Source of the DNA: Candidatus Saccharimonadales bacterium | Lineage (GTDB): Bacteria; Patescibacteriota; Saccharimonadia; Saccharimonadales; EFPC-124 | DNA: 64,000 nucleotides | Direction of reading: 5' to 3' | Assembly: GCA_050730875.1 (NCBI GenBank) | Contig: JBOHNX010000002.1 | Coordinates: 156,805-220,804, forward strand | Shown: piece by piece, positions 1 to 64,000 of the stretch | Layout: each line of letters opens with the position of its first letter | Position numbering within the stretch: the stretch's first letter is position 1 | Notes under the pieces: generated by a model | What the model was told of the DNA's origin: nothing | Database searches by the model: none | The model's input: only the letters and a program-made list of their open reading frames with translations | Position numbers and translations under genes: made by a program

Positions 1-2
1 TG

Positions 3-800
3 CAAACCGATTTATATGAGTCAGCCGAACGCAATCAAAAAATCTTGAGCGCGGCGCAGGAACGGCACATTAATTATTCGTTTATCCCCGGCGAGGCCGA
101 ATTTTATTCGGGCAAAAACACCGTTGACGTGTTCTTGGGCTATCCTATTATTTCAGTTCACCAAACACCGCTGGTTGGCTGGGGAGTTATTGTAAAGCGA
201 ATCTTTGACCTTATCACCACCACGATGATTGTTATTCTTCTCTCGCCAATCTTACTCCTAATCGCCCTGCTGCAAAAAGTCTTCAACCAGGGCCCGATTT
301 TTTACGTCAGCACCCGCCTTTCGCGCTATTCAAAGCCTATTAAAGTCACTAAATTCCGCAGCATGGGCGCAAAATACGGTAAGAAAGATGCGGCCGAAGA
401 ATTCCGCGCCATGGGTCGCGAAGACTTGGCCGAAGAATACGAAAAAAACCGCAAGGTCAAAGATGACCCGCGTATTACCTGGTTCGGTAAATTCCTGCGT
501 ACTACTTCGCTCGATGAGCTGCCGCAGTTCTTTGACGTACTGAGAGGCGACCTCAGCCTGGTTGGACCACGCCCAATCCTGCCACAGGAACTTCACCTAT
601 ATAAAGGCAAGAACGCGCTGCTACATAGCGTAAAGTCTGGCGTAACCGGGCTGTGGCAGGTCTCCGGCCGTAGTGAGCTGCCGTTTGAAAAACGTGTAGA
701 GCTAGAACTCTACTACGCCCAAAACTGGACCTTCTGGCTCGACATTAAAATTCTGCTCAAAACCATCCCCGCTTTGTTTAAGCGAGGCAGCGCACTGTAA
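3..800 (+). CDS. Polyprenyl-phosphate glycosylphosphotransferase (bacterial sugar transferase, WbaP/EpsL-like); 5' end probably outside the window
   Basis: The frame is open from nt 3 with no upstream stop. A TM helix (IVILLSPILLLIALL) is followed by the sugar-transferase motif DELPQFFDVLRGDLSLVGPRP. The stop overlaps the next start (TAATG, 798-802). Confidence 0.85.
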   Translation, partial: QTDLYESAERNQKILSAAQERHINYSFIPGEAEFYSGKNTVDVFLGYPIISVHQTPLVGWGVIVKRIFDLITTTMIVILLSPILLLIALLQKVFNQGPIFYVSTRLSRYSKPIKVTKFRSMGAKYGKKDAAEEFRAMGREDLAEEYEKNRKVKDDPRITWFGKFLRTTSLDELPQFFDVLRGDLSLVGPRPILPQELHLYKGKNALLHSVKSGVTGLWQVSGRSELPFEKRVELELYYAQNWTFWLDIKILLKTIPALFKRGSAL

Positions 801-1906
801 TGAAGGTTGCCATCGTCCATGACTGGCTCACCAACATGGGCGGCGCCGAACCGGTCGTTTTAAAACTGCACGAAATCTTCCCGAACGCGCCAATTTACAC
901 ATCTGTCTATGACAAAGAGAAAATGACCGCTTTTGCTGGTTGCGATGTGCGCACCACCTACCTGCAACGTTGGCTACCTTCGTTTTTACGCTACAAGCAC
1001 GTGCTTTGGCCGGTGCTTCGGGCACACGCATTCCGCATGTTAGACCTGAGCGAATACGACCTTATAATTTCCAGCTCTAGCGCCGAAGCCAAGTCCGTTC
1101 GTAAACGTTCTGGCGCCATACATATTTGCTACTGCCACACGCCCATCCGTTACTACTGGAGTCATTACGATGATTTCCGCCGCGACTTCAATTTTGGTCC
1201 GCTCACCTTCGCAATCCGGCCATTCATTCCACTTTTTGTCCGCTGGATGCGCAAAAAAGATCTCGAATCGATCAAGGGCGTTGATCACTTCATTGCAAAC
1301 TCGCACGAAACCCAAGCGCGAATTAAAGAATATTATGGGCGCGAGAGTACGGTCATTTTCCCACCAGTAGATATTGAACGATTCATGAACAAGCCAGCAG
1401 ATGCAACCGAACGCGAAGGCTTTTTAATGTGGAGCCGCCATGTACCATACAAGCGTTTCGACCTCGCAATTGAAGCCTGCAATCGGCTCAAACTGCCGCT
1501 GACAATCGCTGGCACCGGCCCAGAAACAGAACGTCTCAAAAAACTAGCAGGCCCAACCATCACATTCGTAGGCCGCGTGTCAGACGAAGAAATCGTGCGC
1601 CTCGCCCATTCACACAAAGCCTTTTTGTTCCCCGGTGAGGAAGATTTCGGCATCACTCCCGTCGAAGCAATGGCTGCTGGCCTACCCGTAATTGCATATG
1701 GCAAAGGCGGCGCATTAGATTATGTAATTCCAAATAAAACCGGCATCTTATTTAAAGAGCAGACAGCGGATAGCTTAATCGCCGCTATAAAAGAATTCGA
1801 AACCAAAACCTTCGACCCTAAAACCATCCAAGCCTCCACCGAAAAATTCAGTCCAGAGCGCTTCGTAAAAGAAATTCAACAATTCGTAACTAATAAAGCC
1901 AAATAA
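800..1906 (+). CDS. Glycosyltransferase family 4 (GT-B, retaining)
   Basis: C-terminal GT1/GT4 signature EEDFGITPVEAMAAGLPVIAYGKGGALDYV. Translationally coupled to the upstream sugar transferase. Confidence 0.85.
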   Translation: MKVAIVHDWLTNMGGAEPVVLKLHEIFPNAPIYTSVYDKEKMTAFAGCDVRTTYLQRWLPSFLRYKHVLWPVLRAHAFRMLDLSEYDLIISSSSAEAKSVRKRSGAIHICYCHTPIRYYWSHYDDFRRDFNFGPLTFAIRPFIPLFVRWMRKKDLESIKGVDHFIANSHETQARIKEYYGRESTVIFPPVDIERFMNKPADATEREGFLMWSRHVPYKRFDLAIEACNRLKLPLTIAGTGPETERLKKLAGPTITFVGRVSDEEIVRLAHSHKAFLFPGEEDFGITPVEAMAAGLPVIAYGKGGALDYVIPNKTGILFKEQTADSLIAAIKEFETKTFDPKTIQASTEKFSPERFVKEIQQFVTNKAK

Positions 1907-1922
1907 AATCAAAATTGAGCTA

Positions 1923-1957
1923 GCCAGGGTGAATCGCTGGATGCGAAACACCCTGGC
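1923..1957. terminator. Hairpin between convergent genes (possible bidirectional terminator)
   Basis: A 9-bp perfect stem, GCCAGGGTG (1923-1931) / CACCCTGGC (1949-1957), lies between the stop at 1906 and the stop at 1984. The flanking T/A runs are weak. Confidence 0.35.
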
Positions 1958-1983
1958 TGCCTTTACTCGGTCATGCAGTCAAT

Positions 1984-3657
1984 TTACAGCTGCCATCTGG
2001 TGTTATCGAACACCAGGCCGGGAATTCCGACAAGCTGCGGACTTGCGAAGTGGTCACCATGCGAAGCGACCCACCAGATGTCCGGCGCCCCGTCTGAACG
2101 GCGCTGCGGTACCAGGAGGTCATCCCTCCCTGCACCGGTCAGATCCGCCGGGACGCCCGTACTGAAATCGTCATACCGCAGTTGGCTCGGCGCACTCCAG
2201 AACTGTGTGGCGCCCAAACCGGTGCCATTCGAAGGCAGAACAATCAGGTTCGGCGCCGTGTCGCTGCGACGACTGATGGCCAGAAGATCATCCTTGCCAT
2301 CACCCGTGTACTCGCCCACCAGCCACTTCGTGTTGTCGGCCACGAGGCTCGGTACACCGGCGGAGACCGGGGCTTCGAAGCCACTGCCAGTGGAACGGAG
2401 CCAGAAGATCTCCGGCGCCACACCACTGCTCTGCTTCTGAATCGCGAGCAAGTCGTCTTTGCCGTCACCGTCGATGTCGGCCGTGACGAAGAGCGTCTTG
2501 CTGAACTCGATGCCGCTGGGAGCGGCCCACAGTTCGGATCCACCGAGCCAGCTGCCCGTGGAGCGGAAGACGATCAGGTTCGCGGCGGGGTCGCCCCGCT
2601 TGCTGACCGCGAGCAGATCATCGTTCCCATCCCCGGTGAAATCACCTGAGGTCCACCTGGTATTGTTGTAGACGAGACCGGGTGTACCGACGTGGCGCGG
2701 CGATTCGAAGTTACTGCCGGTCGAACGGAGCCAGTATATGAGTGGTTCTGAATTGCCGTCACCTTGCTTCTGGATGGCCAGGAGGTCGTCCTTCGCATCG
2801 CCGTCAACGTCGGCAGGAGCACCGACGAAACCGTCGTAGGCGAGAGCACCAGGCGCACCCCACAGCTCCGAGCCACCCAACCAGCTTCCGGTCGAACGGA
2901 AGACGATCAGGTTCGGCGCGGTGTCGCTGCGCCGGCTGATGGCCAGAAGATCATCCTTGCCATCACCGTTGAAGTCAGCCCGCACGGGCACCGAAGTCAC
3001 ATTCGGCGACGAAGGCGGAGGTACGTCATACGAATCGTTGTAAACGAACTTGTCACTCCAGGAAGGAACCTTATCCCAACTCAGATAACCGAGGTTGCTC
3101 GGATACTGAATGAGCAAGCTCCCATGCCTAGCGTTCATCGATCCAGGATCAACCTTGGAGCCGTTCACCAGCTCGTCGTAATGAAGGTGCGCCACTGGCG
3201 AGCCGCCGCTGTTGCCGACGTAGCCGATGAGCTCACCTCGCGACACCGAGCCCGAGGTTCTGACAGCGTCAGAGAGGTGGAGGTAGCGCGAGTGACGGCC
3301 GTCGGGATGCTCGATCTCGACGAAGCGCCCTCTGCCTCCGCTGCATCCTGGTGAGTTGGTGGGATGACAAGTGTCGTTCGAATCGACGACCGTTCCCGGA
3401 CCTGCCGCGTAGACAGGAACACCGACGTCAGCGATGAAGTCGATCGCCGGCGACAATCCGCCGTGATACCCACTATCGCAGCCGTTGTTCCAGGTGCAGC
3501 CGACTTCGACCACACCACTGCCCACCTTGAACGGCAGCCAGTCGGCAGTCTCAGCGGCGTGCGCTGGTGCACTCACTCCCAGCAGTGCGAGACTGCTGAG
3601 GAGGGCAAGCACGGCCGCAGTGGCCATACGCTGTTTGACGCGTTGCACGTAGATCAC
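1984..3657 (-). CDS. Secreted M23 (LytM/lysostaphin-type) metallopeptidase fused to FG-GAP/VCBS-like beta-propeller repeats; compositionally foreign (high GC)
   Basis: Signal peptide ending ...GVSAPAHA. M23 motifs HGGLSPAIDF ... GYVGNSGGSPVAHLHYD. About six repeats of the form DFNGDGKDDLLAI / DVDGDAKDDLLAIQKQ. GTG start. Very GC-rich third codon positions; a 660-bp internal DNA duplication (e.g. GATGGCCAGAAGATCATCCTTGCCATCACC at 2277 and 2938). Confidence 0.9.
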   Translation of the reverse strand: MIYVQRVKQRMATAAVLALLSSLALLGVSAPAHAAETADWLPFKVGSGVVEVGCTWNNGCDSGYHGGLSPAIDFIADVGVPVYAAGPGTVVDSNDTCHPTNSPGCSGGRGRFVEIEHPDGRHSRYLHLSDAVRTSGSVSRGELIGYVGNSGGSPVAHLHYDELVNGSKVDPGSMNARHGSLLIQYPSNLGYLSWDKVPSWSDKFVYNDSYDVPPPSSPNVTSVPVRADFNGDGKDDLLAISRRSDTAPNLIVFRSTGSWLGGSELWGAPGALAYDGFVGAPADVDGDAKDDLLAIQKQGDGNSEPLIYWLRSTGSNFESPRHVGTPGLVYNNTRWTSGDFTGDGNDDLLAVSKRGDPAANLIVFRSTGSWLGGSELWAAPSGIEFSKTLFVTADIDGDGKDDLLAIQKQSSGVAPEIFWLRSTGSGFEAPVSAGVPSLVADNTKWLVGEYTGDGKDDLLAISRRSDTAPNLIVLPSNGTGLGATQFWSAPSQLRYDDFSTGVPADLTGAGRDDLLVPQRRSDGAPDIWWVASHGDHFASPQLVGIPGLVFDNTRWQL

Positions 3658-3775
3658 ACCCTTTCAAGGTGCATAAAGAAAGCGCCCGGGCTTATCCGGT
3701 CTCTGCGTTAGCCCTGTGCCAACGCAAACGCTTAGAAGGAGTCTACTTGAGTTTTGGTAAAAAAGTCAACAAATT

Positions 3776-5641
3776 TTAGAAGCCGCCGTAGCCGTAGCCA
3801 TAACCGTAAAACTCTAATGTCGGTTTATGGTAGTCGGTCACCTTGACCGGCTGACTTTTTGCAGCGTCTTGCCGTGGCAAAATGTAAAGTTCACTGCCTT
3901 TTTTGGCTACAAGTAGATAGTCGTCACCGTACCAACCATAAGGAGTATACTCGCTAAGGGTTGCGATCTCTTGCCCCTCTCCACCCTTAGCACTTCCTAC
4001 AAACAAAGTATTTTTACCGTCGCGAGGTTCGTACCAGAAGCTCAACTGACTCGACGGAGAAAGGAGGTGAGTCGGGTAAAACTTATTGAAGAAGGTATCG
4101 CGAGTAATCTCTTTAGCTTCAAAAATCTTTCCTTCCTCATACTCCCAGAATCCCTCTTTGCCGTCTATAAAAACATCAAAGATCACTTCTTGGGGTTCAT
4201 AGATTTTTGAAGCAACGATAGCGCTGTTTCTTGCAGAAAAACCCTTTAGCACACGACTTTCCGTCCCGCTTGGTCGTACGCTCATGATCACATCTTGTTT
4301 GCCATCTTCCTTGTGCGGTGAATAGTAGCTCGAACTCCAATTCTTGCTATATACAACTAGGTTCTCGAGGATATAGACATCACCATATACCTCATTCGTG
4401 TAATCATACTCACCTGATCCTTCGCCATTCGTTTCGTCCAGAATCGAAAGCTTAGCCGTACTAGCATTAAAGCTCTTAATGGCGTTTTGTTTTGGTTGCC
4501 AGCTCTTCATATCGTTGCGAGCAGTCTTAAAGATAAAGCGTTCGTTGTACCAACCAATTGGAGTAAATTCGGCATTACCTTCATCAATAATCGACAATTT
4601 ATCATTTGAAGTATCTAGAAGATATAGTTTTGGTTTGGTACTATCGCGTTTCGCCTTGAGCGCGAGGTACTTCCAATCGCGTGAGGCGAGCAGCACTGTT
4701 CCACCATCTTCTTCTTTACCTGTACCAGCAACTACAACCTGAGCATCACTACCATCGAGGTTCGACTTCATGACGTTGATTTTGCCCGTACGTTTGCTAA
4801 GGAAGTAAAGCTTGCCGCTCGGGGTGAGTGAGAAGGCGTTTTTATCTGTTGTCTGTTCGGTAACTTCAATGTCTACAGTAAGATCATTGTATCCCTGCAG
4901 TTTTACCGTGCCTTTTTCGGATATTTTGTCGGCTGGCAGTACAAGCAGCGCTTCACCCTTTTCGTCGGTAGTAACTGCAGTGTCGAGCGCACTGACTATG
5001 GCTTTTTCGATTGGTTTGCCACTGATTTTATTAAGGACTTTCACTGGAACTTGGTGGCCGGTTGCTTCAATCTTCAATTCGGTAGCTTTTGGCGCAGAAA
5101 AGATTGGCAGCAGCACGGTTTGCGATGCATCTTTGTAGTATTTCTTCTTCACTACCGCTTTTTGTTCGCCGACTGCCACACTCTTAAATTCGACTTTGCC
5201 CTGTTGGTCTGTTTTGCTGGTTCGGTTTGCCAGCGTAACTTCTACTTCGCTGACCGGCTTGTTGGTTTTGCTATCGATAACCGAGAGTACGACATCTTTC
5301 TTTACAACCGTGCCCGCAATAGCATACCGAGTGTACGGAATTGCCGAAAGCACAGCAATTACCAAAAGTAGCGCAATAACCGCAGCGACGATTTTGCCCT
5401 TTTTGGTTTTTAAGAAGGCCATCAAACGATGTTTGGGGTGAAGTGGCACAGCGGCAACGGGCGGAACTTCTGTTTGCTCGAGGGCTTTCGGTTCCTCGGA
5501 TGTGTCGGGATCATCAGATTGCTCTTGATCCTGCTTTTCCACAGGAACTTGGTACGTTTCAGCTTCGTGGTGCTGGATTGTTTCTTTTGCCGTTACGTCG
5601 CCTGGCTGCTGATCTTCAGCAGCTTTTTCTTTGTTTGCCAT
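3776..5641 (-). CDS. Membrane-anchored surface protein with carboxypeptidase-regulatory-like Ig domains and a TolB/DPP-IV-like beta-propeller region
   Basis: I trimmed the start to the ATG at 5641, which is preceded by AAGGAG; the longer ORF would overlap manC. Acidic N-terminus, one TM (IVAAVIALLLVIAVLSAI), then beta-rich repeats (KLYFLSKRTGKINVMKSNLDGSD...). Unusual C-terminal tail YGYGYGYGGF. Confidence 0.6.
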   Translation of the reverse strand: MANKEKAAEDQQPGDVTAKETIQHHEAETYQVPVEKQDQEQSDDPDTSEEPKALEQTEVPPVAAVPLHPKHRLMAFLKTKKGKIVAAVIALLLVIAVLSAIPYTRYAIAGTVVKKDVVLSVIDSKTNKPVSEVEVTLANRTSKTDQQGKVEFKSVAVGEQKAVVKKKYYKDASQTVLLPIFSAPKATELKIEATGHQVPVKVLNKISGKPIEKAIVSALDTAVTTDEKGEALLVLPADKISEKGTVKLQGYNDLTVDIEVTEQTTDKNAFSLTPSGKLYFLSKRTGKINVMKSNLDGSDAQVVVAGTGKEEDGGTVLLASRDWKYLALKAKRDSTKPKLYLLDTSNDKLSIIDEGNAEFTPIGWYNERFIFKTARNDMKSWQPKQNAIKSFNASTAKLSILDETNGEGSGEYDYTNEVYGDVYILENLVVYSKNWSSSYYSPHKEDGKQDVIMSVRPSGTESRVLKGFSARNSAIVASKIYEPQEVIFDVFIDGKEGFWEYEEGKIFEAKEITRDTFFNKFYPTHLLSPSSQLSFWYEPRDGKNTLFVGSAKGGEGQEIATLSEYTPYGWYGDDYLLVAKKGSELYILPRQDAAKSQPVKVTDYHKPTLEFYGYGYGYGGF

Positions 5642-5699
5642 TCGTGTGCACTCCTTTGCTTTAGCATAAGGAGTTCGAGAGTGTTGTGCAATATTTTTA

Positions 5700-6737
5700 T
5701 TAGTTTTTTGCCTGGATTTTTTTCGCAATGTCACCGACTTTTTGCGAAAGGTCTTTGCGGGCAACAAGCAGGCCGTGTGGAGTGTTTACGACAACAATAT
5801 TATCGAGGCCAATGACAGCGATGGGCTTACCCTCTTCGTTACGAATATACGAGTTTTCAATACCTTCGAGTTCGACACCTTCGCCACGGATGTGGTTACC
5901 AACTTCATCGGATTCGTTAGCATTGTGCAGATCCGCAAAAGATCCTACATCCATCCAGTCGAAAGAGGCAGGCACTACCAAAAGGTCATTTACTTTTTCA
6001 ATCAAGGCGTAGTCGATTGTATTGTTCTCAAGGTCTAAATAGGTATCGGCGTAATTATTGGCATCTGTTTTGAGCAGTTTTTCGTAATTCTCTTTTAGTT
6101 CTGGGCTGTGCGCCCCCATAGCCTTTATGAACGTACTGACGGAGCCAACAAAATAGCCGCAATTCCACAGGTAGTGGCCGCTTTGCACATACTCCTGCGC
6201 AACGTCAAACGCTGGTTTCTCTTTGAATGCCAACACGTTATAGACTAGCGCATCGTCGTCAACCGCGCCGTCCTTTTGGATGTAGCCAAAACCTGTTGCG
6301 GGGTACGTTGGCTCTACGCCAACAAGCGCAATCCTGCCTTGCTCGGCCGAAATTTCACCGGCAATTTTAAAGGAATGTTCAAAGCCATCGATGTCTCTAA
6401 TGTGGTGGTCGGCCGATAGGAAAGCAATTGGCTCACCTTTGTCGTGGCGCGATTGAATGTGGTGCAAAGCAGCAATGATACAGCTCGCCGTGCCACGACG
6501 GCCTGGCTCTACAATAAACGCATCTTCGCTCAGCTCGGATAATTGCTCACGAACGTGCGACGAATGACTCGATTCGGTAATGACATAGATGCTTTTTGAT
6601 AAACGCTTTGCTCGCTCGTATGTTGCCTGAAGGAGTGAATCCTCACCTGTGAGTTTTAAAAGGTGTTTTGGGTATTGATTGGTTGAGAGCGGCCACAAAC
6701 GTGTGCCCGAACCGCCGGCTATAATAACTGTGATCAT
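5700..6737 (-). CDS. manC: Mannose-1-phosphate guanylyltransferase (GDP-mannose pyrophosphorylase)
   Basis: N-terminal nucleotidyltransferase motif IIAGGSGTRLWPLS. I prefer the ATG at 6737 to the TTG at 6776. Sits with gmd and an rmd-like gene in the same locus. Confidence 0.85.
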   Translation of the reverse strand: MITVIIAGGSGTRLWPLSTNQYPKHLLKLTGEDSLLQATYERAKRLSKSIYVITESSHSSHVREQLSELSEDAFIVEPGRRGTASCIIAALHHIQSRHDKGEPIAFLSADHHIRDIDGFEHSFKIAGEISAEQGRIALVGVEPTYPATGFGYIQKDGAVDDDALVYNVLAFKEKPAFDVAQEYVQSGHYLWNCGYFVGSVSTFIKAMGAHSPELKENYEKLLKTDANNYADTYLDLENNTIDYALIEKVNDLLVVPASFDWMDVGSFADLHNANESDEVGNHIRGEGVELEGIENSYIRNEEGKPIAVIGLDNIVVVNTPHGLLVARKDLSQKVGDIAKKIQAKN

Positions 6738-6847
6738 ACAATCAAGTGTACCAGAATCTTTTGCAGACCAGCTCAATGATATAGCCTGATTTTTTAAGCA
6801 TAAACAGATTGACCAAAGGAAGATTTTTTGTTATAGTTAGTTTAAAT

Positions 6848-7411
6848 ATGGCACTGTCCCTTGGCATGAAAATTAAGAATAAAAAAACAAACCGTAAAAA
6901 AATATTCGCCCTGCTCGTCGTAGGCGTTGCATTAATAAGCCTGGGAGTCTATGGCTGGCTTCAGATCCCTAAGAACAGCTCCACGCAAGTCTCTCCCCGC
7001 CCCGTAAACGATGTTAACTACAGCCCAGCAACTGAAGAGGATAAGGCTGCAGTCGATCAACGCAAAGAAGATCTAGCCAAGGGTCAAGAACAAAAACCCG
7101 CAACAAATCCAGCAATTTCTCTTACCGTCACACGAGCATCACAATCTGACGCAGGTCAGCCACTCAACATTCGCACTGTAATTAGTGGGGCGAGCAGCGG
7201 TACCTGCGAGGTCAATCTCACAAAGTCAGGTCAGCCAACCATTACAAAATCGTTTTCTGTACTATTTGAGGCAACCTCGGCTATGTGCGCGGATGCCAAT
7301 ATTCCTACAAGCGACTTTTCGACTGGAGGGGAATGGCAACTGAAAATACAGGTTAAAAAGGATGCTCGGCAGTCCAATATAGTTGAACAATCGGTGAAAA
7401 TAACGAAATGA
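6848..7411 (+). CDS. Hypothetical membrane-anchored protein (start uncertain: 6809 TTG, 6848 ATG or 6866 ATG)
   Basis: Basic N-terminus plus TM (IFALLVVGVALISLGVYGW) and a beta-rich ectodomain. ATGA overlap with the downstream lectin gene at 7408-7411. Confidence 0.55.
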   Translation: MALSLGMKIKNKKTNRKKIFALLVVGVALISLGVYGWLQIPKNSSTQVSPRPVNDVNYSPATEEDKAAVDQRKEDLAKGQEQKPATNPAISLTVTRASQSDAGQPLNIRTVISGASSGTCEVNLTKSGQPTITKSFSVLFEATSAMCADANIPTSDFSTGGEWQLKIQVKKDARQSNIVEQSVKITK

Positions 7412-9375
7412 CGACTACACGCACTATCGGTTTTACTATTTTTCTCGCCATTATACTGAGCGCTTCGACTATCTTTCCTGCTGCGCCTACTCAGGCCTTA
7501 TCAGGATCAGAGTTTAACCCTGGTCGCATAATCGACAATGGCGTCTTCGAAAACAAGAACGCAATGAACGTCGATCAGATTCAGCGATTCCTTAGCGCCA
7601 AGGTTCCAACTTGCGATAGCTGGGGCACGCAACCATATGCTGGTACCACCCGCCGCGAGTACTCCGAGGCGCGTGGCATCAAGTTCCCACTTACCTGTTT
7701 AAAGGACTATCACGAAAACCCAACAACTCACGAAAATAATCTAGAGGGTCGGTCTATCCCTGCCGGCGCAAAAAGTGCAGCTCAGATTATTTACGACGCA
7801 GCCCAACAATATACGATTAACCCACAAGTGCTCATAGTTTTACTTCAAAAAGAGCAGGCTCTTGTAACGGATGATTGGCCATGGCCAATCCAATACCGCA
7901 GCGCAACCGGGTATGGCTGCCCAGATACAGCGCCGTGCGATTCTGAATACTACGGGTTTTATAACCAAGTCATGAATGCTGCGCGCCAGTTCAGGCGCTA
8001 TGCGACCTACCCCAACAACTACAACCATGTGCCGAACCAGAACAACTTTATCCGATGGAGCCCAAATAGTACGTGTGGCGGCAGCACCGTTTATATACAC
8101 AATCAAGCAACCGCCTCTCTCTACAACTACACCCCTTACCAGCCAAACCAAGCAGCCCTGAACAACCTCTACGGCACGGGTGATAACTGTAGTGCTTACG
8201 GCAATCGCAATTTTTGGCGATATTTCAGAGACTGGTTTGGTGCAACTATAGGACCTGCGTACGCATGGCAATATGACAGCCAATCAGCCTATACTGACAG
8301 TACTCGCACTAGGCACTACTCGTACGAAACCATCTCACTCGCTCCCGGTGAGAAAGCCTATATCGTCCTGAGAGCCAAAAACACTGGGGGCTTAATGTGG
8401 CATAAGGGTACCGTCAAGCTGGCGACTGCGAGGGCAAGTGATCGATCTAGCGCATTTGCCGATGGTAGCTGGACGACACCTTCTAGGATTAACCTCCAGG
8501 AAGATGAGGTATACCCGTCATCAGTAGGAACATTCGTTTTTTCAATCACAGCTCCAACGCAAACAGGCAGCTACCGCGAGTACTTCAACCTTGTAGCCGA
8601 AGGGATCACTTGGATGAACGACTTGGGAATGCATCTCAATATCGACGTAACGCCGAAACGTTCCGGAAATAGCGCCTCTCTGACAAAGCTTGATTCAGGC
8701 CAGTCTCTAGAAACAGGCCAATCATTGTACTCCCCTGATGACTACACGATAGTTGCTATGCAAGGAGACGGTAACCTTGTTATCTACCGGGACTTCAGGG
8801 CGGTCTGGTCGAGCGGAACGAATGTTACTGGCGGCAAAAGACTAACTATGCAAAACGATGGCAACCTGGTCATAACTAATGCATCTGGCGGCACAGTATG
8901 GTCCAGCGGAACGACCGGGAATCCTGGCGCGTACTTTATGGCGCAGGCAGATAGTAACACAGTCGTTTATACATCGTCGTCCAACCCAGTCTGGTCAAGT
9001 GGGACTGACACGAACCCCGATGGTTTGTCGCGCGTAAACCCTACTCTGCCAATAGGAGCGCTCCGCGTGAACCAGTCCCTCACCACAGCAGACTTGTACT
9101 ACAAATTTATACTGCAAGGAGATGGCAACCTAGTACTGTACGCAAACAATCGAGCAATCTGGTCATCGGGCACACACGGGAAGCCTTCATCAGGCCTGGT
9201 TATGCAAGCAGATGGCAACTTGGTTATATACACCCCCGATGGCAAACCACTTTGGTCCAGTGGAACTGACGGTAAGGGTGGCGCCAGGCTTACTGTCCAG
9301 GGGGACGGTAACCTCGTAATGTATACTCCAAATAATCAGCCGGTGTGGTCGAGCAATACGGCGGGAGTACGCTAG
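7408..9375 (+). CDS. Secreted multidomain protein: N-terminal putative cell-wall-hydrolase-like domain, an Ig-like domain, and two C-terminal bulb-type (MMBL/B-lectin) mannose-binding lectin domains
   Basis: Signal peptide ...PAAPTQALS. Six QxDxNxVxY-type motifs: QGDGNLVIY, QNDGNLVIT, QADSNTVVY, QGDGNLVLY, QADGNLVIY, QGDGNLVMY, each followed by (V/I/L)WSS(G/N)T. N-terminal block INPQVLIVLLQKEQALV. Confidence 0.8.
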   Translation: MTTTRTIGFTIFLAIILSASTIFPAAPTQALSGSEFNPGRIIDNGVFENKNAMNVDQIQRFLSAKVPTCDSWGTQPYAGTTRREYSEARGIKFPLTCLKDYHENPTTHENNLEGRSIPAGAKSAAQIIYDAAQQYTINPQVLIVLLQKEQALVTDDWPWPIQYRSATGYGCPDTAPCDSEYYGFYNQVMNAARQFRRYATYPNNYNHVPNQNNFIRWSPNSTCGGSTVYIHNQATASLYNYTPYQPNQAALNNLYGTGDNCSAYGNRNFWRYFRDWFGATIGPAYAWQYDSQSAYTDSTRTRHYSYETISLAPGEKAYIVLRAKNTGGLMWHKGTVKLATARASDRSSAFADGSWTTPSRINLQEDEVYPSSVGTFVFSITAPTQTGSYREYFNLVAEGITWMNDLGMHLNIDVTPKRSGNSASLTKLDSGQSLETGQSLYSPDDYTIVAMQGDGNLVIYRDFRAVWSSGTNVTGGKRLTMQNDGNLVITNASGGTVWSSGTTGNPGAYFMAQADSNTVVYTSSSNPVWSSGTDTNPDGLSRVNPTLPIGALRVNQSLTTADLYYKFILQGDGNLVLYANNRAIWSSGTHGKPSSGLVMQADGNLVIYTPDGKPLWSSGTDGKGGARLTVQGDGNLVMYTPNNQPVWSSNTAGVR

Positions 9376-9406
9376 TAGCTCAGGCCTTGTGCTAGAATAT
9401 CCATAA

Positions 9407-11401
9407 ATGAAAAAACGAAAAGATAGCTTTACCCTATTCAATCCTCTGACCGTGGTGATAGGGGCTGTCCTTTCACTGGTAGGCGTCTACTATAGTTTGA
9501 ACTTATTAGTTTTGCTCCTTTCGCTGGGTGCAGCATATTTCCTCTTGCGCCCTCTCCTGTACTCAACCACTTTCGACACGGTATTCGCCCGTCTTATTGC
9601 CAGCTTGATGCTCTATGTGGTCATCCTGCAGGCGGTAGTACTTACCTCTTGGTTAATCGACCATAACATGTCCTTGAGGGCCGTGCTGGATATAACTCTT
9701 GTTATCTTATACGTGTCACTTATTTGGAGATGGTTCACTGAGAAAAAGTGGTACATGGACCTCTCTGATGAGAGTGGCAGTAGAATTATTGGCAGGATAG
9801 ACGTAATCTGCATAACTGTAGCACTTGGCCTTATCTTGCTCGTCTTTCTAGGGCCAATCATTAAAAATGATAAGCTCTCTTCTGAGGTTGCGCTTAACTA
9901 CATCAACACAAGCCTCGATGACAGCAATCACCTCTCTCGTATCAATGACCGCCTACAGCTTGATCGCGGAGTCTTAGCGAATACAGATAAAGTTGAATAC
10001 GTCGTATTGGCAGAGTCAATAAGCTCGTACCCGCCGGGTTGGCACTCGGCAAATGCGATAATCATCGATTCGCTGTGGCCAAATATCAAAGTCGGGAGTC
10101 ATACCGTTGTAGCTTATGTTATTTCAAAGGCCTTCTGGCTATTTGTGCTAGCTTACTTATTCTGTAAAGCGATTTTTCATTTTTATAGGAAATATATCAA
10201 TGAGTCCTTTACTGGGTACGGCCTGGTCACGATTACCTGGCTTACTGGAGCAGCGGCCTTTTTTGCATACTACGCCTTGCTCGAGCAATTTCGAGAGGGA
10301 TTTTACAGTTTCATACCTCAGCTCATTTTTCTCTTGCTTGCCATGCTGCTTTTCACACAGAAAGAACTTACCTCCGAAAGATCTTCCGGCCGCACCTTTG
10401 TGGCGTTAATGCTTACAACCGTTGGCATTACACTTTCCTGGATCCTCGCACTACCGGCAATCAGTTTAGCCATCCTCGTTACATACCTTCTCTCTAGTAA
10501 TATCCGTGTTGTGGGTAAGAATATCACTAGAGTATCTACTCAGCTTGGACACTTCCTTCCACTCCTCCTGATCTCGGTGGCTGCGATTTTTGTACAGATT
10601 TATTTGATCGTAACCACCGACTACCGGTCCTTTTCAGAGGCCGTCAATGACCCTGGAGCAATCAGCCTACACAGTGACTGGTATTACGTGTTCTTGGTGG
10701 TTGGTATTGCGGCATTTTATCGACTTGCCATCGCACGGGCGAGTTACTTAAACGGGGTAACTGTGTTCTTACTGGGACTTCTGGGCTTTTCGTTATTTAT
10801 TTTTCTATTCCAAATGTACAGTATAGGCAAAATAGAATATTACAGCCTTAAAACTATAAACACTTTTGTTGTAGTATCCCTCCCACTGGCCATAGTCGGG
10901 ATTTATGCCTTGTTAGAGAGAGCGTCACAGGGATATTCCCGATTAACGCAAATCGCGATCACGCTGCTTACGTTGTTCAGCCTGCCGATCATCATCGGCG
11001 TTAACCCTACAAACACCTCGAACCTCGCCTACCTTGTAGGGCGCCGAGACCTAAGCTCGTCCGAAATCACCTATATTCACCACAGCCTGGATGAGCGCTC
11101 AAAAGTACCGGTAGAACATCGAACTCAAGATGTTATTTTTTATACTCCTGGTCGAGTTGGCCATAATATAGTTGCTTCGAATATATTGCGCTCAATTCAG
11201 CATATTGACACCTGTGATGACAAGGCATTTAGTGCCTTGTTGCAGGACTCACCTGATGCTTTAGTGAAATCGGTAAGCACGTGCGGCATTAAGGAAAGGG
11301 AACTTACTGTTGTGACGCAAAAAAAATATTACGAGGCAGTAAAAAGTCTCTTCTCCAACCCATCTTTTGCGGAAAAAGTACGAATTGTTGCGCTCGACTA
11401 G
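9407..11401 (+). CDS. Large polytopic membrane protein, candidate GT-C-type glycosyltransferase or polymerase (function inferred from context only)
   Basis: More than 12 predicted hydrophobic helices across 664 aa with a soluble C-terminal domain. Convergent with the GT2+GtrA pair. Confidence 0.45.
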   Translation: MKKRKDSFTLFNPLTVVIGAVLSLVGVYYSLNLLVLLLSLGAAYFLLRPLLYSTTFDTVFARLIASLMLYVVILQAVVLTSWLIDHNMSLRAVLDITLVILYVSLIWRWFTEKKWYMDLSDESGSRIIGRIDVICITVALGLILLVFLGPIIKNDKLSSEVALNYINTSLDDSNHLSRINDRLQLDRGVLANTDKVEYVVLAESISSYPPGWHSANAIIIDSLWPNIKVGSHTVVAYVISKAFWLFVLAYLFCKAIFHFYRKYINESFTGYGLVTITWLTGAAAFFAYYALLEQFREGFYSFIPQLIFLLLAMLLFTQKELTSERSSGRTFVALMLTTVGITLSWILALPAISLAILVTYLLSSNIRVVGKNITRVSTQLGHFLPLLLISVAAIFVQIYLIVTTDYRSFSEAVNDPGAISLHSDWYYVFLVVGIAAFYRLAIARASYLNGVTVFLLGLLGFSLFIFLFQMYSIGKIEYYSLKTINTFVVVSLPLAIVGIYALLERASQGYSRLTQIAITLLTLFSLPIIIGVNPTNTSNLAYLVGRRDLSSSEITYIHHSLDERSKVPVEHRTQDVIFYTPGRVGHNIVASNILRSIQHIDTCDDKAFSALLQDSPDALVKSVSTCGIKERELTVVTQKKYYEAVKSLFSNPSFAEKVRIVALD

Positions 11402-11421
11402 ATTTCAGTAAAAATACTCGG

Positions 11422-12153
11422 TTATTTTGAGAACAAATTGAACCGGATGATATCGTAGATCGCTTCTATTCCGTCCTTCAAACCAATCTTCTTGCCCTCC
11501 GATTTTGTCCTGCCGTAATACGAAATGCTTGTTTCACAAATACGAAGAGCTTCTTTCTCTTTTGCGATCATGGCAACTATCTCAGGGTTAAACCCAAACC
11601 TCTTTGATTGAAGCCGCGGGGCACGCGAGCGAATCCAGTCCCCGTCAAACATGATATAACAGGTATGTATATCGCTCACATACAGACCACTCAATACGGC
11701 AGACAGACGTGTCATGAATTTATTCGCAACCGTATTGGTCAAGTAAACAACCCTACGTGGCGCACCCCCAGAGAATCGTGAGCCGAGAACTACATCAGCT
11801 CTATCTTCTTTGAAAATATCGATAAGTTTTATGTAGTCTCGTGGGTCATACTCCCTGTCTGCATCTTGCACTATAACCAAATCACCGGTCGACTCGAGAA
11901 ACCCTCGTTTCAACGCAGCACCCTTACCCTGGTTGCGTTCTTGGTATATCGGCTTGATATTCTTGTGTTCTTTGGCAAGAGTGGCGATAATCTTGGCGGT
12001 ATTATCTTTTGAATGGTCGTCGACCATTATTATTTCTTTTTCTATACCTTGTAGATCAACTGCAAGGATTTCGTCGACAATATCCTGTAGTGTTGTCTCT
12101 TCGTTATAGCAAGGCATTACGATTGATAATTTTTCCACAAGTCTTTCCTTCAC
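11422..12153 (-). CDS. Glycosyltransferase family 2, polyprenyl-phosphate sugar synthase-like (GtrB/DPM1-like)
   Basis: IVMPCYNEE ... VDDHSKDNT ... QGKGAALKRG ... VQDADREYDP (DxD region). Confidence 0.85.
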   Translation of the reverse strand: MKERLVEKLSIVMPCYNEETTLQDIVDEILAVDLQGIEKEIIMVDDHSKDNTAKIIATLAKEHKNIKPIYQERNQGKGAALKRGFLESTGDLVIVQDADREYDPRDYIKLIDIFKEDRADVVLGSRFSGGAPRRVVYLTNTVANKFMTRLSAVLSGLYVSDIHTCYIMFDGDWIRSRAPRLQSKRFGFNPEIVAMIAKEKEALRICETSISYYGRTKSEGKKIGLKDGIEAIYDIIRFNLFSK

Positions 12154-12626
12154 CTATTTTCCCTTCTTTTGAATCTGAATATAAGCCTGTAGCCCAAGAA
12201 ATTTAGCATAAACGACGCCCCTACACTCATAACCTTTGCAATAAAGTTGAGAGTCAGATCATGTTCGGCGAAGAAGGAGATAGGTGAAAGAACAAACCGA
12301 ACCGCCACAATCACCGCCGACTGCACCACCCACGCATTGAACGCGGTTACACCGACAAAACCCACTATGCTGTATAGCCTATTCTGATCGGAACGAAATA
12401 CGAACTTGCGGTTCAGGACATAGCTCACACTCATGGTTATGCCTGTCGACATGGTGTTCGCTACAACAGGGTGCCAGTAAAGTATGTTGGCGAAAAAGAG
12501 AAAGAGAGTTATATCTAAAACTGTGTTGAACGAGCCGACGAAAAGAAACTTAACAAAACCCTGGCGTCGTTTTAAAAAAGCGGGCAAAGGTAATCTGCTC
12601 AGGTATCTTGCGTCAAAATTTTCCAT
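12150..12626 (-). CDS. GtrA-family small membrane protein (putative polyprenyl-P-sugar flippase component)
   Basis: 158 aa with four hydrophobic helices. FVGSFNTVLDITLFLFF ... YVLNRKFVFR is typical of GtrA-like proteins. 4-nt overlap with the downstream GT2 gene. Confidence 0.75.
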   Translation of the reverse strand: MENFDARYLSRLPLPAFLKRRQGFVKFLFVGSFNTVLDITLFLFFANILYWHPVVANTMSTGITMSVSYVLNRKFVFRSDQNRLYSIVGFVGVTAFNAWVVQSAVIVAVRFVLSPISFFAEHDLTLNFIAKVMSVGASFMLNFLGYRLIFRFKRRENR

Positions 12627-12761
12627 TACTTGTTTGCGGCCTTGTGCTTAATTATATCTGTGATAGTTCTTTTCTCCAATCACACAAGGCTGATGTCTGC
12701 AGCGCTCCGACTATTCTTCGTCTAGTCAATGTCGACTTGTATCTGTTATGATTACTATTAT

Positions 12762-13940
12762 ATGAGAAGAAATAAAACCATTTTTATCGATGGTCTTGGA
12801 TTAGTCGATGGTCATTTTAGCGGCGTCGGCCAGTACATACTCGGTATTCTTCAAGGTATGGATGAGTTGCTCGATGAACTCAAATCAGCTGGAGAACCTC
12901 ATCCTGATATATGTGTAATCATTCCTTACGACAAAGTAGAGCGTTTTCATGAATTCGGTTTCAAACACCTTCATTATCGGCGCTTCCCCGTCCCGTTTCG
13001 CTACATGGCAAAACTATGGCACCGCGGGCTATTACCCCCAATAGATTTGTGGTGTGGCAGAGGAAACTACATTTTTCCGCGCTTCGTCGATATGCCGCTG
13101 CTTTTTAGTCGTAATGTTGGGCTAGTGATTTTCGACCTCTCTTACGAGCTGCACCGTCAATATTCCGATGAAGGTAACGCAAAGTTTTTGTCCCGACGCG
13201 TAAAGCACTCCCTTAAACGCGCAAAACATATTATTACGATATCGGAAAACGCTAAAAAAGAGATTGTTGACTTTTATAACGTTAAGCCAAGCGATGTTCT
13301 CGTTGCTACTCCGGCCGTTAATCAACGACAACTTTACAGAAGGAGCGCCGACGAAATTGAACGGGTGAAGATGAAATACGGGATTAAGGCGAAACGATAC
13401 ATCCTGGCGCTCTCAAACCTAGAGCCGCGCAAGAACCTGCAAGCACTCGTTGACGCGTACTGTTGTCTACCAGAGACACAGCGCAAAGACACTGCCCTCT
13501 TGCTTGTCGGTGTAAGCGGCTGGAAGGCCGACGCCCTCTTTGAAGAAATTATCCAAAAAGTTTCCGAGGGGTACAATATCATCCGACCAAGCAAATACGT
13601 CTCGGACACAGACAAGGCTGCCATCATTTCCGGCGCATCACTTCTCGTCTATCCAAGCCATTATGAAGGGTTCGGCATGCCGCCGCTTGAGGCGCTTGCA
13701 TGTGGCGTGCCGGTTATTACATCTGACAACTCGTCCCTACCAGAAGTTGTTGCCGGGGTAGGTGAAATGGTAGACGTGTCACAGGGCAATGAACCTCTTC
13801 GAAAAAGTCTTGCAAACGCGGTAAAGAATCTCGATAGACTATCGCGCGACGCACTTACCAAAGGACCTGCCCGTGCAGCTGAATTCTCTTGGAAAAAGAG
13901 CGCTCAAGTATTTCTTGATGTGGTAAAGGATAGGCGGTGA
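12762..13940 (+). CDS. Glycosyltransferase family 4
   Basis: HYEGFGMPPLEALACGVPVITSDNSSLPEV. I prefer the ATG at 12762 (MRRNKTIFIDG...) to the one at 12729. Confidence 0.85.
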   Translation: MRRNKTIFIDGLGLVDGHFSGVGQYILGILQGMDELLDELKSAGEPHPDICVIIPYDKVERFHEFGFKHLHYRRFPVPFRYMAKLWHRGLLPPIDLWCGRGNYIFPRFVDMPLLFSRNVGLVIFDLSYELHRQYSDEGNAKFLSRRVKHSLKRAKHIITISENAKKEIVDFYNVKPSDVLVATPAVNQRQLYRRSADEIERVKMKYGIKAKRYILALSNLEPRKNLQALVDAYCCLPETQRKDTALLLVGVSGWKADALFEEIIQKVSEGYNIIRPSKYVSDTDKAAIISGASLLVYPSHYEGFGMPPLEALACGVPVITSDNSSLPEVVAGVGEMVDVSQGNEPLRKSLANAVKNLDRLSRDALTKGPARAAEFSWKKSAQVFLDVVKDRR

Positions 13941-15247
13941 TGAAAAAAACTATCGGTATCGATCTCACGCCAATCCAAGGCCCTCACCGTATGCGAGGAG
14001 TTGGCTCGGTTGTCGTCAACTTTATTCGACACATTCCACTTACCGAACGGAAGTCAAACCACTTCGTTTTCTACTTGTACGATAATGATATAGAGGAAGC
14101 CCTTCGGCTCGCCGGAATCGATGACTCATTCACCTACAGCCTCCGGATGGTTACAAAGCAAGAATCGTTGCCACCGAGCATCAAAACTCTCAAGGGTATG
14201 ATTTATGTCCCGTTGCGTATACTGCGTGCAGCAAAAATTTATCTTTACGGAAGTGACCGTTTGGGGGATGTTGGCGGCCTTGATGTTCTACTCCAGTTTG
14301 AGCAAGACGTATCGCCACCCCCTCCCAAAAAAATACCTACCGTCGTGATTGCCTACGATCTTATCCCGTACATCCTTGAAAGTGATTATCTATGGAGTTA
14401 TAAGACCGCCCGACAAAACCACCACTACTCGCGCCGGGGGGCGCTACTTGCCCAGCTTCGTCGCAGCCGTTATCTTATGGGCATTAAACGAGTTATGCAC
14501 CTTGCACATAAAATCATTGCGATTTCAGAACATACCCGGAATGACTTCATACGACTTGCTGGCGTTCCAGCCGATAAAATAGAAACTGTACATCTAGGTG
14601 TCGCTGAGCTCAAGGAAGATAAGGGAAACTCTTCCGCTTTTGGGACTGTCGATCGTTACGTCGCATCATTCTGGGGTGACGTCAAGATATCGTCTGATTT
14701 ACCAAGGCGGCCATTTCTTCTGTTCGTAGGCGGAGCTGATCCACGGCGAAAGCTCGCCGACCTTATTGCCGCCTTTAACTTACTCCGCGCTCAAGAAAAA
14801 GATGTTCGTCTTGTCCTTGCCGGCGACACCATGCTAGGCCCAAACTCTATTCCAAACCACGAAGCAGCACAAGCAATACAAAGCTCATCTTACAAGGATG
14901 ATATTTACTTCCTTGGCTTTGTGAGCGATGAGGTGCGCGAATGGCTTTATCGAAATGCGCTTGCATTTGTCTACCCAACCTTGTACGAGGGGTTTGGGTT
15001 ACCCATACTCGAAGCAATGCGCTACGGTACTCCTGTGATCACCTATGAGAACTCCTCGGTCAAGGAAATATCCGGTGACGCCGCGCTCTATGCAGAGCGT
15101 TTTACGGAAATAGCTGAACTCTCTGCGAAACTACTCAGCGATAAATCTAAGTTACGCAACGACATTAAGCGCCGCGGTATTGCCCACGTTGACAAATTTT
15201 CGTGGTCGAGCGCTGCGAAAAAGATGCTTGCATCCTTACAGAGCTAA
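13937..15247 (+). CDS. Glycosyltransferase family 4
   Basis: LYEGFGLPILEAMRYGTPVITYENSSVKEI. GTGATG overlap with the upstream GT gene. Confidence 0.85.
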   Translation: MMKKTIGIDLTPIQGPHRMRGVGSVVVNFIRHIPLTERKSNHFVFYLYDNDIEEALRLAGIDDSFTYSLRMVTKQESLPPSIKTLKGMIYVPLRILRAAKIYLYGSDRLGDVGGLDVLLQFEQDVSPPPPKKIPTVVIAYDLIPYILESDYLWSYKTARQNHHYSRRGALLAQLRRSRYLMGIKRVMHLAHKIIAISEHTRNDFIRLAGVPADKIETVHLGVAELKEDKGNSSAFGTVDRYVASFWGDVKISSDLPRRPFLLFVGGADPRRKLADLIAAFNLLRAQEKDVRLVLAGDTMLGPNSIPNHEAAQAIQSSSYKDDIYFLGFVSDEVREWLYRNALAFVYPTLYEGFGLPILEAMRYGTPVITYENSSVKEISGDAALYAERFTEIAELSAKLLSDKSKLRNDIKRRGIAHVDKFSWSSAAKKMLASLQS

Positions 15248-16498
15248 TCACCCCCTGAGTAGCTTGCGAATAATCTTCTTCGCTCTCTTGTTTATGATAA
15301 GCCCATCCACTGCTCGCTTAATCGGCTTTAGGCGGTAACTCCACTGGACTCTTTCAACAAGGCTTTTTTCTTCTTTCTTGAGGTGTCTGTACGGCTTCGC
15401 AAGCGCTTGAAGCATAGCTTTTTTAAACTGTTCTTTATTATCTCCAATGAATATATTTGGAAGCCTTACGTACTCCTCAAACCCATGGAAAGTATTGCTT
15501 GTTGCAATGATCTTCTTTTGGGCTAAGATGGCTTCAGCGGTTTTGAGGTTTGATCCACGCTTTGTTGTTATTGGAAGCAATATTTGATCACTACTGCGAA
15601 GTAATGCAGCCAGGCGTCCTTCTTCAAGTCTACCGACAGTTCTTACGCTCGCCCAGAACTTATCACGTGGATCACTAAACTTCGCATTAAAGTAGTCACT
15701 AACACCCCCCGCAATAATAATCTTTGAATCTTCTGGCAAGAATGTCGTGTCGTCGCCTATAAGTTCAAGGAAACCCTCCCAGTTTGGTGGATGCCCACTC
15801 CCAACAAAAACGAAGATCGAATTTATGCCCTCCCGCTCTTTGAACTTCTTCCAATACTCAAGGTCGTCATAAGGAGCGGTGCTATTTTCTATACCATTTG
15901 GCGCGATAGTGATACGCTTCGCGCCCATCTCTTTATGACTCTCGGCATCCTCGTGATTAACAGCAACAAGCAAACTCGCTTCGCGCGACAGCGCGAACTC
16001 TAAATCTTTGGTCTTTTGAATCAATTCATCCGATAGCTTTTTCGGTACATTCAACTCCTTGAATATCCTTGCCTTGAGAGGATATTCGATATTTTGGGAG
16101 CCAAATATTATTAGTGGCTTCAGCTTCAACTCCGCAAGCAGCTGCTTTAATCCAAGATACGCAAACGGCTGCTCAATGTGAATTATGTCTGGTCGAAATT
16201 CTACCAGTAACTTCGCTAAATAGCTTCTGACATGTATATCCTTATCAATGGCCTCACCGCATATCAACTCACTCGCGTAAGGATGTTTATCTACCTCAGC
16301 GATAATTTCCGGGTCACCGAGAGGTAAGTCGTCCTCTCCCCACGCGGGATATTGGCCCCTGTGAAAAACACTGGTAAACTTAACCGCCTGATAGTTTTTT
16401 GCATAAAAATCAAACAAAGCCTTAGCCCGCTTCTGCCCTCCATGCTGAGCATCGATTATAGGGTACGGTGCAATTATTAAGATTCTTATGTTTCGCAT
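15248..16498 (-). CDS. Glycosyltransferase (GT-B fold, GT4-like, divergent)
   Basis: N-terminus ILIIAPYPIIDAQHGGQKR and a C-terminal Rossmann-like half. Last gene of the minus-strand wzm-wzt-MT-MT operon. Confidence 0.6.
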   Translation of the reverse strand: MRNIRILIIAPYPIIDAQHGGQKRAKALFDFYAKNYQAVKFTSVFHRGQYPAWGEDDLPLGDPEIIAEVDKHPYASELICGEAIDKDIHVRSYLAKLLVEFRPDIIHIEQPFAYLGLKQLLAELKLKPLIIFGSQNIEYPLKARIFKELNVPKKLSDELIQKTKDLEFALSREASLLVAVNHEDAESHKEMGAKRITIAPNGIENSTAPYDDLEYWKKFKEREGINSIFVFVGSGHPPNWEGFLELIGDDTTFLPEDSKIIIAGGVSDYFNAKFSDPRDKFWASVRTVGRLEEGRLAALLRSSDQILLPITTKRGSNLKTAEAILAQKKIIATSNTFHGFEEYVRLPNIFIGDNKEQFKKAMLQALAKPYRHLKKEEKSLVERVQWSYRLKPIKRAVDGLIINKRAKKIIRKLLRG

Positions 16499-16573
16499 CT
16501 ATATCTATACCTGTATGCACAAGTATAACGATTTTTATATGATAATCATATCAGTAGTCAAACTCGCCGCCGC

Positions 16574-17823
16574 TTAGAGTGAAAAGGTAGAGAATTCTGG
16601 CGCAGGAAACACCATCACTCCACCCTTTTTCAGGTATTCCTTCTCCCGTTCAACAAAGGTGTCCCTAAAAAACCATGGCAGAACAAGAAGATAATCTGGT
16701 TGAGTGTCGCGCATTTCCTGTTCGGAACGAATTGGTATGTTCGTTCCGATCGTTCGCCTGCCCCATTTAAACTCCTGCTTTTCGGCTATTGCATCGATCA
16801 ACGAATTATCAATGCCGAACATTTGAAGCAAGGTGTTACCCTTGGTGCTTGCACCGTAGCCCCATATTGACTTACCCTCAGACTTTGCTTTTTTATAAAG
16901 CCGACTGTTTCTTGTTTGAGTTTAAGGATCTGTCTGTAAAAATCCTTATACGTTTCTGGATCGTTAAAGCCCACTTTTTCTTCCCACAGGAGTAGTGACT
17001 CAACGCGCACTTTACAGATATCGCGATCGGCGGGGGTTAGGTAGTTATCGGGAGCCGTTGGTTTTCGCAAATAGAGCCTAATCGAGCCACCGTTGACGTT
17101 ATTGAGTTCTACGTCCTTAACCACAAATCCAGCTTGATCCGCAAGCCATTTTAAAGAGGTTAGGTTGTAGTAGCAGAGGTGTTCGTGACAAATCACACCA
17201 AGCTCAGTCTGCATAATATTTGCTGGGGTATACGAAACCTGAAGAGTAAAAAGGCCGTCGTCTTCTAGTATTTCAAATACATCTTTCAGGAATTCAAGAG
17301 GGTTATCTACGTCATAGAAACACGCCGCACAGCTAATTCGTGACGCCTTAACGAAACCAGCATCCTTGAATGCTTTTGCTGAAAAATAATCACGGATATT
17401 TACGTCAGTATTCTCTTCTGCTTCTGGGTAGTCAGATGGGTCAATACCTACACGCGTATATTTCTTATTATCGACGGTTGAGAGTAGAAAGCCGTCATTT
17501 GATGCAATATCAAGATATATTTTTTTCGTGTCAGATTCAGGGATAGACTCGCATGTTTTTTCGGCTAAATCAGTGAGCGCGCTCCGCATCGCAGGATTAA
17601 CGGCGCTCCTATAATAGTACATACTGCCCCACATAAGAGAAGCGTCTGGCTGCTTAGTTAATTGCACCGCCTTGCTTACAGGGTCAAAGCCAAGAGCCAG
17701 CTCACATGGCGGACCCTTCGGCTCTTCACCTTCTTTCAAAAAGTCTGATACATAAAGATCACCAATACTAAAAAGGGGCTCCAGCGGAGCACCAGATACT
17801 ACGCTCTGTTTGTATTCCGTCAT
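16574..17823 (-). pseudogene. SAM-dependent methyltransferase with a C-methyltransferase-type C-terminal domain, split by a 1-nt frameshift in a homopolymer
   Basis: ORFs 16798-17823 and 16574-16831 are two halves of one gene. Reading through the T6 run at 16889-16894 (A6 on the coding strand) with one extra A gives ...FIKKAKSEGKSIWGYGASTKGNTLLQMFGIDNSLIDAIAEK..., a continuous family-like sequence. Confidence 0.8.
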
Positions 17824-17884
17824 ATTAATTCTATCCTATCAAATTCACACAGCACCAGCAATCTCAAGTGCTTCTGATATATTC

Positions 17885-18742
17885 TTATTTGTTTTTGGTT
17901 AATCTAGTCTTTATTTTTGAAGGCAGCAGCAACACTGTGCGCTTGAGCATCCCTTTAACACTCTGTAGTTCACGTTCAAGCTGTGATACAAGCTGCGCTT
18001 GCTCGCGGCTCTCCCTGTTAGCTTTTTCGATTAGGTCAAAGTCATCAGAAGCTATACCCCCCTTTAGGTTTGTTACGACATGATCAACATAATTAAACTT
18101 TGAGGCCCTATCTGTCATACGATCAACATAATACTCATTGAGTCCGTCAAAAAACACTTTTTCATATTTGTTTTTAACTAACAAGCTACGCCAATCTTTA
18201 ATAACATGATTCGCCTCAATACATATAACTTCTGGTCGAAATCGACTCCAGTCATTGCCGTTCAAGACCTCGTACTCAAAGCCTTCTACGTCAACTTTTA
18301 GAAACTGTATGGATTCTACTTCTTGCCTCGCCAGCAAATTACCGAGAGTTGAAGTGATGATAGGAATATCCTCAAACTCTTCGGTTTTATTGCCTTTGCT
18401 ATGTTCATAGTCATTTTTCATATCAGGGGAAAATGTCGTTAAACCGCGGTTATTAACATAGGCGCGCATCGTTGCTGTCGCTTCCTTGTCGGAAATAGCG
18501 ACGCTGATATTAGTATCACGTTTACGCTCGATATCAAAAAGTGCGCAAAGCTCCGTCTGTGGCTCAATATTTATACCTTTCCAGCCCTTGAGGTAAAACC
18601 GCTTTGTTACCGAAGCGACGTGAGGATGACACGCTCCTACATCAACGTAGAATCCCTTTTTAGTATCAGGAAAAAATGATTCAAGGATCAAGTCTTCTCG
18701 GTTTTGCGCATAGTAGATCCTCTCATCGGGTAGCTGGCTCAT
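17885..18742 (-). CDS. FkbM-family methyltransferase with a C-terminal coiled-coil tail
   Basis: FYVDVGACHPHVASVTKRFY ... FLKVDVEGFEYEVL (FkbM motifs). The C-terminus ESREQAQLVSQLERELQSVKGMLKR looks heptad-like. Confidence 0.8.
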   Translation of the reverse strand: MSQLPDERIYYAQNREDLILESFFPDTKKGFYVDVGACHPHVASVTKRFYLKGWKGINIEPQTELCALFDIERKRDTNISVAISDKEATATMRAYVNNRGLTTFSPDMKNDYEHSKGNKTEEFEDIPIITSTLGNLLARQEVESIQFLKVDVEGFEYEVLNGNDWSRFRPEVICIEANHVIKDWRSLLVKNKYEKVFFDGLNEYYVDRMTDRASKFNYVDHVVTNLKGGIASDDFDLIEKANRESREQAQLVSQLERELQSVKGMLKRTVLLLPSKIKTRLTKNK

Positions 18743-19956
18743 AGACCTCCTTTGTATATGAACTTAACAGGCGGGTTAACTATGTACGGGTTTTTAATTT
18801 CATTGCGCACAGTAAACGTCGCAGCGTTACCCCACCAATCAGCAACTTCGGTTATTGAGTCATACATAAGTACAAGTTCAATATACAACTTACCTTCATT
18901 AAATATATTAGGGAATTCCCAGCTAACAGTAATATCTGTATCCGCCCGAAGTGCTGTGACGTCCGCTCGGATAATATGCGAGTTTGTGCCTAGTATCGGT
19001 TGTCCTTTATCATTTGAAACCATAATGCCATATGTCGGATCGTCAATAGTCTCTTTTGCGTGGACGTTGGCCGTAACTAAAATACTTTTTCCGTAATCAA
19101 TCTGCTCCACCGAGACATCACTAAAGCTCGCCTTCCCATTGCCCCATCGTTTTGACCGTAAGTTCGGTTTTTGACCCGAATCATCACGAGCAAATAGTTG
19201 TGTATATTTTTTTGCAGACTCTTCGGCATCTCCTACTGCAATCACCTCACCTTGGTCAATCAGCGCCGCTCGATCGCAGTACTCCCGAACCGCGCTCATA
19301 TCATGACTCACAAAAACGACTGTTTTCTTTAATTTTTTTAACGTCTTGAAGTAATTAAAACACTTGCGTTGAAAATCAGCATCACCCACAGCGAGAACTT
19401 CGTCTATAAGTAAAATGTCCGAATCCCCCAGTATTGTTGCCACAGAAAACGCCAGACGAACCTGCATGCCGCTGGAATAGTTTTTTAATGACTGATCCAT
19501 GAACCGCTCGAGCTCGGCAAATTCAACGATTTTCTGGTACTTTTTGTCTACTTCTTTCGTCGAGAAACCCATCAAGGCACCACTCAGATACACATTATCG
19601 CGACCAGTTAGCTCCGGGTTAAAGCCGACGCCCAGCTCAATAAATGGAACGAGCTTGCCGCTATAGTGAACCTTTCCTTTGTTTGGCTTGTAGATACCCG
19701 CAATTATCTTCAGCAACGTACTCTTACCACTTCCGTTTTTGCCGACTATTCCAAAAAACTCACCTTCGTAAACATCAAAAGAGACATCCTGAAGAGCATG
19801 CTGTTTCTCTACCCCTTCCTTGAAGTCACTGGGTTTTCTCGCACGAAATGGGTTAACAAATGTACTCTTAATGGTTGAGGGTTGGTTATGATGGGGTAGC
19901 CTAAAATCTTTTGATACGTTCTTAATACTAATAGCAACTCTTTTTTTTTCAGGCAC
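18739..19956 (-). CDS. wzt: Polysaccharide/teichoic-acid ABC exporter ATP-binding protein with a Wzt_C-like C-terminal carbohydrate-binding domain
   Basis: Walker A GKNGSGKST, signature YSSGMQVRLAF, Walker B ILLIDEVLAVGD. About 140 aa of extra beta-rich C-terminus (RWGNGKASFSDVSV...GTNSHI...). Confidence 0.9.
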   Translation of the reverse strand: MPEKKRVAISIKNVSKDFRLPHHNQPSTIKSTFVNPFRARKPSDFKEGVEKQHALQDVSFDVYEGEFFGIVGKNGSGKSTLLKIIAGIYKPNKGKVHYSGKLVPFIELGVGFNPELTGRDNVYLSGALMGFSTKEVDKKYQKIVEFAELERFMDQSLKNYSSGMQVRLAFSVATILGDSDILLIDEVLAVGDADFQRKCFNYFKTLKKLKKTVVFVSHDMSAVREYCDRAALIDQGEVIAVGDAEESAKKYTQLFARDDSGQKPNLRSKRWGNGKASFSDVSVEQIDYGKSILVTANVHAKETIDDPTYGIMVSNDKGQPILGTNSHIIRADVTALRADTDITVSWEFPNIFNEGKLYIELVLMYDSITEVADWWGNAATFTVRNEIKNPYIVNPPVKFIYKGGL

Positions 19957-20771
19957 TAGACATTCTCCGCAAAGTTAGGTGATTCCCGTCGGAAGTACCA
20001 AATAGACATAGCAGTAAGACAGAGAACAACGCTAATAGGGATAAGCCTCGCCAGCGACGTGCCGAACGCATCGGCAATTGTTATGGTGTTTGGATCAATA
20101 AGTAATGCTCTAGCATCTTGCAAGGCTTGGGCTATCGGGTTGAGGAGCATTATCTGGACCGCAAGCGTGGAGACCGGTATAACCATCGACAGTGGGTATA
20201 TGATGGGCGTAGCATAGAAGGCTGCCTGCAAAACCACTTCCCAAATATAATTGACATCCCGAAACTTCACATAAAGAGCGCTCAGTAAGAAGGATAACGA
20301 AAGTGCAGTGATAAATATTTCGATTATAGGAATAATCGCAAACGGAGCTGTCCACCCGATCACTACGCCGTCCAAGACCATAAAGAATGCGACCACCACA
20401 AGATTAAGAAGGAGATTGATTAAAGCAGACAATGATCCCGCCACCACTATCACATAGCGTGGGAAATAGAGTTTACGCATGAGATCACCCTTGCTGACGA
20501 TTGAAGCAACGCCGCCCAGTGTTACCTCAGTAAAGTAATTCCAAAGAACGATACCGAACAGCAAGGATACCGCAAAATGCGGCTCGTCGGCACCAAACCT
20601 CAGGAACCGTACAAAAACCACATACAGAATCGCAAACAATGCAAGGGGCTTAAGCAGCGTCCACAAATAACCCAGAACCGAGCCTTGATACCGGAGCTTA
20701 AAATCAGTAATTACTAGCTGGCGCAGCAAAATAATTGAATAATGATATCTTTGTTTCAGTCGTTCAAACAT
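19956..20771 (-). CDS. wzm: ABC-2 type polysaccharide exporter permease
   Basis: 271 aa, six hydrophobic helices, N-terminal FKLRYQGSVLGYLWTLLKP motif. Stop and start overlap with wzt. Confidence 0.9.
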   Translation of the reverse strand: MFERLKQRYHYSIILLRQLVITDFKLRYQGSVLGYLWTLLKPLALFAILYVVFVRFLRFGADEPHFAVSLLFGIVLWNYFTEVTLGGVASIVSKGDLMRKLYFPRYVIVVAGSLSALINLLLNLVVVAFFMVLDGVVIGWTAPFAIIPIIEIFITALSLSFLLSALYVKFRDVNYIWEVVLQAAFYATPIIYPLSMVIPVSTLAVQIMLLNPIAQALQDARALLIDPNTITIADAFGTSLARLIPISVVLCLTAMSIWYFRRESPNFAENV

Positions 20772-20872
20772 AATGTATTCTAAAAGGATATTATAGAGAG
20801 CAACGAGTATAGAAGCAAACTCCTTATCATTTGTATCTCTCGCGATTTATTATTTAAAGTTACAATAGACAT

Positions 20873-21808
20873 ATGAGCAATACACAGACAATTCTTGTAA
20901 CCGGTATTAACGGCTTTGTTGGTCATCATCTTGCGGCGGAGCTAAAAAGCAGAAACTTATCCGTTATTGGGCTTGGCCATGATGGCAGACCTACCGAAGA
21001 GGTAAGCAAATACATCGACACTTACATTGGTTGCGATCTAACTAACGAAGCGGCTGTCAAAGAAGTAGATTTTAGTAAGGTAGACGTCATTATTCACCTT
21101 GCTGGATTAGCATCACAGGGAATGTCGTTTGCTGAACCGCGGCGTTTTATTGCCGATAACAGCGCGATGATTATTAATCTTTTTGAAGCAGCAATGAGTC
21201 AGCAGCTTAATCATAAACCGCGTTTTATCGTTGTCAGTTCCGGCGCAGTATACGATAACAATCAGCCTATGCCGCTTACCGAAGACAGCAGGACAACGAA
21301 CGCATCCCCTTATGTTATTAGCAAGCTGTTAACCGAAGACTTGTGCGGTTATTATCAATCGCGTGGGTTTGATTGCGTGATAGCTCGGCCCTTCAATCAC
21401 ATCGGCCCTGGCCAGAGTCCAGGTTTCTTATTACCCGACCTTGTCAGCCAAATTAGGGAGGCGACAGAAAGCAAGGAGCCTATGAAGGTTGGTAACCTAA
21501 AGAGTCGGCGTGATTATACCGATGTTCGCGATGTGGTAAAGGCGTATGCTCTTTTAGCAACTACCGAGAAGTTGCATCATCGTCTATACAATATATGTTC
21601 AGGTGGGAGTACCTCTGGCGAAGAATTGCTTGCCATGATAACAAAAGAGCTATATGCCAAAAAAGTAAACGTTGTCGTCGACCCAAATAAACTTCGGCCG
21701 AATGACCCGCCCGAGATTTATGGCAGTTATGAGCGGCTAGCAATTGACACGGGATGGAAACCGACTCTTCCCTTAGAAACAACGATCCGTGACTTTATAA
21801 AAGGATGA
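20873..21808 (+). CDS. NAD(P)-dependent epimerase/dehydratase, GDP-4-keto-6-deoxy-D-mannose reductase (Rmd)-like
   Basis: ILVTGINGFVGHHL Rossmann motif and the SDR catalytic YVISK (YxxxK). Genomic association with gmd and manC. Confidence 0.65.
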   Translation: MSNTQTILVTGINGFVGHHLAAELKSRNLSVIGLGHDGRPTEEVSKYIDTYIGCDLTNEAAVKEVDFSKVDVIIHLAGLASQGMSFAEPRRFIADNSAMIINLFEAAMSQQLNHKPRFIVVSSGAVYDNNQPMPLTEDSRTTNASPYVISKLLTEDLCGYYQSRGFDCVIARPFNHIGPGQSPGFLLPDLVSQIREATESKEPMKVGNLKSRRDYTDVRDVVKAYALLATTEKLHHRLYNICSGGSTSGEELLAMITKELYAKKVNVVVDPNKLRPNDPPEIYGSYERLAIDTGWKPTLPLETTIRDFIKG

Positions 21809-21815
21809 GGATGTT

Positions 21816-22349
21816 ATGTCTTGGAAGAAACTGAGCACACGAAAGGTTTTTGAACATGCTCGCATTGAAATATATGAAGATATCGTAGAACTTCCTAGCG
21901 GCCACCAAACTGATTACATTCACTTTGGATCCGAAAAAGATGTCGCAACTATAATAGCTGTTAACGAGATGGATAAAATATTGCTCCAGAGGGAGTATAG
22001 TTATCCTCAAAGAGAGAAGCTCTTTCAGTTCCCTGGCGGTGCTATAGAAGATGGCGAAACCTCATTAGAAGGTGCTGCACGCGAACTAGCAGAAGAGGGG
22101 CAATTAAAAGGTGAGTTGAAACAAATCGGCTGGTTCTTTATTAATAACCGCAGGAGCACTTCAAAAATGTACGTTTTTGTTGCAACGAACCTTCAGCCAA
22201 CAGAAGCAGAAAAAGATATCGAGGAAGAATTTGAGGACTTTTGGTTAACACCCGATGAAATAAACGAATTAATTCGCAAAAACAAAATCTGCAATTACAG
22301 CACTCTTTCTGCCTGGACATTTTTTATCAATAACCAACAACACCAATAA
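21816..22349 (+). CDS. NUDIX hydrolase (possibly a nucleotide-sugar hydrolase, judged from context)
   Basis: Canonical Nudix box GGAIEDGETSLEGAARELAEEGQL. Confidence 0.8.
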   Translation: MSWKKLSTRKVFEHARIEIYEDIVELPSGHQTDYIHFGSEKDVATIIAVNEMDKILLQREYSYPQREKLFQFPGGAIEDGETSLEGAARELAEEGQLKGELKQIGWFFINNRRSTSKMYVFVATNLQPTEAEKDIEEEFEDFWLTPDEINELIRKNKICNYSTLSAWTFFINNQQHQ

Positions 22350-22393
22350 GGGTAGTTTCTGCGGCCTGTGAAATTTTACTTACCTACGATGTT

Positions 22394-23395
22394 TTAGCGA
22401 GAGAGATGCGCTTCTTCGACAGTAAGGTCGTGTTGCACCATCATTTTAACGAGCCCAGAAAAGTCTACTTGTCGTTTCCAGCCAAGTTCCCTTTCTGCCT
22501 TACTTGGATCACCAAGCAATAGGTCTACCTCTGCTGGTCGCATGAAGCGTGGGTCTTGTTTTACGTAAGGTCGCCAATCGTCGATGCCGATTTCTTTAAA
22601 AGCAAGTTCGAGGAATTCTTCGATTGAGTGTGTTTCGCCCGTGGCCAGAACATAATCATCCGGCTTATTTTGTTGCAACATACGCCACATACCTTCGACA
22701 TAGTCGCCAGCATAACCCCAGTCGCGTTTTGGCCACAAGTCTCCGAGGACAATATGGTCTTGCTGGCCAAGTTTAATGCGCGCAACTGCGTTACTAATTT
22801 TACGAGTAACAAATTCTAAACCACGGCGTGGACCTTCGTGGTTAAACAAAATACCGCAGCTTACAAACATGCCGTAGCTTTCGCGGTAGTTGCGAGCAAT
22901 CCAGTGGCCATATAGCTTTGCGACACCGTATGGGCTGCGGGGGTGGAATATTGCATTTTCGTCGTATCCTTTGTCTGGCCGGTTATATTCAAGACCGCCG
23001 AACATTTCAGAGGTTGATGCTTGATAAAAACGCGTTTTTTCTCCACCGGCTAAGCGGACAGCTTCTAACATGTTCAGCACGCCCCTACCTGTGATGTCTG
23101 CTGTTAGTTGTGGGTTCTTGAATGAATAACCAACATGGCTTATGGCTGCGAGGTTATACACTTCATCGGGCTTAGCTAGGGTGACCGCCCGAACGAGTGA
23201 CGATGGATCCAATAAATCGGCCTCAATCAGCGTAACGTAAGGAAATTCTTTTTCGGTAACTTCTCTTTTGGGATTGTGCTGCCCACGTATAATCCCAAAG
23301 ATTTCGTAATCCTTTTCATGGAGTAATTCAGCCAAGTGCCCGCCGTCTTGTCCAGTAATACCAGTAATAAGAGCTCTTTTCCGAGAATCAGACAT
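22394..23395 (-). CDS. gmd: GDP-mannose 4,6-dehydratase
   Basis: I trimmed the start to the ATG at 23395 (MSDSRKRALITGITGQDGGHLAELL). Conserved ...FYQASTSEMFG...SPYGVAKLYGHW...LFNHEGPRRG. Confidence 0.92.
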   Translation of the reverse strand: MSDSRKRALITGITGQDGGHLAELLHEKDYEIFGIIRGQHNPKREVTEKEFPYVTLIEADLLDPSSLVRAVTLAKPDEVYNLAAISHVGYSFKNPQLTADITGRGVLNMLEAVRLAGGEKTRFYQASTSEMFGGLEYNRPDKGYDENAIFHPRSPYGVAKLYGHWIARNYRESYGMFVSCGILFNHEGPRRGLEFVTRKISNAVARIKLGQQDHIVLGDLWPKRDWGYAGDYVEGMWRMLQQNKPDDYVLATGETHSIEEFLELAFKEIGIDDWRPYVKQDPRFMRPAEVDLLLGDPSKAERELGWKRQVDFSGLVKMMVQHDLTVEEAHLSR

Positions 23396-23470
23396 CTTTT
23401 TATCTATCTCCTGATAAACTTTGTTTGTAGCTATACAGCATATATTATAAAGGTTATCACAGAGTTTTCC

Positions 23471-24571
23471 ATGAAGATTGCAATAGATGCCCGGATTATT
23501 AACTCGAGTACTGGCCGCTATGTAGAGCGGTTGCTTACTTATTTGGAGCGGCTGGATAGCGATCATGATTATTTGGTGCTGGTCCGCAAGAAAGATATGG
23601 ACTACTGGCGCCCGACTAACCCCCGTTTTCAGTTAGTTGAGGCGGATTTTGCGGATTATAGTTTTGCAGAGCAGATTGGCTTTGCTCGCCTTCTTTACCG
23701 CCTGAAACCGGATTTGGTGCATTTTTGCATGCCACAGCAGCCAATCTTCTACACTCGCCCGTCTATTACTACGGTGCATGACCTCAACTTGCTGCGTATT
23801 ACTAGCAATGACGACATGGGCACGCTTGAACTCTTTGTTAAAAAACTTATTTTCCGCGGTGTGCTGTGGGTTGTGGCGCATCGCAACAAGCATATTCTGA
23901 CGCCCAGCGAATTTACGAAGCGGGATTTAGTGGAATTTAGCCGCATTTCGCCGCAAAAGATCACGGTTACGTATGAGGGTGCCGACACGGCTACTGCTGA
24001 ACCAAAGCCTGTCGAGCAGCTCAAAAACAAACGCTTCATTTTGTATGTTGGACGGGCCGAACCGTATAAGAACAACCGCGGACTAATCGAGGCTCATCAG
24101 CAACTGCTTGCAAAACACCCTGATTTGCATTTGGTGATTGTTGGTAAAAAAGATGTGCTGCGCGAGGCCGATATACAGTGGGCCACCGAGCATGGTCTGG
24201 CCGTGAATGTAGACTTTTTAGGGTTTGTGAGCGACGAGGAGCTCGCTTGGCTATACAAGCACTGTCAGGCGTATATTGTGCCGTCGTTAATGGAGGGTTT
24301 CGGCCTACCAGGGCTGGAGGCTATGGGTTCCGGCGCTCCGGTGGTGAGCAGTAACACTACTTGTCTGCCAGAGGTATACCAAGACGGCGCACATTACTTT
24401 GACCCGCACGATTCTGGCGATATGGCACGGGCGATTGATGAGGTTGTTAGTAGCGAGAACTTACGCGCAACACTAATAGAGAATGCCAAAAAGGTCCACG
24501 CGCAATATTCGTGGAAGCGCATGGCCGAGCAAACGCTAGCTACTTATCAGCAGGTTCTGAATCGCCGCTAG
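23471..24571 (+). CDS. Glycosyltransferase family 4
   Basis: I trimmed the start to the ATG at 23471 (MKIAIDARIINSSTGRYVERL). LMEGFGLPGLEAMGSGAPVVSSNTTCLPEV. Confidence 0.85.
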   Translation: MKIAIDARIINSSTGRYVERLLTYLERLDSDHDYLVLVRKKDMDYWRPTNPRFQLVEADFADYSFAEQIGFARLLYRLKPDLVHFCMPQQPIFYTRPSITTVHDLNLLRITSNDDMGTLELFVKKLIFRGVLWVVAHRNKHILTPSEFTKRDLVEFSRISPQKITVTYEGADTATAEPKPVEQLKNKRFILYVGRAEPYKNNRGLIEAHQQLLAKHPDLHLVIVGKKDVLREADIQWATEHGLAVNVDFLGFVSDEELAWLYKHCQAYIVPSLMEGFGLPGLEAMGSGAPVVSSNTTCLPEVYQDGAHYFDPHDSGDMARAIDEVVSSENLRATLIENAKKVHAQYSWKRMAEQTLATYQQVLNRR

Positions 24572-25025
24572 CTTTACGAATAATAAGGTGTCGGTCGCGA
24601 CCTTCGCCTTCAGATTCGCTCTCGAGTTGGCCAAATTCGGCAATGACGCGGTGTGCAGTGCGGCGATCAACGGCGCTCATCGGTTTAAGATGCATTGGCT
24701 CACCGCTCTCTAGCACTTGGTTTGCCCATTCACGCACTTGGTCGCTTAAACGCTCAGCACGGTGGCGTTTGTAGTTAGCCACATCGATGTTTACCCGATT
24801 AACTTCGGCCTCTTTGTTCTTCAACGCTTGCGAGAGTAAAAATTGCAGTGAACGCAGGGTTTCGCCACGTTGCCCAATTAAAAAACCATTGAGGTGTGTC
24901 GATGGCACGCTTAGCTCAATAACATCTTCTTCGCAGCGGGCAGATACCTCTGTGTTTAGCCCAAAAAACGACAGAAGATCCTCGACGTATTGCTTAGCAA
25001 AATCGATTGATGCGTCTCGATCCAT
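24540..25025 (-). CDS. jag: Jag/SpoIIIJ-associated RNA-binding protein (KH + R3H domains)
   Basis: LIGQRGETLRSLQFLL (KH) and SAVDRRTAHRVIAEF (R3H). Immediately downstream of yidC. Confidence 0.85.
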   Translation of the reverse strand: MDRDASIDFAKQYVEDLLSFFGLNTEVSARCEEDVIELSVPSTHLNGFLIGQRGETLRSLQFLLSQALKNKEAEVNRVNIDVANYKRHRAERLSDQVREWANQVLESGEPMHLKPMSAVDRRTAHRVIAEFGQLESESEGEGRDRHLIIRKASGDSEPADK

Positions 25026-25933
25026 TATTTTCTCCTCGTCTTTTTTGCTCGCTTCTTCTTGCCCACAACCTCAGCCGGTTTGGCACGCTGGGCACGCGCT
25101 TTGGTCTTTTCGCTCAGTTTTCCAAGCTCCTCTTCGTCTTTTTTAAGGACAATTGCTTGCTGGATAACAGCTACAGCACTAGTAGTTACTAGGTAGAGTA
25201 CCAGCGCGCCGGCCAGATAAATTGACACCAAGAAAGTCAAAATAGGGAACAGCCAGACCATTTTATTAGTCATAAGCGCACTCATTTCGGCTTGGTCTAC
25301 CTGCTTGCCTTTAGCCTGCTCTTTGAGCATGTCGCGTAGGCGCTTCTTTTCTTTTGGCTGCGGAAGTAGCTGTTTTGATTGGATAAACTGCAGCACCGCG
25401 GCTACGACCGCCAGGATCATAAGTGGCCAGTAGATTCCTGCACCCGGTTGGGTTGCGTGTGCCGTAAGGTCAATTAATCCTAAGAGTGACTCGTTAAACT
25501 GCCCGCCAATTGCCGCGTTGATTGCGGGGATTTGCTCGAGAAAATCGTAGGTGTATTTGGCAATTGTTTCGCCATTTTGGGTGATGAGGTTCACAACGGC
25601 GAACAGGGCGATAAAGATAGGTAGCTGAACAAGCAGGAGGCCAATCGAGCCGAACGGATTCACACCACGCTCGCGGTAAAGCTCCATCATCATCTGTGCC
25701 TCGAGTTGTTTGTTACCCTTGCCCTTTTTCTTGATTCGAGCCAGCTCCGGTTGCAGTTCGCGCATAACTTTGGTCTGTCGGAGCTGCTTCTTCACCAATG
25801 GCCACATAGCTAGGCGAATCAAAATAGTGAAGAGGATGAGGGCGACACCAAAGTCATTGCCCGGAATTAACCCGTAAATTACTACGAGTACGTTAAAGAT
25901 TGGCTGCACTAAAATAAGATCGAAAAAATTCAT
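25025..25933 (-). CDS. yidC: Membrane protein insertase YidC/Oxa1 family (short, Gram-positive type)
   Basis: ILFTILIRLAMWPLVKKQLRQTKVMRELQPE...NPFGSIGLLLVQLPIFIALF, with a basic C-terminal tail. Conserved rnpA-yidC-jag order. Confidence 0.92.
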   Translation of the reverse strand: MNFFDLILVQPIFNVLVVIYGLIPGNDFGVALILFTILIRLAMWPLVKKQLRQTKVMRELQPELARIKKKGKGNKQLEAQMMMELYRERGVNPFGSIGLLLVQLPIFIALFAVVNLITQNGETIAKYTYDFLEQIPAINAAIGGQFNESLLGLIDLTAHATQPGAGIYWPLMILAVVAAVLQFIQSKQLLPQPKEKKRLRDMLKEQAKGKQVDQAEMSALMTNKMVWLFPILTFLVSIYLAGALVLYLVTTSAVAVIQQAIVLKKDEEELGKLSEKTKARAQRAKPAEVVGKKKRAKKTRRK

Positions 25934-25966
25934 ACTGTTCTATAGCATACCAGATGACAGTAGAGA

Positions 25967-26365
25967 TTAAGAGACTGATTTTGGTTCTTGGGATGTGTTG
26001 CTGCTTACTTGGGGAGAATCAGACCAAACTTTGGCTGATTCTAGCGCCCGCTTTATCTCGGCCGTCATTTCGTCCGCCGGCAGGTCTAAGAATTTTGGAT
26101 CGTAAATACTGATAATCAAATCGTGCGCAGGTTTAATGTGGCCCCAGTTAGTTCGCAACACCTCGTACACGCGGCGACGAACTCGGTTGCGCTTGGGTGA
26201 TGCTTTAATAACTTTTTTACTAATAACTATGGCAACTCGACTGTGCTCACGCCGAGGGTTATGCGCGACCCGCACCGACATACTTTTAAAACGGTAGGTT
26301 TTGCCATGTCCCCATAAAAACTTGAGCGCACCGTGGCCGTGGAATCTGTATTTAGCAGCTAGCAT
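25967..26365 (-). CDS. rnpA: Ribonuclease P protein component
   Basis: Basic protein with RVAIVISKKVIKASPKRNRVRRRVYEVLR (RNR motif). Downstream of rpmH. Confidence 0.85.
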   Translation of the reverse strand: MLAAKYRFHGHGALKFLWGHGKTYRFKSMSVRVAHNPRREHSRVAIVISKKVIKASPKRNRVRRRVYEVLRTNWGHIKPAHDLIISIYDPKFLDLPADEMTAEIKRALESAKVWSDSPQVSSNTSQEPKSVS

Positions 26366-26399
26366 CTTACTTTTAAAGATACAGAACTCTGTACTAAAA

Positions 26400-26429
26400 A
26401 GAAACGACTCTGCTTTTAGAGTCGTTTCT
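26400..26429 (-). terminator. Hairpin with a T-run downstream of rpmH
   Basis: Perfect 12-bp stem AGAAACGACTCT / AGAGTCGTTTCT with a 6-nt loop, followed on the minus strand by TTTTT. Confidence 0.55.
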
Positions 26430-26439
26430 GTCTGTCGTG

Positions 26440-26577
26440 TTAGATAGTAAGTTTTTCGCGGCCTTTAAGTCGGCGGCGCTTCAAAACCTGTTGGCCACCC
26501 TTAGTCGCCATGCGAGCGCGGAAACCAACCTTCTTAGCACGCTTAGCCTTCTTGGGCTGATGTGTACGTTTTGGCAT
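26440..26577 (-). CDS. rpmH: 50S ribosomal protein L34
   Basis: Below the ORF-track size cutoff, so translated by hand: [45 protein letters not shown] (45 aa). Confidence 0.92.
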
Positions 26578-26645
26578 AATAAAAAATTCCTTTAAGCCAC
26601 TTCTGCAGCAGTTATTATCTAGAGCTACTTAATATACTGCCAGAT

Positions 26646-26759
26646 TTATCCACACTAAGCAAGCACTTTTCCACAATTTTACAGAGGTAATGCCTGACTG
26701 TGTATAAATGCCTTCTCTATCGCGTTCTGAAAATTTTATGGTTTTGTGGTTGTGGATAA
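26646..26759. promoter_or_regulatory. DnaA-box cluster upstream of dnaA (dnaA promoter / upstream half of a bipartite oriC)
   Basis: Perfect TTATCCACA at 26646-26654, TTTTCCACA at 26667-26675, and TGTGGATAA (reverse orientation) at 26751-26759. Confidence 0.7.
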
Positions 26760-26818
26760 CTACCAAAAGCCGTTATAGTAAAGAGTACTCAGTCAAAGAC
26801 ATATGTGAGTGGAGGGGA

Positions 26819-28183
26819 ATGAAAAACGCACTCTGGCAAACCGTACTCGGTGAAATTGAACTTAGCGTCTCGAAGGCCAGTTTCGTTACGTGGTTTAAAA
26901 ACACAGAACTCATTAAACACGACGGCGGCGAAGTTGTTATTGGTGTACCAAACATTTTTGCCAAAAATCAGCTCGAGGTTAAATTTAACGAGCAAATTAC
27001 ACAAACCCTTATAAAGAATGGTGTCGAGGTGCGTACAGTCACCTACACCATAAGTTCGTCCGTTAAAAAACCCCGGCGCCAACAAGCCGTCAGCGGCGAT
27101 GCGCTTGCTGCTGCGCAACCACTGGTAGCGAGCAGCGCCGCTACTCGCACTGTTACATCCAGCAACCCATCCGGACTAAATCCAAAATATACATTCAACA
27201 GCTTTATCGTTGGCTCTAGCAACGACCTAGCTTACACTGCCTGCCAGGCAGTCGCGAAAGATCCGGGCACTAAATACAACCCGCTCTTTTTGTATGGCGG
27301 TGTCGGTTTGGGTAAGACTCACCTCATGCAAGCCGTTGGCAACGAAATAAGCCGCGTACAACCGGGCGCTCGCATTCTTTATATTAGCTGCGAAACATTC
27401 GTGAACGACTTCTTGGATCACGTTCGGTTTAAGAAGAAAGGGTTCTCGAGCCGATACCGCAACGTCGACGTTTTAATTGTGGACGACTTGCAATTTATCG
27501 CCGGTAAGGAGAAGACTCAGGAAGAATTCTTCCACACCTTTAACGCACTACACCAGGCAAACAAACAGCTGATTTTAAGCTCAGACAAACCACCAAAGAG
27601 CATCCCAACCCTGGAAGAACGCCTGCGCTCGCGCCTGGAATGGGGCATGGCCATCGATATCCAATCGCCAGACTTTGAAACGCGCTGTGCAATTTTGCAG
27701 ACAAAAGCTAACCAGTCCGACATCACGCTCGGTCGCGAAGTGGTGGAATACATTGCCACCACAATCCAGACGAACATTCGTGAACTCGAAGGGGCATTGA
27801 ACCAACTGTTGGCGTTCTGCGAAATGCGCGGTATCGAGCCCGATATGCAAACCGCCCAAGGGTTGCTAGGCAACGTGCGCACCACGCGACCACACCACCT
27901 CACACCAAAACAAGTCATCGAAAAAACCGCCAAGCACTTTCAGCTTGACCCGATCGATATCGTCAGCCCAAAACGCGACAAGTACATTGTTGTACCACGG
28001 CAGATAGCTATGTATCTGTTGCGTTCAGAACTACATTTGAGTTTTCCGAAAATCGCCAACGAACTCGGCCGTAAAGACCACACCACCGCAATTCACTCGG
28101 TTGAAAAAATCGAAAAAGCCATCAAGCTCGATTACATCGTGCGCCAGCAGATCACCGAGATTCGGGAGAAGTTGTATGTATAA
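26819..28183 (+). CDS. dnaA: Chromosomal replication initiator protein DnaA
   Basis: I trimmed the start to the ATG at 26819, which is preceded by GGAGGGG. Walker A GGVGLGKTHL, and the domain IV motif KDHTTAIHSVEKI. Confidence 0.95.
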   Translation: MKNALWQTVLGEIELSVSKASFVTWFKNTELIKHDGGEVVIGVPNIFAKNQLEVKFNEQITQTLIKNGVEVRTVTYTISSSVKKPRRQQAVSGDALAAAQPLVASSAATRTVTSSNPSGLNPKYTFNSFIVGSSNDLAYTACQAVAKDPGTKYNPLFLYGGVGLGKTHLMQAVGNEISRVQPGARILYISCETFVNDFLDHVRFKKKGFSSRYRNVDVLIVDDLQFIAGKEKTQEEFFHTFNALHQANKQLILSSDKPPKSIPTLEERLRSRLEWGMAIDIQSPDFETRCAILQTKANQSDITLGREVVEYIATTIQTNIRELEGALNQLLAFCEMRGIEPDMQTAQGLLGNVRTTRPHHLTPKQVIEKTAKHFQLDPIDIVSPKRDKYIVVPRQIAMYLLRSELHLSFPKIANELGRKDHTTAIHSVEKIEKAIKLDYIVRQQITEIREKLYV

Positions 28184-28469
28184 TCCTGTCCCTGGATACC
28201 GCGAGCCTCGTCACCCCGGTATCCCACCATGCTCAGACATCGCTACGCGAACTCGCGCGGGAGCCCTCCGGGGTGCCACTCGCGGCTGGCGTTATGCCAT
28301 GCTCCATTGCGCGTGGATGCTGCGCTCGGCATATTTCACTCCGGAGCATCGTAGGCCTGGAGTATTCCAGCAAACCCTGTACCTCAGGGCTTTGCTGGAA
28401 TATGGAAGGTCGGGCACATTTGCTCTGGAGGGAAATATGCCGAAAAGCAGAGGGGAGAAAGCTGTGTCC

Positions 28470-28725
28470 AAAAATTGTGCACAACCTGTGCAAACCCAGC
28501 GGAAACACAGTGGGGTCAACATCCACAATCTCCACACGCTCGCCCAGCCAGCGCAACGCATCGCCCAAGTAATCCACCGTTTCGTCCAAACAACCGCCAC
28601 ACGTTGCACACAATTTGTGCACAACCTTCCACAGCAAAATTACAGTAGTAGATGGCAGTTTTCCGCCTTTTCCACACAACCTATTACTACGACTACTATA
28701 TTTATATATAAGATAGATACAAAGG
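28470..28725. promoter_or_regulatory. Candidate oriC core in the dnaA-dnaN spacer: DnaA-box-like sites, a 3-nt-periodic tract and an AT-rich unwinding element
   Basis: Box-like sites: ACATCCACA (28519), ATCTCCACA (28528), CCTTCCACA (28625), TTTTCCACA (28668-28676). TGTGCACAACCT occurs twice (28477, 28613). TAT TAC TAC GAC TAC TAT lies at 28683-28700, then ATTTATATATAAGATAGATA. Confidence 0.6.
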
Positions 28726-28732
28726 AGACGGT

Positions 28733-29827
28733 ATGAAACTAACAGTCACCCAGGAGAACCTCGGCCGGGCACTCCAGGTAGTTGGGCGAGTCGCATCGGG
28801 CAAAACTCCCCTACCCATTCTGAACAATATTTTGTTTCGAACTGACAGTAATCGACTTTTGCTGGCAGCAACAAACCTTGAACTAGCTGTGACTCAACAT
28901 GTCGGCAGTAAGATTGATCGCGAAGGCAGCATCACTGTCCCCGCCCGTCTGATGAGTGAATTTGTGGCAAACCTACCAAAAGGTAATGTTGAACTGGAAG
29001 TGGACGGCACAAAGATGCATATTAGCTGCGGTGCCTACACCTCCACAATTAACGGTATGGCGCCGGATGAATTCCCGGAACTTCCTGCAATCACCGAAAA
29101 ACAAGCCGTCACCGTACCAATCGCCGAATTCAAGCGTGCCATTCAGCAAACAGTGGTTGTAGCTTCTGCCGATGACACCCGACCGGTCTTAACTGGTGTG
29201 TTTTGTCACAGTTTTGAGGGTAACTTGTATCTTGCTGCTACGGATGGCTACCGCCTGGCCGAACGCAAATTAGTGTCGACCAAGCAGGACGTAAAAGCAA
29301 TTATTCCAGTTACTGCGCTTAACGATGTGCTCCGAGTCATTCACGATGACATGAGCGAGGCCAAACTGGTCTTTGATGAAAACCAGGTGCGCATCTTTTT
29401 GGATGACATCGAAATAACCTCGCGTTTAATTGACGGCGCATTCCCCGATTATCGCCAGCTTATCCCAGCGGAAAGCGACATTGTTATTACGCTCGCGAGG
29501 GACGAATTCGCTCGTATTACAAAAGTCGCCAGCTTGTTTGCACGCGAGAGTGGCGGTAGTGTCACGCTTAAGGCCGGCGCTAAGAGCAAAAAACTTAGCA
29601 TTCATTCTGTTGCATCGCAGTTAGGCGAAAATACTTCGGAGGCCGATGCCGATGTTTCGGCTGACGGCCAAGTAACGCTCAACTCACGCTACCTGCTTGA
29701 GGCGCTCGGATGTATCGACAACAAGCAGGTCAGTTTCCGCTTTAGCGGCAAACTGTCTCCGTGTGTGTTAACAGCCGCTGACGGTGCGCAGGATTACCAG
29801 CACATCATTATGCCGCTGAAAAGCTAG
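28733..29827 (+). CDS. dnaN: DNA polymerase III beta sliding clamp
   Basis: MKLTVTQENLGRALQVVGRVASGKTPLPILNNILF... 364 aa. SD AAAGGAG upstream. Conserved dnaA-dnaN-recF order. Confidence 0.95.
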   Translation: MKLTVTQENLGRALQVVGRVASGKTPLPILNNILFRTDSNRLLLAATNLELAVTQHVGSKIDREGSITVPARLMSEFVANLPKGNVELEVDGTKMHISCGAYTSTINGMAPDEFPELPAITEKQAVTVPIAEFKRAIQQTVVVASADDTRPVLTGVFCHSFEGNLYLAATDGYRLAERKLVSTKQDVKAIIPVTALNDVLRVIHDDMSEAKLVFDENQVRIFLDDIEITSRLIDGAFPDYRQLIPAESDIVITLARDEFARITKVASLFARESGGSVTLKAGAKSKKLSIHSVASQLGENTSEADADVSADGQVTLNSRYLLEALGCIDNKQVSFRFSGKLSPCVLTAADGAQDYQHIIMPLKS

Positions 29828-29839
29828 TAAGGTGGCCAC

Positions 29840-30904
29840 GTGGCCTATCGTTCGCTTATTCTGCAACAATTTCGTTCGTACACCGATTATTCGGTCGAGT
29901 TTAGTAGTGGCGTCAATATTATCGTCGGCCCCAATGGGAGTGGTAAAACTAATTTGCTCGAGGCGCTTTACGTGCTTTCAACCGGCAGTTCGTTTCGGAC
30001 TAACGACCGCGACTTAGTACAACACGGTAAAAATTGGTTTCGAATCGAGGCTCTGTGGGATGCAGAGCAACGAATTCTCAAGTATCAATTAAAGGATGAT
30101 GGTATTGAAAAACAGTTTAGGCTAGATGGTGTTAAAAAAGCTCGTCTGACCCATGCGCATCGCGTACCGGTGGTACTGTTTGAGCCAGATCATTTGCGCT
30201 TACTTAAAGAATCGCCCTCAGCACGCCGAGATTATCTGGATACGCTGCTTGTTAAATTACAGCCTGATTATTCGTGGTTGAAGCATCAGTTAGAGCGAGT
30301 ACTGCTACAGCGCAATAACGTGCTAAAGCGCCGTCTGCCTCGCGCTGTGCTCGATGACCAGCTCTTTGCCTGGGACATTAAATTTGCCGAACTGGCTGAG
30401 CAAGTCAGCGAACGCCGCAGAGAATTGATTGCAACTATCAACCAGCAGATTGGTAATGTGTACTCTAAGATCGCCCACAAGGATAGTCGTGTGGAAATGA
30501 GCTACGAGAGCCAGATTTCGGCACTAAGTTACCGCAGCGGGCTTCTGAAGCGGCTGAGCGAGACGATTGAGCGCGATGTGGAACGCGGTTTTACGACCGT
30601 TGGGCCACAACGCGATGATTTTTCGCTTGCCTTAAATGGTGCGCCCGCGGCTACCGCGGCATCGCGTGGTGAGCTTCGTAGCTTGCTGTTAGCGCTTAAA
30701 ATTATCGAGCTACGCTTGCTGGCTCAGCAACAAGACACCACTCCCCTGCTGCTATTAGACGATGTGTTTTCGGAACTCGACACATCACGCCGACGCGCCT
30801 TAGCTGAGCTAGCAAAGGAATACCAAACACTTATAACAACCACCGATGCCGACGCAATTTTAAAGCACTTTTTAGATGGTTATAAGATAATAGCTACAGG
30901 TTAG
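29840..30904 (+). CDS. recF: DNA replication and repair protein RecF
   Basis: Walker A GPNGSGKTNLLEA, SMC-type signature SRGELRSLLLALKI, Walker B LLLLDDVFSELD. Confidence 0.92.
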   Translation: MAYRSLILQQFRSYTDYSVEFSSGVNIIVGPNGSGKTNLLEALYVLSTGSSFRTNDRDLVQHGKNWFRIEALWDAEQRILKYQLKDDGIEKQFRLDGVKKARLTHAHRVPVVLFEPDHLRLLKESPSARRDYLDTLLVKLQPDYSWLKHQLERVLLQRNNVLKRRLPRAVLDDQLFAWDIKFAELAEQVSERRRELIATINQQIGNVYSKIAHKDSRVEMSYESQISALSYRSGLLKRLSETIERDVERGFTTVGPQRDDFSLALNGAPAATAASRGELRSLLLALKIIELRLLAQQQDTTPLLLLDDVFSELDTSRRRALAELAKEYQTLITTTDADAILKHFLDGYKIIATG

Positions 30905-32331
30905 AGCGGATCGGCTGGGTCATAGATAACTGCAACCCCGTCTAGGTTGACACCCTGGCTGGTTAGATAGTTAAGCGCCTGTTGACGCAGCGCTTGGGTG
31001 TCTTCCCTGAAGCGGTCGAGTTGGCTGGCGTTATTTAGAATAGCTCGGGTTTGGATAACAACGGTGGGCCGAGTGATGCTGGTGTACGTAATGAGCAGGT
31101 TTGTAGTTTCGTAAGGGGTAATGTTGGCGAGCGTGTCTTCTGCGGCTGGCGGCTTTGTGGTAGTGACGTGATACACGGTCGCTCGGGTTTGCTTTTCGTA
31201 AGTTGTAACGTAAAAACCATCTGCTCCATCTTGCGTAATGGAGGCAGTTTGCCGAGGAAGGTTGGCTACTTGCTGGCTGCTCTGTTGATTTGTATCGTAG
31301 CGCCAAAGTGCTTTGTTGAGTGCATACACGAAATTGCTGTTACTAACCCATAGCACGCGTGCGTGGTCGATGTCGGTAACTTTTTCTTTGGTCTGCGTGT
31401 TAAATAGGTACGCCTGTTGATCACGCTCTTTAACAGTGGCCAATGCGCCGTCCGGACTTAGGCTTGCGGTAGTCAAGGGGCCTTTTACCGTTTGTTCTTG
31501 CTTGCTGTTTGTGTCTACTAGCAGCAAGTCTATTTGGTAGTTGTCGAATTGTGAGCGTAAATCTTCTTTACTGTACGGCAACGCGGTTGCATAAAGCCCG
31601 ATGGTTGAACCGCCAAACACGAGCGAATCAAACTGCTTTTTGGCGGTGTATATTTTTTTAGGTTTGCTAGAGACGTTTTCGTATAAAAAGACATCTTGTT
31701 TATAGGCAACTACAAACGATTCCTGTTGTGGATTGGTGGCCACAATAAATTTGTTTTCATCTCCCCCTTCAACCGAAATGCCTTCGAGGTTGAGGTTTTG
31801 AAGACCGCCACTGGTCACTACTGCCAACCGATCTCCTGTGCCAACGATTGCTTGGCCGGCTCGGTACGGTTGGTAGGCCGTGACGCGTGTGAGCTCCTCG
31901 TATGCCCGTTCTTGGCTGGCTTGGTCGACACGCTTGAGAGATTCGGTAAGTGGATCAAAGCCAACGAGCACGTCACCAGAAACAATTGCGCCATATAATG
32001 CACTATTTGCTGCGACGTCGGTATAGAGTTTTTGGGTTGTGCCAAGCTGTACCTTCTGAGAAGAGAGCGGGCTGACTGTCACGTGCTTCGAAGTGCCGAA
32101 CTTGTCGGATTTTAGCGTCACTCGGTATGTCCCTGGTGCAAGTTTGTATGATGACTGTGCCCCTTCAACAACGGTTTTACCGTCAAGGGTTGCGATGGTG
32201 ACTGTTGGCTTCTCCCCTGCCTCGATCTCTACAGTGCCTTTATAAACAAATTCATAGAGCGCCCAGATAGCCGAGCCAACGATTGCGGCTACAATGAGCG
32301 CCGTAATGATAAATCGCACGAGCCTATTCAT
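30901..32331 (-). CDS. Hypothetical N-terminally anchored extracytoplasmic beta-rich protein (last gene of the T4SS-like operon)
   Basis: A TM helix (FIITALIVAAIVGSAIWAL) followed by about 440 aa of beta-rich sequence. Its stop overlaps the recF stop by 4 nt (convergent). Confidence 0.5.
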   Translation of the reverse strand: MNRLVRFIITALIVAAIVGSAIWALYEFVYKGTVEIEAGEKPTVTIATLDGKTVVEGAQSSYKLAPGTYRVTLKSDKFGTSKHVTVSPLSSQKVQLGTTQKLYTDVAANSALYGAIVSGDVLVGFDPLTESLKRVDQASQERAYEELTRVTAYQPYRAGQAIVGTGDRLAVVTSGGLQNLNLEGISVEGGDENKFIVATNPQQESFVVAYKQDVFLYENVSSKPKKIYTAKKQFDSLVFGGSTIGLYATALPYSKEDLRSQFDNYQIDLLLVDTNSKQEQTVKGPLTTASLSPDGALATVKERDQQAYLFNTQTKEKVTDIDHARVLWVSNSNFVYALNKALWRYDTNQQSSQQVANLPRQTASITQDGADGFYVTTYEKQTRATVYHVTTTKPPAAEDTLANITPYETTNLLITYTSITRPTVVIQTRAILNNASQLDRFREDTQALRQQALNYLTSQGVNLDGVAVIYDPADPL

Positions 32332-32818
32332 TCTGCGCCTCCGTGATTGTTACTTCGGGTGTCAGTGCGTCGTCGGAAAGTTTTACGGTGACATCGTAAC
32401 GTGCCTCTGGATCTATAGATACGAGCGTAAACTTGTACGTTGCTGGGCTATCGGCTATCCGCGAGACTGACGCGTCGAGGACGCCAGCAGTGACGCTAGT
32501 GGCGCCTGCCTGTGCTCTCAGAAAGTTTGTCAAAGCTTCTGTAATACTTTCGGCTTGCTCGAGTTCAATAGTGTCGTAAAAGTCATTGAGGCCGGAAATC
32601 GAAACTTGGTTGACGGCGGTTTCGTGAGCATGGCCGGTTTCGGCCTCTTCTTCCTTTTCGGGGAAGGCGCTGCGAGCTTCGCCGCTGATTTTGTCGGTGT
32701 AGATGACCTCTTCTTTACCTACTTCCGGCTGTTGCATAGCTATAACAACCCACACAATAACCGCCAGCCCGACGATGATTACTAGTATCGAAGCAATAGT
32801 GATCGATCGCTCGTTCAT
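32324..32818 (-). CDS. Hypothetical bitopic membrane protein
   Basis: A single TM (ITIASILVIIVGLAVIVWVVIAM). Overlaps both neighbours, consistent with an operon. Confidence 0.5.
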   Translation of the reverse strand: MNERSITIASILVIIVGLAVIVWVVIAMQQPEVGKEEVIYTDKISGEARSAFPEKEEEAETGHAHETAVNQVSISGLNDFYDTIELEQAESITEALTNFLRAQAGATSVTAGVLDASVSRIADSPATYKFTLVSIDPEARYDVTVKLSDDALTPEVTITEAQNE

Positions 32819-34044
32819 TTCAGATACTCCAAACTATCGTTTTTAGGATTATGGCCAACAAAGTAGTAGTTAAAGTGCCATGGTTCAAATATCCCACCAG
32901 TGCCACCTTGTCCGTTCTTTGCCCAGTTTGGCCAGAACCAGCCAAAGCGTGGTCCGTTGAGCACCAGCCAATCGTGCTGTTTGGTGCCGTCTTCGGAAAG
33001 GGCGCCAGTAAAGTCGATTGCCGTCCCCCACAGGTGTCCTGGAGGCGGATAGTTCGGATCATACCCCGCACAGGCCGGGTTGGTAATTGCACAGTTTTTT
33101 TGCTCTTCTGCCGAGCGGAAACCTTGGCCAACCGGCATTCGCCTGCCAAAGGTCTTCTTGTATTCGGCGTCGACAGCAAGGAACGAATCACAGGCAGGCC
33201 CTTTTAATAGTTTAAACCCTGGTTGCTCTGGACGTGGTGTGCAGAGCAAGCTCGCTGGTAGCTCGCCTGCCTTATATTTCTTGAGAAGTTCGGTGTAATC
33301 TACCTTTGCGCCAACGCCGGCGCCAAAACAACCGCTGGTGCCAGCTACGTTGGCATAGACGGTCATTGCACCGTAGCGGGTTTCCTTACGGCCAGCCAAT
33401 GTTTCACCTGGAATGTTCGGAAAGGTCATGTCTTTGTGTGCGGCATCGTACTGGTTCATGACATAGGGCGATTTGTCTGGCGAAGTGTTGGCATTTTTGT
33501 ACGAATAGCCGCGGTTGTACACAATGAACGCTTGTTGTAGCTGCTCAAAGTTCATGGGTTTGGTGACATCCACATCGTAAACGCCTTTTGCCAAGCCTTT
33601 GAGGATTCGAGAGCCAAAAATAATGCTTTCTAATTTGGTTTTTGGTGCCAGTTCAGGATGGTCTACGGATGGTCTACCAAGTGGTTCCCCGCCTAGCATC
33701 GACTTGTTTGGGTCATTATTATTTTCTCGGTAGTCGATTGCGGCGAACACTTGCCACGGAATTTTGGTTTCGGTGCTGGCTTGTTGGTATACGTCTTGCA
33801 GTTCGTTAATGCGTTTACGTGTTGTCTCGTCGATTTTTGTTGAAGATGGTTTGACGGCTGTTGTTCCACTACTGCTATCGCCACCGCAGGAGGCTATGTC
33901 GATTGGGTCATAAAACTCATGCACCTGGCGGATTGCCTCGAGCTCCTGGTTGGATATTGCTAGAGCCGGCACTACCCCGCTTGCTGCCAATACAACTGCC
34001 ACAAAAGCGGCACGAAAAACTTGGGTACATTGCCTAAGGCTCAC
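32815..34044 (-). CDS. Secreted peptidoglycan hydrolase with a C-terminal M15 (VanY/LAS-type D,D- or L,D-peptidase) domain
   Basis: Signal peptide ...VVPALA. LAS zinc-peptidase motifs GFRSAEEQ ... HLWGTAIDF ... EPWHFNY. The N-terminal half is unassigned. Confidence 0.75.
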   Translation of the reverse strand: MSLRQCTQVFRAAFVAVVLAASGVVPALAISNQELEAIRQVHEFYDPIDIASCGGDSSSGTTAVKPSSTKIDETTRKRINELQDVYQQASTETKIPWQVFAAIDYRENNNDPNKSMLGGEPLGRPSVDHPELAPKTKLESIIFGSRILKGLAKGVYDVDVTKPMNFEQLQQAFIVYNRGYSYKNANTSPDKSPYVMNQYDAAHKDMTFPNIPGETLAGRKETRYGAMTVYANVAGTSGCFGAGVGAKVDYTELLKKYKAGELPASLLCTPRPEQPGFKLLKGPACDSFLAVDAEYKKTFGRRMPVGQGFRSAEEQKNCAITNPACAGYDPNYPPPGHLWGTAIDFTGALSEDGTKQHDWLVLNGPRFGWFWPNWAKNGQGGTGGIFEPWHFNYYFVGHNPKNDSLEYLK

Positions 34045-34505
34045 GGGAAGATCTCCACTTTTACGACATCGTCTGGCATTTTTGTGGCGATAACATAAAA
34101 CAGGTCTTCTCCCGCTTCATTGCGAATACTAAAGCCGTAGCGGTCGGGCGAAAGTTCGCTAATGTAATTATCATCGATATACACTTTCTTTTCTTGGCGC
34201 GTTTCGTACGCGTAGTTCATGACGTTCTCGTTAATAAACAATGCCTGGGCGTCGCTGAATTTTGTAAATAGCACCTCAAAATTTTCTATGTATATGCTAT
34301 CGTGTTTTTCGATAGCTTCCTCATGTTGTGGCTCGCTTCCAGATTGCTCCTGTTCCTTCTCTTGCTCCCTCTCCTCGGTGGTGACTTGATTTGGCTTGGT
34401 GGTAACAGGAGACTGACGGGTCACAAAGCCGAGCACCGCTAGACCGGCAATAATGGTGACAGCAATGGCTGCAATAACAAGCAGTTTTGTGCGTGGCCCT
34501 AGCAT
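34041..34505 (-). CDS. Hypothetical bitopic membrane protein
   Basis: A single TM (LLVIAAIAVTIIAGLAVLGFV) followed by an acidic linker. Overlaps both neighbours. Confidence 0.5.
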   Translation of the reverse strand: MLGPRTKLLVIAAIAVTIIAGLAVLGFVTRQSPVTTKPNQVTTEEREQEKEQEQSGSEPQHEEAIEKHDSIYIENFEVLFTKFSDAQALFINENVMNYAYETRQEKKVYIDDNYISELSPDRYGFSIRNEAGEDLFYVIATKMPDDVVKVEIFP

Positions 34506-37500
34506 GATATACCCGCCTTATACACCCCCTCGCGCTTAAGATACTTGAGTGGATCTTGAGCATAGGGTGCATTGTTTATTGGCCGGTCTTTGGCGATGGT
34601 AAAGTGTACGTGCGCACCAAATGACTGGCCGGTATTGCCTTCGTATCCAAGCAAGTGGCCTTTTGAAATCGTTTGACCCGACCTTACAGATGGTCTTTGA
34701 GACATGTGCATGTAAATGGTATAGAGGTTATTCCCATGTTTTAGGACAACCCAGTTTCCGGCAGAGTTACTCCAGCCAGCAGTCAGCACTTGTCCGCCAT
34801 CGGCTGCGTGTACTTCGGTTCGGCCCGCGCCTTTTTTGCCAATCATGTCTAACCCGTAATGAAAACCACCACTACGGTTGCCATAACAAGATGTTATACC
34901 GGCGAAATCGCTAGCTTCAATTGGCCATTCGAACTGGCCAGTCGAACCGCCGCCACTGCTTGGGTCGGAGATGTTGCTGAGCGATGGCGCGGTTTTGTCG
35001 AGCGGTTCGTTTGTGTAGTAGGCAGCAAATGTCTCAGCAACTTGCTCGTCCAGTATACATATGTTGGCGTTCGGATTTTCGCCGCGTCCCAAGCCGCGAT
35101 CAGTCCAGCCTGCAGTTCCGGCATCCTGCGGGGTGCGGTCGTTCGGGCAGGGCTTGGCGTCGTTTTCGTCGCGGAGCGGCGTGGAGATTTCACCCCCAAA
35201 GCCATACTGCGGAATGTGGAATGGGTTCGGTTCGCCATTTGCGGCATTGACGCCGCTACTTGCACCGGCCAGTTTCAGCGGCATCAGCGGATTGAGGATA
35301 TTGGCAACGAAGTGCCCTGGCGATACGCCGCCGGTTGGCATGGCTGTGGCTAGTTGGCTGCTGAAGGATTGTTGATATTCTGTCGAGAACATTTTCTCGA
35401 AGAGTGAAAGCTGAGCAAATTTTGCCTGCTCTTCCTGGCGGATTTGGGCTACTTGGTCGGCAGCCTCTTTTTCGGAAAGCAGCCGTCCGCCATAACCGTA
35501 CGGTTCGCCATCAACATCTACGCCACCGCGCACGAGGTCGTTTTGCGACCACACCGCCCCGCCCCAGGCTGCATCGTACAGTTTGGCGCCGCTAATATCT
35601 TCGACACTTTCGAACGGTGGCGCGAGCGCCCACTTCACGATTGCTTTTGTAACCGGTTGCATCGTGTTTTTAATAAATTCGAGCACCTCTTTACCGAGTT
35701 TGGTTTCGAGCGCTGCTTCGGTGGCAGCATCGAGTGGTGCGTTTATGGTTTCGACTACTTCGTTTCCAACGGCAGCGACTTCGTCGGCAAATTTACCAAG
35801 ATCACCTAGTTTTTCGCGAATAGCCTCGACGTTCGCGAACAGTTCTTTGGCTGGTGGTACGGTGTCAAATCGCCACTGCGGACACAGCAGTTGATTCGGC
35901 GGTATGGTATCACCGTCACCATTACAAACATGTGGATACTCCCCTTCCGCCGCTATAGCCGGTTTGCCTAGTATGGTCGAGAAGTTTGCTAGGCCCTCCA
36001 CATTGCCGTAGCGGCTTTGCCAGACATAACTCTTTTCTGCTCCCTTCAAGACACTATCGTAAGCTCCATCAACATTGAGGTCGTATACTTGTTTGGCACC
36101 TTGCCGTTCATCGTTCGCTAAGCGCAGAATCTGATATGCCCCCGTAAAGCCGGCAGCTTTCACCATTGTGGCCGCGTATTGCATTTGCGGCCCGCTGGCA
36201 AAGTCGTAAATGTTATACAAAAGCAGTCCCATCGCCACGGCGCCATAGGCGGATATTGCCAAGTCGATTATCGTGCCGATTACTGGTATGACGTTCGCAA
36301 GCTTAGATGCTACCGCTGGCCCCAACCGCTCGGCTACTTTAAGGATGATCTTTTTGACCATAAACGCGGTCAGGTGTTTTTCGCTGCGGCCTTTAAATTC
36401 GTCGGCAAGTTTTATGAGGTCCTCTACCTTGTTATCGCCAAACTGGGCCTTGAGTTTGTCAATCTCCGCCCCGTACCTATCGCGGAAACGCGAATCACTT
36501 TCTTTGCACGAATAGTCTTTTTGCGAGAACATACAGCCTAAGAAAAGCCCGGCTCTTCCATTAGACGGGAGTATAACACGCCGGATAAGAGCTCCCTGCA
36601 GAGCGGTCTTTATATCGTTTTTCTTGGAGTCGATTCGGTCCCTTGCATCGCAAAAGAAAACACAAGTCGACAGACCATATTTATCGCGCAGGAATTGCCG
36701 CATTTTAATATTGGTGATTGGTCCGGCTCTTGTTTCGTGCTTGAACGTGTCCATGATCTTGGCGTACAGCTCTGCCCGACCTGCCCTAGTAATATCGCCG
36801 TCGCCTCTAAAGAAACGATTAACCTCTTCGTCTATGTTTGCGGCGTTAAAATGGACTTCACTACCGCCTGCTCTCATAATCCATGCTGGCCCGCGTTTGC
36901 CGTTATCCAGCGATGTATCGGGTAAGTAATCTATCGTAATGCCCGCGTTTGCCAGCTTGGCTTCTAGCCGCCCGTCTTTCCAGGCGCGGAATAGTTTTCC
37001 AAGTTTTGTATCGGGGTAATTATCACGTTTTGTGCGGTAAAAACAGTCCTTTGTAACGATTGGCACGGGTGTTTTGTCGCTCTTGCAGTCATTAAATGCG
37101 ACTTTGTTTTTAAAAACATGTGCATTCAGGTAACGTGCTAGCATAAAGCCACCACGCACACCAACGTATTTTTCGAACCGCTGCTTAACCTCGCGCTCAG
37201 CCTGTGTTATAAGCTGTTTCGGAATGGTCGATTGGAAGTAATAAAAGAAACCAGCCGTAAAGCCAGTAAAACTGATTAGCAAACCGCAAAGGCCGATAAT
37301 GAGACGTTTTTTAAGAAGGTTCTTTCCGAAAGGTGAGGTTATCCATGATTTTGCAAACTTTACACGGGATTCGTCTTTGACAGGGCGATAAAAACCACCA
37401 CCTGCTAAGCCTGGTGATGCTTCAAATTTGCCAAGCTGTTCGCCTGCTGCACCTTTTGTCTCAACCTGACCAGCACCACCGACGCTCGACTCAGCGGCTC

Positions 37501-37648
37501 CTAGCTGTTCGGCAGCAGAACGCGGTTCGCGTTCAGGGTGACCAGCGGTGTGCTTGCGAACAACTTCCTCTTGGTGTGAGGCGCCAGGATTGTGTTCCTT
37601 GTGGGGATGTTCGTGCTCTTGGTCGTGTTGGTTTTCGTCGTTTGGCAT
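34499..37648 (-). CDS. Large T4SS-associated membrane protein with a C-terminal M23 peptidoglycan endopeptidase domain
   Basis: Disordered His-rich N-terminus, TM segments (IIGLCGLLISFTGFTAGFFYYF; VIPVIGTIIDLAISAYGAVAMGLLLY), and a C-terminal M23 domain: GFHYGLDM ... GYEGNTGQSFGAHVHF. Directly downstream of virB4. Confidence 0.8.
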   Translation of the reverse strand: MPNDENQHDQEHEHPHKEHNPGASHQEEVVRKHTAGHPEREPRSAAEQLGAAESSVGGAGQVETKGAAGEQLGKFEASPGLAGGGFYRPVKDESRVKFAKSWITSPFGKNLLKKRLIIGLCGLLISFTGFTAGFFYYFQSTIPKQLITQAEREVKQRFEKYVGVRGGFMLARYLNAHVFKNKVAFNDCKSDKTPVPIVTKDCFYRTKRDNYPDTKLGKLFRAWKDGRLEAKLANAGITIDYLPDTSLDNGKRGPAWIMRAGGSEVHFNAANIDEEVNRFFRGDGDITRAGRAELYAKIMDTFKHETRAGPITNIKMRQFLRDKYGLSTCVFFCDARDRIDSKKNDIKTALQGALIRRVILPSNGRAGLFLGCMFSQKDYSCKESDSRFRDRYGAEIDKLKAQFGDNKVEDLIKLADEFKGRSEKHLTAFMVKKIILKVAERLGPAVASKLANVIPVIGTIIDLAISAYGAVAMGLLLYNIYDFASGPQMQYAATMVKAAGFTGAYQILRLANDERQGAKQVYDLNVDGAYDSVLKGAEKSYVWQSRYGNVEGLANFSTILGKPAIAAEGEYPHVCNGDGDTIPPNQLLCPQWRFDTVPPAKELFANVEAIREKLGDLGKFADEVAAVGNEVVETINAPLDAATEAALETKLGKEVLEFIKNTMQPVTKAIVKWALAPPFESVEDISGAKLYDAAWGGAVWSQNDLVRGGVDVDGEPYGYGGRLLSEKEAADQVAQIRQEEQAKFAQLSLFEKMFSTEYQQSFSSQLATAMPTGGVSPGHFVANILNPLMPLKLAGASSGVNAANGEPNPFHIPQYGFGGEISTPLRDENDAKPCPNDRTPQDAGTAGWTDRGLGRGENPNANICILDEQVAETFAAYYTNEPLDKTAPSLSNISDPSSGGGSTGQFEWPIEASDFAGITSCYGNRSGGFHYGLDMIGKKGAGRTEVHAADGGQVLTAGWSNSAGNWVVLKHGNNLYTIYMHMSQRPSVRSGQTISKGHLLGYEGNTGQSFGAHVHFTIAKDRPINNAPYAQDPLKYLKREGVYKAGISC

Positions 37649-37652
37649 GGCG

Positions 37653-39590
37653 CTATAAGTTTAAAATATTTTGATCCGGTGGTGGTACTGTTGTTTGGCC
37701 AATTGGTGGGGTCACGGGTTCGTTTGAAGGGGGTTGTTGCTGCCCTGCGTACAGTGCTTGCAACTGCTGCAACTGCTGAGGATTGGTGGTGATGAGCGAG
37801 GTTTCGGTTGGAGATGCAATCACCTGAATGTGTACGTGGTTCGGACCGGCAAAGAACAAGCCTTGCCCGACTGGGAATTGCGCCAAACGCTTCTTCTCTT
37901 CCTCTGTTAATTTAAAGACCTCGGCCAATACGTCCACAGCCGACGTTGATTGTTTGAGAAGTAGCTGCATGGATGCGTTGGCAACAATTGCGCGCCCCAT
38001 TTTGCTGCCCATAAAGTCCTCAACATCCTGGCTGATGGTTGTAAGCCCAAGATAGTACTTACGGGCGCGCTTGGCAAGGCTAAATAGGAAGTTTGCGGAG
38101 TCGTCGTATTTCATGAGCTGCCACGCCTCGTCAACGATGAGTAGGCGCTTGCGGCGGTCGCTGCGGGTTTTGTTCCAGATGTAGCTCAGCACAATGTACA
38201 TGGCGACTGGACGGAGCTCGTCTTCGAGGTCGCGAATGCTAAAGACCACCATTTGGTTGTTAATATCGACATTCGATTGTTGCGAGAAAATACCCGCAAA
38301 TGTACCAGTGGTGTACTTGCGCAGGCGCTGCGCTAGTTGCGGGCCGGTGCCGCCCATGTGCAGCAATGTTTCGTAGAGGTCGTTAATGGTTGGTGGCGGT
38401 GAATTGTGCGTGAGCGGATCGCTGGTAATACCGGCACGTGCATAGGTATCGATTAACGCTTGGTCGAGGTCGGACTCTTCCACTGGGCTGAGCGCTGGCA
38501 TCATTGCCCCGCTCTGCGCAATTTGGGCGCCACCCATCATTAAGCGTAGTAAGCCGTGCAGTGTAATAAGGTTGGCGCGCAGAGCATCTTCGGCTTCCTC
38601 ACTTTCGATTACGCGTGGCAAATCGAATGGGTTAATGCGTGTTTCGGAGTTGAGGCTGAGGTGGATGTAGGCGCCGCCCACGGCATCTGCCAGGCGCTGA
38701 TACTCGTTTTCGGGGTCGACAATAATCACCTCGGTACCCATCATCATGCTACGCAAAGCCTCGAGCTTCACAGTAAACGACTTACCAGCACCAGATTTCG
38801 CAAAGACCACCATGTTGGCGTTTTCCAATGAGAACCGGTCGAAGATCACCAAACCGTTGTTGTGCATATTAATACCGTAGAGTACGCCTTTTTCTTGGGT
38901 GAGGTCGGCGCTGGTGAATGGGAAGCTGGTACTTAAGGCGCCAGTGTTCATGTTGTGGCGGATCTGTAGTTGGTCAGAAAGCTGCGGTACGGTCGAGTTA
39001 AAACTCTGTTCCATCTGACTCGATGCAACTTTGCTGAACACAAGTTGTTGGCCAAGGATGGTTTCGATCTTGTGCTGAACAAATTGCAGCTCATCCATGC
39101 TGTCGGCGTACACTGTTATGTACAGCCCAAAACGGAAGAAGCGTTCGGAGCCGACTTGCAGTTGGTCGCGCAGTTCCTCGGCGTCTTGGATAGCAGCTTC
39201 GAGGCCTGGGTCGCGCACCTTACCCTTCTCTTGGTTAATAGAGATGCTTGCCTCTAGCTGGCCAACTTTTTTGCGGAGGTTGTTTAACACAACTTGGCTT
39301 TCGACCGGATACATAAACATGCTGATGTCGATGACTTCATCCATGTTAATGATTGGGCTCAACCAGCCGGTATAGATCTGGCGCGGATAACCGTACACAT
39401 AAACAGTGCGAGCGTATTTGGTGCCAAGGCGGAAATAGTGCGATTGAATTTCGAGCGAGCTTGGCGCAATGATATCGCGCAGGGTCGTGATACCTTTCAG
39501 GAACTCCTGCTCGATTTCCTGTTGCTCGCGCACCCGCTGTTTCTCGGCGATGTCGATTGGGTCAACTTTTTTACGTCCAAACAAGCCCAT
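37653..39590 (-). CDS. virB4: VirB4/TrsE-type type IV secretion ATPase
   Basis: Walker A FAKSGAGKSFT, Walker B RLLIVDEAWQL. The N-terminal domain (YARTVYVYGYPRQIYTGWLSPIINMD) is typical of Gram-positive VirB4 homologues. Confidence 0.9.
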   Translation of the reverse strand: MGLFGRKKVDPIDIAEKQRVREQQEIEQEFLKGITTLRDIIAPSSLEIQSHYFRLGTKYARTVYVYGYPRQIYTGWLSPIINMDEVIDISMFMYPVESQVVLNNLRKKVGQLEASISINQEKGKVRDPGLEAAIQDAEELRDQLQVGSERFFRFGLYITVYADSMDELQFVQHKIETILGQQLVFSKVASSQMEQSFNSTVPQLSDQLQIRHNMNTGALSTSFPFTSADLTQEKGVLYGINMHNNGLVIFDRFSLENANMVVFAKSGAGKSFTVKLEALRSMMMGTEVIIVDPENEYQRLADAVGGAYIHLSLNSETRINPFDLPRVIESEEAEDALRANLITLHGLLRLMMGGAQIAQSGAMMPALSPVEESDLDQALIDTYARAGITSDPLTHNSPPPTINDLYETLLHMGGTGPQLAQRLRKYTTGTFAGIFSQQSNVDINNQMVVFSIRDLEDELRPVAMYIVLSYIWNKTRSDRRKRLLIVDEAWQLMKYDDSANFLFSLAKRARKYYLGLTTISQDVEDFMGSKMGRAIVANASMQLLLKQSTSAVDVLAEVFKLTEEEKKRLAQFPVGQGLFFAGPNHVHIQVIASPTETSLITTNPQQLQQLQALYAGQQQPPSNEPVTPPIGQTTVPPPDQNILNL

Positions 39591-40498
39591 TACTGTATCT
39601 CCCTATCTAGATGCGGCTGCGGCGCGGCTCCCTCGCCTTTTTTGGTAATTGGTGCGGCCAAATCTTCGAAATTACCCAGCGGTTCGCGCACGGCGGTGTC
39701 GGGGTTGTAGACGTTGTAGTACAGCTCGCCGAGCTCTTTGGTTGTTAATTGGACCGAGCGGATGCCTATTTGCGCAAGGCCGTTTACTACAGTTGAGACG
39801 CGATTTTTAAGCTCGTCCTTGGCCTTGCCGAATGCTCGTTCATCGATGCGGATGCGCTGTTGTTTTTGCGGTGCAAGCAAGTTGGCCAGGAAGCTCTTAC
39901 TGGTATTTACCGCGCTGCCGATGTCACCACCAGGGTAATACGGTATGACAATAAAGAAGCTTTTATCCATAATGTTGGTTTCTTGCGCCAAGGCCGAAAT
40001 AAAATCGATGTAATCGTCCATTAGCACACCAAGCAGCATGTTTTCTTGATCGCGGCGGATTTTATCGAGCCGCTGCAAATATGGCCCGAGGTCGACTTTT
40101 TGCGAACGAATAAAAATTTGAATCGGGAAATACAGTGAGTTTAGAAATTGCTGGTACGAGTACTCCACTGCTTCGCGCTCGCGTTCGCTCATGAGGTCGA
40201 AGTTAATTGAACGGCAAGTCACGACAGCGCGCATACTGCCATCGTTCATAATGGCTAAATTGTCGCGAATTTCAGAGATCAGCAGTGCATTTTGCGTACT
40301 GTTAGGGTTAGATTTTGGCGGCGGTACGGCCGGTGTGGTTGGAACCGACGCACCGGTTTGTATCGGTTGATTTGGGGGCAATGACTGCACAGGCGGCAGT
40401 GGTTGCTGCGCCTGATTCATCGGTCCGCCAGCCATAGGTTGCTGTGATGGCACTCCCGGCTGCGGTACGGTATTTGGCTGTTGATTCTGTGGCTGCAT
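39590..40498 (-). CDS. Hypothetical T4SS-associated protein; Pro/Gln-rich N-terminus and a domain resembling the non-ATPase N-terminal part of VirB4-like proteins
   Basis: ISEIRDNLAIMNDGSMRAVVTCRSINFDLMSEREREAVEYSYQQFLNSLYFPIQIFIRSQKVD. No Walker motifs. Its stop abuts the virB4 start. Confidence 0.45.
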   Translation of the reverse strand: MQPQNQQPNTVPQPGVPSQQPMAGGPMNQAQQPLPPVQSLPPNQPIQTGASVPTTPAVPPPKSNPNSTQNALLISEIRDNLAIMNDGSMRAVVTCRSINFDLMSEREREAVEYSYQQFLNSLYFPIQIFIRSQKVDLGPYLQRLDKIRRDQENMLLGVLMDDYIDFISALAQETNIMDKSFFIVIPYYPGGDIGSAVNTSKSFLANLLAPQKQQRIRIDERAFGKAKDELKNRVSTVVNGLAQIGIRSVQLTTKELGELYYNVYNPDTAVREPLGNFEDLAAPITKKGEGAAPQPHLDREIQ

Positions 40499-40547
40499 GG
40501 GCAGGCCAACATCCCCCTATTTATGTAATGATGACTCAAGCGCTTGT

Positions 40548-41480
40548 TTAGTGGCTGATAACAACCTCAACTTCGTCTTTGTCCTGCAAGCGATGTGCTT
40601 CGCGGGCCAGAGTCTCAACACTTAAATCGTCATTACTTGCGAGTCTCATTATATCAGGCGATACCTGTGGTGTCATGGCGCTTGTGGTTGGTTTTTTCAC
40701 TTCTGTTGCAGGTTTCTTGGACGCTTGTTTCGGTTTCTCATTAACCTCGCCTAATGGATGGACGACTTTTTGATGCATAGAGGCCGGATACGGATTGTAG
40801 TCGGGAGTAGCAATGTTTTCGTCATCGGCGCTTGTAGCAAATTGCTGGGTAAATACATTATTTTGTGGCGAAATTGTAGCCGGTCGTGGTTGGCCAGATT
40901 GCATAGCTTGCTTTAGCTGTTGCATGTGCCCTTCTTCGTTGCGGGCAAGCAGGCCCTGGAGCGATTTAGAGAGCTCGTTTGTTTCATCCAGCACGTCCAC
41001 CGCCTGCGCGGCTTCGTTGGCAACTGCGACGTTGACGTTTTCGCTGGGCTTTTCTACATTCTTCAGAGCCCAACCTCGGCTGTCCATAACGCGCGCCAGG
41101 TAGTCCAGGCGTTCGCGGGCTGTATCGCCCGAGAACTCTTTTGCTAGTCGCTCTTCTACCAGTTTAGGTGCGGTAATTTCGACATAACTAATCGTGCCAT
41201 CTGGGTCCCACATACGTTGTCTTGGCTTGAGGTAAAAACGTACAACTGCCAGCAAATATGTCTCCATAGGCTGGTCTTTTCGCAGCGGCAGTGCTAGTAC
41301 TCCAAAGAAGACAACAATCGGCACAGGGATAATCGCCAGCAGCCAAAAAGCCTGGAACAAAAAGAAGCCAACCGCAATCGCGGCGCCGGCAATCATAAGA
41401 TAAATAAACTGCCGAAAGCTTAAGGGCCCAAGCAGCTTATCTTCCGCCTCGACATCCTGCGGCACTTTGTACACAGCCAT
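40548..41480 (-). CDS. PrgI-family (VirB3-like) T4SS membrane protein with a long C-terminal extension
   Basis: I trimmed the start to the ATG at 41480. MAVYKVPQDVEAEDKLLGPLSFRQFIYLMIAGAAIAVGFF plus a second TM matches the PrgI/VirB3 N-terminal pattern. Confidence 0.7.
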   Translation of the reverse strand: MAVYKVPQDVEAEDKLLGPLSFRQFIYLMIAGAAIAVGFFLFQAFWLLAIIPVPIVVFFGVLALPLRKDQPMETYLLAVVRFYLKPRQRMWDPDGTISYVEITAPKLVEERLAKEFSGDTARERLDYLARVMDSRGWALKNVEKPSENVNVAVANEAAQAVDVLDETNELSKSLQGLLARNEEGHMQQLKQAMQSGQPRPATISPQNNVFTQQFATSADDENIATPDYNPYPASMHQKVVHPLGEVNEKPKQASKKPATEVKKPTTSAMTPQVSPDIMRLASNDDLSVETLAREAHRLQDKDEVEVVISH

Positions 41481-41589
41481 AAGGATTATTATGAATGAAC
41501 TAGGGTCAATAAACAAATTGCGGCAAATAAATAAGGCCCGGCCGAATCACATATTCTATGTGACTGGCCGAGCCTCGTCGTGTGAGCCT

Positions 41590-41709
41590 CTATTCAGCCT
41601 CGTTGTCGTACACACGAATGCGCCGTGACCGCACAATATATATGATGATCAGGGCGATAAGCCCTCCGGCGCAACAGACAAAGGTGCAGAGACTACCTAC
41701 GCCGTCCAT
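41590..41709 (-). CDS. Candidate 39-aa single-TM micro-protein
   Basis: MDGVGSLCTFVCCAGGLIALIIIYIVRSRRIRVYDNEAE, with AAGGGGTGG 3 nt upstream of the ATG at 41709. Lies in the gap between the VirB6-like and PrgI-like genes. Confidence 0.35.
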   Translation of the reverse strand: MDGVGSLCTFVCCAGGLIALIIIYIVRSRRIRVYDNEAE

Positions 41710-41833
41710 TTTCCACCCCTTGGGTACGATGCTTCTATACGACCTAAACAAGAATCTAGATCGGAGTTTGTATATTATAGCAATATTTCTAAACCGCGCC
41801 ACTTCGTCTGGGGAAGAATCCAGAAGGTGGTTC

Positions 41834-44785
41834 CTAAGGAGTGGGGGGTCCTGGTGGAAGACCTTCCACTGCTCTCTGTATGTCTTTAACAAACGATTCC
41901 CTATCGGTAATTGTGCCGCGGATGTTCGGGTTTGTGAGGGCTTGATCGAGCGTAGTGCGGAGTTGTTCGTACATATGCGTATTATTCTGCGCATCCTCCT
42001 GCTTTAATCGCGCTATTAGTTGGGGGCCCTTTTGTGGATCTTTAAGCATGCTCGCCATTGTATACACGGCTCCATATTTGAGGTTGCCAATATCGCTTGC
42101 GGTTGTATTAGCAAGGGTCGTAAGACGGGCGTAGTCCATGGTAAGTTTTGCGGCTTCAGGATCGGCAGGAAGGCCAGCGCGTCCAGCGGCAAGCTCCGGT
42201 TTTGTTGCCAAATGGTAGCCACCTTTACCCATCAGCGTACCGCTGTTGTAGTTGATGACCTCATCGACCATACTCTGAAACTGCGGTGTGGAGACACCTG
42301 CAAGTGGGCTGGTCGACATGCGTGCGCTCTCGATAACTCCAACTTCACCAGCTGAGGCTGCTTCATGAAGGGCAGCTTTCATCAGTTCTGGGTGTCGACT
42401 AAGGTCGATTGATCCAGTAGCACCTTGGACTACGCTGTTCTGATGATTAGCAAGATACGCTGCCAGGCCGCGAGCCATTCCCTTTTGATCCACACCTGCT
42501 TTGCGCCGTGCATTTACCAGCAGGGCGCTTGCATTTTCCAATTCTTCACGCTCTGCCTTCGAGATTACAGCTTGGGCACTCGCCAATACACGCTGTGCAC
42601 CCTCCGGACCGCCCACGCCGGCAGCTTTGCCGGGTAGCCGACTACCCTCGGCTAAAACACTACCGGCAAGCGCCGCGTTCTGCGCGCGTTCAAGCTCTCG
42701 CTGGCGGCTTTCCATCATGAACTTGCGACGACGGCCATAGGTGGCTAGGCGGCCAACGCCGGGTACATTTCGAGCCTTATAAGCCAACTCTGACCTGCGG
42801 AGCTTGGCGCGTTCCTGAAGAGGGCGAGCAATTGCCTTTCGACCCTGTTCGCCATAGCCTTTCAGGCGGCTAGAGACAGCACCCATGCCTCGTCCTATGA
42901 TTCCCCCGGCTACGGTGAAGGTGAATGGTAGTGCAAAGAGAGGAATTGCTATGAAGAAGAATGAGAATGCTTTAGCGAACCTGCTGTCGGTTGTGGTATT
43001 AACGATGTATGTCAGGATGGTACCCGAGGCAAAGAGAGCTACGATAAGCGGGTACATAAGCAGCAGTTTCGAGAACATACTCGCCCACTTACGCGCGTAT
43101 TGTTCGGTATTGGGCAGCAGGTATGCCACGAAGGCAAATGGTGACAGTATGACCAGCATAATTATGAACATTTGGCGCAGCACGAGCACAACAACGGTTA
43201 TCAGGATAGCGACAAAGCCGATTAGTACGAGCGATACGATTGCTGGCAGAAGACCCCCTGCGCTCACAACACCTGCTGCGATTAAACCGCCGCCCAAGCC
43301 TACGGTAAGCGCGGCGTCGAGGTTGCTATATTCTATCCCCTGACCCAGCCCTTGGACCGGCAGGAACATAAGTGCGCCCAGGCCCTCGCCAAGAATGTTG
43401 GTCACGTCCACCATAAACGCGCATATATAGAAGGATAAGTTGGTGGCAATAGCGACGGCTATAAGCTTTGGCAACAATCGTTTGATGCCGTAGTTACTGA
43501 GGCCGATTGACGTTGCTTGCGAGAATATAATTGCGAAGAAGGCTAACACAAAGGCGACGTTGGCGATGTTGAGGATGTTTTGCCAAATTTTAAAGAGTGC
43601 TTCGTTTTCGGTAAGCGGATTAACTTCGAGGAATGGTTTTATAACGGCCTTAAACACCCATTGCGTTGCACCGTCGATGGCCCGCAAAAGTGGACAAATA
43701 ATGTGTGCAAGGCCGGATGCTTCGTCTTCACAGACTGGTTGGCGGGTGGTGGTATCTTGCTTACAGGCAGGGTCATCTTTACTTAGGTGTTTTTTGCCAG
43801 GAATCTCGCAGACGCCATTGTCTGGTGGCTCCGCCCCGTTTACCGGAGGCGTGTTTTCTCTAGGCGTGCCGACATATATAAGGTAGGTATCGTCACGTTC
43901 TTCAGCGTATTCGAACGTGTTGGCTCCGGTCCATTTGAGACCGTAAGCGAGAAATTGGTGCCTCATGATGTCTGCGGCACCACCGGAGCCGGCGTTTAGG
44001 TCGCCGTATCCTAGTTCAAACGTTTTGTTGTATTCGTCGAAATTTTGGCCACATTTGTCCTCTGGCAAGTTGCCAGTATTCGGCACGGCATTATCGTACG
44101 ATTCAGCGTTTAAGCCCAAAGTGCGATTGTCTACTGCATAGAGTGTGGAACTGCCAGAGCGAACTTGGTCTTCTGTTCCATCGCGGACATCACCAGCTGT
44201 TTTGGCTGATTTAAGAATGATGACATCGGCGCAGCTTTTTACGCTCTGACCTTTGCGCACAAATACACTCGGGTCGCCACTTCCCTCACTCGAGAAAACA
44301 ACATCGGTTTTTTGGAAGTGGACGATTGTCTTTTGATTTGTCTGGATGAAAGACACGCGCCGCTTATCAACATCACTAACACTGAGTGATTTCTTGCCGC
44401 CATTACAGGCGGTATATGTGGCCGAATCCGCAAGGCTACTATCGGTGTAGAAGAATTTTCCCGATATACCCCAGCGATCGCCATGGTCGAAATCGAAGTT
44501 GATCGACGCAGAACAGTACGGACCTTGTGTGCCGTCTGTCATGCTGGTTAGCCTGTATTCAAACTTGTTGTCGTTTGTGGCGGTATCGGTAAAGACGCCC
44601 TTGCCGTAAACAATTGTGCCCCGGTTAAGCCAGTTTGCAGGAGCAGGCCCAGCGCCTTCACCGGGATCTGGCGCTGCATGCACAGTCTGAACATTGGTAA
44701 ATGTCGAAGCCAACAACAGCAAAGCCGCAAATCCGGCAAGGGTAATGCGGGAGAGCTTGCCTAAGAAAGTTCTTTTTTTGAGCAT
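41834..44785 (-). CDS. VirB6/TrbL-like polytopic T4SS channel protein with a large N-terminal exodomain and a C-terminal cytoplasmic domain
   Basis: Signal peptide ...NVQTVHA, an exodomain of about 340 aa, at least 7 TM helices (aa ~390-640), and a soluble tail of about 340 aa. Confidence 0.65.
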   Translation of the reverse strand: MLKKRTFLGKLSRITLAGFAALLLLASTFTNVQTVHAAPDPGEGAGPAPANWLNRGTIVYGKGVFTDTATNDNKFEYRLTSMTDGTQGPYCSASINFDFDHGDRWGISGKFFYTDSSLADSATYTACNGGKKSLSVSDVDKRRVSFIQTNQKTIVHFQKTDVVFSSEGSGDPSVFVRKGQSVKSCADVIILKSAKTAGDVRDGTEDQVRSGSSTLYAVDNRTLGLNAESYDNAVPNTGNLPEDKCGQNFDEYNKTFELGYGDLNAGSGGAADIMRHQFLAYGLKWTGANTFEYAEERDDTYLIYVGTPRENTPPVNGAEPPDNGVCEIPGKKHLSKDDPACKQDTTTRQPVCEDEASGLAHIICPLLRAIDGATQWVFKAVIKPFLEVNPLTENEALFKIWQNILNIANVAFVLAFFAIIFSQATSIGLSNYGIKRLLPKLIAVAIATNLSFYICAFMVDVTNILGEGLGALMFLPVQGLGQGIEYSNLDAALTVGLGGGLIAAGVVSAGGLLPAIVSLVLIGFVAILITVVVLVLRQMFIIMLVILSPFAFVAYLLPNTEQYARKWASMFSKLLLMYPLIVALFASGTILTYIVNTTTDSRFAKAFSFFFIAIPLFALPFTFTVAGGIIGRGMGAVSSRLKGYGEQGRKAIARPLQERAKLRRSELAYKARNVPGVGRLATYGRRRKFMMESRQRELERAQNAALAGSVLAEGSRLPGKAAGVGGPEGAQRVLASAQAVISKAEREELENASALLVNARRKAGVDQKGMARGLAAYLANHQNSVVQGATGSIDLSRHPELMKAALHEAASAGEVGVIESARMSTSPLAGVSTPQFQSMVDEVINYNSGTLMGKGGYHLATKPELAAGRAGLPADPEAAKLTMDYARLTTLANTTASDIGNLKYGAVYTMASMLKDPQKGPQLIARLKQEDAQNNTHMYEQLRTTLDQALTNPNIRGTITDRESFVKDIQRAVEGLPPGPPTP

Positions 44786-44867
44786 GCGCTTTTGGCTAGT
44801 AATTTTAACTAGTGGTGACTAGTACGATGATACCACAAGCGCGTTTGGTTTTATATGTAGTCGGAGG

Positions 44868-45947
44868 CTAATAGTCGGTTGGGACTTCTGGTGATCCATC
44901 TATGCCAGGTGCATGAGCAGGCGGTTCAAGCCCGGCGGCTTCGTAATCGTGTTCGTTTGGCCAGTCGAAGCCCGACACGTACCATCGCTCTTCCTGAGTC
45001 TCTGGATCTTTTTCTTTAACAAACGTAAATTTAAGCATCTGATAGTCAGGCGCGTGTTCTGTCTTTCCTTGGTATTTCAGAACCACATTGCGATCTGCGA
45101 GCACCGAAAACCAAGTCGATTTTTCGTAGCCTAGCTCTTCCCAATCAACGCCATATTTTTGGGTGATGAAATGGACATTCGTATAGTTAGCCTCTGCTAT
45201 AAGGCTGCTCTTTCGGATTGTTTCCTCGTCATCGCCAGAGACGAGTTCGCGGTAGTCCCCCAATCGCTCATCATTGAGCTTGTTGTTAGTACTAGAATCT
45301 AGGGTGACTAAATCACACTCCGGCTTTATGAAGTTATAGAAAATCTGCGGGTCCTTATTGAGCCCGTAGGACTCTAGATCAGCGAAATCCTCAAATACAT
45401 CTTCGAACGAGTCATAGCTGGCTACGGGCAAATGATCGACTGTCGGGTACTTCAGGCTTTCAACAGTCTCGTAGGTTGGTGTTGGCTCGATCTCGGCCGT
45501 AGCGGTGGGGACTGGTCGGCTGCCTGGGCCGGGCTCTTCAGAGCCGCCCATGCTCAATTTAGACATACCAAAAATGCCAGCCGCTACCAAACCGGCTAGT
45601 CCGGCAGCACCACCGCCAATTGTCAGTAGCTTTCTTCGAGTTAGCTTCCTGCTTGTCTTGCTTTCGGCTTCTAAAGCCTCTTTTTCGCGCAGATAATCTT
45701 CTAAGTACTGGTTTCTAAATTCTTCATCAGTTTCAAACAGTTTTGCTAATTCGGGGTTTTTCGGCTTGACGTCATCGGGATAGTCGCCAGACGCTTGATT
45801 AAATCGGGAACGCTTGTTAGGCTTGAAATTGCGTGTGTCTGACTCGGAGCCCTGGTTACTAGAGATGGTTGTTGGCGCTTCCCTCTCGTATTTTGGCTGG
45901 GGCCGAGTCGCACGTTCGCCTTTGTGCGGATGATGGTCCAGTGACAT
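44868..45947 (-). CDS. Hypothetical bitopic membrane protein, first gene of the T4SS-like operon (a VirB8-like role is possible but is inference only)
   Basis: I trimmed the start to the ATG at 45947, which is preceded by AAGGAGGG. Disordered basic/acidic N-terminus, TM (LLTIGGGAAGLAGLVAAGIFGM), and an ectodomain of about 200 aa. Confidence 0.5.
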   Translation of the reverse strand: MSLDHHPHKGERATRPQPKYEREAPTTISSNQGSESDTRNFKPNKRSRFNQASGDYPDDVKPKNPELAKLFETDEEFRNQYLEDYLREKEALEAESKTSRKLTRRKLLTIGGGAAGLAGLVAAGIFGMSKLSMGGSEEPGPGSRPVPTATAEIEPTPTYETVESLKYPTVDHLPVASYDSFEDVFEDFADLESYGLNKDPQIFYNFIKPECDLVTLDSSTNNKLNDERLGDYRELVSGDDEETIRKSSLIAEANYTNVHFITQKYGVDWEELGYEKSTWFSVLADRNVVLKYQGKTEHAPDYQMLKFTFVKEKDPETQEERWYVSGFDWPNEHDYEAAGLEPPAHAPGIDGSPEVPTDY

Positions 45948-46028
45948 TCCTACCCTCCTTATTGCTTGCGTTGCGATAGGTTTTTTATATTTTTTAGGTG
46001 CTATTGTTGTAAAACTGATATAGCTTAT

Positions 46029-46058
46029 CCTTAAATATACACTATTTAAGGCTTTTTT
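46029..46058. promoter_or_regulatory. Inverted repeat in the divergent T4SS/pilin promoter region
   Basis: CCTTAAATA-TACAC-TATTTAAGG (9-bp arms) followed by CTTTTTT, in the 205-bp divergent intergenic region. Confidence 0.3.
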
Positions 46059-46152
46059 GCAAGTATCCTCCCCTGTTGGCTTTACTGGCCTCTTGGTAAA
46101 GCTGGCAAAATGCGCTATCTTAAACGTAAGGTAGAACAAACACAAAATTATT

Positions 46153-46587
46153 ATGCAAAGTTCTCTTACTCTAACTCGTTTTAGCCTCTACGCCCTCAGC
46201 GCTACTGCCCTACTGGCGCTGTTGTTTGCTGTTCCAAAACCAGCAATGGCCAAGTGTTCAAGTGGTGAGCAACAAGTAAGTATAGGTTTCCCGGGTGCTA
46301 AAAAACGCGGCGACGTCTACTGTGTGCCCGTTGGCAACAAAACCGTGGAATCTAACCCGATCTTTATCTTCTTAAAGGGCATGCTCCAATTCTTGGCGGC
46401 TGGTGTTGGCTTGGCGGTTGTGGGCGGCATTATATATGGCGGCTTCCTATATATAACGGCACGCGGTAACTCTGGGCAGACCGAAAAAGGCCGCGATGTT
46501 ATATTGAATGCCGTTATTGGCCTGCTGCTCTTTATATTTATGTTTGCGATTATGAACTTTATAATCCCCGGGGGAATCTTCGGATGA
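46153..46587 (+). CDS. T4SS pilin-like protein (TrbC/VirB2-like), paralogue 1
   Basis: Signal peptide ...PKPAMA, a Cys-bracketed loop (C..22..C), then a two-TM hairpin joined by ITARGNSGQTEKGRDVILNAVIGL. Confidence 0.7.
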   Translation: MQSSLTLTRFSLYALSATALLALLFAVPKPAMAKCSSGEQQVSIGFPGAKKRGDVYCVPVGNKTVESNPIFIFLKGMLQFLAAGVGLAVVGGIIYGGFLYITARGNSGQTEKGRDVILNAVIGLLLFIFMFAIMNFIIPGGIFG

Positions 46588-47003
46588 TGCGTAAGCTATT
46601 TGTAGCGCTGATGATGGTCGTGTCGGTTAGTGTGCTGGCGCCGCAACCAGCTAGCGCAGCTGTGCCATCGCAGTTAACGCATGTTGCCTGTGGGAAGGGC
46701 GTTGCGAACTTTTTGGGCTTTAAGACCTGGGATTCATGCTTAAAGCAAAAATACGGCAAGACAAAAATCGAGAACGTAAACGATATTTGGCTGATTGTTC
46801 TCCCGATTCTTGAAGACGTGATTAAAGCTGCGGGTTACACCGCAGTCGGTTTTATTATTTGGGGTGCCATTAAATACATTAAAAGCCAAGGTGAGCCTGC
46901 CGAAATCAACACTGCGCGTATGATTATTACCAACGCGGTTATAGGGCTAATTATTTGCGTTATATCGGTTGCTATAGTGCAATTTGTAGCGGGGACATTT
47001 TAA
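46584..47003 (+). CDS. T4SS pilin-like protein, paralogue 2
   Basis: Signal peptide ...PQPASA, a Cys pair, and a TM hairpin with IKSQGEPAEINTARMIITNAVIGL. ATGA overlap with paralogue 1. Confidence 0.7.
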   Translation: MMRKLFVALMMVVSVSVLAPQPASAAVPSQLTHVACGKGVANFLGFKTWDSCLKQKYGKTKIENVNDIWLIVLPILEDVIKAAGYTAVGFIIWGAIKYIKSQGEPAEINTARMIITNAVIGLIICVISVAIVQFVAGTF

Positions 47004-47299
47004 TGACGCGTTTCTATGAATTAGTAGCCGCCGTTAAGGTACCAACAGATGGCATTCCAGAGGTTGATTTGAATCAAAATACGCTGAACGCAATTTTGAG
47101 TTCGGTTTTTATAGCAATTGGTGCAGTTGCAGTCTTCTTTTTGCTGGTTGGCGCCGCACGCTATGTAACCAGCAACGGCGAGCAAGCAAAAATCACCCAA
47201 GCTAAAAACACAATTTTATATGCGATTGTAGGTATACTTATTTCGCTGGTGGCGTTTGGCATTGTACAATTTACGCTAGGAGTAGTAGGCGGACGATGA
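47003..47299 (+). CDS. T4SS pilin-like protein, paralogue 3 (no obvious signal peptide)
   Basis: Start at the TAATG overlap (47001-47005). A TM hairpin with RYVTSNGEQAKITQAKNTILYAIVGI. Lacks the Cys loop and the N-terminal hydrophobic leader. Confidence 0.6.
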   Translation: MTRFYELVAAVKVPTDGIPEVDLNQNTLNAILSSVFIAIGAVAVFFLLVGAARYVTSNGEQAKITQAKNTILYAIVGILISLVAFGIVQFTLGVVGGR

Positions 47300-47664
47300 A
47301 AAAAATAATTATTGCTATTGTGACTGTATTTTCGCTCGGGCTTTTACTGGCAACGCCAGCAAATGCTCAGGTGGATGTATTTAAGCCTTGCGCAAACAAT
47401 TCTGACTCTGCCATTTGTCAGGCTCGCAAAGATAAGCTGTTTGGGCCGGGAAGCATCTGGAATAATATCCTTAACGCCTTCACCTTTTTGATTGGCGCGG
47501 TTTCGGTAGTCATGATTATCATCGGCGGTTTCCGCTACGCTGTTTCTGGTGGTGACCAAGCACAGGTCACGTCCGCAAAAAACACCATTATCTACGCAGT
47601 TATTGGCCTTATTGTCGCCGTTTTGGCAAACGCAATCGTAAACTTTGTATTAACAAATATTTAG
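47296..47664 (+). CDS. T4SS pilin-like protein, paralogue 4
   Basis: Signal peptide ...TPANA, loop C-ANNSDSAI-C, and RYAVSGGDQAQVTSAKNTIIYAVIGL. Confidence 0.75.
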   Translation: MKKIIIAIVTVFSLGLLLATPANAQVDVFKPCANNSDSAICQARKDKLFGPGSIWNNILNAFTFLIGAVSVVMIIIGGFRYAVSGGDQAQVTSAKNTIIYAVIGLIVAVLANAIVNFVLTNI

Positions 47665-47665
47665 T

Positions 47666-48058
47666 ATGAACATTTTTACACGAATCATTACAGCTTTTGC
47701 ACTAGTCTTTTCCTTTGTGGGGGCGCCCTTAGTTTTAAGTGCACAACCTGTTTCGGCTCAAAGCCCTGAAGAATCTCTTTGTAAGGGTTCTGGCGGGAAC
47801 TGGAGCAACGGAAAATGTACCAAAGGAAGCCGTGATTTGCTGGGAGCTGTACGGCAAGTCTCGAACATCCTTATATTTATCGTGGCTGCGGTCTCGGTAG
47901 TTATGATCATCATTGGTGGGCTGCGTTACGCGGTATCGCAGGGCGACCAGGCGGCGGTGAGCTCAGCAAAGAATACGATTATTTATGCAGTTGTCGGTTT
48001 AATTATTGCAGTTGCAGCCTTCGCGGTTGTAAACTTTGTGGTAGTCAACATTACGTAG
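47666..48058 (+). CDS. T4SS pilin-like protein, paralogue 5
   Basis: Signal peptide ...QPVSA, loop C-KGSGGNWSNGK-C, and RYAVSQGDQAAVSSAKNTIIYAVVGL. Confidence 0.75.
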   Translation: MNIFTRIITAFALVFSFVGAPLVLSAQPVSAQSPEESLCKGSGGNWSNGKCTKGSRDLLGAVRQVSNILIFIVAAVSVVMIIIGGLRYAVSQGDQAAVSSAKNTIIYAVVGLIIAVAAFAVVNFVVVNIT

Positions 48059-48110
48059 CTGGTCAATTAGTCTACGAATGGTACAATAAGGACATAAGGA
48101 GAAATAACAG

Positions 48111-48557
48111 ATGAAAGCAGTGCTTAAAAAAGTCGCTCAGGCCACTCTGCTTGTTCCCGCACTTGTGCTGGGTTTAGCAGTCGTAGTACCTGGAGTAGCT
48201 TACGCGCAAGAATGTACAGAAGTTGATGTACGCGAAGGAATTGGCCAAGGTGCACGTTGTGCGAAACCAACAAACGCGGCCGAAAACCTCTTTGGTCCAG
48301 AAAGTATCTTCACTACCGTTACAAACATCCTGTTGTTCATCATTGGTGCAATTGCGGTGATCATGCTGATTGTCGGTGGTATCCGCTACGTTGTATCTGG
48401 CGGTGACCAAGCAGCAGTTACGAGCGCGAAGAACACCATTCTGTATGCCATCATCGGTATTGTGGTTGCCTTCCTGGCATTTGCTGCAGTCCAATTCGTG
48501 ACCAGCCAGCTTAACCAAGGTACTGGCACGAGCGTTACTTCAAGCAGAACTGTCTAA
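48111..48557 (+). CDS. T4SS pilin-like protein, paralogue 6
   Basis: Signal peptide ...PGVAYA, loop C-TEVDVREGIGQGAR-C, RYVVSGGDQAAVTSAKNTILYAIIGI, and its own SD (AAGGAGAAA). Confidence 0.75.
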   Translation: MKAVLKKVAQATLLVPALVLGLAVVVPGVAYAQECTEVDVREGIGQGARCAKPTNAAENLFGPESIFTTVTNILLFIIGAIAVIMLIVGGIRYVVSGGDQAAVTSAKNTILYAIIGIVVAFLAFAAVQFVTSQLNQGTGTSVTSSRTV

Positions 48558-48578
48558 AACCAACAAGATGCTCTTAAA

Positions 48579-48604
48579 ATAAGGCTCCATGGAGCCTTAT
48601 TTTA
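48579..48604 (+). terminator. Rho-independent terminator after the pilin array
   Basis: ATAAGGCTCCATGGAGCCTTAT palindromic hairpin followed by TTTAT. Confidence 0.6.
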
Positions 48605-48624
48605 TATACCGAGCATTGGCAAAC

Positions 48625-48655
48625 AAAAAACCGACTTCAGGAGCCGGCTTTTTGT
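48625..48655 (-). terminator. Rho-independent terminator after hsp20
   Basis: On the minus strand: GCCGGCT-CCTGA-AGTCGGT followed by TTTTTTG. Confidence 0.5.
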
Positions 48656-48669
48656 TTCGCGGGTCGAAA

Positions 48670-49134
48670 CTATTGAATTTCGATTTTGCGAGCTTGTTCT
48701 TGCTTGACCTTAGTGAAGCCGATAGTCAGTACGCCATCTTTCAGGACGGCTTCTACTTCTTCTTCCTTCACCTGGACCGGCAAGGCAATGGTGCGCGAGA
48801 AGTCGCCCCAGTAGCATTCTTGCAAGTGCCACTGTTCTACTTCTTCTTCGCCACTCGTAAGAGTGCCGCTGATTGTAAGAATTCCGTCAGAAATACTTAC
48901 GTCTAGGTCTTGCTTGTTCACACCTGCGGTGCGAGCTTTTACTACAAGCCTCTCTTTTGTTTCGTAGACGTCAACAGCCAGCTGGCCCGGGACAGCTTCT
49001 TCCTCTTCCCAGGTCTCTTCGGCGACAGTCGCGTTCGCATCACCCACCTGAGCGTCGTCGTCATCACCTAAAAAGGCAGCGGCCAATTCGTCTTCCATCA
49101 GCAAATCGTCGTTTTGCTTCTGTCCTCGTGCCAT
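48670..49134 (-). CDS. hsp20: Small heat-shock protein, Hsp20/alpha-crystallin family
   Basis: Alpha-crystallin core: QLAVDVYETKERLVVKARTAGVNKQDLDVSISDGILTISG...FSRTIALPVQVKEEEVEAVLKDGVLTIGFTK. Confidence 0.9.
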   Translation of the reverse strand: MARGQKQNDDLLMEDELAAAFLGDDDDAQVGDANATVAEETWEEEEAVPGQLAVDVYETKERLVVKARTAGVNKQDLDVSISDGILTISGTLTSGEEEVEQWHLQECYWGDFSRTIALPVQVKEEEVEAVLKDGVLTIGFTKVKQEQARKIEIQ

Positions 49135-49233
49135 TTACACCTCCACTTCTATTTGATTCGCTTGAGGTTGCTGTAGGTTGATTATAGCGGAAACGCGCAA
49201 AGTATGGCAATATTGTACTCTAGGGAAGTAAAA

Positions 49234-49944
49234 ATGACATCATTACTCGAGAAGACAATTGCTTTTTTGGCACCATATACCTGCCTAGCGTGTAGTAAAG
49301 AAAACAATATTGTGTGTACTGCATGCTTAATAGACGTATTTGTGAGCCCGGCAAGCGCTTGCGTTATGTGTACCCGCCCCACTCCTGAGTACCAGGTATG
49401 CCCAAGCTGTCGTAAAAGTTGCAAACTTGAGCGAATTTGGATGGCCGGTACGTATGAAAAAGTGACCGAAAGGGTGATTTATGCTTATAAATTTGACGGC
49501 GCGCGTAGTGCCGCTGGGACGCTCGCACAAGCGCTAGATGCCGCGCCTCCCTATCTTCCAACAAATACTATCTTGGTGCCAGTTCCGACCGCTCCTGCAC
49601 GGATTCGTCAGCGAGGCTACGACCAAACACTCCTACTAGCTAAAGAGTTGGCAAAACTGAGAGGGCTGAACGTGGTGCATTGCCTAGAACGTCAACACGA
49701 CCTACGCCAGGTTGGATCGGGGCGGAAGCAGCGTCAACAGCAAGCAAAGAGCGCATTTCGATTAAAGAAGCGGCAAGCTGAGAAGATAAAAGGTAAGCCA
49801 GTACTGCTTATTGACGACGTCTTGACCACTGGTGCAACCCTATCCGCTGCCGCCGAGTTGCTGTACGCGGCAGGTAGTATGGCGCTCAATGCAGCAGTCG
49901 TGGCTTGGCAACTGCCGCCAGAGTTAAAAGAGATATCGTCATAG
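49234..49944 (+). CDS. comF: ComF-family protein (ComFC-like phosphoribosyltransferase-fold competence protein)
   Basis: N-terminal 4-Cys zinc-finger pattern (CLAC...CTAC / C..C...CPSC) and the PRTase motif VLLIDDVLTTGATL. The start could also be at 49204. Confidence 0.8.
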   Translation: MTSLLEKTIAFLAPYTCLACSKENNIVCTACLIDVFVSPASACVMCTRPTPEYQVCPSCRKSCKLERIWMAGTYEKVTERVIYAYKFDGARSAAGTLAQALDAAPPYLPTNTILVPVPTAPARIRQRGYDQTLLLAKELAKLRGLNVVHCLERQHDLRQVGSGRKQRQQQAKSAFRLKKRQAEKIKGKPVLLIDDVLTTGATLSAAAELLYAAGSMALNAAVVAWQLPPELKEISS

Positions 49945-49981
49945 TTTAACAGATGTGCTACAATAGCCACGTCCCGAACAA

Positions 49982-50071
<90 letters not shown>

Positions 50072-50132
50072 CATCTAAGCTATCGTCAACAGATTGAATG
50101 TATAGTACAATAGCGCAAGTTAGCGGCCACAC

Positions 50133-50225
50133 GGAGGAGTACCCAAGTGGCTGAAGGGGACGGTTTGCTAAATCGTTAGTAGGGGGCAACCTCTAGCGAG
50201 GGTTCGAATCCCTCCTCCTCCGCCA
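50133..50225 (+). tRNA. tRNA-Ser (anticodon GCU), CCA encoded
   Basis: Acceptor GGAGGAG/CTCCTCC, anticodon arm ACGGT-TTGCTAA-ATCGT (one G-U pair), long variable arm, T-loop GGTTCGAATCC. Confidence 0.88.
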
Positions 50226-50226
50226 A

Positions 50227-50262
50227 AATAATGAGACGGTCTTATGGCCGTCTCATTATTTT
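50227..50262 (+). terminator. Rho-independent terminator after the tRNA-Ser pair
   Basis: AATAATGAGACGG-TCTTATGG-CCGTCTCATTATT followed by TT. Confidence 0.65.
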
Positions 50263-50400
50263 GCATGATGGCTGCGTTCGAACCCGGCTTGGCTGAGCGC
50301 GGTGAGCAAAGCGAACTACGAGCGAGCAGAATAATATCGAATCCCTCCTCCTATTTTTAGGGCAAGTCTCATTAACGTTGTAAGCATTAATGTTATACTA

Positions 50401-51009
50401 ATGGCTAGTATGCAGGATGAATCGCAGCGCGCACCGGACCAGCAAGACGATCCGCAGGCGTTTTACCAATCTACAGAACCTGGCTATGAGGGGTATGAAC
50501 CTGGGGACAACAAATGGGTTGAACCCGCTGCTGACGTGGCAAAAACGCCGATGACCGAGCCTATAAGCTGGGAAGCCTCGGAATACATTCATCACAGCAA
50601 AGACATAGTATGGTTCGTTGGTTTTGGTCTTATTGTGGCGGTGTTAATTGGTGTCGCAATATGGCTGGCCTCCTGGACGTTCTTGGCCCTGGTGGTAGTT
50701 ATGGCGGTCGCATTTGTTATTTTTGCGCTGCGACAACCGCGTGTTGTCCACTACAGCCTTACCGATAGGGGCGTTCAGATTGGTGAAAAAACCTACGACT
50801 ACACTGACTTCCGTGCCTTCGGTGTTGTACCGGATGGCGGCATCTATTCGGTTATGCTGGTGCCGACAAAACGCTTTATGCCTGCTGTAACCATGTATTT
50901 TGCCGAAGAAGATGGCGAGAAGATTGTAGACGTCTTGAGCGTACACCTACCGATGGAGGAATTTAACCAAGACCCCATCGACCAATTAATGCGCCGTTTA
51001 CGCTTTTAA
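50401..51009 (+). CDS. Hypothetical membrane protein (two TM helices, with a C-terminal domain that may be PH-like)
   Basis: Acidic N-terminus, a TM hairpin (VWFVGFGLIVAVLIGVAIWLA / FLALVVVMAVAFVIFAL), and a C-terminal domain of about 90 aa. Confidence 0.5.
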   Translation: MASMQDESQRAPDQQDDPQAFYQSTEPGYEGYEPGDNKWVEPAADVAKTPMTEPISWEASEYIHHSKDIVWFVGFGLIVAVLIGVAIWLASWTFLALVVVMAVAFVIFALRQPRVVHYSLTDRGVQIGEKTYDYTDFRAFGVVPDGGIYSVMLVPTKRFMPAVTMYFAEEDGEKIVDVLSVHLPMEEFNQDPIDQLMRRLRF

Positions 51010-51120
51010 CCGCGGTCAGTTTATGCTATAGTTCTCTCTGTTCTGTCTAAGGCAGGAAGTACCTTCTAGTTCAAGGTGCAGCTTTGGAGACGTAGCAATA
51101 CTTCTTTAGGGCTGCAACAT

Positions 51121-51197
51121 GCACCCGTAGCTCAGCTGGATAGAGCGTTGGCTTGCGGAGCCAAAGGTCACATGTTCGAATCATGTCGGGTGTACCA
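51121..51197 (+). tRNA. tRNA-Arg with anticodon GCG (not ACG), CCA encoded
   Basis: Hand-folded cloverleaf: GCACCCG TA GCTC AGCTGGATA GAGC G TTGGC TTGCGGA GCCAA AGGTC ACATG TTCGAAT CATGT CGGGTGT A CCA. A20, C35 and G36 fit Arg identity. Confidence 0.85.
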
Positions 51198-51229
51198 AGA
51201 AAAATAGGCAACTTTGGTTGCCTATTTTT
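51198..51229 (+). terminator. Rho-independent terminator after tRNA-Arg
   Basis: GAAAAATAGGCAAC-TTTG-GTTGCCTATTTTTC. Confidence 0.65.
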
Positions 51230-51385
51230 CTTGACCGAATGCTTGGTGTCCGGGCAACACGCCGTCAATTTACCAATCTGTGCCAAGCCGCATTACCTTT
51301 TTTGCTCTCTACCCTTGGCTGAGAAACTCAACGCCGATTTTATCAACGTAGACGATCTGAATGAGTCTTTGCTAGACTAAGTGTT

Positions 51386-51964
51386 ATGACAACTATGGAA
51401 AACCAACCAAGTACTGAAGGCGGCCCGTTGCGCGTCTTCACCGATGGCACCGTAAACATTGCTAAAGATCTCGGCGAGATAAGGGAGCGCATGGGTAAAT
51501 TGAACCCTCAATTTATTGCCATGCTCGCGGCGCGGACGTCGTTACCTTTTACGTCATATGAGGATGAGTTGAAAGGCTTGACCGCGGCACACCAGTACGC
51601 TGCCGAAACACACCCGGATTTACGAGGTTTCCCTGAACTCGCTTTAGGAGTGGTAGCAGTGCTTGCTTCTCATAAAATCAATATTACCGAGGACACGGGC
51701 CCACTCCTAGATGTGCTCGCTGAGCGGACAAGATTGGCAATCGATGCTGGGCGCTTCAAGAAGGACGATGAGCAGATTTCCGCTTTGCCGCAACAAATTA
51801 CAAATATCACTGCAGCGCGAAAAGTTGCTGAGGGTGCCGACTCGGAGAGAGAGGATTTTCCCGACATCGTGGCAGGTGTATGGGGTGCCGCTGTTCCGCT
51901 TACGGTGACACTACAGCGCCTGAAGGTAGCTACGGCTACTGAGCTAATTGATAAGCCTAAATAG
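51386..51964 (+). CDS. Hypothetical protein; the C-terminal half is weakly AroQ (chorismate mutase / isochorismate-pyruvate lyase)-like
   Basis: LLDVLAERTRLAIDAGRFKK...ISALPQQITNITAARKVAEG resembles the AroQ helix-1/helix-2 pattern (LL.LL.ER..LA..IG..K). This is motif-level similarity only. Confidence 0.4.
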   Translation: MTTMENQPSTEGGPLRVFTDGTVNIAKDLGEIRERMGKLNPQFIAMLAARTSLPFTSYEDELKGLTAAHQYAAETHPDLRGFPELALGVVAVLASHKINITEDTGPLLDVLAERTRLAIDAGRFKKDDEQISALPQQITNITAARKVAEGADSEREDFPDIVAGVWGAAVPLTVTLQRLKVATATELIDKPK

Positions 51965-52889
51965 CCATACCCAGCGGTGCCAGCACCGTTTGCATTTTAA
52001 GCTCCGTTTCGCGCCATTCTTTGGCGGGGTCGGATGTATCGATAATGCCTCCGCCGGCGAACAATACGATTTTATCTTTTAAAATGCGCATGCAACGGAT
52101 AAGCACAAACGCATCAATGTCGCCGTTTGGATATTCGATACAGGCATAGCCGCTGTACAGGCTGCGGTCGAATGTTTCGTGCTTCTCGATAAACGACAAC
52201 GCGGCTTTGCGCGGAAAGCCGCACATTGCTGCTGTTGGGTGCAGAGCTGCCAACAGCATTTTTGGATCATCTTTGAATTTAAAACTGAGTTCGCTTTTTA
52301 AGTGCGCCACAGGGCCATTTTTTGAAATTTTTACTGGGCCTACATTTACATCGGTGACGCCAATCTTACGGAGCTGCTTTTTGATGTCCTCGACAACATA
52401 ATTTTGCTCGGTACGTTCTTTGTCGGTCCACGTCCAGTTTTTGATTTTTACGGCTGGAATGGTCCCGGCCAGCGCCATTGTTGTGTAGTGCGTGCCGCGT
52501 TTTCGCAGGAGAAGCTCGGGGCTCGCTCCAAGCCAAGTGCCGTGGCGGCCAGAGTGAATAAGAAAGCGGAAAGCCTTTGGGTGCGCTACGACTAATGCCT
52601 CGAACCGTCCCATAAAACTGTGAGGCTGCGGGTGCTTAAGCGTTGTCTGGCGAGCGAGGACCACTTTCTTAAGCTTCCCCTCTTTGATAGCACGTATTGC
52701 CTTCTTGATGACTTTTGTGTGTTCGGCTACCGAAGCGTCGCGCGCGAACCCCGTTTGCCCACGGTCGTTAAAAGGTGTCAGCGTTAGGCTGACACCTTCG
52801 GCATTTACAAAATGTCCCGCTGACTCCTTAAAAGTTAACCGTCTAGAATCGCCTGGCAAGATTAAAGATGCAAAATAATCCGTTTTCAT
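51957..52889 (-). CDS. Isochorismate synthase-like chorismate-binding enzyme (short form, 310 aa)
   Basis: KKVVLARQ ... WLGASPELLL ... TMALAGT ... LHPTAAMCGFP ... RSLYSGY ... FVLIRCM ... FAGGGIIDTSDPAKEWRETELK. Confidence 0.8.
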   Translation of the reverse strand: MKTDYFASLILPGDSRRLTFKESAGHFVNAEGVSLTLTPFNDRGQTGFARDASVAEHTKVIKKAIRAIKEGKLKKVVLARQTTLKHPQPHSFMGRFEALVVAHPKAFRFLIHSGRHGTWLGASPELLLRKRGTHYTTMALAGTIPAVKIKNWTWTDKERTEQNYVVEDIKKQLRKIGVTDVNVGPVKISKNGPVAHLKSELSFKFKDDPKMLLAALHPTAAMCGFPRKAALSFIEKHETFDRSLYSGYACIEYPNGDIDAFVLIRCMRILKDKIVLFAGGGIIDTSDPAKEWRETELKMQTVLAPLGMAI

Positions 52890-52945
52890 AACCCCCCCTT
52901 TTTTTTGCGTGATGGCACCTAAAAATTATGCAACCTAGCCTACGG

Positions 52946-53470
52946 CTAAACAGGCAGTTTGGCGTGGTAATCGCTCCAAATGGCGTGCATGGATGGTGCG
53001 ATTTCATCTGTTTGGTGCGTGGCCATGTTTCGGAATTCGCGCGAAGTCGTTACAACCAAAGTATCGATATCCAGGATACTATAAACAGACGGCGCCTCGC
53101 CTACCAGGTAAAACACGCTCATGTAGTTGTAGCGGCCATCTGGCAGTTTATACATTTTTTCGCCCAGTAATGTGGGCGCAGCGTGGTCGATAAATAATTC
53201 GCGCGCTAGGCCACGTTTTGCGGCTTCCAGAGCTGTCTCTTGCGTTCTGCGGATGGTAGCCATTGGGCTGCCGATTTGGCGTGCATAGAGGTTGAGTAGG
53301 TCTTCGCGTGGCGGAATAACCCCTAGCACAAGCTCACCGCGCGGCGTGATAAGTAATACGTGTATGGTGTGGTAAATATTATGGAGTTTGTCGACATCTC
53401 GCCGTGGTTTTTGGCCGACAACAACACCCTCTTTATCCAGAATATCTACGAGATGCGCTGTATGCTCCAT
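52946..53470 (-). CDS. NUDIX-fold protein with a degenerate Nudix box
   Basis: An N-terminus like that of IDI/Nudix family members (VDILDKEGVVVGQKPRRDV...HTIHVLLITPRGELVL). The box region ETALEAAKRGLARELFID keeps RE but lacks the EE pair. Confidence 0.45.
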   Translation of the reverse strand: MEHTAHLVDILDKEGVVVGQKPRRDVDKLHNIYHTIHVLLITPRGELVLGVIPPREDLLNLYARQIGSPMATIRRTQETALEAAKRGLARELFIDHAAPTLLGEKMYKLPDGRYNYMSVFYLVGEAPSVYSILDIDTLVVTTSREFRNMATHQTDEIAPSMHAIWSDYHAKLPV

Positions 53471-53501
53471 TGTCGTTGGGTCCGACTTTTATTATAGCAA
53501 C

Positions 53502-54554
53502 TTAATTATTTTGTGGCTGCTCGGGAAGTGTGGGCGCTTCGCTTGGCGCTGGTGATGGAGGTGTGAGTTGTTGCTGCTCTTCCCTATCTTTGTGGAGTTT
53601 GCGCATGATAAGCCATGTAGCAAAACTTACTACGAGTACTGCGGCACTTATGATACTCAAATTGCGTCCAATATCGGGAATTGCTTGTCGCAAGACCGGA
53701 TCGATCAGCTGCGCAACTATGGCTTGTTGGGCAGGATCGGCCGCGCCGAGCACTGAGCCAATCTGTACGCTACTACCGAGGTACAGTGCTACTAAGCCCA
53801 GGATAAAGCCAAGCAAGGTGCTGAAGAAAACGCGGCGCCCCAGCGAGGCAACGGCGGCAAACTTGGTGCGCGCAACAAAGAATTCATCAACAGCGCAGAA
53901 TATTGCAAGAAGCGGCAGCGCAATTATCAACCACGACACATTAGTCGCAACGGCGCGAAGCACATCGGCGCCTGGCAGTGAGATCTCGCCAAATGATTTT
54001 TCGGTAATGGGTTTTTCGAACAGGGTGCTACTAGCGGCAGCACGGCTGGCAAGCTCGCCTGCGTAGTTGTGCGCATCTATACGTGGCGGCAGGCACTGCG
54101 CTGTTACGGGGTCGACCAGTTGCGAACGAGTCACACAGGGCGGAAGTTTTGCCACGACCGGCTCGATTTCGGCTGTTAAATTGTTGGCAAGGGCAGGCCG
54201 CTGGTCGTTAATCGGTATGGAAAATGCTATGCGGTCTGTTTTGCCGTGCAGCCAATCGTAGGTTGTATCTATAACCTTCTCTGTGTTTTGTTCGATGTAG
54301 CTTGGCGGGAATGTACGTTCTAGTGCTCGCTGCAGCATTTCATTTGTTAGCAGCGACGGCTGTTCTTCCGCGGTATTTGTTTTAACGGCTGCCGAGAGCG
54401 CATTTGTATACACGCCACTTTTATCGAGCCACGTTTTTACCGCATCACGATTCAAAACAGTGGTAGAAAGCGTCATAAGACCAATAAAAGCAGTAATTGC
54501 CAGCGTACAAACAAGTGTCAGCAACGCGGCAGTCGCGGCGCGGAAAATTCTCAT
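53502..54554 (-). CDS. Hypothetical membrane protein (N-terminal TM, a large ectodomain and a C-terminal cluster of four TMs)
   Basis: Hydrophobic segments at the N-terminus and at aa ~200-320, with a Pro-rich tail. Confidence 0.5.
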   Translation of the reverse strand: MRIFRAATAALLTLVCTLAITAFIGLMTLSTTVLNRDAVKTWLDKSGVYTNALSAAVKTNTAEEQPSLLTNEMLQRALERTFPPSYIEQNTEKVIDTTYDWLHGKTDRIAFSIPINDQRPALANNLTAEIEPVVAKLPPCVTRSQLVDPVTAQCLPPRIDAHNYAGELASRAAASSTLFEKPITEKSFGEISLPGADVLRAVATNVSWLIIALPLLAIFCAVDEFFVARTKFAAVASLGRRVFFSTLLGFILGLVALYLGSSVQIGSVLGAADPAQQAIVAQLIDPVLRQAIPDIGRNLSIISAAVLVVSFATWLIMRKLHKDREEQQQLTPPSPAPSEAPTLPEQPQNN

Positions 54555-54618
54555 GGTTTTATTGTAGCTTGGCTTCCTACGCCGCGCCAGTCACATCTGT
54601 TATAATTGTGACGTTCAC

Positions 54619-54746
<128 letters not shown>

Positions 54747-54879
54747 TCTGTCGATAGAGGGGTTCGAACTGGAGGTTGAGCACTGCCAGTGGCAGTGCGA
54801 AGAATCCTTGTTAAGCCAAACGAAAGCCTTAGCTGGAGTGAGCAGAATCTCCCTCCAAGTTTTGTTTATCCACAAAAAA

Positions 54880-54899
54880 TTTTCACAATGTTGTGAAAA
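54880..54899. promoter_or_regulatory. 20-bp palindrome upstream of the rhs gene (candidate operator)
   Basis: TTTTCACAA-TG-TTGTGAAAA has perfect 9-bp arms and lies about 110 nt upstream of the rhs ATG. Confidence 0.35.
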
Positions 54900-55008
54900 A
54901 CCTATTGATTTCATGGCCAAGAGACTCTATCTTTAACTTAGTAATACGTTGGAGGGGTGCACATGGTAGCTCAGTTAATTCGTAATCTTTTAAAAGCGAG
55001 CTACTAGT

Positions 55009-58000
55009 ATGAACGCACCAGACTCAAAGTTGCCCGCATGGCGCCGGGTAGTTCTGTCTTTTTTTGCTTTTGTTTTAATACTTACGACTTTTCAAGCTGA
55101 GGCATTAGCTGCGCTTATTCCACCTAAAAGCGGTGATCCAACAAGCAAAATCCCAGACACTAAGAATGTAAAACCGCTCCCTACCGCTCAAAAGGTTGCA
55201 CATGCTCCGGCCCAGAACCTATTCCCATCAATCACGGGCGGATTATCGGGCTCAGATTTAACAAACAAATCTGCCAGCAAAGAACGAAACCGCTTGCGTG
55301 AGGATGAAGCGAAACGCACGGAAACATCTGCAGAATTTATAAACAGCGACGGTAGCCGCACTCTCGAGGTTTCACCTGGCGAGCCAAAACATTACCAAGA
55401 AAATGGTAAATGGTACAAGCTGGACAAAAACTACGCAAAAACTAACTACACGCCTACTCGTCCTGTGGCAAACGAAGGCTGGCTGGAAAGCATGCTGCCA
55501 GGTCAGCAAGACGCAGCCGCTTTTAATCTTAAGGCTGGTAGGACTTCTGCATATCTAAAACCCTACGAAGAAGGTTTAGAGGTGAAGCTCGGCGATAAAA
55601 ACATTAAGCTTACTCCTGTCGGTGCCCGCAATGTACAGCCAATTACAAGGGTAAATGGGTCGGGTCAGCAAGAGATTGTTTACGAGGAAGCGTGGCCAGG
55701 TGTTGATGTTGTTTACGAATTGCACGGTGAATCCCTTAAGGAAACAATTTCAATTAAGCGGCCCGGCACGACAAATGCATTCGTGTTTGCTGTTGAGGGT
55801 GCAAAACTTTCACCACATCCACTGAAAGAGGGCGCCTTTGCAATAGACGGTCTAGACCCTAAACATTTTATGATTTCGCCGGTGAGCTTAGATGTGAACG
55901 GAAAAGGGATCTCAAGCGAAGACGTAATAAAACAGACCGGTCGAAATAATTCGCTTGCCATAACACTAGATGCGGGTTGGCTCAAAAAGCTTCCCAAAGA
56001 AAATTTTCCGCTTACAATTGATCCAACCTTCTGGCGCGGCCTTGACCTTAATTGGGGTAGTACAATTTCGTACAAGTCAGACGGTTATACATGCGACTTA
56101 AATACTTGTGCGCCACGTGCAGGCACGTTGGACGATTATGGATGGAAGCACTGGCGCAGCATGATGTATTTGCCATTCAATGAGATGCGCGGAAAAACAA
56201 TTTTGGATGCCGGTTTGCACCTGCAAGTAGCTAATCGACCCTTCTGGACGGGCACGTACGATGGTCGTTGGCTCAATGTAGCATGGGCGAACTGTTTTGG
56301 CTTCCATTGCGTAGGACCCGGTACGCGTAGTAGTGGTGTTATTGGTGGCGACGGATGGATTAATATGACCGAAACCGCCCGTTGGATGCTCAACAATAAC
56401 GTGCCCGATGGCTGGTTGATGCTATGGGGCGAAGAAGGCCCATACACGTCATATAAAATGTTCGAATACAACAATTTGGGTATTCATTTCACCTACACTA
56501 CTCCCCCGCCGATGACAACACCGCTCGAACCAGCAAATCAGGCAACAGTTGTTACTACCGAACCATTCCTAAAAGCAAATCCGGTTAGCGATGCCGATGG
56601 CGACCAAGTACAGTATTTCTTTAGGGTTACTACCGGTAACGATGGTGAATCCGGAGCCGTTGCTAACTCTGGCTGGGTAAATTCACCACAATGGACTGTG
56701 CCCGATGGTGTATTGCAAGATGGCACAACCTACTACTGGCACGTCTACACATACGATGGCGCGGTGGTGACATCGCCTAACTGGGTTAACTCATTTAAAG
56801 TCGATATGCGCACTGGCAAGGACAGTACGCAAGCTTATGACACGGTCGGGCCATTGAGCGTTGACTTGGCCACGGGAAACCTTACTACCAGTAACAGTAG
56901 TCACTCTATTGCGGCATTGGGCGGATCCATTGGTATTGGACTTGATTACAATTCACCACAGCGTTCCCGGCAGGGTTTAACGGCTGAATACTGGAACGTA
57001 CCCGCAAACTACAGTGGCGACACCCCAACAACGCCTGCAAATCTCAGTCGAGTTGAAGCAAATGTCGATAACAACTGGGGTACTGGTTCGCCAGGCTCTG
57101 GTATTAATAGTGATTGGTTTGTAGGGCGCTGGAAGGGTTACTTTGTGGCTCCAGCAAGCGGTACGTATTACTTCGGTGGTAGTAACGATGATAGTATGAG
57201 TGTTTATGTGAACGGTCAGAGTGTCTACAGTCAGGGTTGCCACAGTGGCCTATGCTACGGCACGCCGGTTACGCTTACTGCGGGGCAACCTGTACCGTTC
57301 GAGGTTAAGTACGCCGAAGCTACGTCACCTGCTTATGCGCGCCTTTTTGTGAAGGGTGCGGTCGCGGAGCAAGTGGTGCCAAAAGAATGGCTACAAACTG
57401 GAGTAAAACCCGCAGCTCCACAACGTGGGCTCGTCGGGCATTACTACAATGACTCTGGCAATCACCAATTACCCACCAATGAAAACGAGGCATTCTTGGT
57501 CCGTACCGATCCCGTGCTATCGTTTAACTGGGGTACGGGATCTGCTGTTCCAAGTGGTCCGGCCGACAACTTCATGGCTCGTTGGACGGGCTACTTTGTT
57601 GCACCTGCAACCGGTAGCTACGAATTTGGTACGACGGCAGATGACGGTGTTCGGATAAAAATAAACGATACGCAAACAGTATTCGATTATTGGGGTTGCT
57701 GCTCAAGTAGTCGTTGGGGTGGAACTACGGTGAATCTTACCGCAGGTCAAACGGTTCCCATAACTGTAGAGTATTTTGAAGCAAGTGGCGCTGCCTACGT
57801 TGACTTAAGGGTTCGTGGTGCTGTACCTGAACAAGTCGTGCCCACCGCATGGTTATTACCAAAAATGCCGGCATTGCCGGCAGGTTGGAACCTATCGATT
57901 GATCCGGATGGCAATCTCAATTACGACCGTATTCGAGTGAATTCGAACAGTGCTATTTTGACAGATTCCACTGGTGAAACGCACGAATACACCTGGACTG

Positions 58001-61000
58001 GCAGCGGCTATAAGCCGCCTACTAACGAGGACGGTTACTTAGTGCGAAATACCGATGGTACTCATACGTTGCAGGATGTCGATGGCCGCACCTATATCTT
58101 TGGCATAGATGGCTCGCTGCAGTCCAGCGTTACGCCCTTGGATGATCGTAAACCGGCCGCATTGCGGTACGAATATGCAGGTTCGCCTTCTCGACTCGTG
58201 AAGATTGTAGATGGTATCTCAGCCGATCGTTATGCCACCTTACACTACAGCGGTGATCAACTTTGTAGCAATCCGCCCGCAGGTTTTGATGCCAATCCTC
58301 CTACTAACATGCTTTGTGCTTTGGAGACAAGCGATGGTCAGATAACGAAATTTTGGTACAAAAACGAGCAACTAGGCCGTATAGAACGGCCCGGCGGCGA
58401 AATTAACGACTATGGGTATGATGAGCTCGGCCGAATTGTGAGTTTTCGTGATAGTTTGGCAAATGATGCAATTGCCACAGGAGTTCGCAACGACGATGAA
58501 ACGGTGCTGACTCAGGTTGCATACGATGCTGTCGGACGGGCCGCTAGTATTACACAGCCAGCAGGCACGGCGGGGGCCAATAGGACCAGCCATACCTTCG
58601 AGTATCTAGTAGGCGCAACACAAAAACACATCGTAAACGCTCCTGAACCGAATGGCTTTAGTCAACGTGTCGAGTACGACAATACGTTCAGAACGACTAG
58701 AAGTATTGATGTAGCCAACCTGGCTACATCAACCGAATGGCATGCAGTTAAAGATCTTGTACTCTCTTCTACAGCCCCCACAGGACTAAAGAGTACCACT
58801 ATTTATGACGATGACGATCGTCCAATACACTCCTACGGTCCTGCTCCAGCTAGCTGGTTTGGCTCCGACCGCACGCCTTCTACCTCTTATATAAGCCAGG
58901 TACCACATAGCGAAGCTAAGTTCGATGAAGGTATGTGGGGGCCGGCAGTTGCCTGGTACGACTTTAAAGGAAGTAGCTTTCTAGGGGCAGCGCGTCTGCA
59001 CGCTACGGGTGTTGGCTCGACAGAGGGTGCCTACGCGTTCAACAAAGATATGATCACAGCGCCAATCACAAAAAGCGAAGGTGCAGATGGTGTAGGTTTC
59101 TCTGCAACTGGTAAGCTTCGGGTAACTCAGACCGGCACCTTTAACTTCACAGCCTTCCACGATGACGCTGCAAGGCTTTGGATTGATGACGTTCTAGTAT
59201 TCGACCGCTGGAGCCGCCGTACCGATACCGTAGACGGTGTGGGTACTGACCGCGCTCTTGAAGCAGGCAAAGTGTATCGATTACGCTTCGACTATGCGAG
59301 TGTAAATTCGCCAGGCTCGGTGAGCCTACACTTAAACGGCCCAGGAAAAACTGGCCCAGGACACCATTGGGTGGGCTATCTCTCATCTGGCTATAACTTG
59401 CCCACTACTCAGACTACCTTCGATTCAACTATCGGTAATGTCGAATCGAAGACAAACTATGGTTCTACTCCGGAACTTGGGTTACCACAAAGCGCTACGC
59501 TCGATCCGACTGGGTTAAACCTTACAAATGCTAGTACCTACGAAGCTTTAGGCAGTGGTTTCTTGCGGCAAACCAGCAAAATACTTCCTGGCGGCACGAC
59601 GACCAACTATGCGTATTACGACGCAACCGAAACCCGTGATAACCCATGCACTACCGAAGCAGACGTTGTACACCAGGCTGGAATGATGAAGCTTAAGACA
59701 GAGGCGGATCCGGACGGTGTGGGGTCACAAACTGGTCGCACTACTGAAACCGTATACGATAAAACCGGCCGCAACGTAGCAACCCGCTACAATAACGATC
59801 CCTGGACGTGTACTATATACGATACACGAGGGCGAATCGTTCAAATTACCATACCATCATTAGGTGCTGGCAAGCCTGCTCGCACAATCACTAATAACTA
59901 TGCAGTGGGCGGCAACCCACTTGTTGTTAGCTCTGCGGACAATCACGGTACTATTAGTACCGCTGTAGACCTCCTCGGTAACAAAGTTAGCTACACTGAT
60001 GCCAAAGGCAACACAACCACAACCACTTACGATGACTTGGGTCGAGTCCAGAGTCGTACTGGCCCACTTGGATTGGAAGAATTTACCTACGACAACTATG
60101 ATCGGCTCACGGCGCAGAAGTTGGATAGTACGACTTATGCCGTTCCGTCCTACGATGCTTACGGTCGTCTTGATGCTGTAGCCTACCCTACGGCAGGCTC
60201 ATTGGCAGCAGCGATCACTCGCGATTCATTGGGTCGCACTACTGGCTTAGATTACACTCTTGGTGATGGTACGGTACACCTTACTGATACTGTGATCCGT
60301 AGTCAATCGGGACAGATCATCTCTGGTACAGAACTTGGCATATCTAAATCCTATATTTACGACAAGGCAGGGCGGCTTGATAGCGCTGCCCTTGGCACTA
60401 ATACGTATAATTACGGCTTTGGAACACCGAGCGGCTGTATTGGTGCTTACAATGCCAATTCAGGCAGAAATTCTAATCGTTCCAGCCAGACTATCAATGG
60501 CGTAACTACTACCTATTGTTACGATTTAGCTGATCGTCTGATCTCAAGTTCTGACTCGCTCGTCAACGGTGCGCAGTATGACGCCCACGGTAATACTATT
60601 GCTATCGGTACTGGCGCTACACCGCTTCATCTTCTTTACGACGTCTCAGATCGTAATACTGGCCTCGAGCAATATGACGCAAACGGCAACGGATTTGCCG
60701 AATATTACATACGCGACGTCCAGGGCCGTATTATCACACGCGGCCGAGACAACATCGCCGACTGGAACTGGACGTCCCAGCAGTATTACTCGTATGGTTT
60801 TGCTGGCGCCAGCGACACGCACGATTTTGTTCGTAACGAAGAGGGCACTGTTATCGAGAAAATCCTGCAGCTCCCCGGCGGTGTTACATTTAACATTCGC
60901 GGTAACTTTACCATCTCCCTTCCTAACATACATGGTGACGTTATGGCTACCGTTGACGCCACCGGCGCTCAAACCGCCACTTTCAAGTACGATCCATTCG

Positions 61001-61557
61001 GCAACCCACTTACTCCAATGCCATCAAATACCACGGGCACGACCTATGGCTGGGTCGGTCAACATCAAAAGTTGGTCGAAAGTGAATTCGCCCTCTCCCC
61101 CATCCAAATGGGTGCCAGAGTCTACTTACCTACCCTTGGCCGTTTCGCCCAAGTTGATCCGGTGGAAGGTGGTGTAGAAAACAACTATGTGTATCCGCCG
61201 GATCCGGTGAACAAGCGAGACTTGGATGGAAATTGCGCCAGTAGGTTCGCAGAGTTTTGCTACAGAGTTATAAGCGGGGCCTCGGACAAGCTTTGGAGAG
61301 GGGCACAGTGGCTTGGTGGCAAAGTATGGAGCGGAGTAAAATATTCATGGAATAATATTAGATCCGTAAAAAATATCCAGATTCATAAACCTCACCACTC
61401 GTGGTCAAACAAAAGAGGGATTAATGGTAGAGTATGGATGAGGCATATCCAGATTAACTTAAAGAAAGCTCAACCAATAAGATTACCGTTTGGTCCAGTG
61501 TATAAATATAAACATGGCGTTAAGGGTCCGAAAGGCAGGATACAATGGTGGAGATAG
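55009..61557 (+). CDS. Sec-secreted RHS/YD-repeat polymorphic toxin with three PA14 domains and a variable C-terminal toxin domain
   Basis: Signal peptide ...FQAEALA. PA14-like modules start at GLTAEYWNV (56974), GLVGHYYND (57427) and AVAWYDFKG (58945). Many YD repeats ([37 protein letters not shown]...). RHS core end: [42 protein letters not shown] basic 107-aa tail follows (61234-61557). Confidence 0.92.
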
Positions 61558-61826
61558 ATAAATTCTACAACTCGCAGATGCACGAACTGAAAAAACTAAG
61601 TTTTGAGTTCTTTTATGCTCTAGCGAAAGGTAAAGAGCCACTGACCTACACTGCTGAGGATGATGGTGGACGAACTCATCAAGTAGAAGTATTTGCAGAT
61701 AGCTTTGATGAAAACGAGATCTCACTAGTGTTTGGATTTGATACTGAGTTCGGAGGAAGGTTCGACAGAAGCAAAGGAAAACTATTCGAGCACAAATTAG
61801 ACTCCGAAGGCCGTTGGACCAATTAA
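61545..61826 (+). CDS. Candidate cognate immunity protein of the rhs C-terminal toxin
   Basis: 93 aa, acidic. Its start overlaps the rhs stop by 13 nt (ATGGTGGAGATAG). Position is typical of an Rhs immunity gene. Confidence 0.55.
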
Positions 61827-61839
61827 TTGTCCTATAGTT

Positions 61840-62151
61840 ATGAACCCAGTAAATACCAGAGAACCATACTTTTTTACAGACGAGGAAGGAGATATAGAAG
61901 GATCTGCACACAGTTTACTCAGCATTTTAAAAAGTTTCGAGCCAGTTGACGTATTAAATGGTAAAGCAGTCGTTTATGACTCTGATGGTCGGAAGATTCT
62001 AATAGTTACTAGCAATGAATCTATAGTTAGCAACAATGAATACCCTGCTGATTTCAAAGGAATTAGCTATTCCATAGGCGAAGTTGATCAAGAGAACAAG
62101 GAAAGAATAGAAGCCTTCGCAAAGGCCGAGGGGCTTAATTTTATTGACTAG
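61840..62151 (+). CDS. Hypothetical small acidic protein in the rhs cassette region (possible additional or orphan immunity protein)
   Basis: 103 aa with no TM segments. AT-rich like its neighbours. Confidence 0.4.
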   Translation: MNPVNTREPYFFTDEEGDIEGSAHSLLSILKSFEPVDVLNGKAVVYDSDGRKILIVTSNESIVSNNEYPADFKGISYSIGEVDQENKERIEAFAKAEGLNFID

Positions 62152-62182
62152 TTTTTGGTACCAAGGCTAACCCGGAAAAATA

Positions 62183-62330
62183 GGTCGAAAGTATGGCAGA
62201 TGGTGGAGATAGATAAATAAATTTTATCACTCGCAGATACACGAGCTGAAGAAATTAAGTTTGGACTTCTTTTATGCTTGAGCGAAAGGCAAAGATCCAC
62301 TGACATGCTCTGCAGAGAATGATCGAACAA
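62183..62330 (+). pseudogene. Decayed duplicate of the junction between the rhs-CT tail and the 5' end of the immunity gene
   Basis: 62200-62330 aligns with 61545-61670 at roughly 80% identity by eye (ATGGTGGAGATAGATAAA...CTCGCAGAT.CACGA.CTGAA.AAA.TAAGTTT...TTCTTTTATGCT..AGCGAAAGG.AAAGA.CCACTGAC). A 4-nt insertion creates ATG GTG GAG ATA GAT AAA TAA. Confidence 0.7.
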
Positions 62331-62399
62331 GTGGGGTGGCAGAAAGCATCGTCCATGGCAAACAACATTTAGAAAATGGTTTTAGAAAAAGGATATGGG

Positions 62400-62762
62400 A
62401 TGGAAAAAGTATATATTCATGCCGAGAGAGTTGCTAAAGGGGGTGGTGAGTTCCAGGGGTTTGAATTTAGTGGCGACCTTGAGCAAATCATTGACGGCTA
62501 TGAATACGGGGATGTCGCTGAAGGTAATTACCAAATATGGGAGTACCCCAGTGGCAAGATCTTTCGCGTTGAGCCCGATAGAGAGGTTGGAGAAAAGGAT
62601 TACTACACGGTGCCACACACAACAAAGGGTATAATGTGGCTGCCGAGATTAGTTGAAATAGACGAGAATCGTCAGATGGTTGAGTCTGAATATAAAAGAC
62701 TCACATCATTACCCGTGAAGAAGTCTCTATGGCAACGTGTCTTCAAAAAAAAGTCCAGTTGA
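62400..62762 (+). CDS. Hypothetical small protein (possible orphan immunity protein); the start could also be at 62376
   Basis: 120-128 aa, acidic then basic at the tail. Lies between the cassette remnant and the orphan rhs-CT. Confidence 0.4.
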   Translation: MEKVYIHAERVAKGGGEFQGFEFSGDLEQIIDGYEYGDVAEGNYQIWEYPSGKIFRVEPDREVGEKDYYTVPHTTKGIMWLPRLVEIDENRQMVESEYKRLTSLPVKKSLWQRVFKKKSS

Positions 62763-62773
62763 CCCCTGAATAA

Positions 62774-63472
62774 AGCCTGAACGCCCAACCCGGCTCCACT
62801 TACGCCTGGCTAGGCCAACACCAAAAACAATCCGAAAAACCCCTAACCCTCTCCCCCATCCAAATGGGTGCCAGAGTCTACTTACCTGCCCTTGGCCGTT
62901 TTGCTCAAGTAGATCCGGGGGAAGGTGGCACACCAAATAACTACCTGTATGTTGCAGATCCAATAAACATGTACGATCTGAGCGGCCAAGCTTGGTGGGA
63001 CGATGCGGCTAATTGGACTAAGGATGCGGCAAGTAAGACTTGGAAGTGGGTTGGTCAAAATAGCGAAGCTATTGGTGTTGGTCTTGCGGTCGGCGGCATT
63101 GCCGCTTGTACAGTAGCGACAGTCGGAGCTTGCGGTGTGGCAACTGCTTTTGCAATAGGAGCAGGCACGGGCGTGACGGTGGCTGGAGCACGCTATAGGG
63201 GCAACAGCTGGAACGATTTGGTGCTGCAAGGGGCAGTCAGCGCTGCGACAGATTTAGTTTATGGACGGATTACAAAAACTATAAAGGTAGTGCGTAACTA
63301 CTCTAAAACCACACCGAAGTATTACGGAGGTAAAAGTAGATCGATATCCATTAGCGGCTTCAGGAAGGCTGTATCCACCAAGGCAGGCCAACAAAGACTA
63401 GTTAGAGATATAATGAGCGGAGGAATTGGCTATCTATTTAACCAAGCTTTAAGCTGGTTATTGAGGAGATGA
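62774..63472 (+). CDS. Orphan rhs C-terminal fragment: the RHS core end plus an alternative toxin domain rich in glycine-zipper motifs (promoterless; the only internal ATG is at 62864)
   Basis: The frame is open from 62774 and reads ...[57 protein letters not shown], homologous to rhs aa ~2010-2075 with a 41-nt identical run. A new tail follows: [38 protein letters not shown]... Confidence 0.8.
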
Positions 63473-63473
63473 A

Positions 63474-63779
63474 ATGATTAAAAAAATCGATAAAGCTTGT
63501 GTATGCGGGGTAGCAGATAAGGAGGTGCTTCGAGGAAGTCTCCTTGTAGGGGTTTTTACAAATATTTTGTTTCTCTTCTTTGGCCTCACTGGCACTATTC
63601 TCTATATAAATAGCGGCGGCACCCCTCTAATAATCTATTTGTTGCTGGGATGGGTGGTGTATAGCCTCGCGCTTATTATTTACGGCATTTTCAGATATCG
63701 TTCATCAGGCCATACACTTTCTTGTAGCTTGCGTTATGGCATTCTGAATTTACTCCGGATCGGACCACTTATCGTTTAA
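63474..63779 (+). CDS. Candidate membrane immunity protein for the orphan toxin
   Basis: 101 aa with 2-3 TM helices (LLVGVFTNILFLFFGLTGTILYI; LIIYLLLGWVVYSLALIIYGIF). Starts 2 nt after the orphan-CT stop. Confidence 0.55.
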   Translation: MIKKIDKACVCGVADKEVLRGSLLVGVFTNILFLFFGLTGTILYINSGGTPLIIYLLLGWVVYSLALIIYGIFRYRSSGHTLSCSLRYGILNLLRIGPLIV

Positions 63780-63788
63780 TATAGTGGT

Positions 63789-64000
63789 ATGAAAACAGTT
63801 TTATCGAAAGTATCAGCCGACAAAGCACCGAAAGAATTAAAAAGTTTTGCTGTAGCCGCTGCGGTTGGCGGCGTTATTTCTCTACTCGTTTTATGGCCAT
63901 TGGGTATAGTTGGCATGGCATTTGGCGCGCGTGCATTACTGCTTGGTTTCCATAAGGCAAACAAAGGGCAGAAAAATACTTTGCTGTACCAGGTTTTGGC
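63789..64000 (+). CDS. Partial small membrane protein ORF, running off the window end
   Basis: The ATG at 63789 opens MKTVLSKVSADKAPKELKSFAVAAAVGGVISLLVLWPLGIVGMAFGARALLLGFHKANKGQKNTLLYQVL.. with no stop before 64000. I prefer it to the antisense ORF at 63776-63964. Confidence 0.4.
   Translation, partial: MKTVLSKVSADKAPKELKSFAVAAAVGGVISLLVLWPLGIVGMAFGARALLLGFHKANKGQKNTLLYQVL

Follow-up and report, generated by a model that had tools for sequence, protein, structure and literature searches.

How does a single gene with the composition of a high-GC organism come to lie among the native genes of a Saccharimonadales bacterium, and what might its product do there? Actinomycetota are the known hosts of cultivated Saccharibacteria. 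To our knowledge, little has been established about how Saccharibacteria recognise, attach to, and damage these hosts, or about the hosts of most environmental lineages. The stretch of DNA analysed here (hereafter the window; 64,000 nt) belongs to a Candidatus Saccharimonadales MAG, in agreement with the Saccharibacteria-like genome that a first-pass annotation of the letters had supposed.

The ORF at 1984-3657 has a GC content of 61.6%, compared with 48.1% for the remainder of the window (48.4% for the whole). With a sliding window of the length of the ORF, the GC peak coincides exactly with it (0.617; mean 0.485, SD = 0.033), and a 300-nt profile climbs at ~1950 and drops at ~3700; the first-pass annotation had put the jump at ~1960 and the drop at ~3700, and its hand counts of 38/60 and 21/60 G+C are exact. 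The composition borders lie within ~25 nt of the start codon and ~30 nt of the stop codon. GC at codon positions 1, 2, and 3 is 0.63, 0.51, and 0.715, the last value comparing with 0.495 ± 0.051 (maximum 0.62) in 44 other ORFs of the window (z = 4.3). Third positions are thus elevated, although at 71.5% "almost all G/C" was an overstatement. RSCU of the island correlates weakly with that of native genes (r = 0.32) and closely with that of genes on four contigs of 62-71% GC (L004, L001, L172, and L007; r = 0.81-0.87). Spurious ORFs of 99-196 aa are open over the island in other frames on both strands, as had been noticed. In base composition and codon usage alike, the entire ORF is typical of an organism of 60-70% GC, and both of its domains are nearest to proteins on high-GC contigs. 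It is unlike its host genome and like a putative donor, in the manner of a horizontally acquired compositional island. The features of the locus are given in Table 1.

Table 1. Coding, RNA, and regulatory features of the locus, with positions in the window
Feature	Position	Strand	Details
Bac_transf sugar-phosphate transferase	45-800	+	Pfam; native flank
GT4 glycosyltransferase	800-1906	+	Pfam; native flank; start codon overlaps the Bac_transf stop codon
Terminator-like hairpin	1923-1957	-	GCCAGGGUG-17 nt-CACCCUGGC, then U-rich tract; from fold; common to the convergent GT4 gene
High-GC ORF	1984-3657	-	557 aa from GTG 3657; stop TAA 1986-1984
Six-repeat FG-GAP/VCBS beta-propeller, putative lectin	1987-2991	-	55-aa repeats; DxxGDGxDDLL loops
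M23 zinc endopeptidase module, "AETADW" type (predicted)	3013-3555	-	aa 35-215; Pfam PF01551
Sec-type signal peptide (predicted)	3556-3657	-	Basic n-region QRVKQR, hydrophobic core, cleavage APAHA/AETADW; read from translation
SD-pairing hairpin	3653-3674	-	AUGCACCUUGAAAGGGUGUGAU; Shine-Dalgarno GAAAGGG paired with upstream CACCUU; computed fold
Y-shaped structured 5' leader	3675-3735	-	P1 closing stem AAGCG/CGCUU; P2 hairpin GCGUUGG/CUAACGC; P3 hairpin CCGG/CCGG
Sigma-70-like promoter	3740-3769	-	TTGACT-18 nt-TAGACT; 9/12 matches; AT-rich native-type sequence
CarboxypepD_reg-domain protein	3776-5767	-	Pfam; native flank
ManC-type nucleotidyltransferase	5700-6776	-	Pfam; native flank

The encoded protein and MGH7196891.1 (Candidatus Saccharimonadales MAG) are identical. 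Its start is ambiguous among GTG 3657, GTG 3648, and ATG 3627: a GTG start, as annotated at first pass, is possible, NCBI chooses the ATG (547 aa), and GTG 3648 has the best spacing from the Shine-Dalgarno sequence and is probably the start. Pfam, a structure model, and Foldseek all agree with the earlier description, a secreted M23 peptidase that carries an FG-GAP propeller. The AF2 model has a pLDDT of 88.8 overall and shows two domains, with values of ~90 across the M23 domain and ~90 or above across the predicted propeller; the signal peptide region appears in it as a helix (residues 2-26), and the mature N-terminus AETADW is conserved among the members of its family. Peptidase_M23 (PF01551) matches aa 71-171 with 65.6 bits (cut-off 28.7). 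Thirteen family members all have the predicted metal and catalytic residues (H65, D73, H127 in RYLHL, and H157-L-H159), which also line up with the motifs of 3slu; the spacing is H-x7-D, not HxxxD. Foldseek gives a probability of 1.0 to ShyA, Csd1/2, lysostaphin, zoocin A, the LytM domain of EnvC, and LasA, and phmmer and Foldseek together place the module with ShyA, Csd1/2, lysostaphin, zoocin A, and LasA. By homology, we assign the protein to the secreted M23 peptidases, with a predicted peptidoglycan endopeptidase activity.

With lysostaphin, zoocin A, and LytM, the protein shares PF01551, the M23 fold, and the conserved H...D, catalytic His, and HxH; it also shares secretion and the order of catalytic domain, linker, and putative wall-targeting domain. 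It differs from lysostaphin-type enzymes in that its module, with the AETADW N-terminus, conserved cysteines, and the H-x7-D spacing, represents a rare subfamily, with only 28 clusters found at E ≤ 1e-30 in 1.84 billion representatives, and in that a propeller of six FG-GAP repeats stands in place of an SH3b or target-recognition domain. The M23 domain at 34499-34900, which had been offered as a native-composition comparison, is present but forms the C-terminus of a 1049-aa protein of a type IV secretion cluster and is related by fold only; its gene (34499-37648) was rejected as a paralogue, since it encodes a type IV secretion-associated hydrolase.

Pfam finds five FG-GAP_3 and two FG-GAP stretches in the propeller. 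At the DNA level the repeat has a period of 165/330 nt with 62-79% identity between repeats, and recent internal duplication or gene conversion was therefore rejected as the source of the high GC. The nearest propellers are those of CHAP-propeller proteins (P0002, P0004-P0008, P0012, and P0013; 46-64% identity over the whole domain), the closest being P0002 (64%), whose contig has 68% GC and carries F420 and ECF-sigma genes. In these proteins, too, a wall hydrolase is joined to a propeller; however, the catalytic domain is CHAP rather than M23, and in the cases with known context the genes have native composition, on contigs of 68-71% GC.

Among solved structures, the propeller is closest to UmbA4 (9oee), the top match in Foldseek (E = 2.2e-19) and found by phmmer with the propeller alone (E = 4.9e-19). 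According to Zhao et al. (Cell 2025, PMC13274773), the UmbA4 propeller of the Streptomyces umbrella toxins binds the teichuronic acid of the target, and the Umb toxins carry diversified, swappable lectins (propeller, bulb lectin, and others) that give species-specific binding to actinobacterial teichuronic-acid-like polymers. The island propeller shares with UmbA4 its degenerate repeats and their Ca-loop motifs, and in the AETADW M23 family, as in the Umb toxins, a single effector module is combined with C-termini that are propellers or bulb lectins. However, identity to UmbA4 is only ~27-31%, the likeness being one of sequence and fold; the island protein has no trypsin-like UmbB-binding domain as in UmbA, its N-terminal domain being M23 by Pfam; and its effector is a fused peptidase, whereas that of Umb is a separate polymorphic toxin. 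No Umb-like partner genes were found in the five flanking proteins scanned or in the ORF list of the window. Given the absence of a trypsin domain and of an Umb-like neighbour among the five, the island protein is not an Umb component.

The gene had been placed between two native polysaccharide genes. This holds on one side, where GT4 is adjacent; the neighbour on the other side is the CarboxypepD_reg-domain protein, and ManC and Bac_transf each lie one gene further. In two other contigs, L005 and L173, the M23 gene has counterparts of Bac_transf and GT4 beside it, with identities of 74-78% and 56-78%. The CarboxypepD_reg protein and ManC are conserved Saccharimonadales proteins, both syntenic in L005 and ManC also in L173, and the L005 locus holds Wzy_C and GtrA as well. 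The absence of an integrase and of flanking repeats, as first observed, is borne out: a Pfam scan of five flanking proteins (45-7411) gave no integrase domain, and repeat analysis of 1900-3800 finds no flanking direct repeats. No tRNA target was found in the same material. Simple insertion between native genes, the arrangement first proposed, does not describe the locus. The ORF occupies a slot composed of a native promoter, a homologous ~60-nt Y-shaped leader, a hairpin that pairs with the RBS, the ORF itself, and a terminator hairpin. There are two sigma-70-like sites in the island region (0.5 expected), and equivalent TATAAT/TATACT boxes lie just 5' of the leader in L173, L005, L009, and L088. 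The terminator-like hairpin was missed by a simple terminator scan because its loop exceeds 8 nt; a hairpin of like architecture lies 3' of the L005 gene.

Minimum-energy folds of six leaders from different contigs give one common shape, two hairpins within a stem. The covariance model R1 matches the leaders of the window, L005, L009/L090, and L173 with 52-64 bits, these being the sequences from which it was built. In the four aligned sequences, 13/13 pairs of P1 and P2 are kept in every sequence, seven of them with compensatory changes; none of 500 shuffles equals the score, and slid-alignment controls give 27-49% pairing. Hairpin P3 cannot be aligned column by column (MAFFT) and is based on the individual folds and on visible changes from CCGG/CCGG to CCGA/UCGG. 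With its filters off, R1 finds nothing upstream of the M23 genes on high-GC contigs L004, L168, and L172. It also misses the leaders of L088, L006, and L008; those of L088 and L006 have a similar Y shape by eye and by minimum-energy fold, and L008 shows no such shape. A search against the 4227 families of Rfam 15 gave no match, either with gathering thresholds or, for the leader, with a limit of E ≤ 10.

The CACCUU...AAGG(U)G element of the SD-pairing hairpin recurs in L009 and L005, with CCUUCC...GGAAAGG in L006. We infer a regulatory role for this hairpin; the leader probably gates translation of the island ORF and is a candidate for a new cis-regulatory RNA. We know of almost no cis-regulatory RNAs in this phylum. 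The ydaO (c-di-AMP) riboswitch element sits upstream of actinobacterial rpf genes, and the island resembles such leaders in having a structured 5' UTR with an RBS-pairing hairpin before a secreted wall hydrolase. It differs in that its leader is ~60 nt long, a simple Y outside Rfam, with four to six examples.

Two other Saccharimonadales contigs, L173 and L005, carry the AETADW M23 module in this polysaccharide locus too. Homologous leaders precede the module in at least four Saccharimonadales contigs, in three of which it sits in the shared surface-polysaccharide locus. Since L173 and L005 hold a homologous gene in the same place, the event in the window would be a replacement, not a new insertion. 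The GC content of the M23 gene is graded, from native in L173 through mosaic in L005 to fully high in the window and three or four other contigs. The L173 gene, in the position of the island, has a native GC3 of 0.50; in L005, GC3 is 0.60 in the M23 part and 0.82 in the C-terminal domain, with neighbours at 0.46. The first-pass annotation had taken same-phylum homologues of similar GC to speak against acquisition, and the homologues found divide: L173 and L009 have native GC, and L005 (a 1.09-Mb contig), L006/L089, L008 (labelled Saccharibacteria), and L088 carry high-GC M23 genes in flanks of 45-50% GC. The C-termini joined to the same M23 module also vary, with a bulb lectin and other propellers among them. 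A metagenome scan for relatives found only four further close loci.

Our best explanation, which we regard as probable although by no means certain, is that the gene encodes a secreted, lectin-targeted peptidoglycan endopeptidase in a conserved Saccharimonadales slot, and that its coding sequence has repeatedly been replaced by high-GC, actinobacterial-type DNA. The replacing DNA, whole or by domain, would have come from high-GC bacteria, most likely Actinomycetota. Natural transformation is a plausible route, and recombination may anchor in the conserved leader/translation-start region or within the conserved M23 module; Saccharibacteria, which live as epibionts on Actinobacteria, have natural competence (PMC10633639). 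Once the protein has been exported by Sec, its propeller would bind a surface glycopolymer, by analogy with UmbA4 a teichuronic-acid-like polymer of an actinobacterial cell, and the zinc-dependent M23 domain would cut wall peptide cross-links at the contact site. That the peptidase may be turned against host peptidoglycan is a suggestion strengthened by the lectin homology to UmbA4. Some points weigh against replacement. High-GC copies in four to five of ~8 low-GC contigs would need many independent events; M23 identity between the same-locus genes (59-61%) lies within the range of the flanking genes (47-78%) and by itself would fit vertical descent; and the island ends exactly at the borders of the ORF.

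The nature of the target is the subject of one alternative, in which the enzyme is an autolysin that remodels the wall of the Saccharimonadales cell itself, the propeller anchoring it to the polysaccharide made by the locus, and has no role in host lysis. We consider this unlikely. The gene does lie within a surface-glycan locus in three genomes (Bac_transf, GT4, and ManC, with Wzy_C and GtrA in L005), many M23 enzymes are housekeeping enzymes of cell separation (ShyA, Csd, and DipM are among the fold matches), and control of translation by the leader would make sense for a dangerous autolysin. However, an M23 module joined to very different lectin-like C-termini, with coding sequence exchanged with high-GC bacteria, is unexpected for a housekeeping autolysin; the nearest solved propeller recognises actinobacterial wall polymers; and the gene is found away from the glycan locus in L006, L008, and L009.

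The relatives of the two domains bear on the origin of the coding sequence. In an NJ tree of M23 modules (173 columns; deeper nodes weak), the window module forms a clade with P0009 (L168) and P0010 (L004) at 99% bootstrap. Both of these come from contigs of ~62% GC, and the window module is 79% and 75% identical to them, compared with 54-64% to other Saccharimonadales copies. Each of the three same-locus genes (window, L173, and L005) belongs to a separate subclade. The description "recent" is supported by composition and not by divergence: the nearest relatives are 79% (M23) and 64% (propeller) identical, and identity at four-fold sites is 0.48 and 0.25, respectively (chance, 0.30), synonymous sites being near saturation. 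Capture from the host lineage, as first proposed, fits the high-GC composition and codon usage, the nearest domains on contigs of 62-71% GC, and the named relatives outside Saccharibacteria, almost all of which are Actinomycetota (Acidimicrobiia, Actinomycetes, Iamiaceae, Streptomyces, and other actinomycetes); the donor itself is unsampled. On L004, a neighbouring HTH_31 regulator has actinomycete(-plasmid) matches of 28-33% identity, the sole actinomycete hint there; a methyltransferase has matches in many phyla, and a tRNA-ligase-like gene has metagenome relatives only. In plasmid and phage collections the matches are all distant (Streptomyces FG-GAP proteins at 27-32%, and M23 domains in tape-measure proteins of Streptomyces phages), so a plasmid or phage vector is unsupported.

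A second alternative is that the gene is an old resident, the M23 cassette having been acquired once or being ancestral and inherited vertically, with GC kept up by means other than recent transfer, such as selection on codons or mRNA or biased gene conversion among its repeats. The shared locus and homologous leader in the window, L173, and L005, the resemblance of M23 identity to that of the flanking genes, and the many GC-rich Saccharimonadales copies are in its favour, and richness in Gly, Ala, Arg, and Pro (32% of the protein) lifts GC1 and GC2. Yet GC3 and RSCU fit high-GC genomes, not native genes; the L173 gene has native GC3 in the same position; and GC3 changes in a step within the L005 gene. 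The 99% grouping of the window module with copies on high-GC contigs and the dispersal of the three same-locus genes over three subclades argue against it as well, and repeats that are only 62-79% identical indicate no recent conversion. We therefore hold this alternative to be quite improbable. An assembly chimera or binning artefact, with a piece of actinobacterial DNA wrongly joined into the Saccharimonadales contig, might be suspected from the metagenome sample and the sharp composition borders, but is very hard to credit, since the island has native sequence to its left and right in a single contig of 305,844 bp, borders between a Saccharimonadales-homologous leader and a terminator would require two exact mis-joins, and the same type of island occurs in independent assemblies, including an identical protein and upstream region of L006/L089 in ENA ERZ27251759 and JGI Ga0307516.

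Replacement within the slot can be set beside known HGT islands and cases of host-to-epibiont transfer in CPR/Patescibacteria (PMC10031880, PMC12455944). The island shares with these its atypical GC, GC3, and codon usage and its phylogenetic incongruence. It differs in being a single ORF without integrase, tRNA site, or flanking repeats, and in that its regulatory slot is conserved and is occupied in relatives as well. The published transfer surveys consulted do not mention the family.

Tentatively, the replacement reading may be carried further, to a Saccharimonadales "lysin slot" (promoter, riboswitch-like leader, and terminator) into which transformation with host DNA would repeatedly bring lysin alleles or lectin domains of actinobacterial origin, so that the epibiont aims its M23 enzyme at the host wall by means of the host phylum's own UmbA-like propellers and bulb lectins. 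The fusion of an M23 domain with a putative lectin is a testable candidate for host recognition or lysis. If the replacement reading is true, the unusual pattern of one slot filled by coding sequence ranging from native to high GC, with exchanged lectins, suggests ongoing capture of host-phylum DNA at one locus. In the "lysin slot" reading, the cassette would be a fast-evolving determinant of host range, much as phage endolysins and receptor-binding proteins swap domains, and it would allow sequence-based host inference for uncultured Saccharibacteria as well as offering a natural example of retargeting by domain swapping. If a simpler reading is right, the gene is one more horizontally acquired wall hydrolase, of moderate interest.

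No empty site was found in relatives, the nearest flanking-gene relatives being ~50-78% identical with no close strain among them. The CarboxypepD_reg neighbour has hundreds of Saccharimonadales homologues, the best only 50-56% identical, and in the two contexts inspected (L169 and L171) the homologue lies in a different locus.

Throughout its ORF, the window's M23 peptidase gene resembles genes of high-GC organisms in base composition and codon usage. Its GC content is 61.6% (window, 48.4%; remainder, 48.1%), and a sliding window of ORF length peaks exactly at the ORF (0.617; mean 0.485, SD 0.033), which bears out the sharp GC island described in the first-pass annotation. The two hand counts of G+C given there were exact on recount, and the other frames are indeed open, with spurious ORFs of 99-196 aa on both strands. 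That third positions are almost all G/C was an overstatement: GC there is 0.715, against 0.63 and 0.51 at first and second positions. Since GC3 in the 44 other window ORFs is 0.495 ± 0.051 (maximum 0.62), the gene lies 4.3 SD out. In codon usage it follows neighboring genes of high-GC contigs (r = 0.81-0.87) and not the native genes of the window (r = 0.32), whose mean correlation with their own pool is 0.62. The reported lack of a flanking integrase or repeats also held: repeat analysis found no repeats around the gene, and none of the five flanking proteins scanned has an integrase domain. The encoded protein is identical to MGH7196891.1, which comes from a 305,844-bp contig of a "Candidatus Saccharimonadales bacterium" MAG.

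The product had been read as a secreted M23 peptidase with an FG-GAP propeller. Pfam domains, a putative Sec-type signal peptide at the N terminus (read from the sequence, with APAHA directly preceding AETADW), and a two-domain AlphaFold model (26 homologs, mean pLDDT 88.8) all agree with this. The M23 domain has matches in ShyA, Csd1/2, lysostaphin, zoocin A, and LasA; residues H65, D73, H127, H157, and H159 do not vary within the family and line up with the zinc and catalytic residues of M23 enzymes of known structure. Six repeats of 55 aa (DNA period 165/330 nt) make up the propeller; they are old, since the DNA copies are only 62-79% identical.

Coordinates of features in the window, in its M23 protein, and in related contigs
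Feature	Location	Strand	Source or remark
M23 gene	window 1984-3657	-	high-GC ORF
Leader region, Shine-Dalgarno hairpin, and promoter	window 3653-3769	-
Promoter TTGACT-18-TAGACT	5' of leader in window
Terminator-like hairpin	past stop codon of window gene
Peptidase_M23	aa 71-171		Pfam
FG-GAP/FG-GAP_3 repeats	C-terminal to Peptidase_M23		Pfam
M23 domain	~aa 40-210		AlphaFold model
Disordered linker	aa 213-220		AlphaFold model
Beta-propeller	aa 225-557		AlphaFold model
Overlap of mechanical ORFs	window 5700-5767		CarboxypepD_reg protein (TTG 5767), ManC (stop 5700)
655-aa bulb-lectin (B_lectin) protein	window 7408-9375	+	native
Type IV secretion-like cluster	window 32815-44785	-	native composition
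VanY-domain protein	window 32815-34044	-
1049-aa protein with C-terminal M23 domain	window 34499-37648	-
VirB4-like ATPase	window 37653-39590	-
PrgI-family protein	window 40548-41516	-
tRNA genes (four)	window 49982-51194 and 54619-54707	+
Leader	L173 5156-5210
M23 protein P0019, C-terminal lectin	L173 5837-6583
Leader	L005 9939-10000
Leader	L009 5912-5969
Two further high-GC genes	L089 3474-5678 and 9324-9860		= L006 7486-9678 and ~13.3-13.9 kb
AT-rich DNA upstream of M23 gene	L004 9811-10000; L168 ~1100-1330
Lower-GC stretch with M23 gene	L172 ~4400-12800

Among solved structures, the propeller has its best match in the UmbA4 lectin of Streptomyces coelicolor in complex with S. griseus teichuronic acid (chain 9oee_A), whether compared by sequence (E = 4.9e-19) or fold (E = 2e-19). 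Umbrella toxins bind species-specifically to actinobacterial wall polymers through diversified, swappable lectin domains, among them beta-propellers and bulb lectins (PMC13274773). Streptomyces "trypsin + FG-GAP" homologs (P0028-P0044) appear to show the UmbA domain pattern. Among genomes sharing the M23 module, the C-terminal domain varies: FG-GAP propellers of three or more types occur, as do a bulb lectin (proteins P0019 and P0023) and other beta-rich domains. Once exported, the window protein would bind a surface glycopolymer through its propeller, and its M23 domain would cleave peptide cross-links. Both the homology to UmbA4 and the combination of a single catalytic module with lectins that can be exchanged point to an actinobacterial (host) wall as the target; a self-directed role, which the position of the gene inside a glycan locus would favor, is a less likely alternative.

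Sequence comparison places both domains of the protein closest to genes on high-GC contigs. The "AETADW" M23 subfamily is rare, with 28 clusters reaching E ≤ 1e-30 in a set of 1.84 billion representatives, and the modules closest to that of the window are P0009 (79%) and P0010 (75%), on contigs L168 and L004, respectively, both ~62% GC. The closest propellers are fused to a CHAP hydrolase domain, not to M23: the nearest, P0002 (64%), comes from a 68% GC contig that also carries F420-oxidoreductase, ECF-sigma, and TetR genes, and the CHAP-propeller protein P0005 lies on a 71% GC contig. We found no highly similar protein with the complete domain arrangement; over the full length, the top match is 42% identical. 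Across 185,579 species-representative genomes, the top M23-module matches are two Saccharibacteria MAGs, followed by Acidimicrobiales, Actinomycetes, Acidimicrobiia, and Iamiaceae. The named distant propeller relatives are almost all actinomycetes. Homology searches with genes of L004 gave that contig no taxonomic placement, except that a regulator on it has relatives only on actinomycete plasmids.

In three contigs (the window, L173, and L005) the M23 gene lies within one and the same surface-glycan locus. The gene orders are ManC > CarboxypepD_reg protein > M23 > < GT4 < Bac_transf in the window, ManC > M23 > < GT4 < Bac_transf in L173, and CarboxypepD_reg > < GT4, M23 > < Bac_transf in L005. 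Identity to the window is 78% for both GT4 and Bac_transf in L173, and 74% (Bac_transf), 67% (ManC), and 56% (GT4) in L005. The mechanical ORFs of the window's CarboxypepD_reg protein and ManC overlap by 68 nt; the true start of the former is probably further downstream, since the NCBI model has 621 aa, not 663 aa. A distance-based neighbor-joining tree of M23 modules (32 sequences, only 173 columns, 100 bootstraps) groups the window copy with P0009 and P0010 (99%), the L005 copy with that of L009 (99%), and the L173 copy with P0024 and P0017, while P0018, from the high-GC contig L172, adjoins the L005/L009 group. By these groupings, three genes of the same locus fall into three subclades, with copies from high-GC contigs interleaved. 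A search for a close strain in which the site might be empty found none.

Between -10 box and start codon, the M23 genes of the window, L173, L005, and L009 share a homologous leader of ~60 nt. When folded separately, six leaders take one common Y shape, a closing stem (P1) around two hairpins (P2 and P3). In P1 and P2, 13 of 13 pairs are paired, seven of them with compensatory changes, among only four alignable sequences; 0 of 500 shuffles reach the leader score, and slid controls give 27-49% pairing. The covariance model matches only its four source sequences and L090 (a second assembly of the L009 sequence), with no match upstream of M23 copies on high-GC contigs. A hairpin pairing the Shine-Dalgarno sequence sits 3' of the Y-shaped element and is kept in L009, L005, and L006. 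We found no description of the leader in the literature and no match in an Rfam search; given the covariation and the lack of an Rfam family, the element upstream of Saccharimonadales AETADW-type M23 genes is a candidate new cis-regulatory RNA, drawn from four to six sequences, and probably gates translation. Saccharimonadales hold a conserved regulatory slot for an AETADW-type M23 enzyme. From the positions of leader, promoter, and terminator, the high-GC stretch of the window starts at most ~25 nt past the native regulatory RNA and stops ~30 nt short of the terminator.

High-GC M23 genes recur in low-GC contigs: L005 (1.09 Mb; gene 58.5% GC, flanks and contig 47%), L006 and L089 (independent ENA and JGI assemblies with the same protein and upstream region; 64% and 48%), L008 (titled Saccharibacteria; 63% and ~45%), and L088 (a short contig; 65% and ~47%). 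Copies at native composition occur in L009/L090 (Saccharibacteria UBA6572) and L173. GC3 in the M23 and C-terminal parts is 0.69 and 0.73 in the window gene (native, 0.495), 0.60 and 0.82 in L005 (neighbors, 0.46), and 0.44 and 0.63 in L009 (neighbors/native, 0.52-0.65); the L173 gene as a whole has 0.50 (neighbors, 0.48). The M23 proteins of L008 and L006 (P0017 and P0024) are 76% identical and their flanks have nothing in common, so the same gene type occurs in differing contexts across low-GC genomes. An assembly chimera is highly improbable, as it requires two exact mis-joins beside conserved native elements, and similar islands recur in independent assemblies.

We propose that the coding sequence was replaced by DNA of high-GC bacteria, in full in the window and mainly in the lectin half in L005, the donors most likely being Actinomycetota. 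Actinomycetota are the hosts of cultivated Saccharibacteria. Natural competence, known in Saccharibacteria (PMC10633639), is a possible entry route, and the conserved translation-start region or M23 core might, speculatively, have served as recombination anchors. The window gene is best filed as a horizontally acquired, lysostaphin-type M23 lysin with an UmbA-like lectin; what sets it apart is the proposed repeated replacement of coding sequence within one slot, downstream of a structured leader that is conserved. The first-pass annotation had proposed a recent inter-phylum capture: its observation is confirmed, and its interpretation is supported in part. The composition is unameliorated, as a recent event would have it, but identity at fourfold sites is only 48% to the nearest M23 relative (chance, 30%) and at chance level to the next nearest. 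With no donor gene found, lack of amelioration is the sole argument for recency. Surveys of CPR gene transfer and a Saccharibacteria genome collection treat host-epibiont transfer only broadly and name neither this family nor any M23 enzyme.

The M23 gene looks mobile in high-GC genomes too, judging from composition and mobile-element neighbors. Unusually AT-rich DNA lies upstream of it in L004 and L168; L004 also carries ArdA, DUF3846, DNA methyltransferase, and transposase genes. In L172, GC around the gene drops to 0.56-0.61 (vs. 0.64-0.70), and its neighbors include genes for an integrase and an ISL3 transposase as well as an RHS-repeat gene. In L089/L006, the M23 gene is flanked by two more high-GC genes (~0.62-0.66 in a ~46% GC contig), encoding apparently secreted proteins of 734 and 178 aa with no Pfam match, and a reverse-transcriptase gene lies ~5 kb upstream. 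The C terminus of the window's native bulb-lectin protein is 39-41% identical to the lectin of P0019, which suggests that native Saccharimonadales genes, too, take part in the exchange of lectin domains. Elsewhere in the window, the type IV secretion-like cluster resembles the monoderm-type T4SS reported for Patescibacteria (bioRxiv 10.1101/2025.01.22.634366), and the tRNA genes are the sole Rfam matches at gathering thresholds in the whole window.
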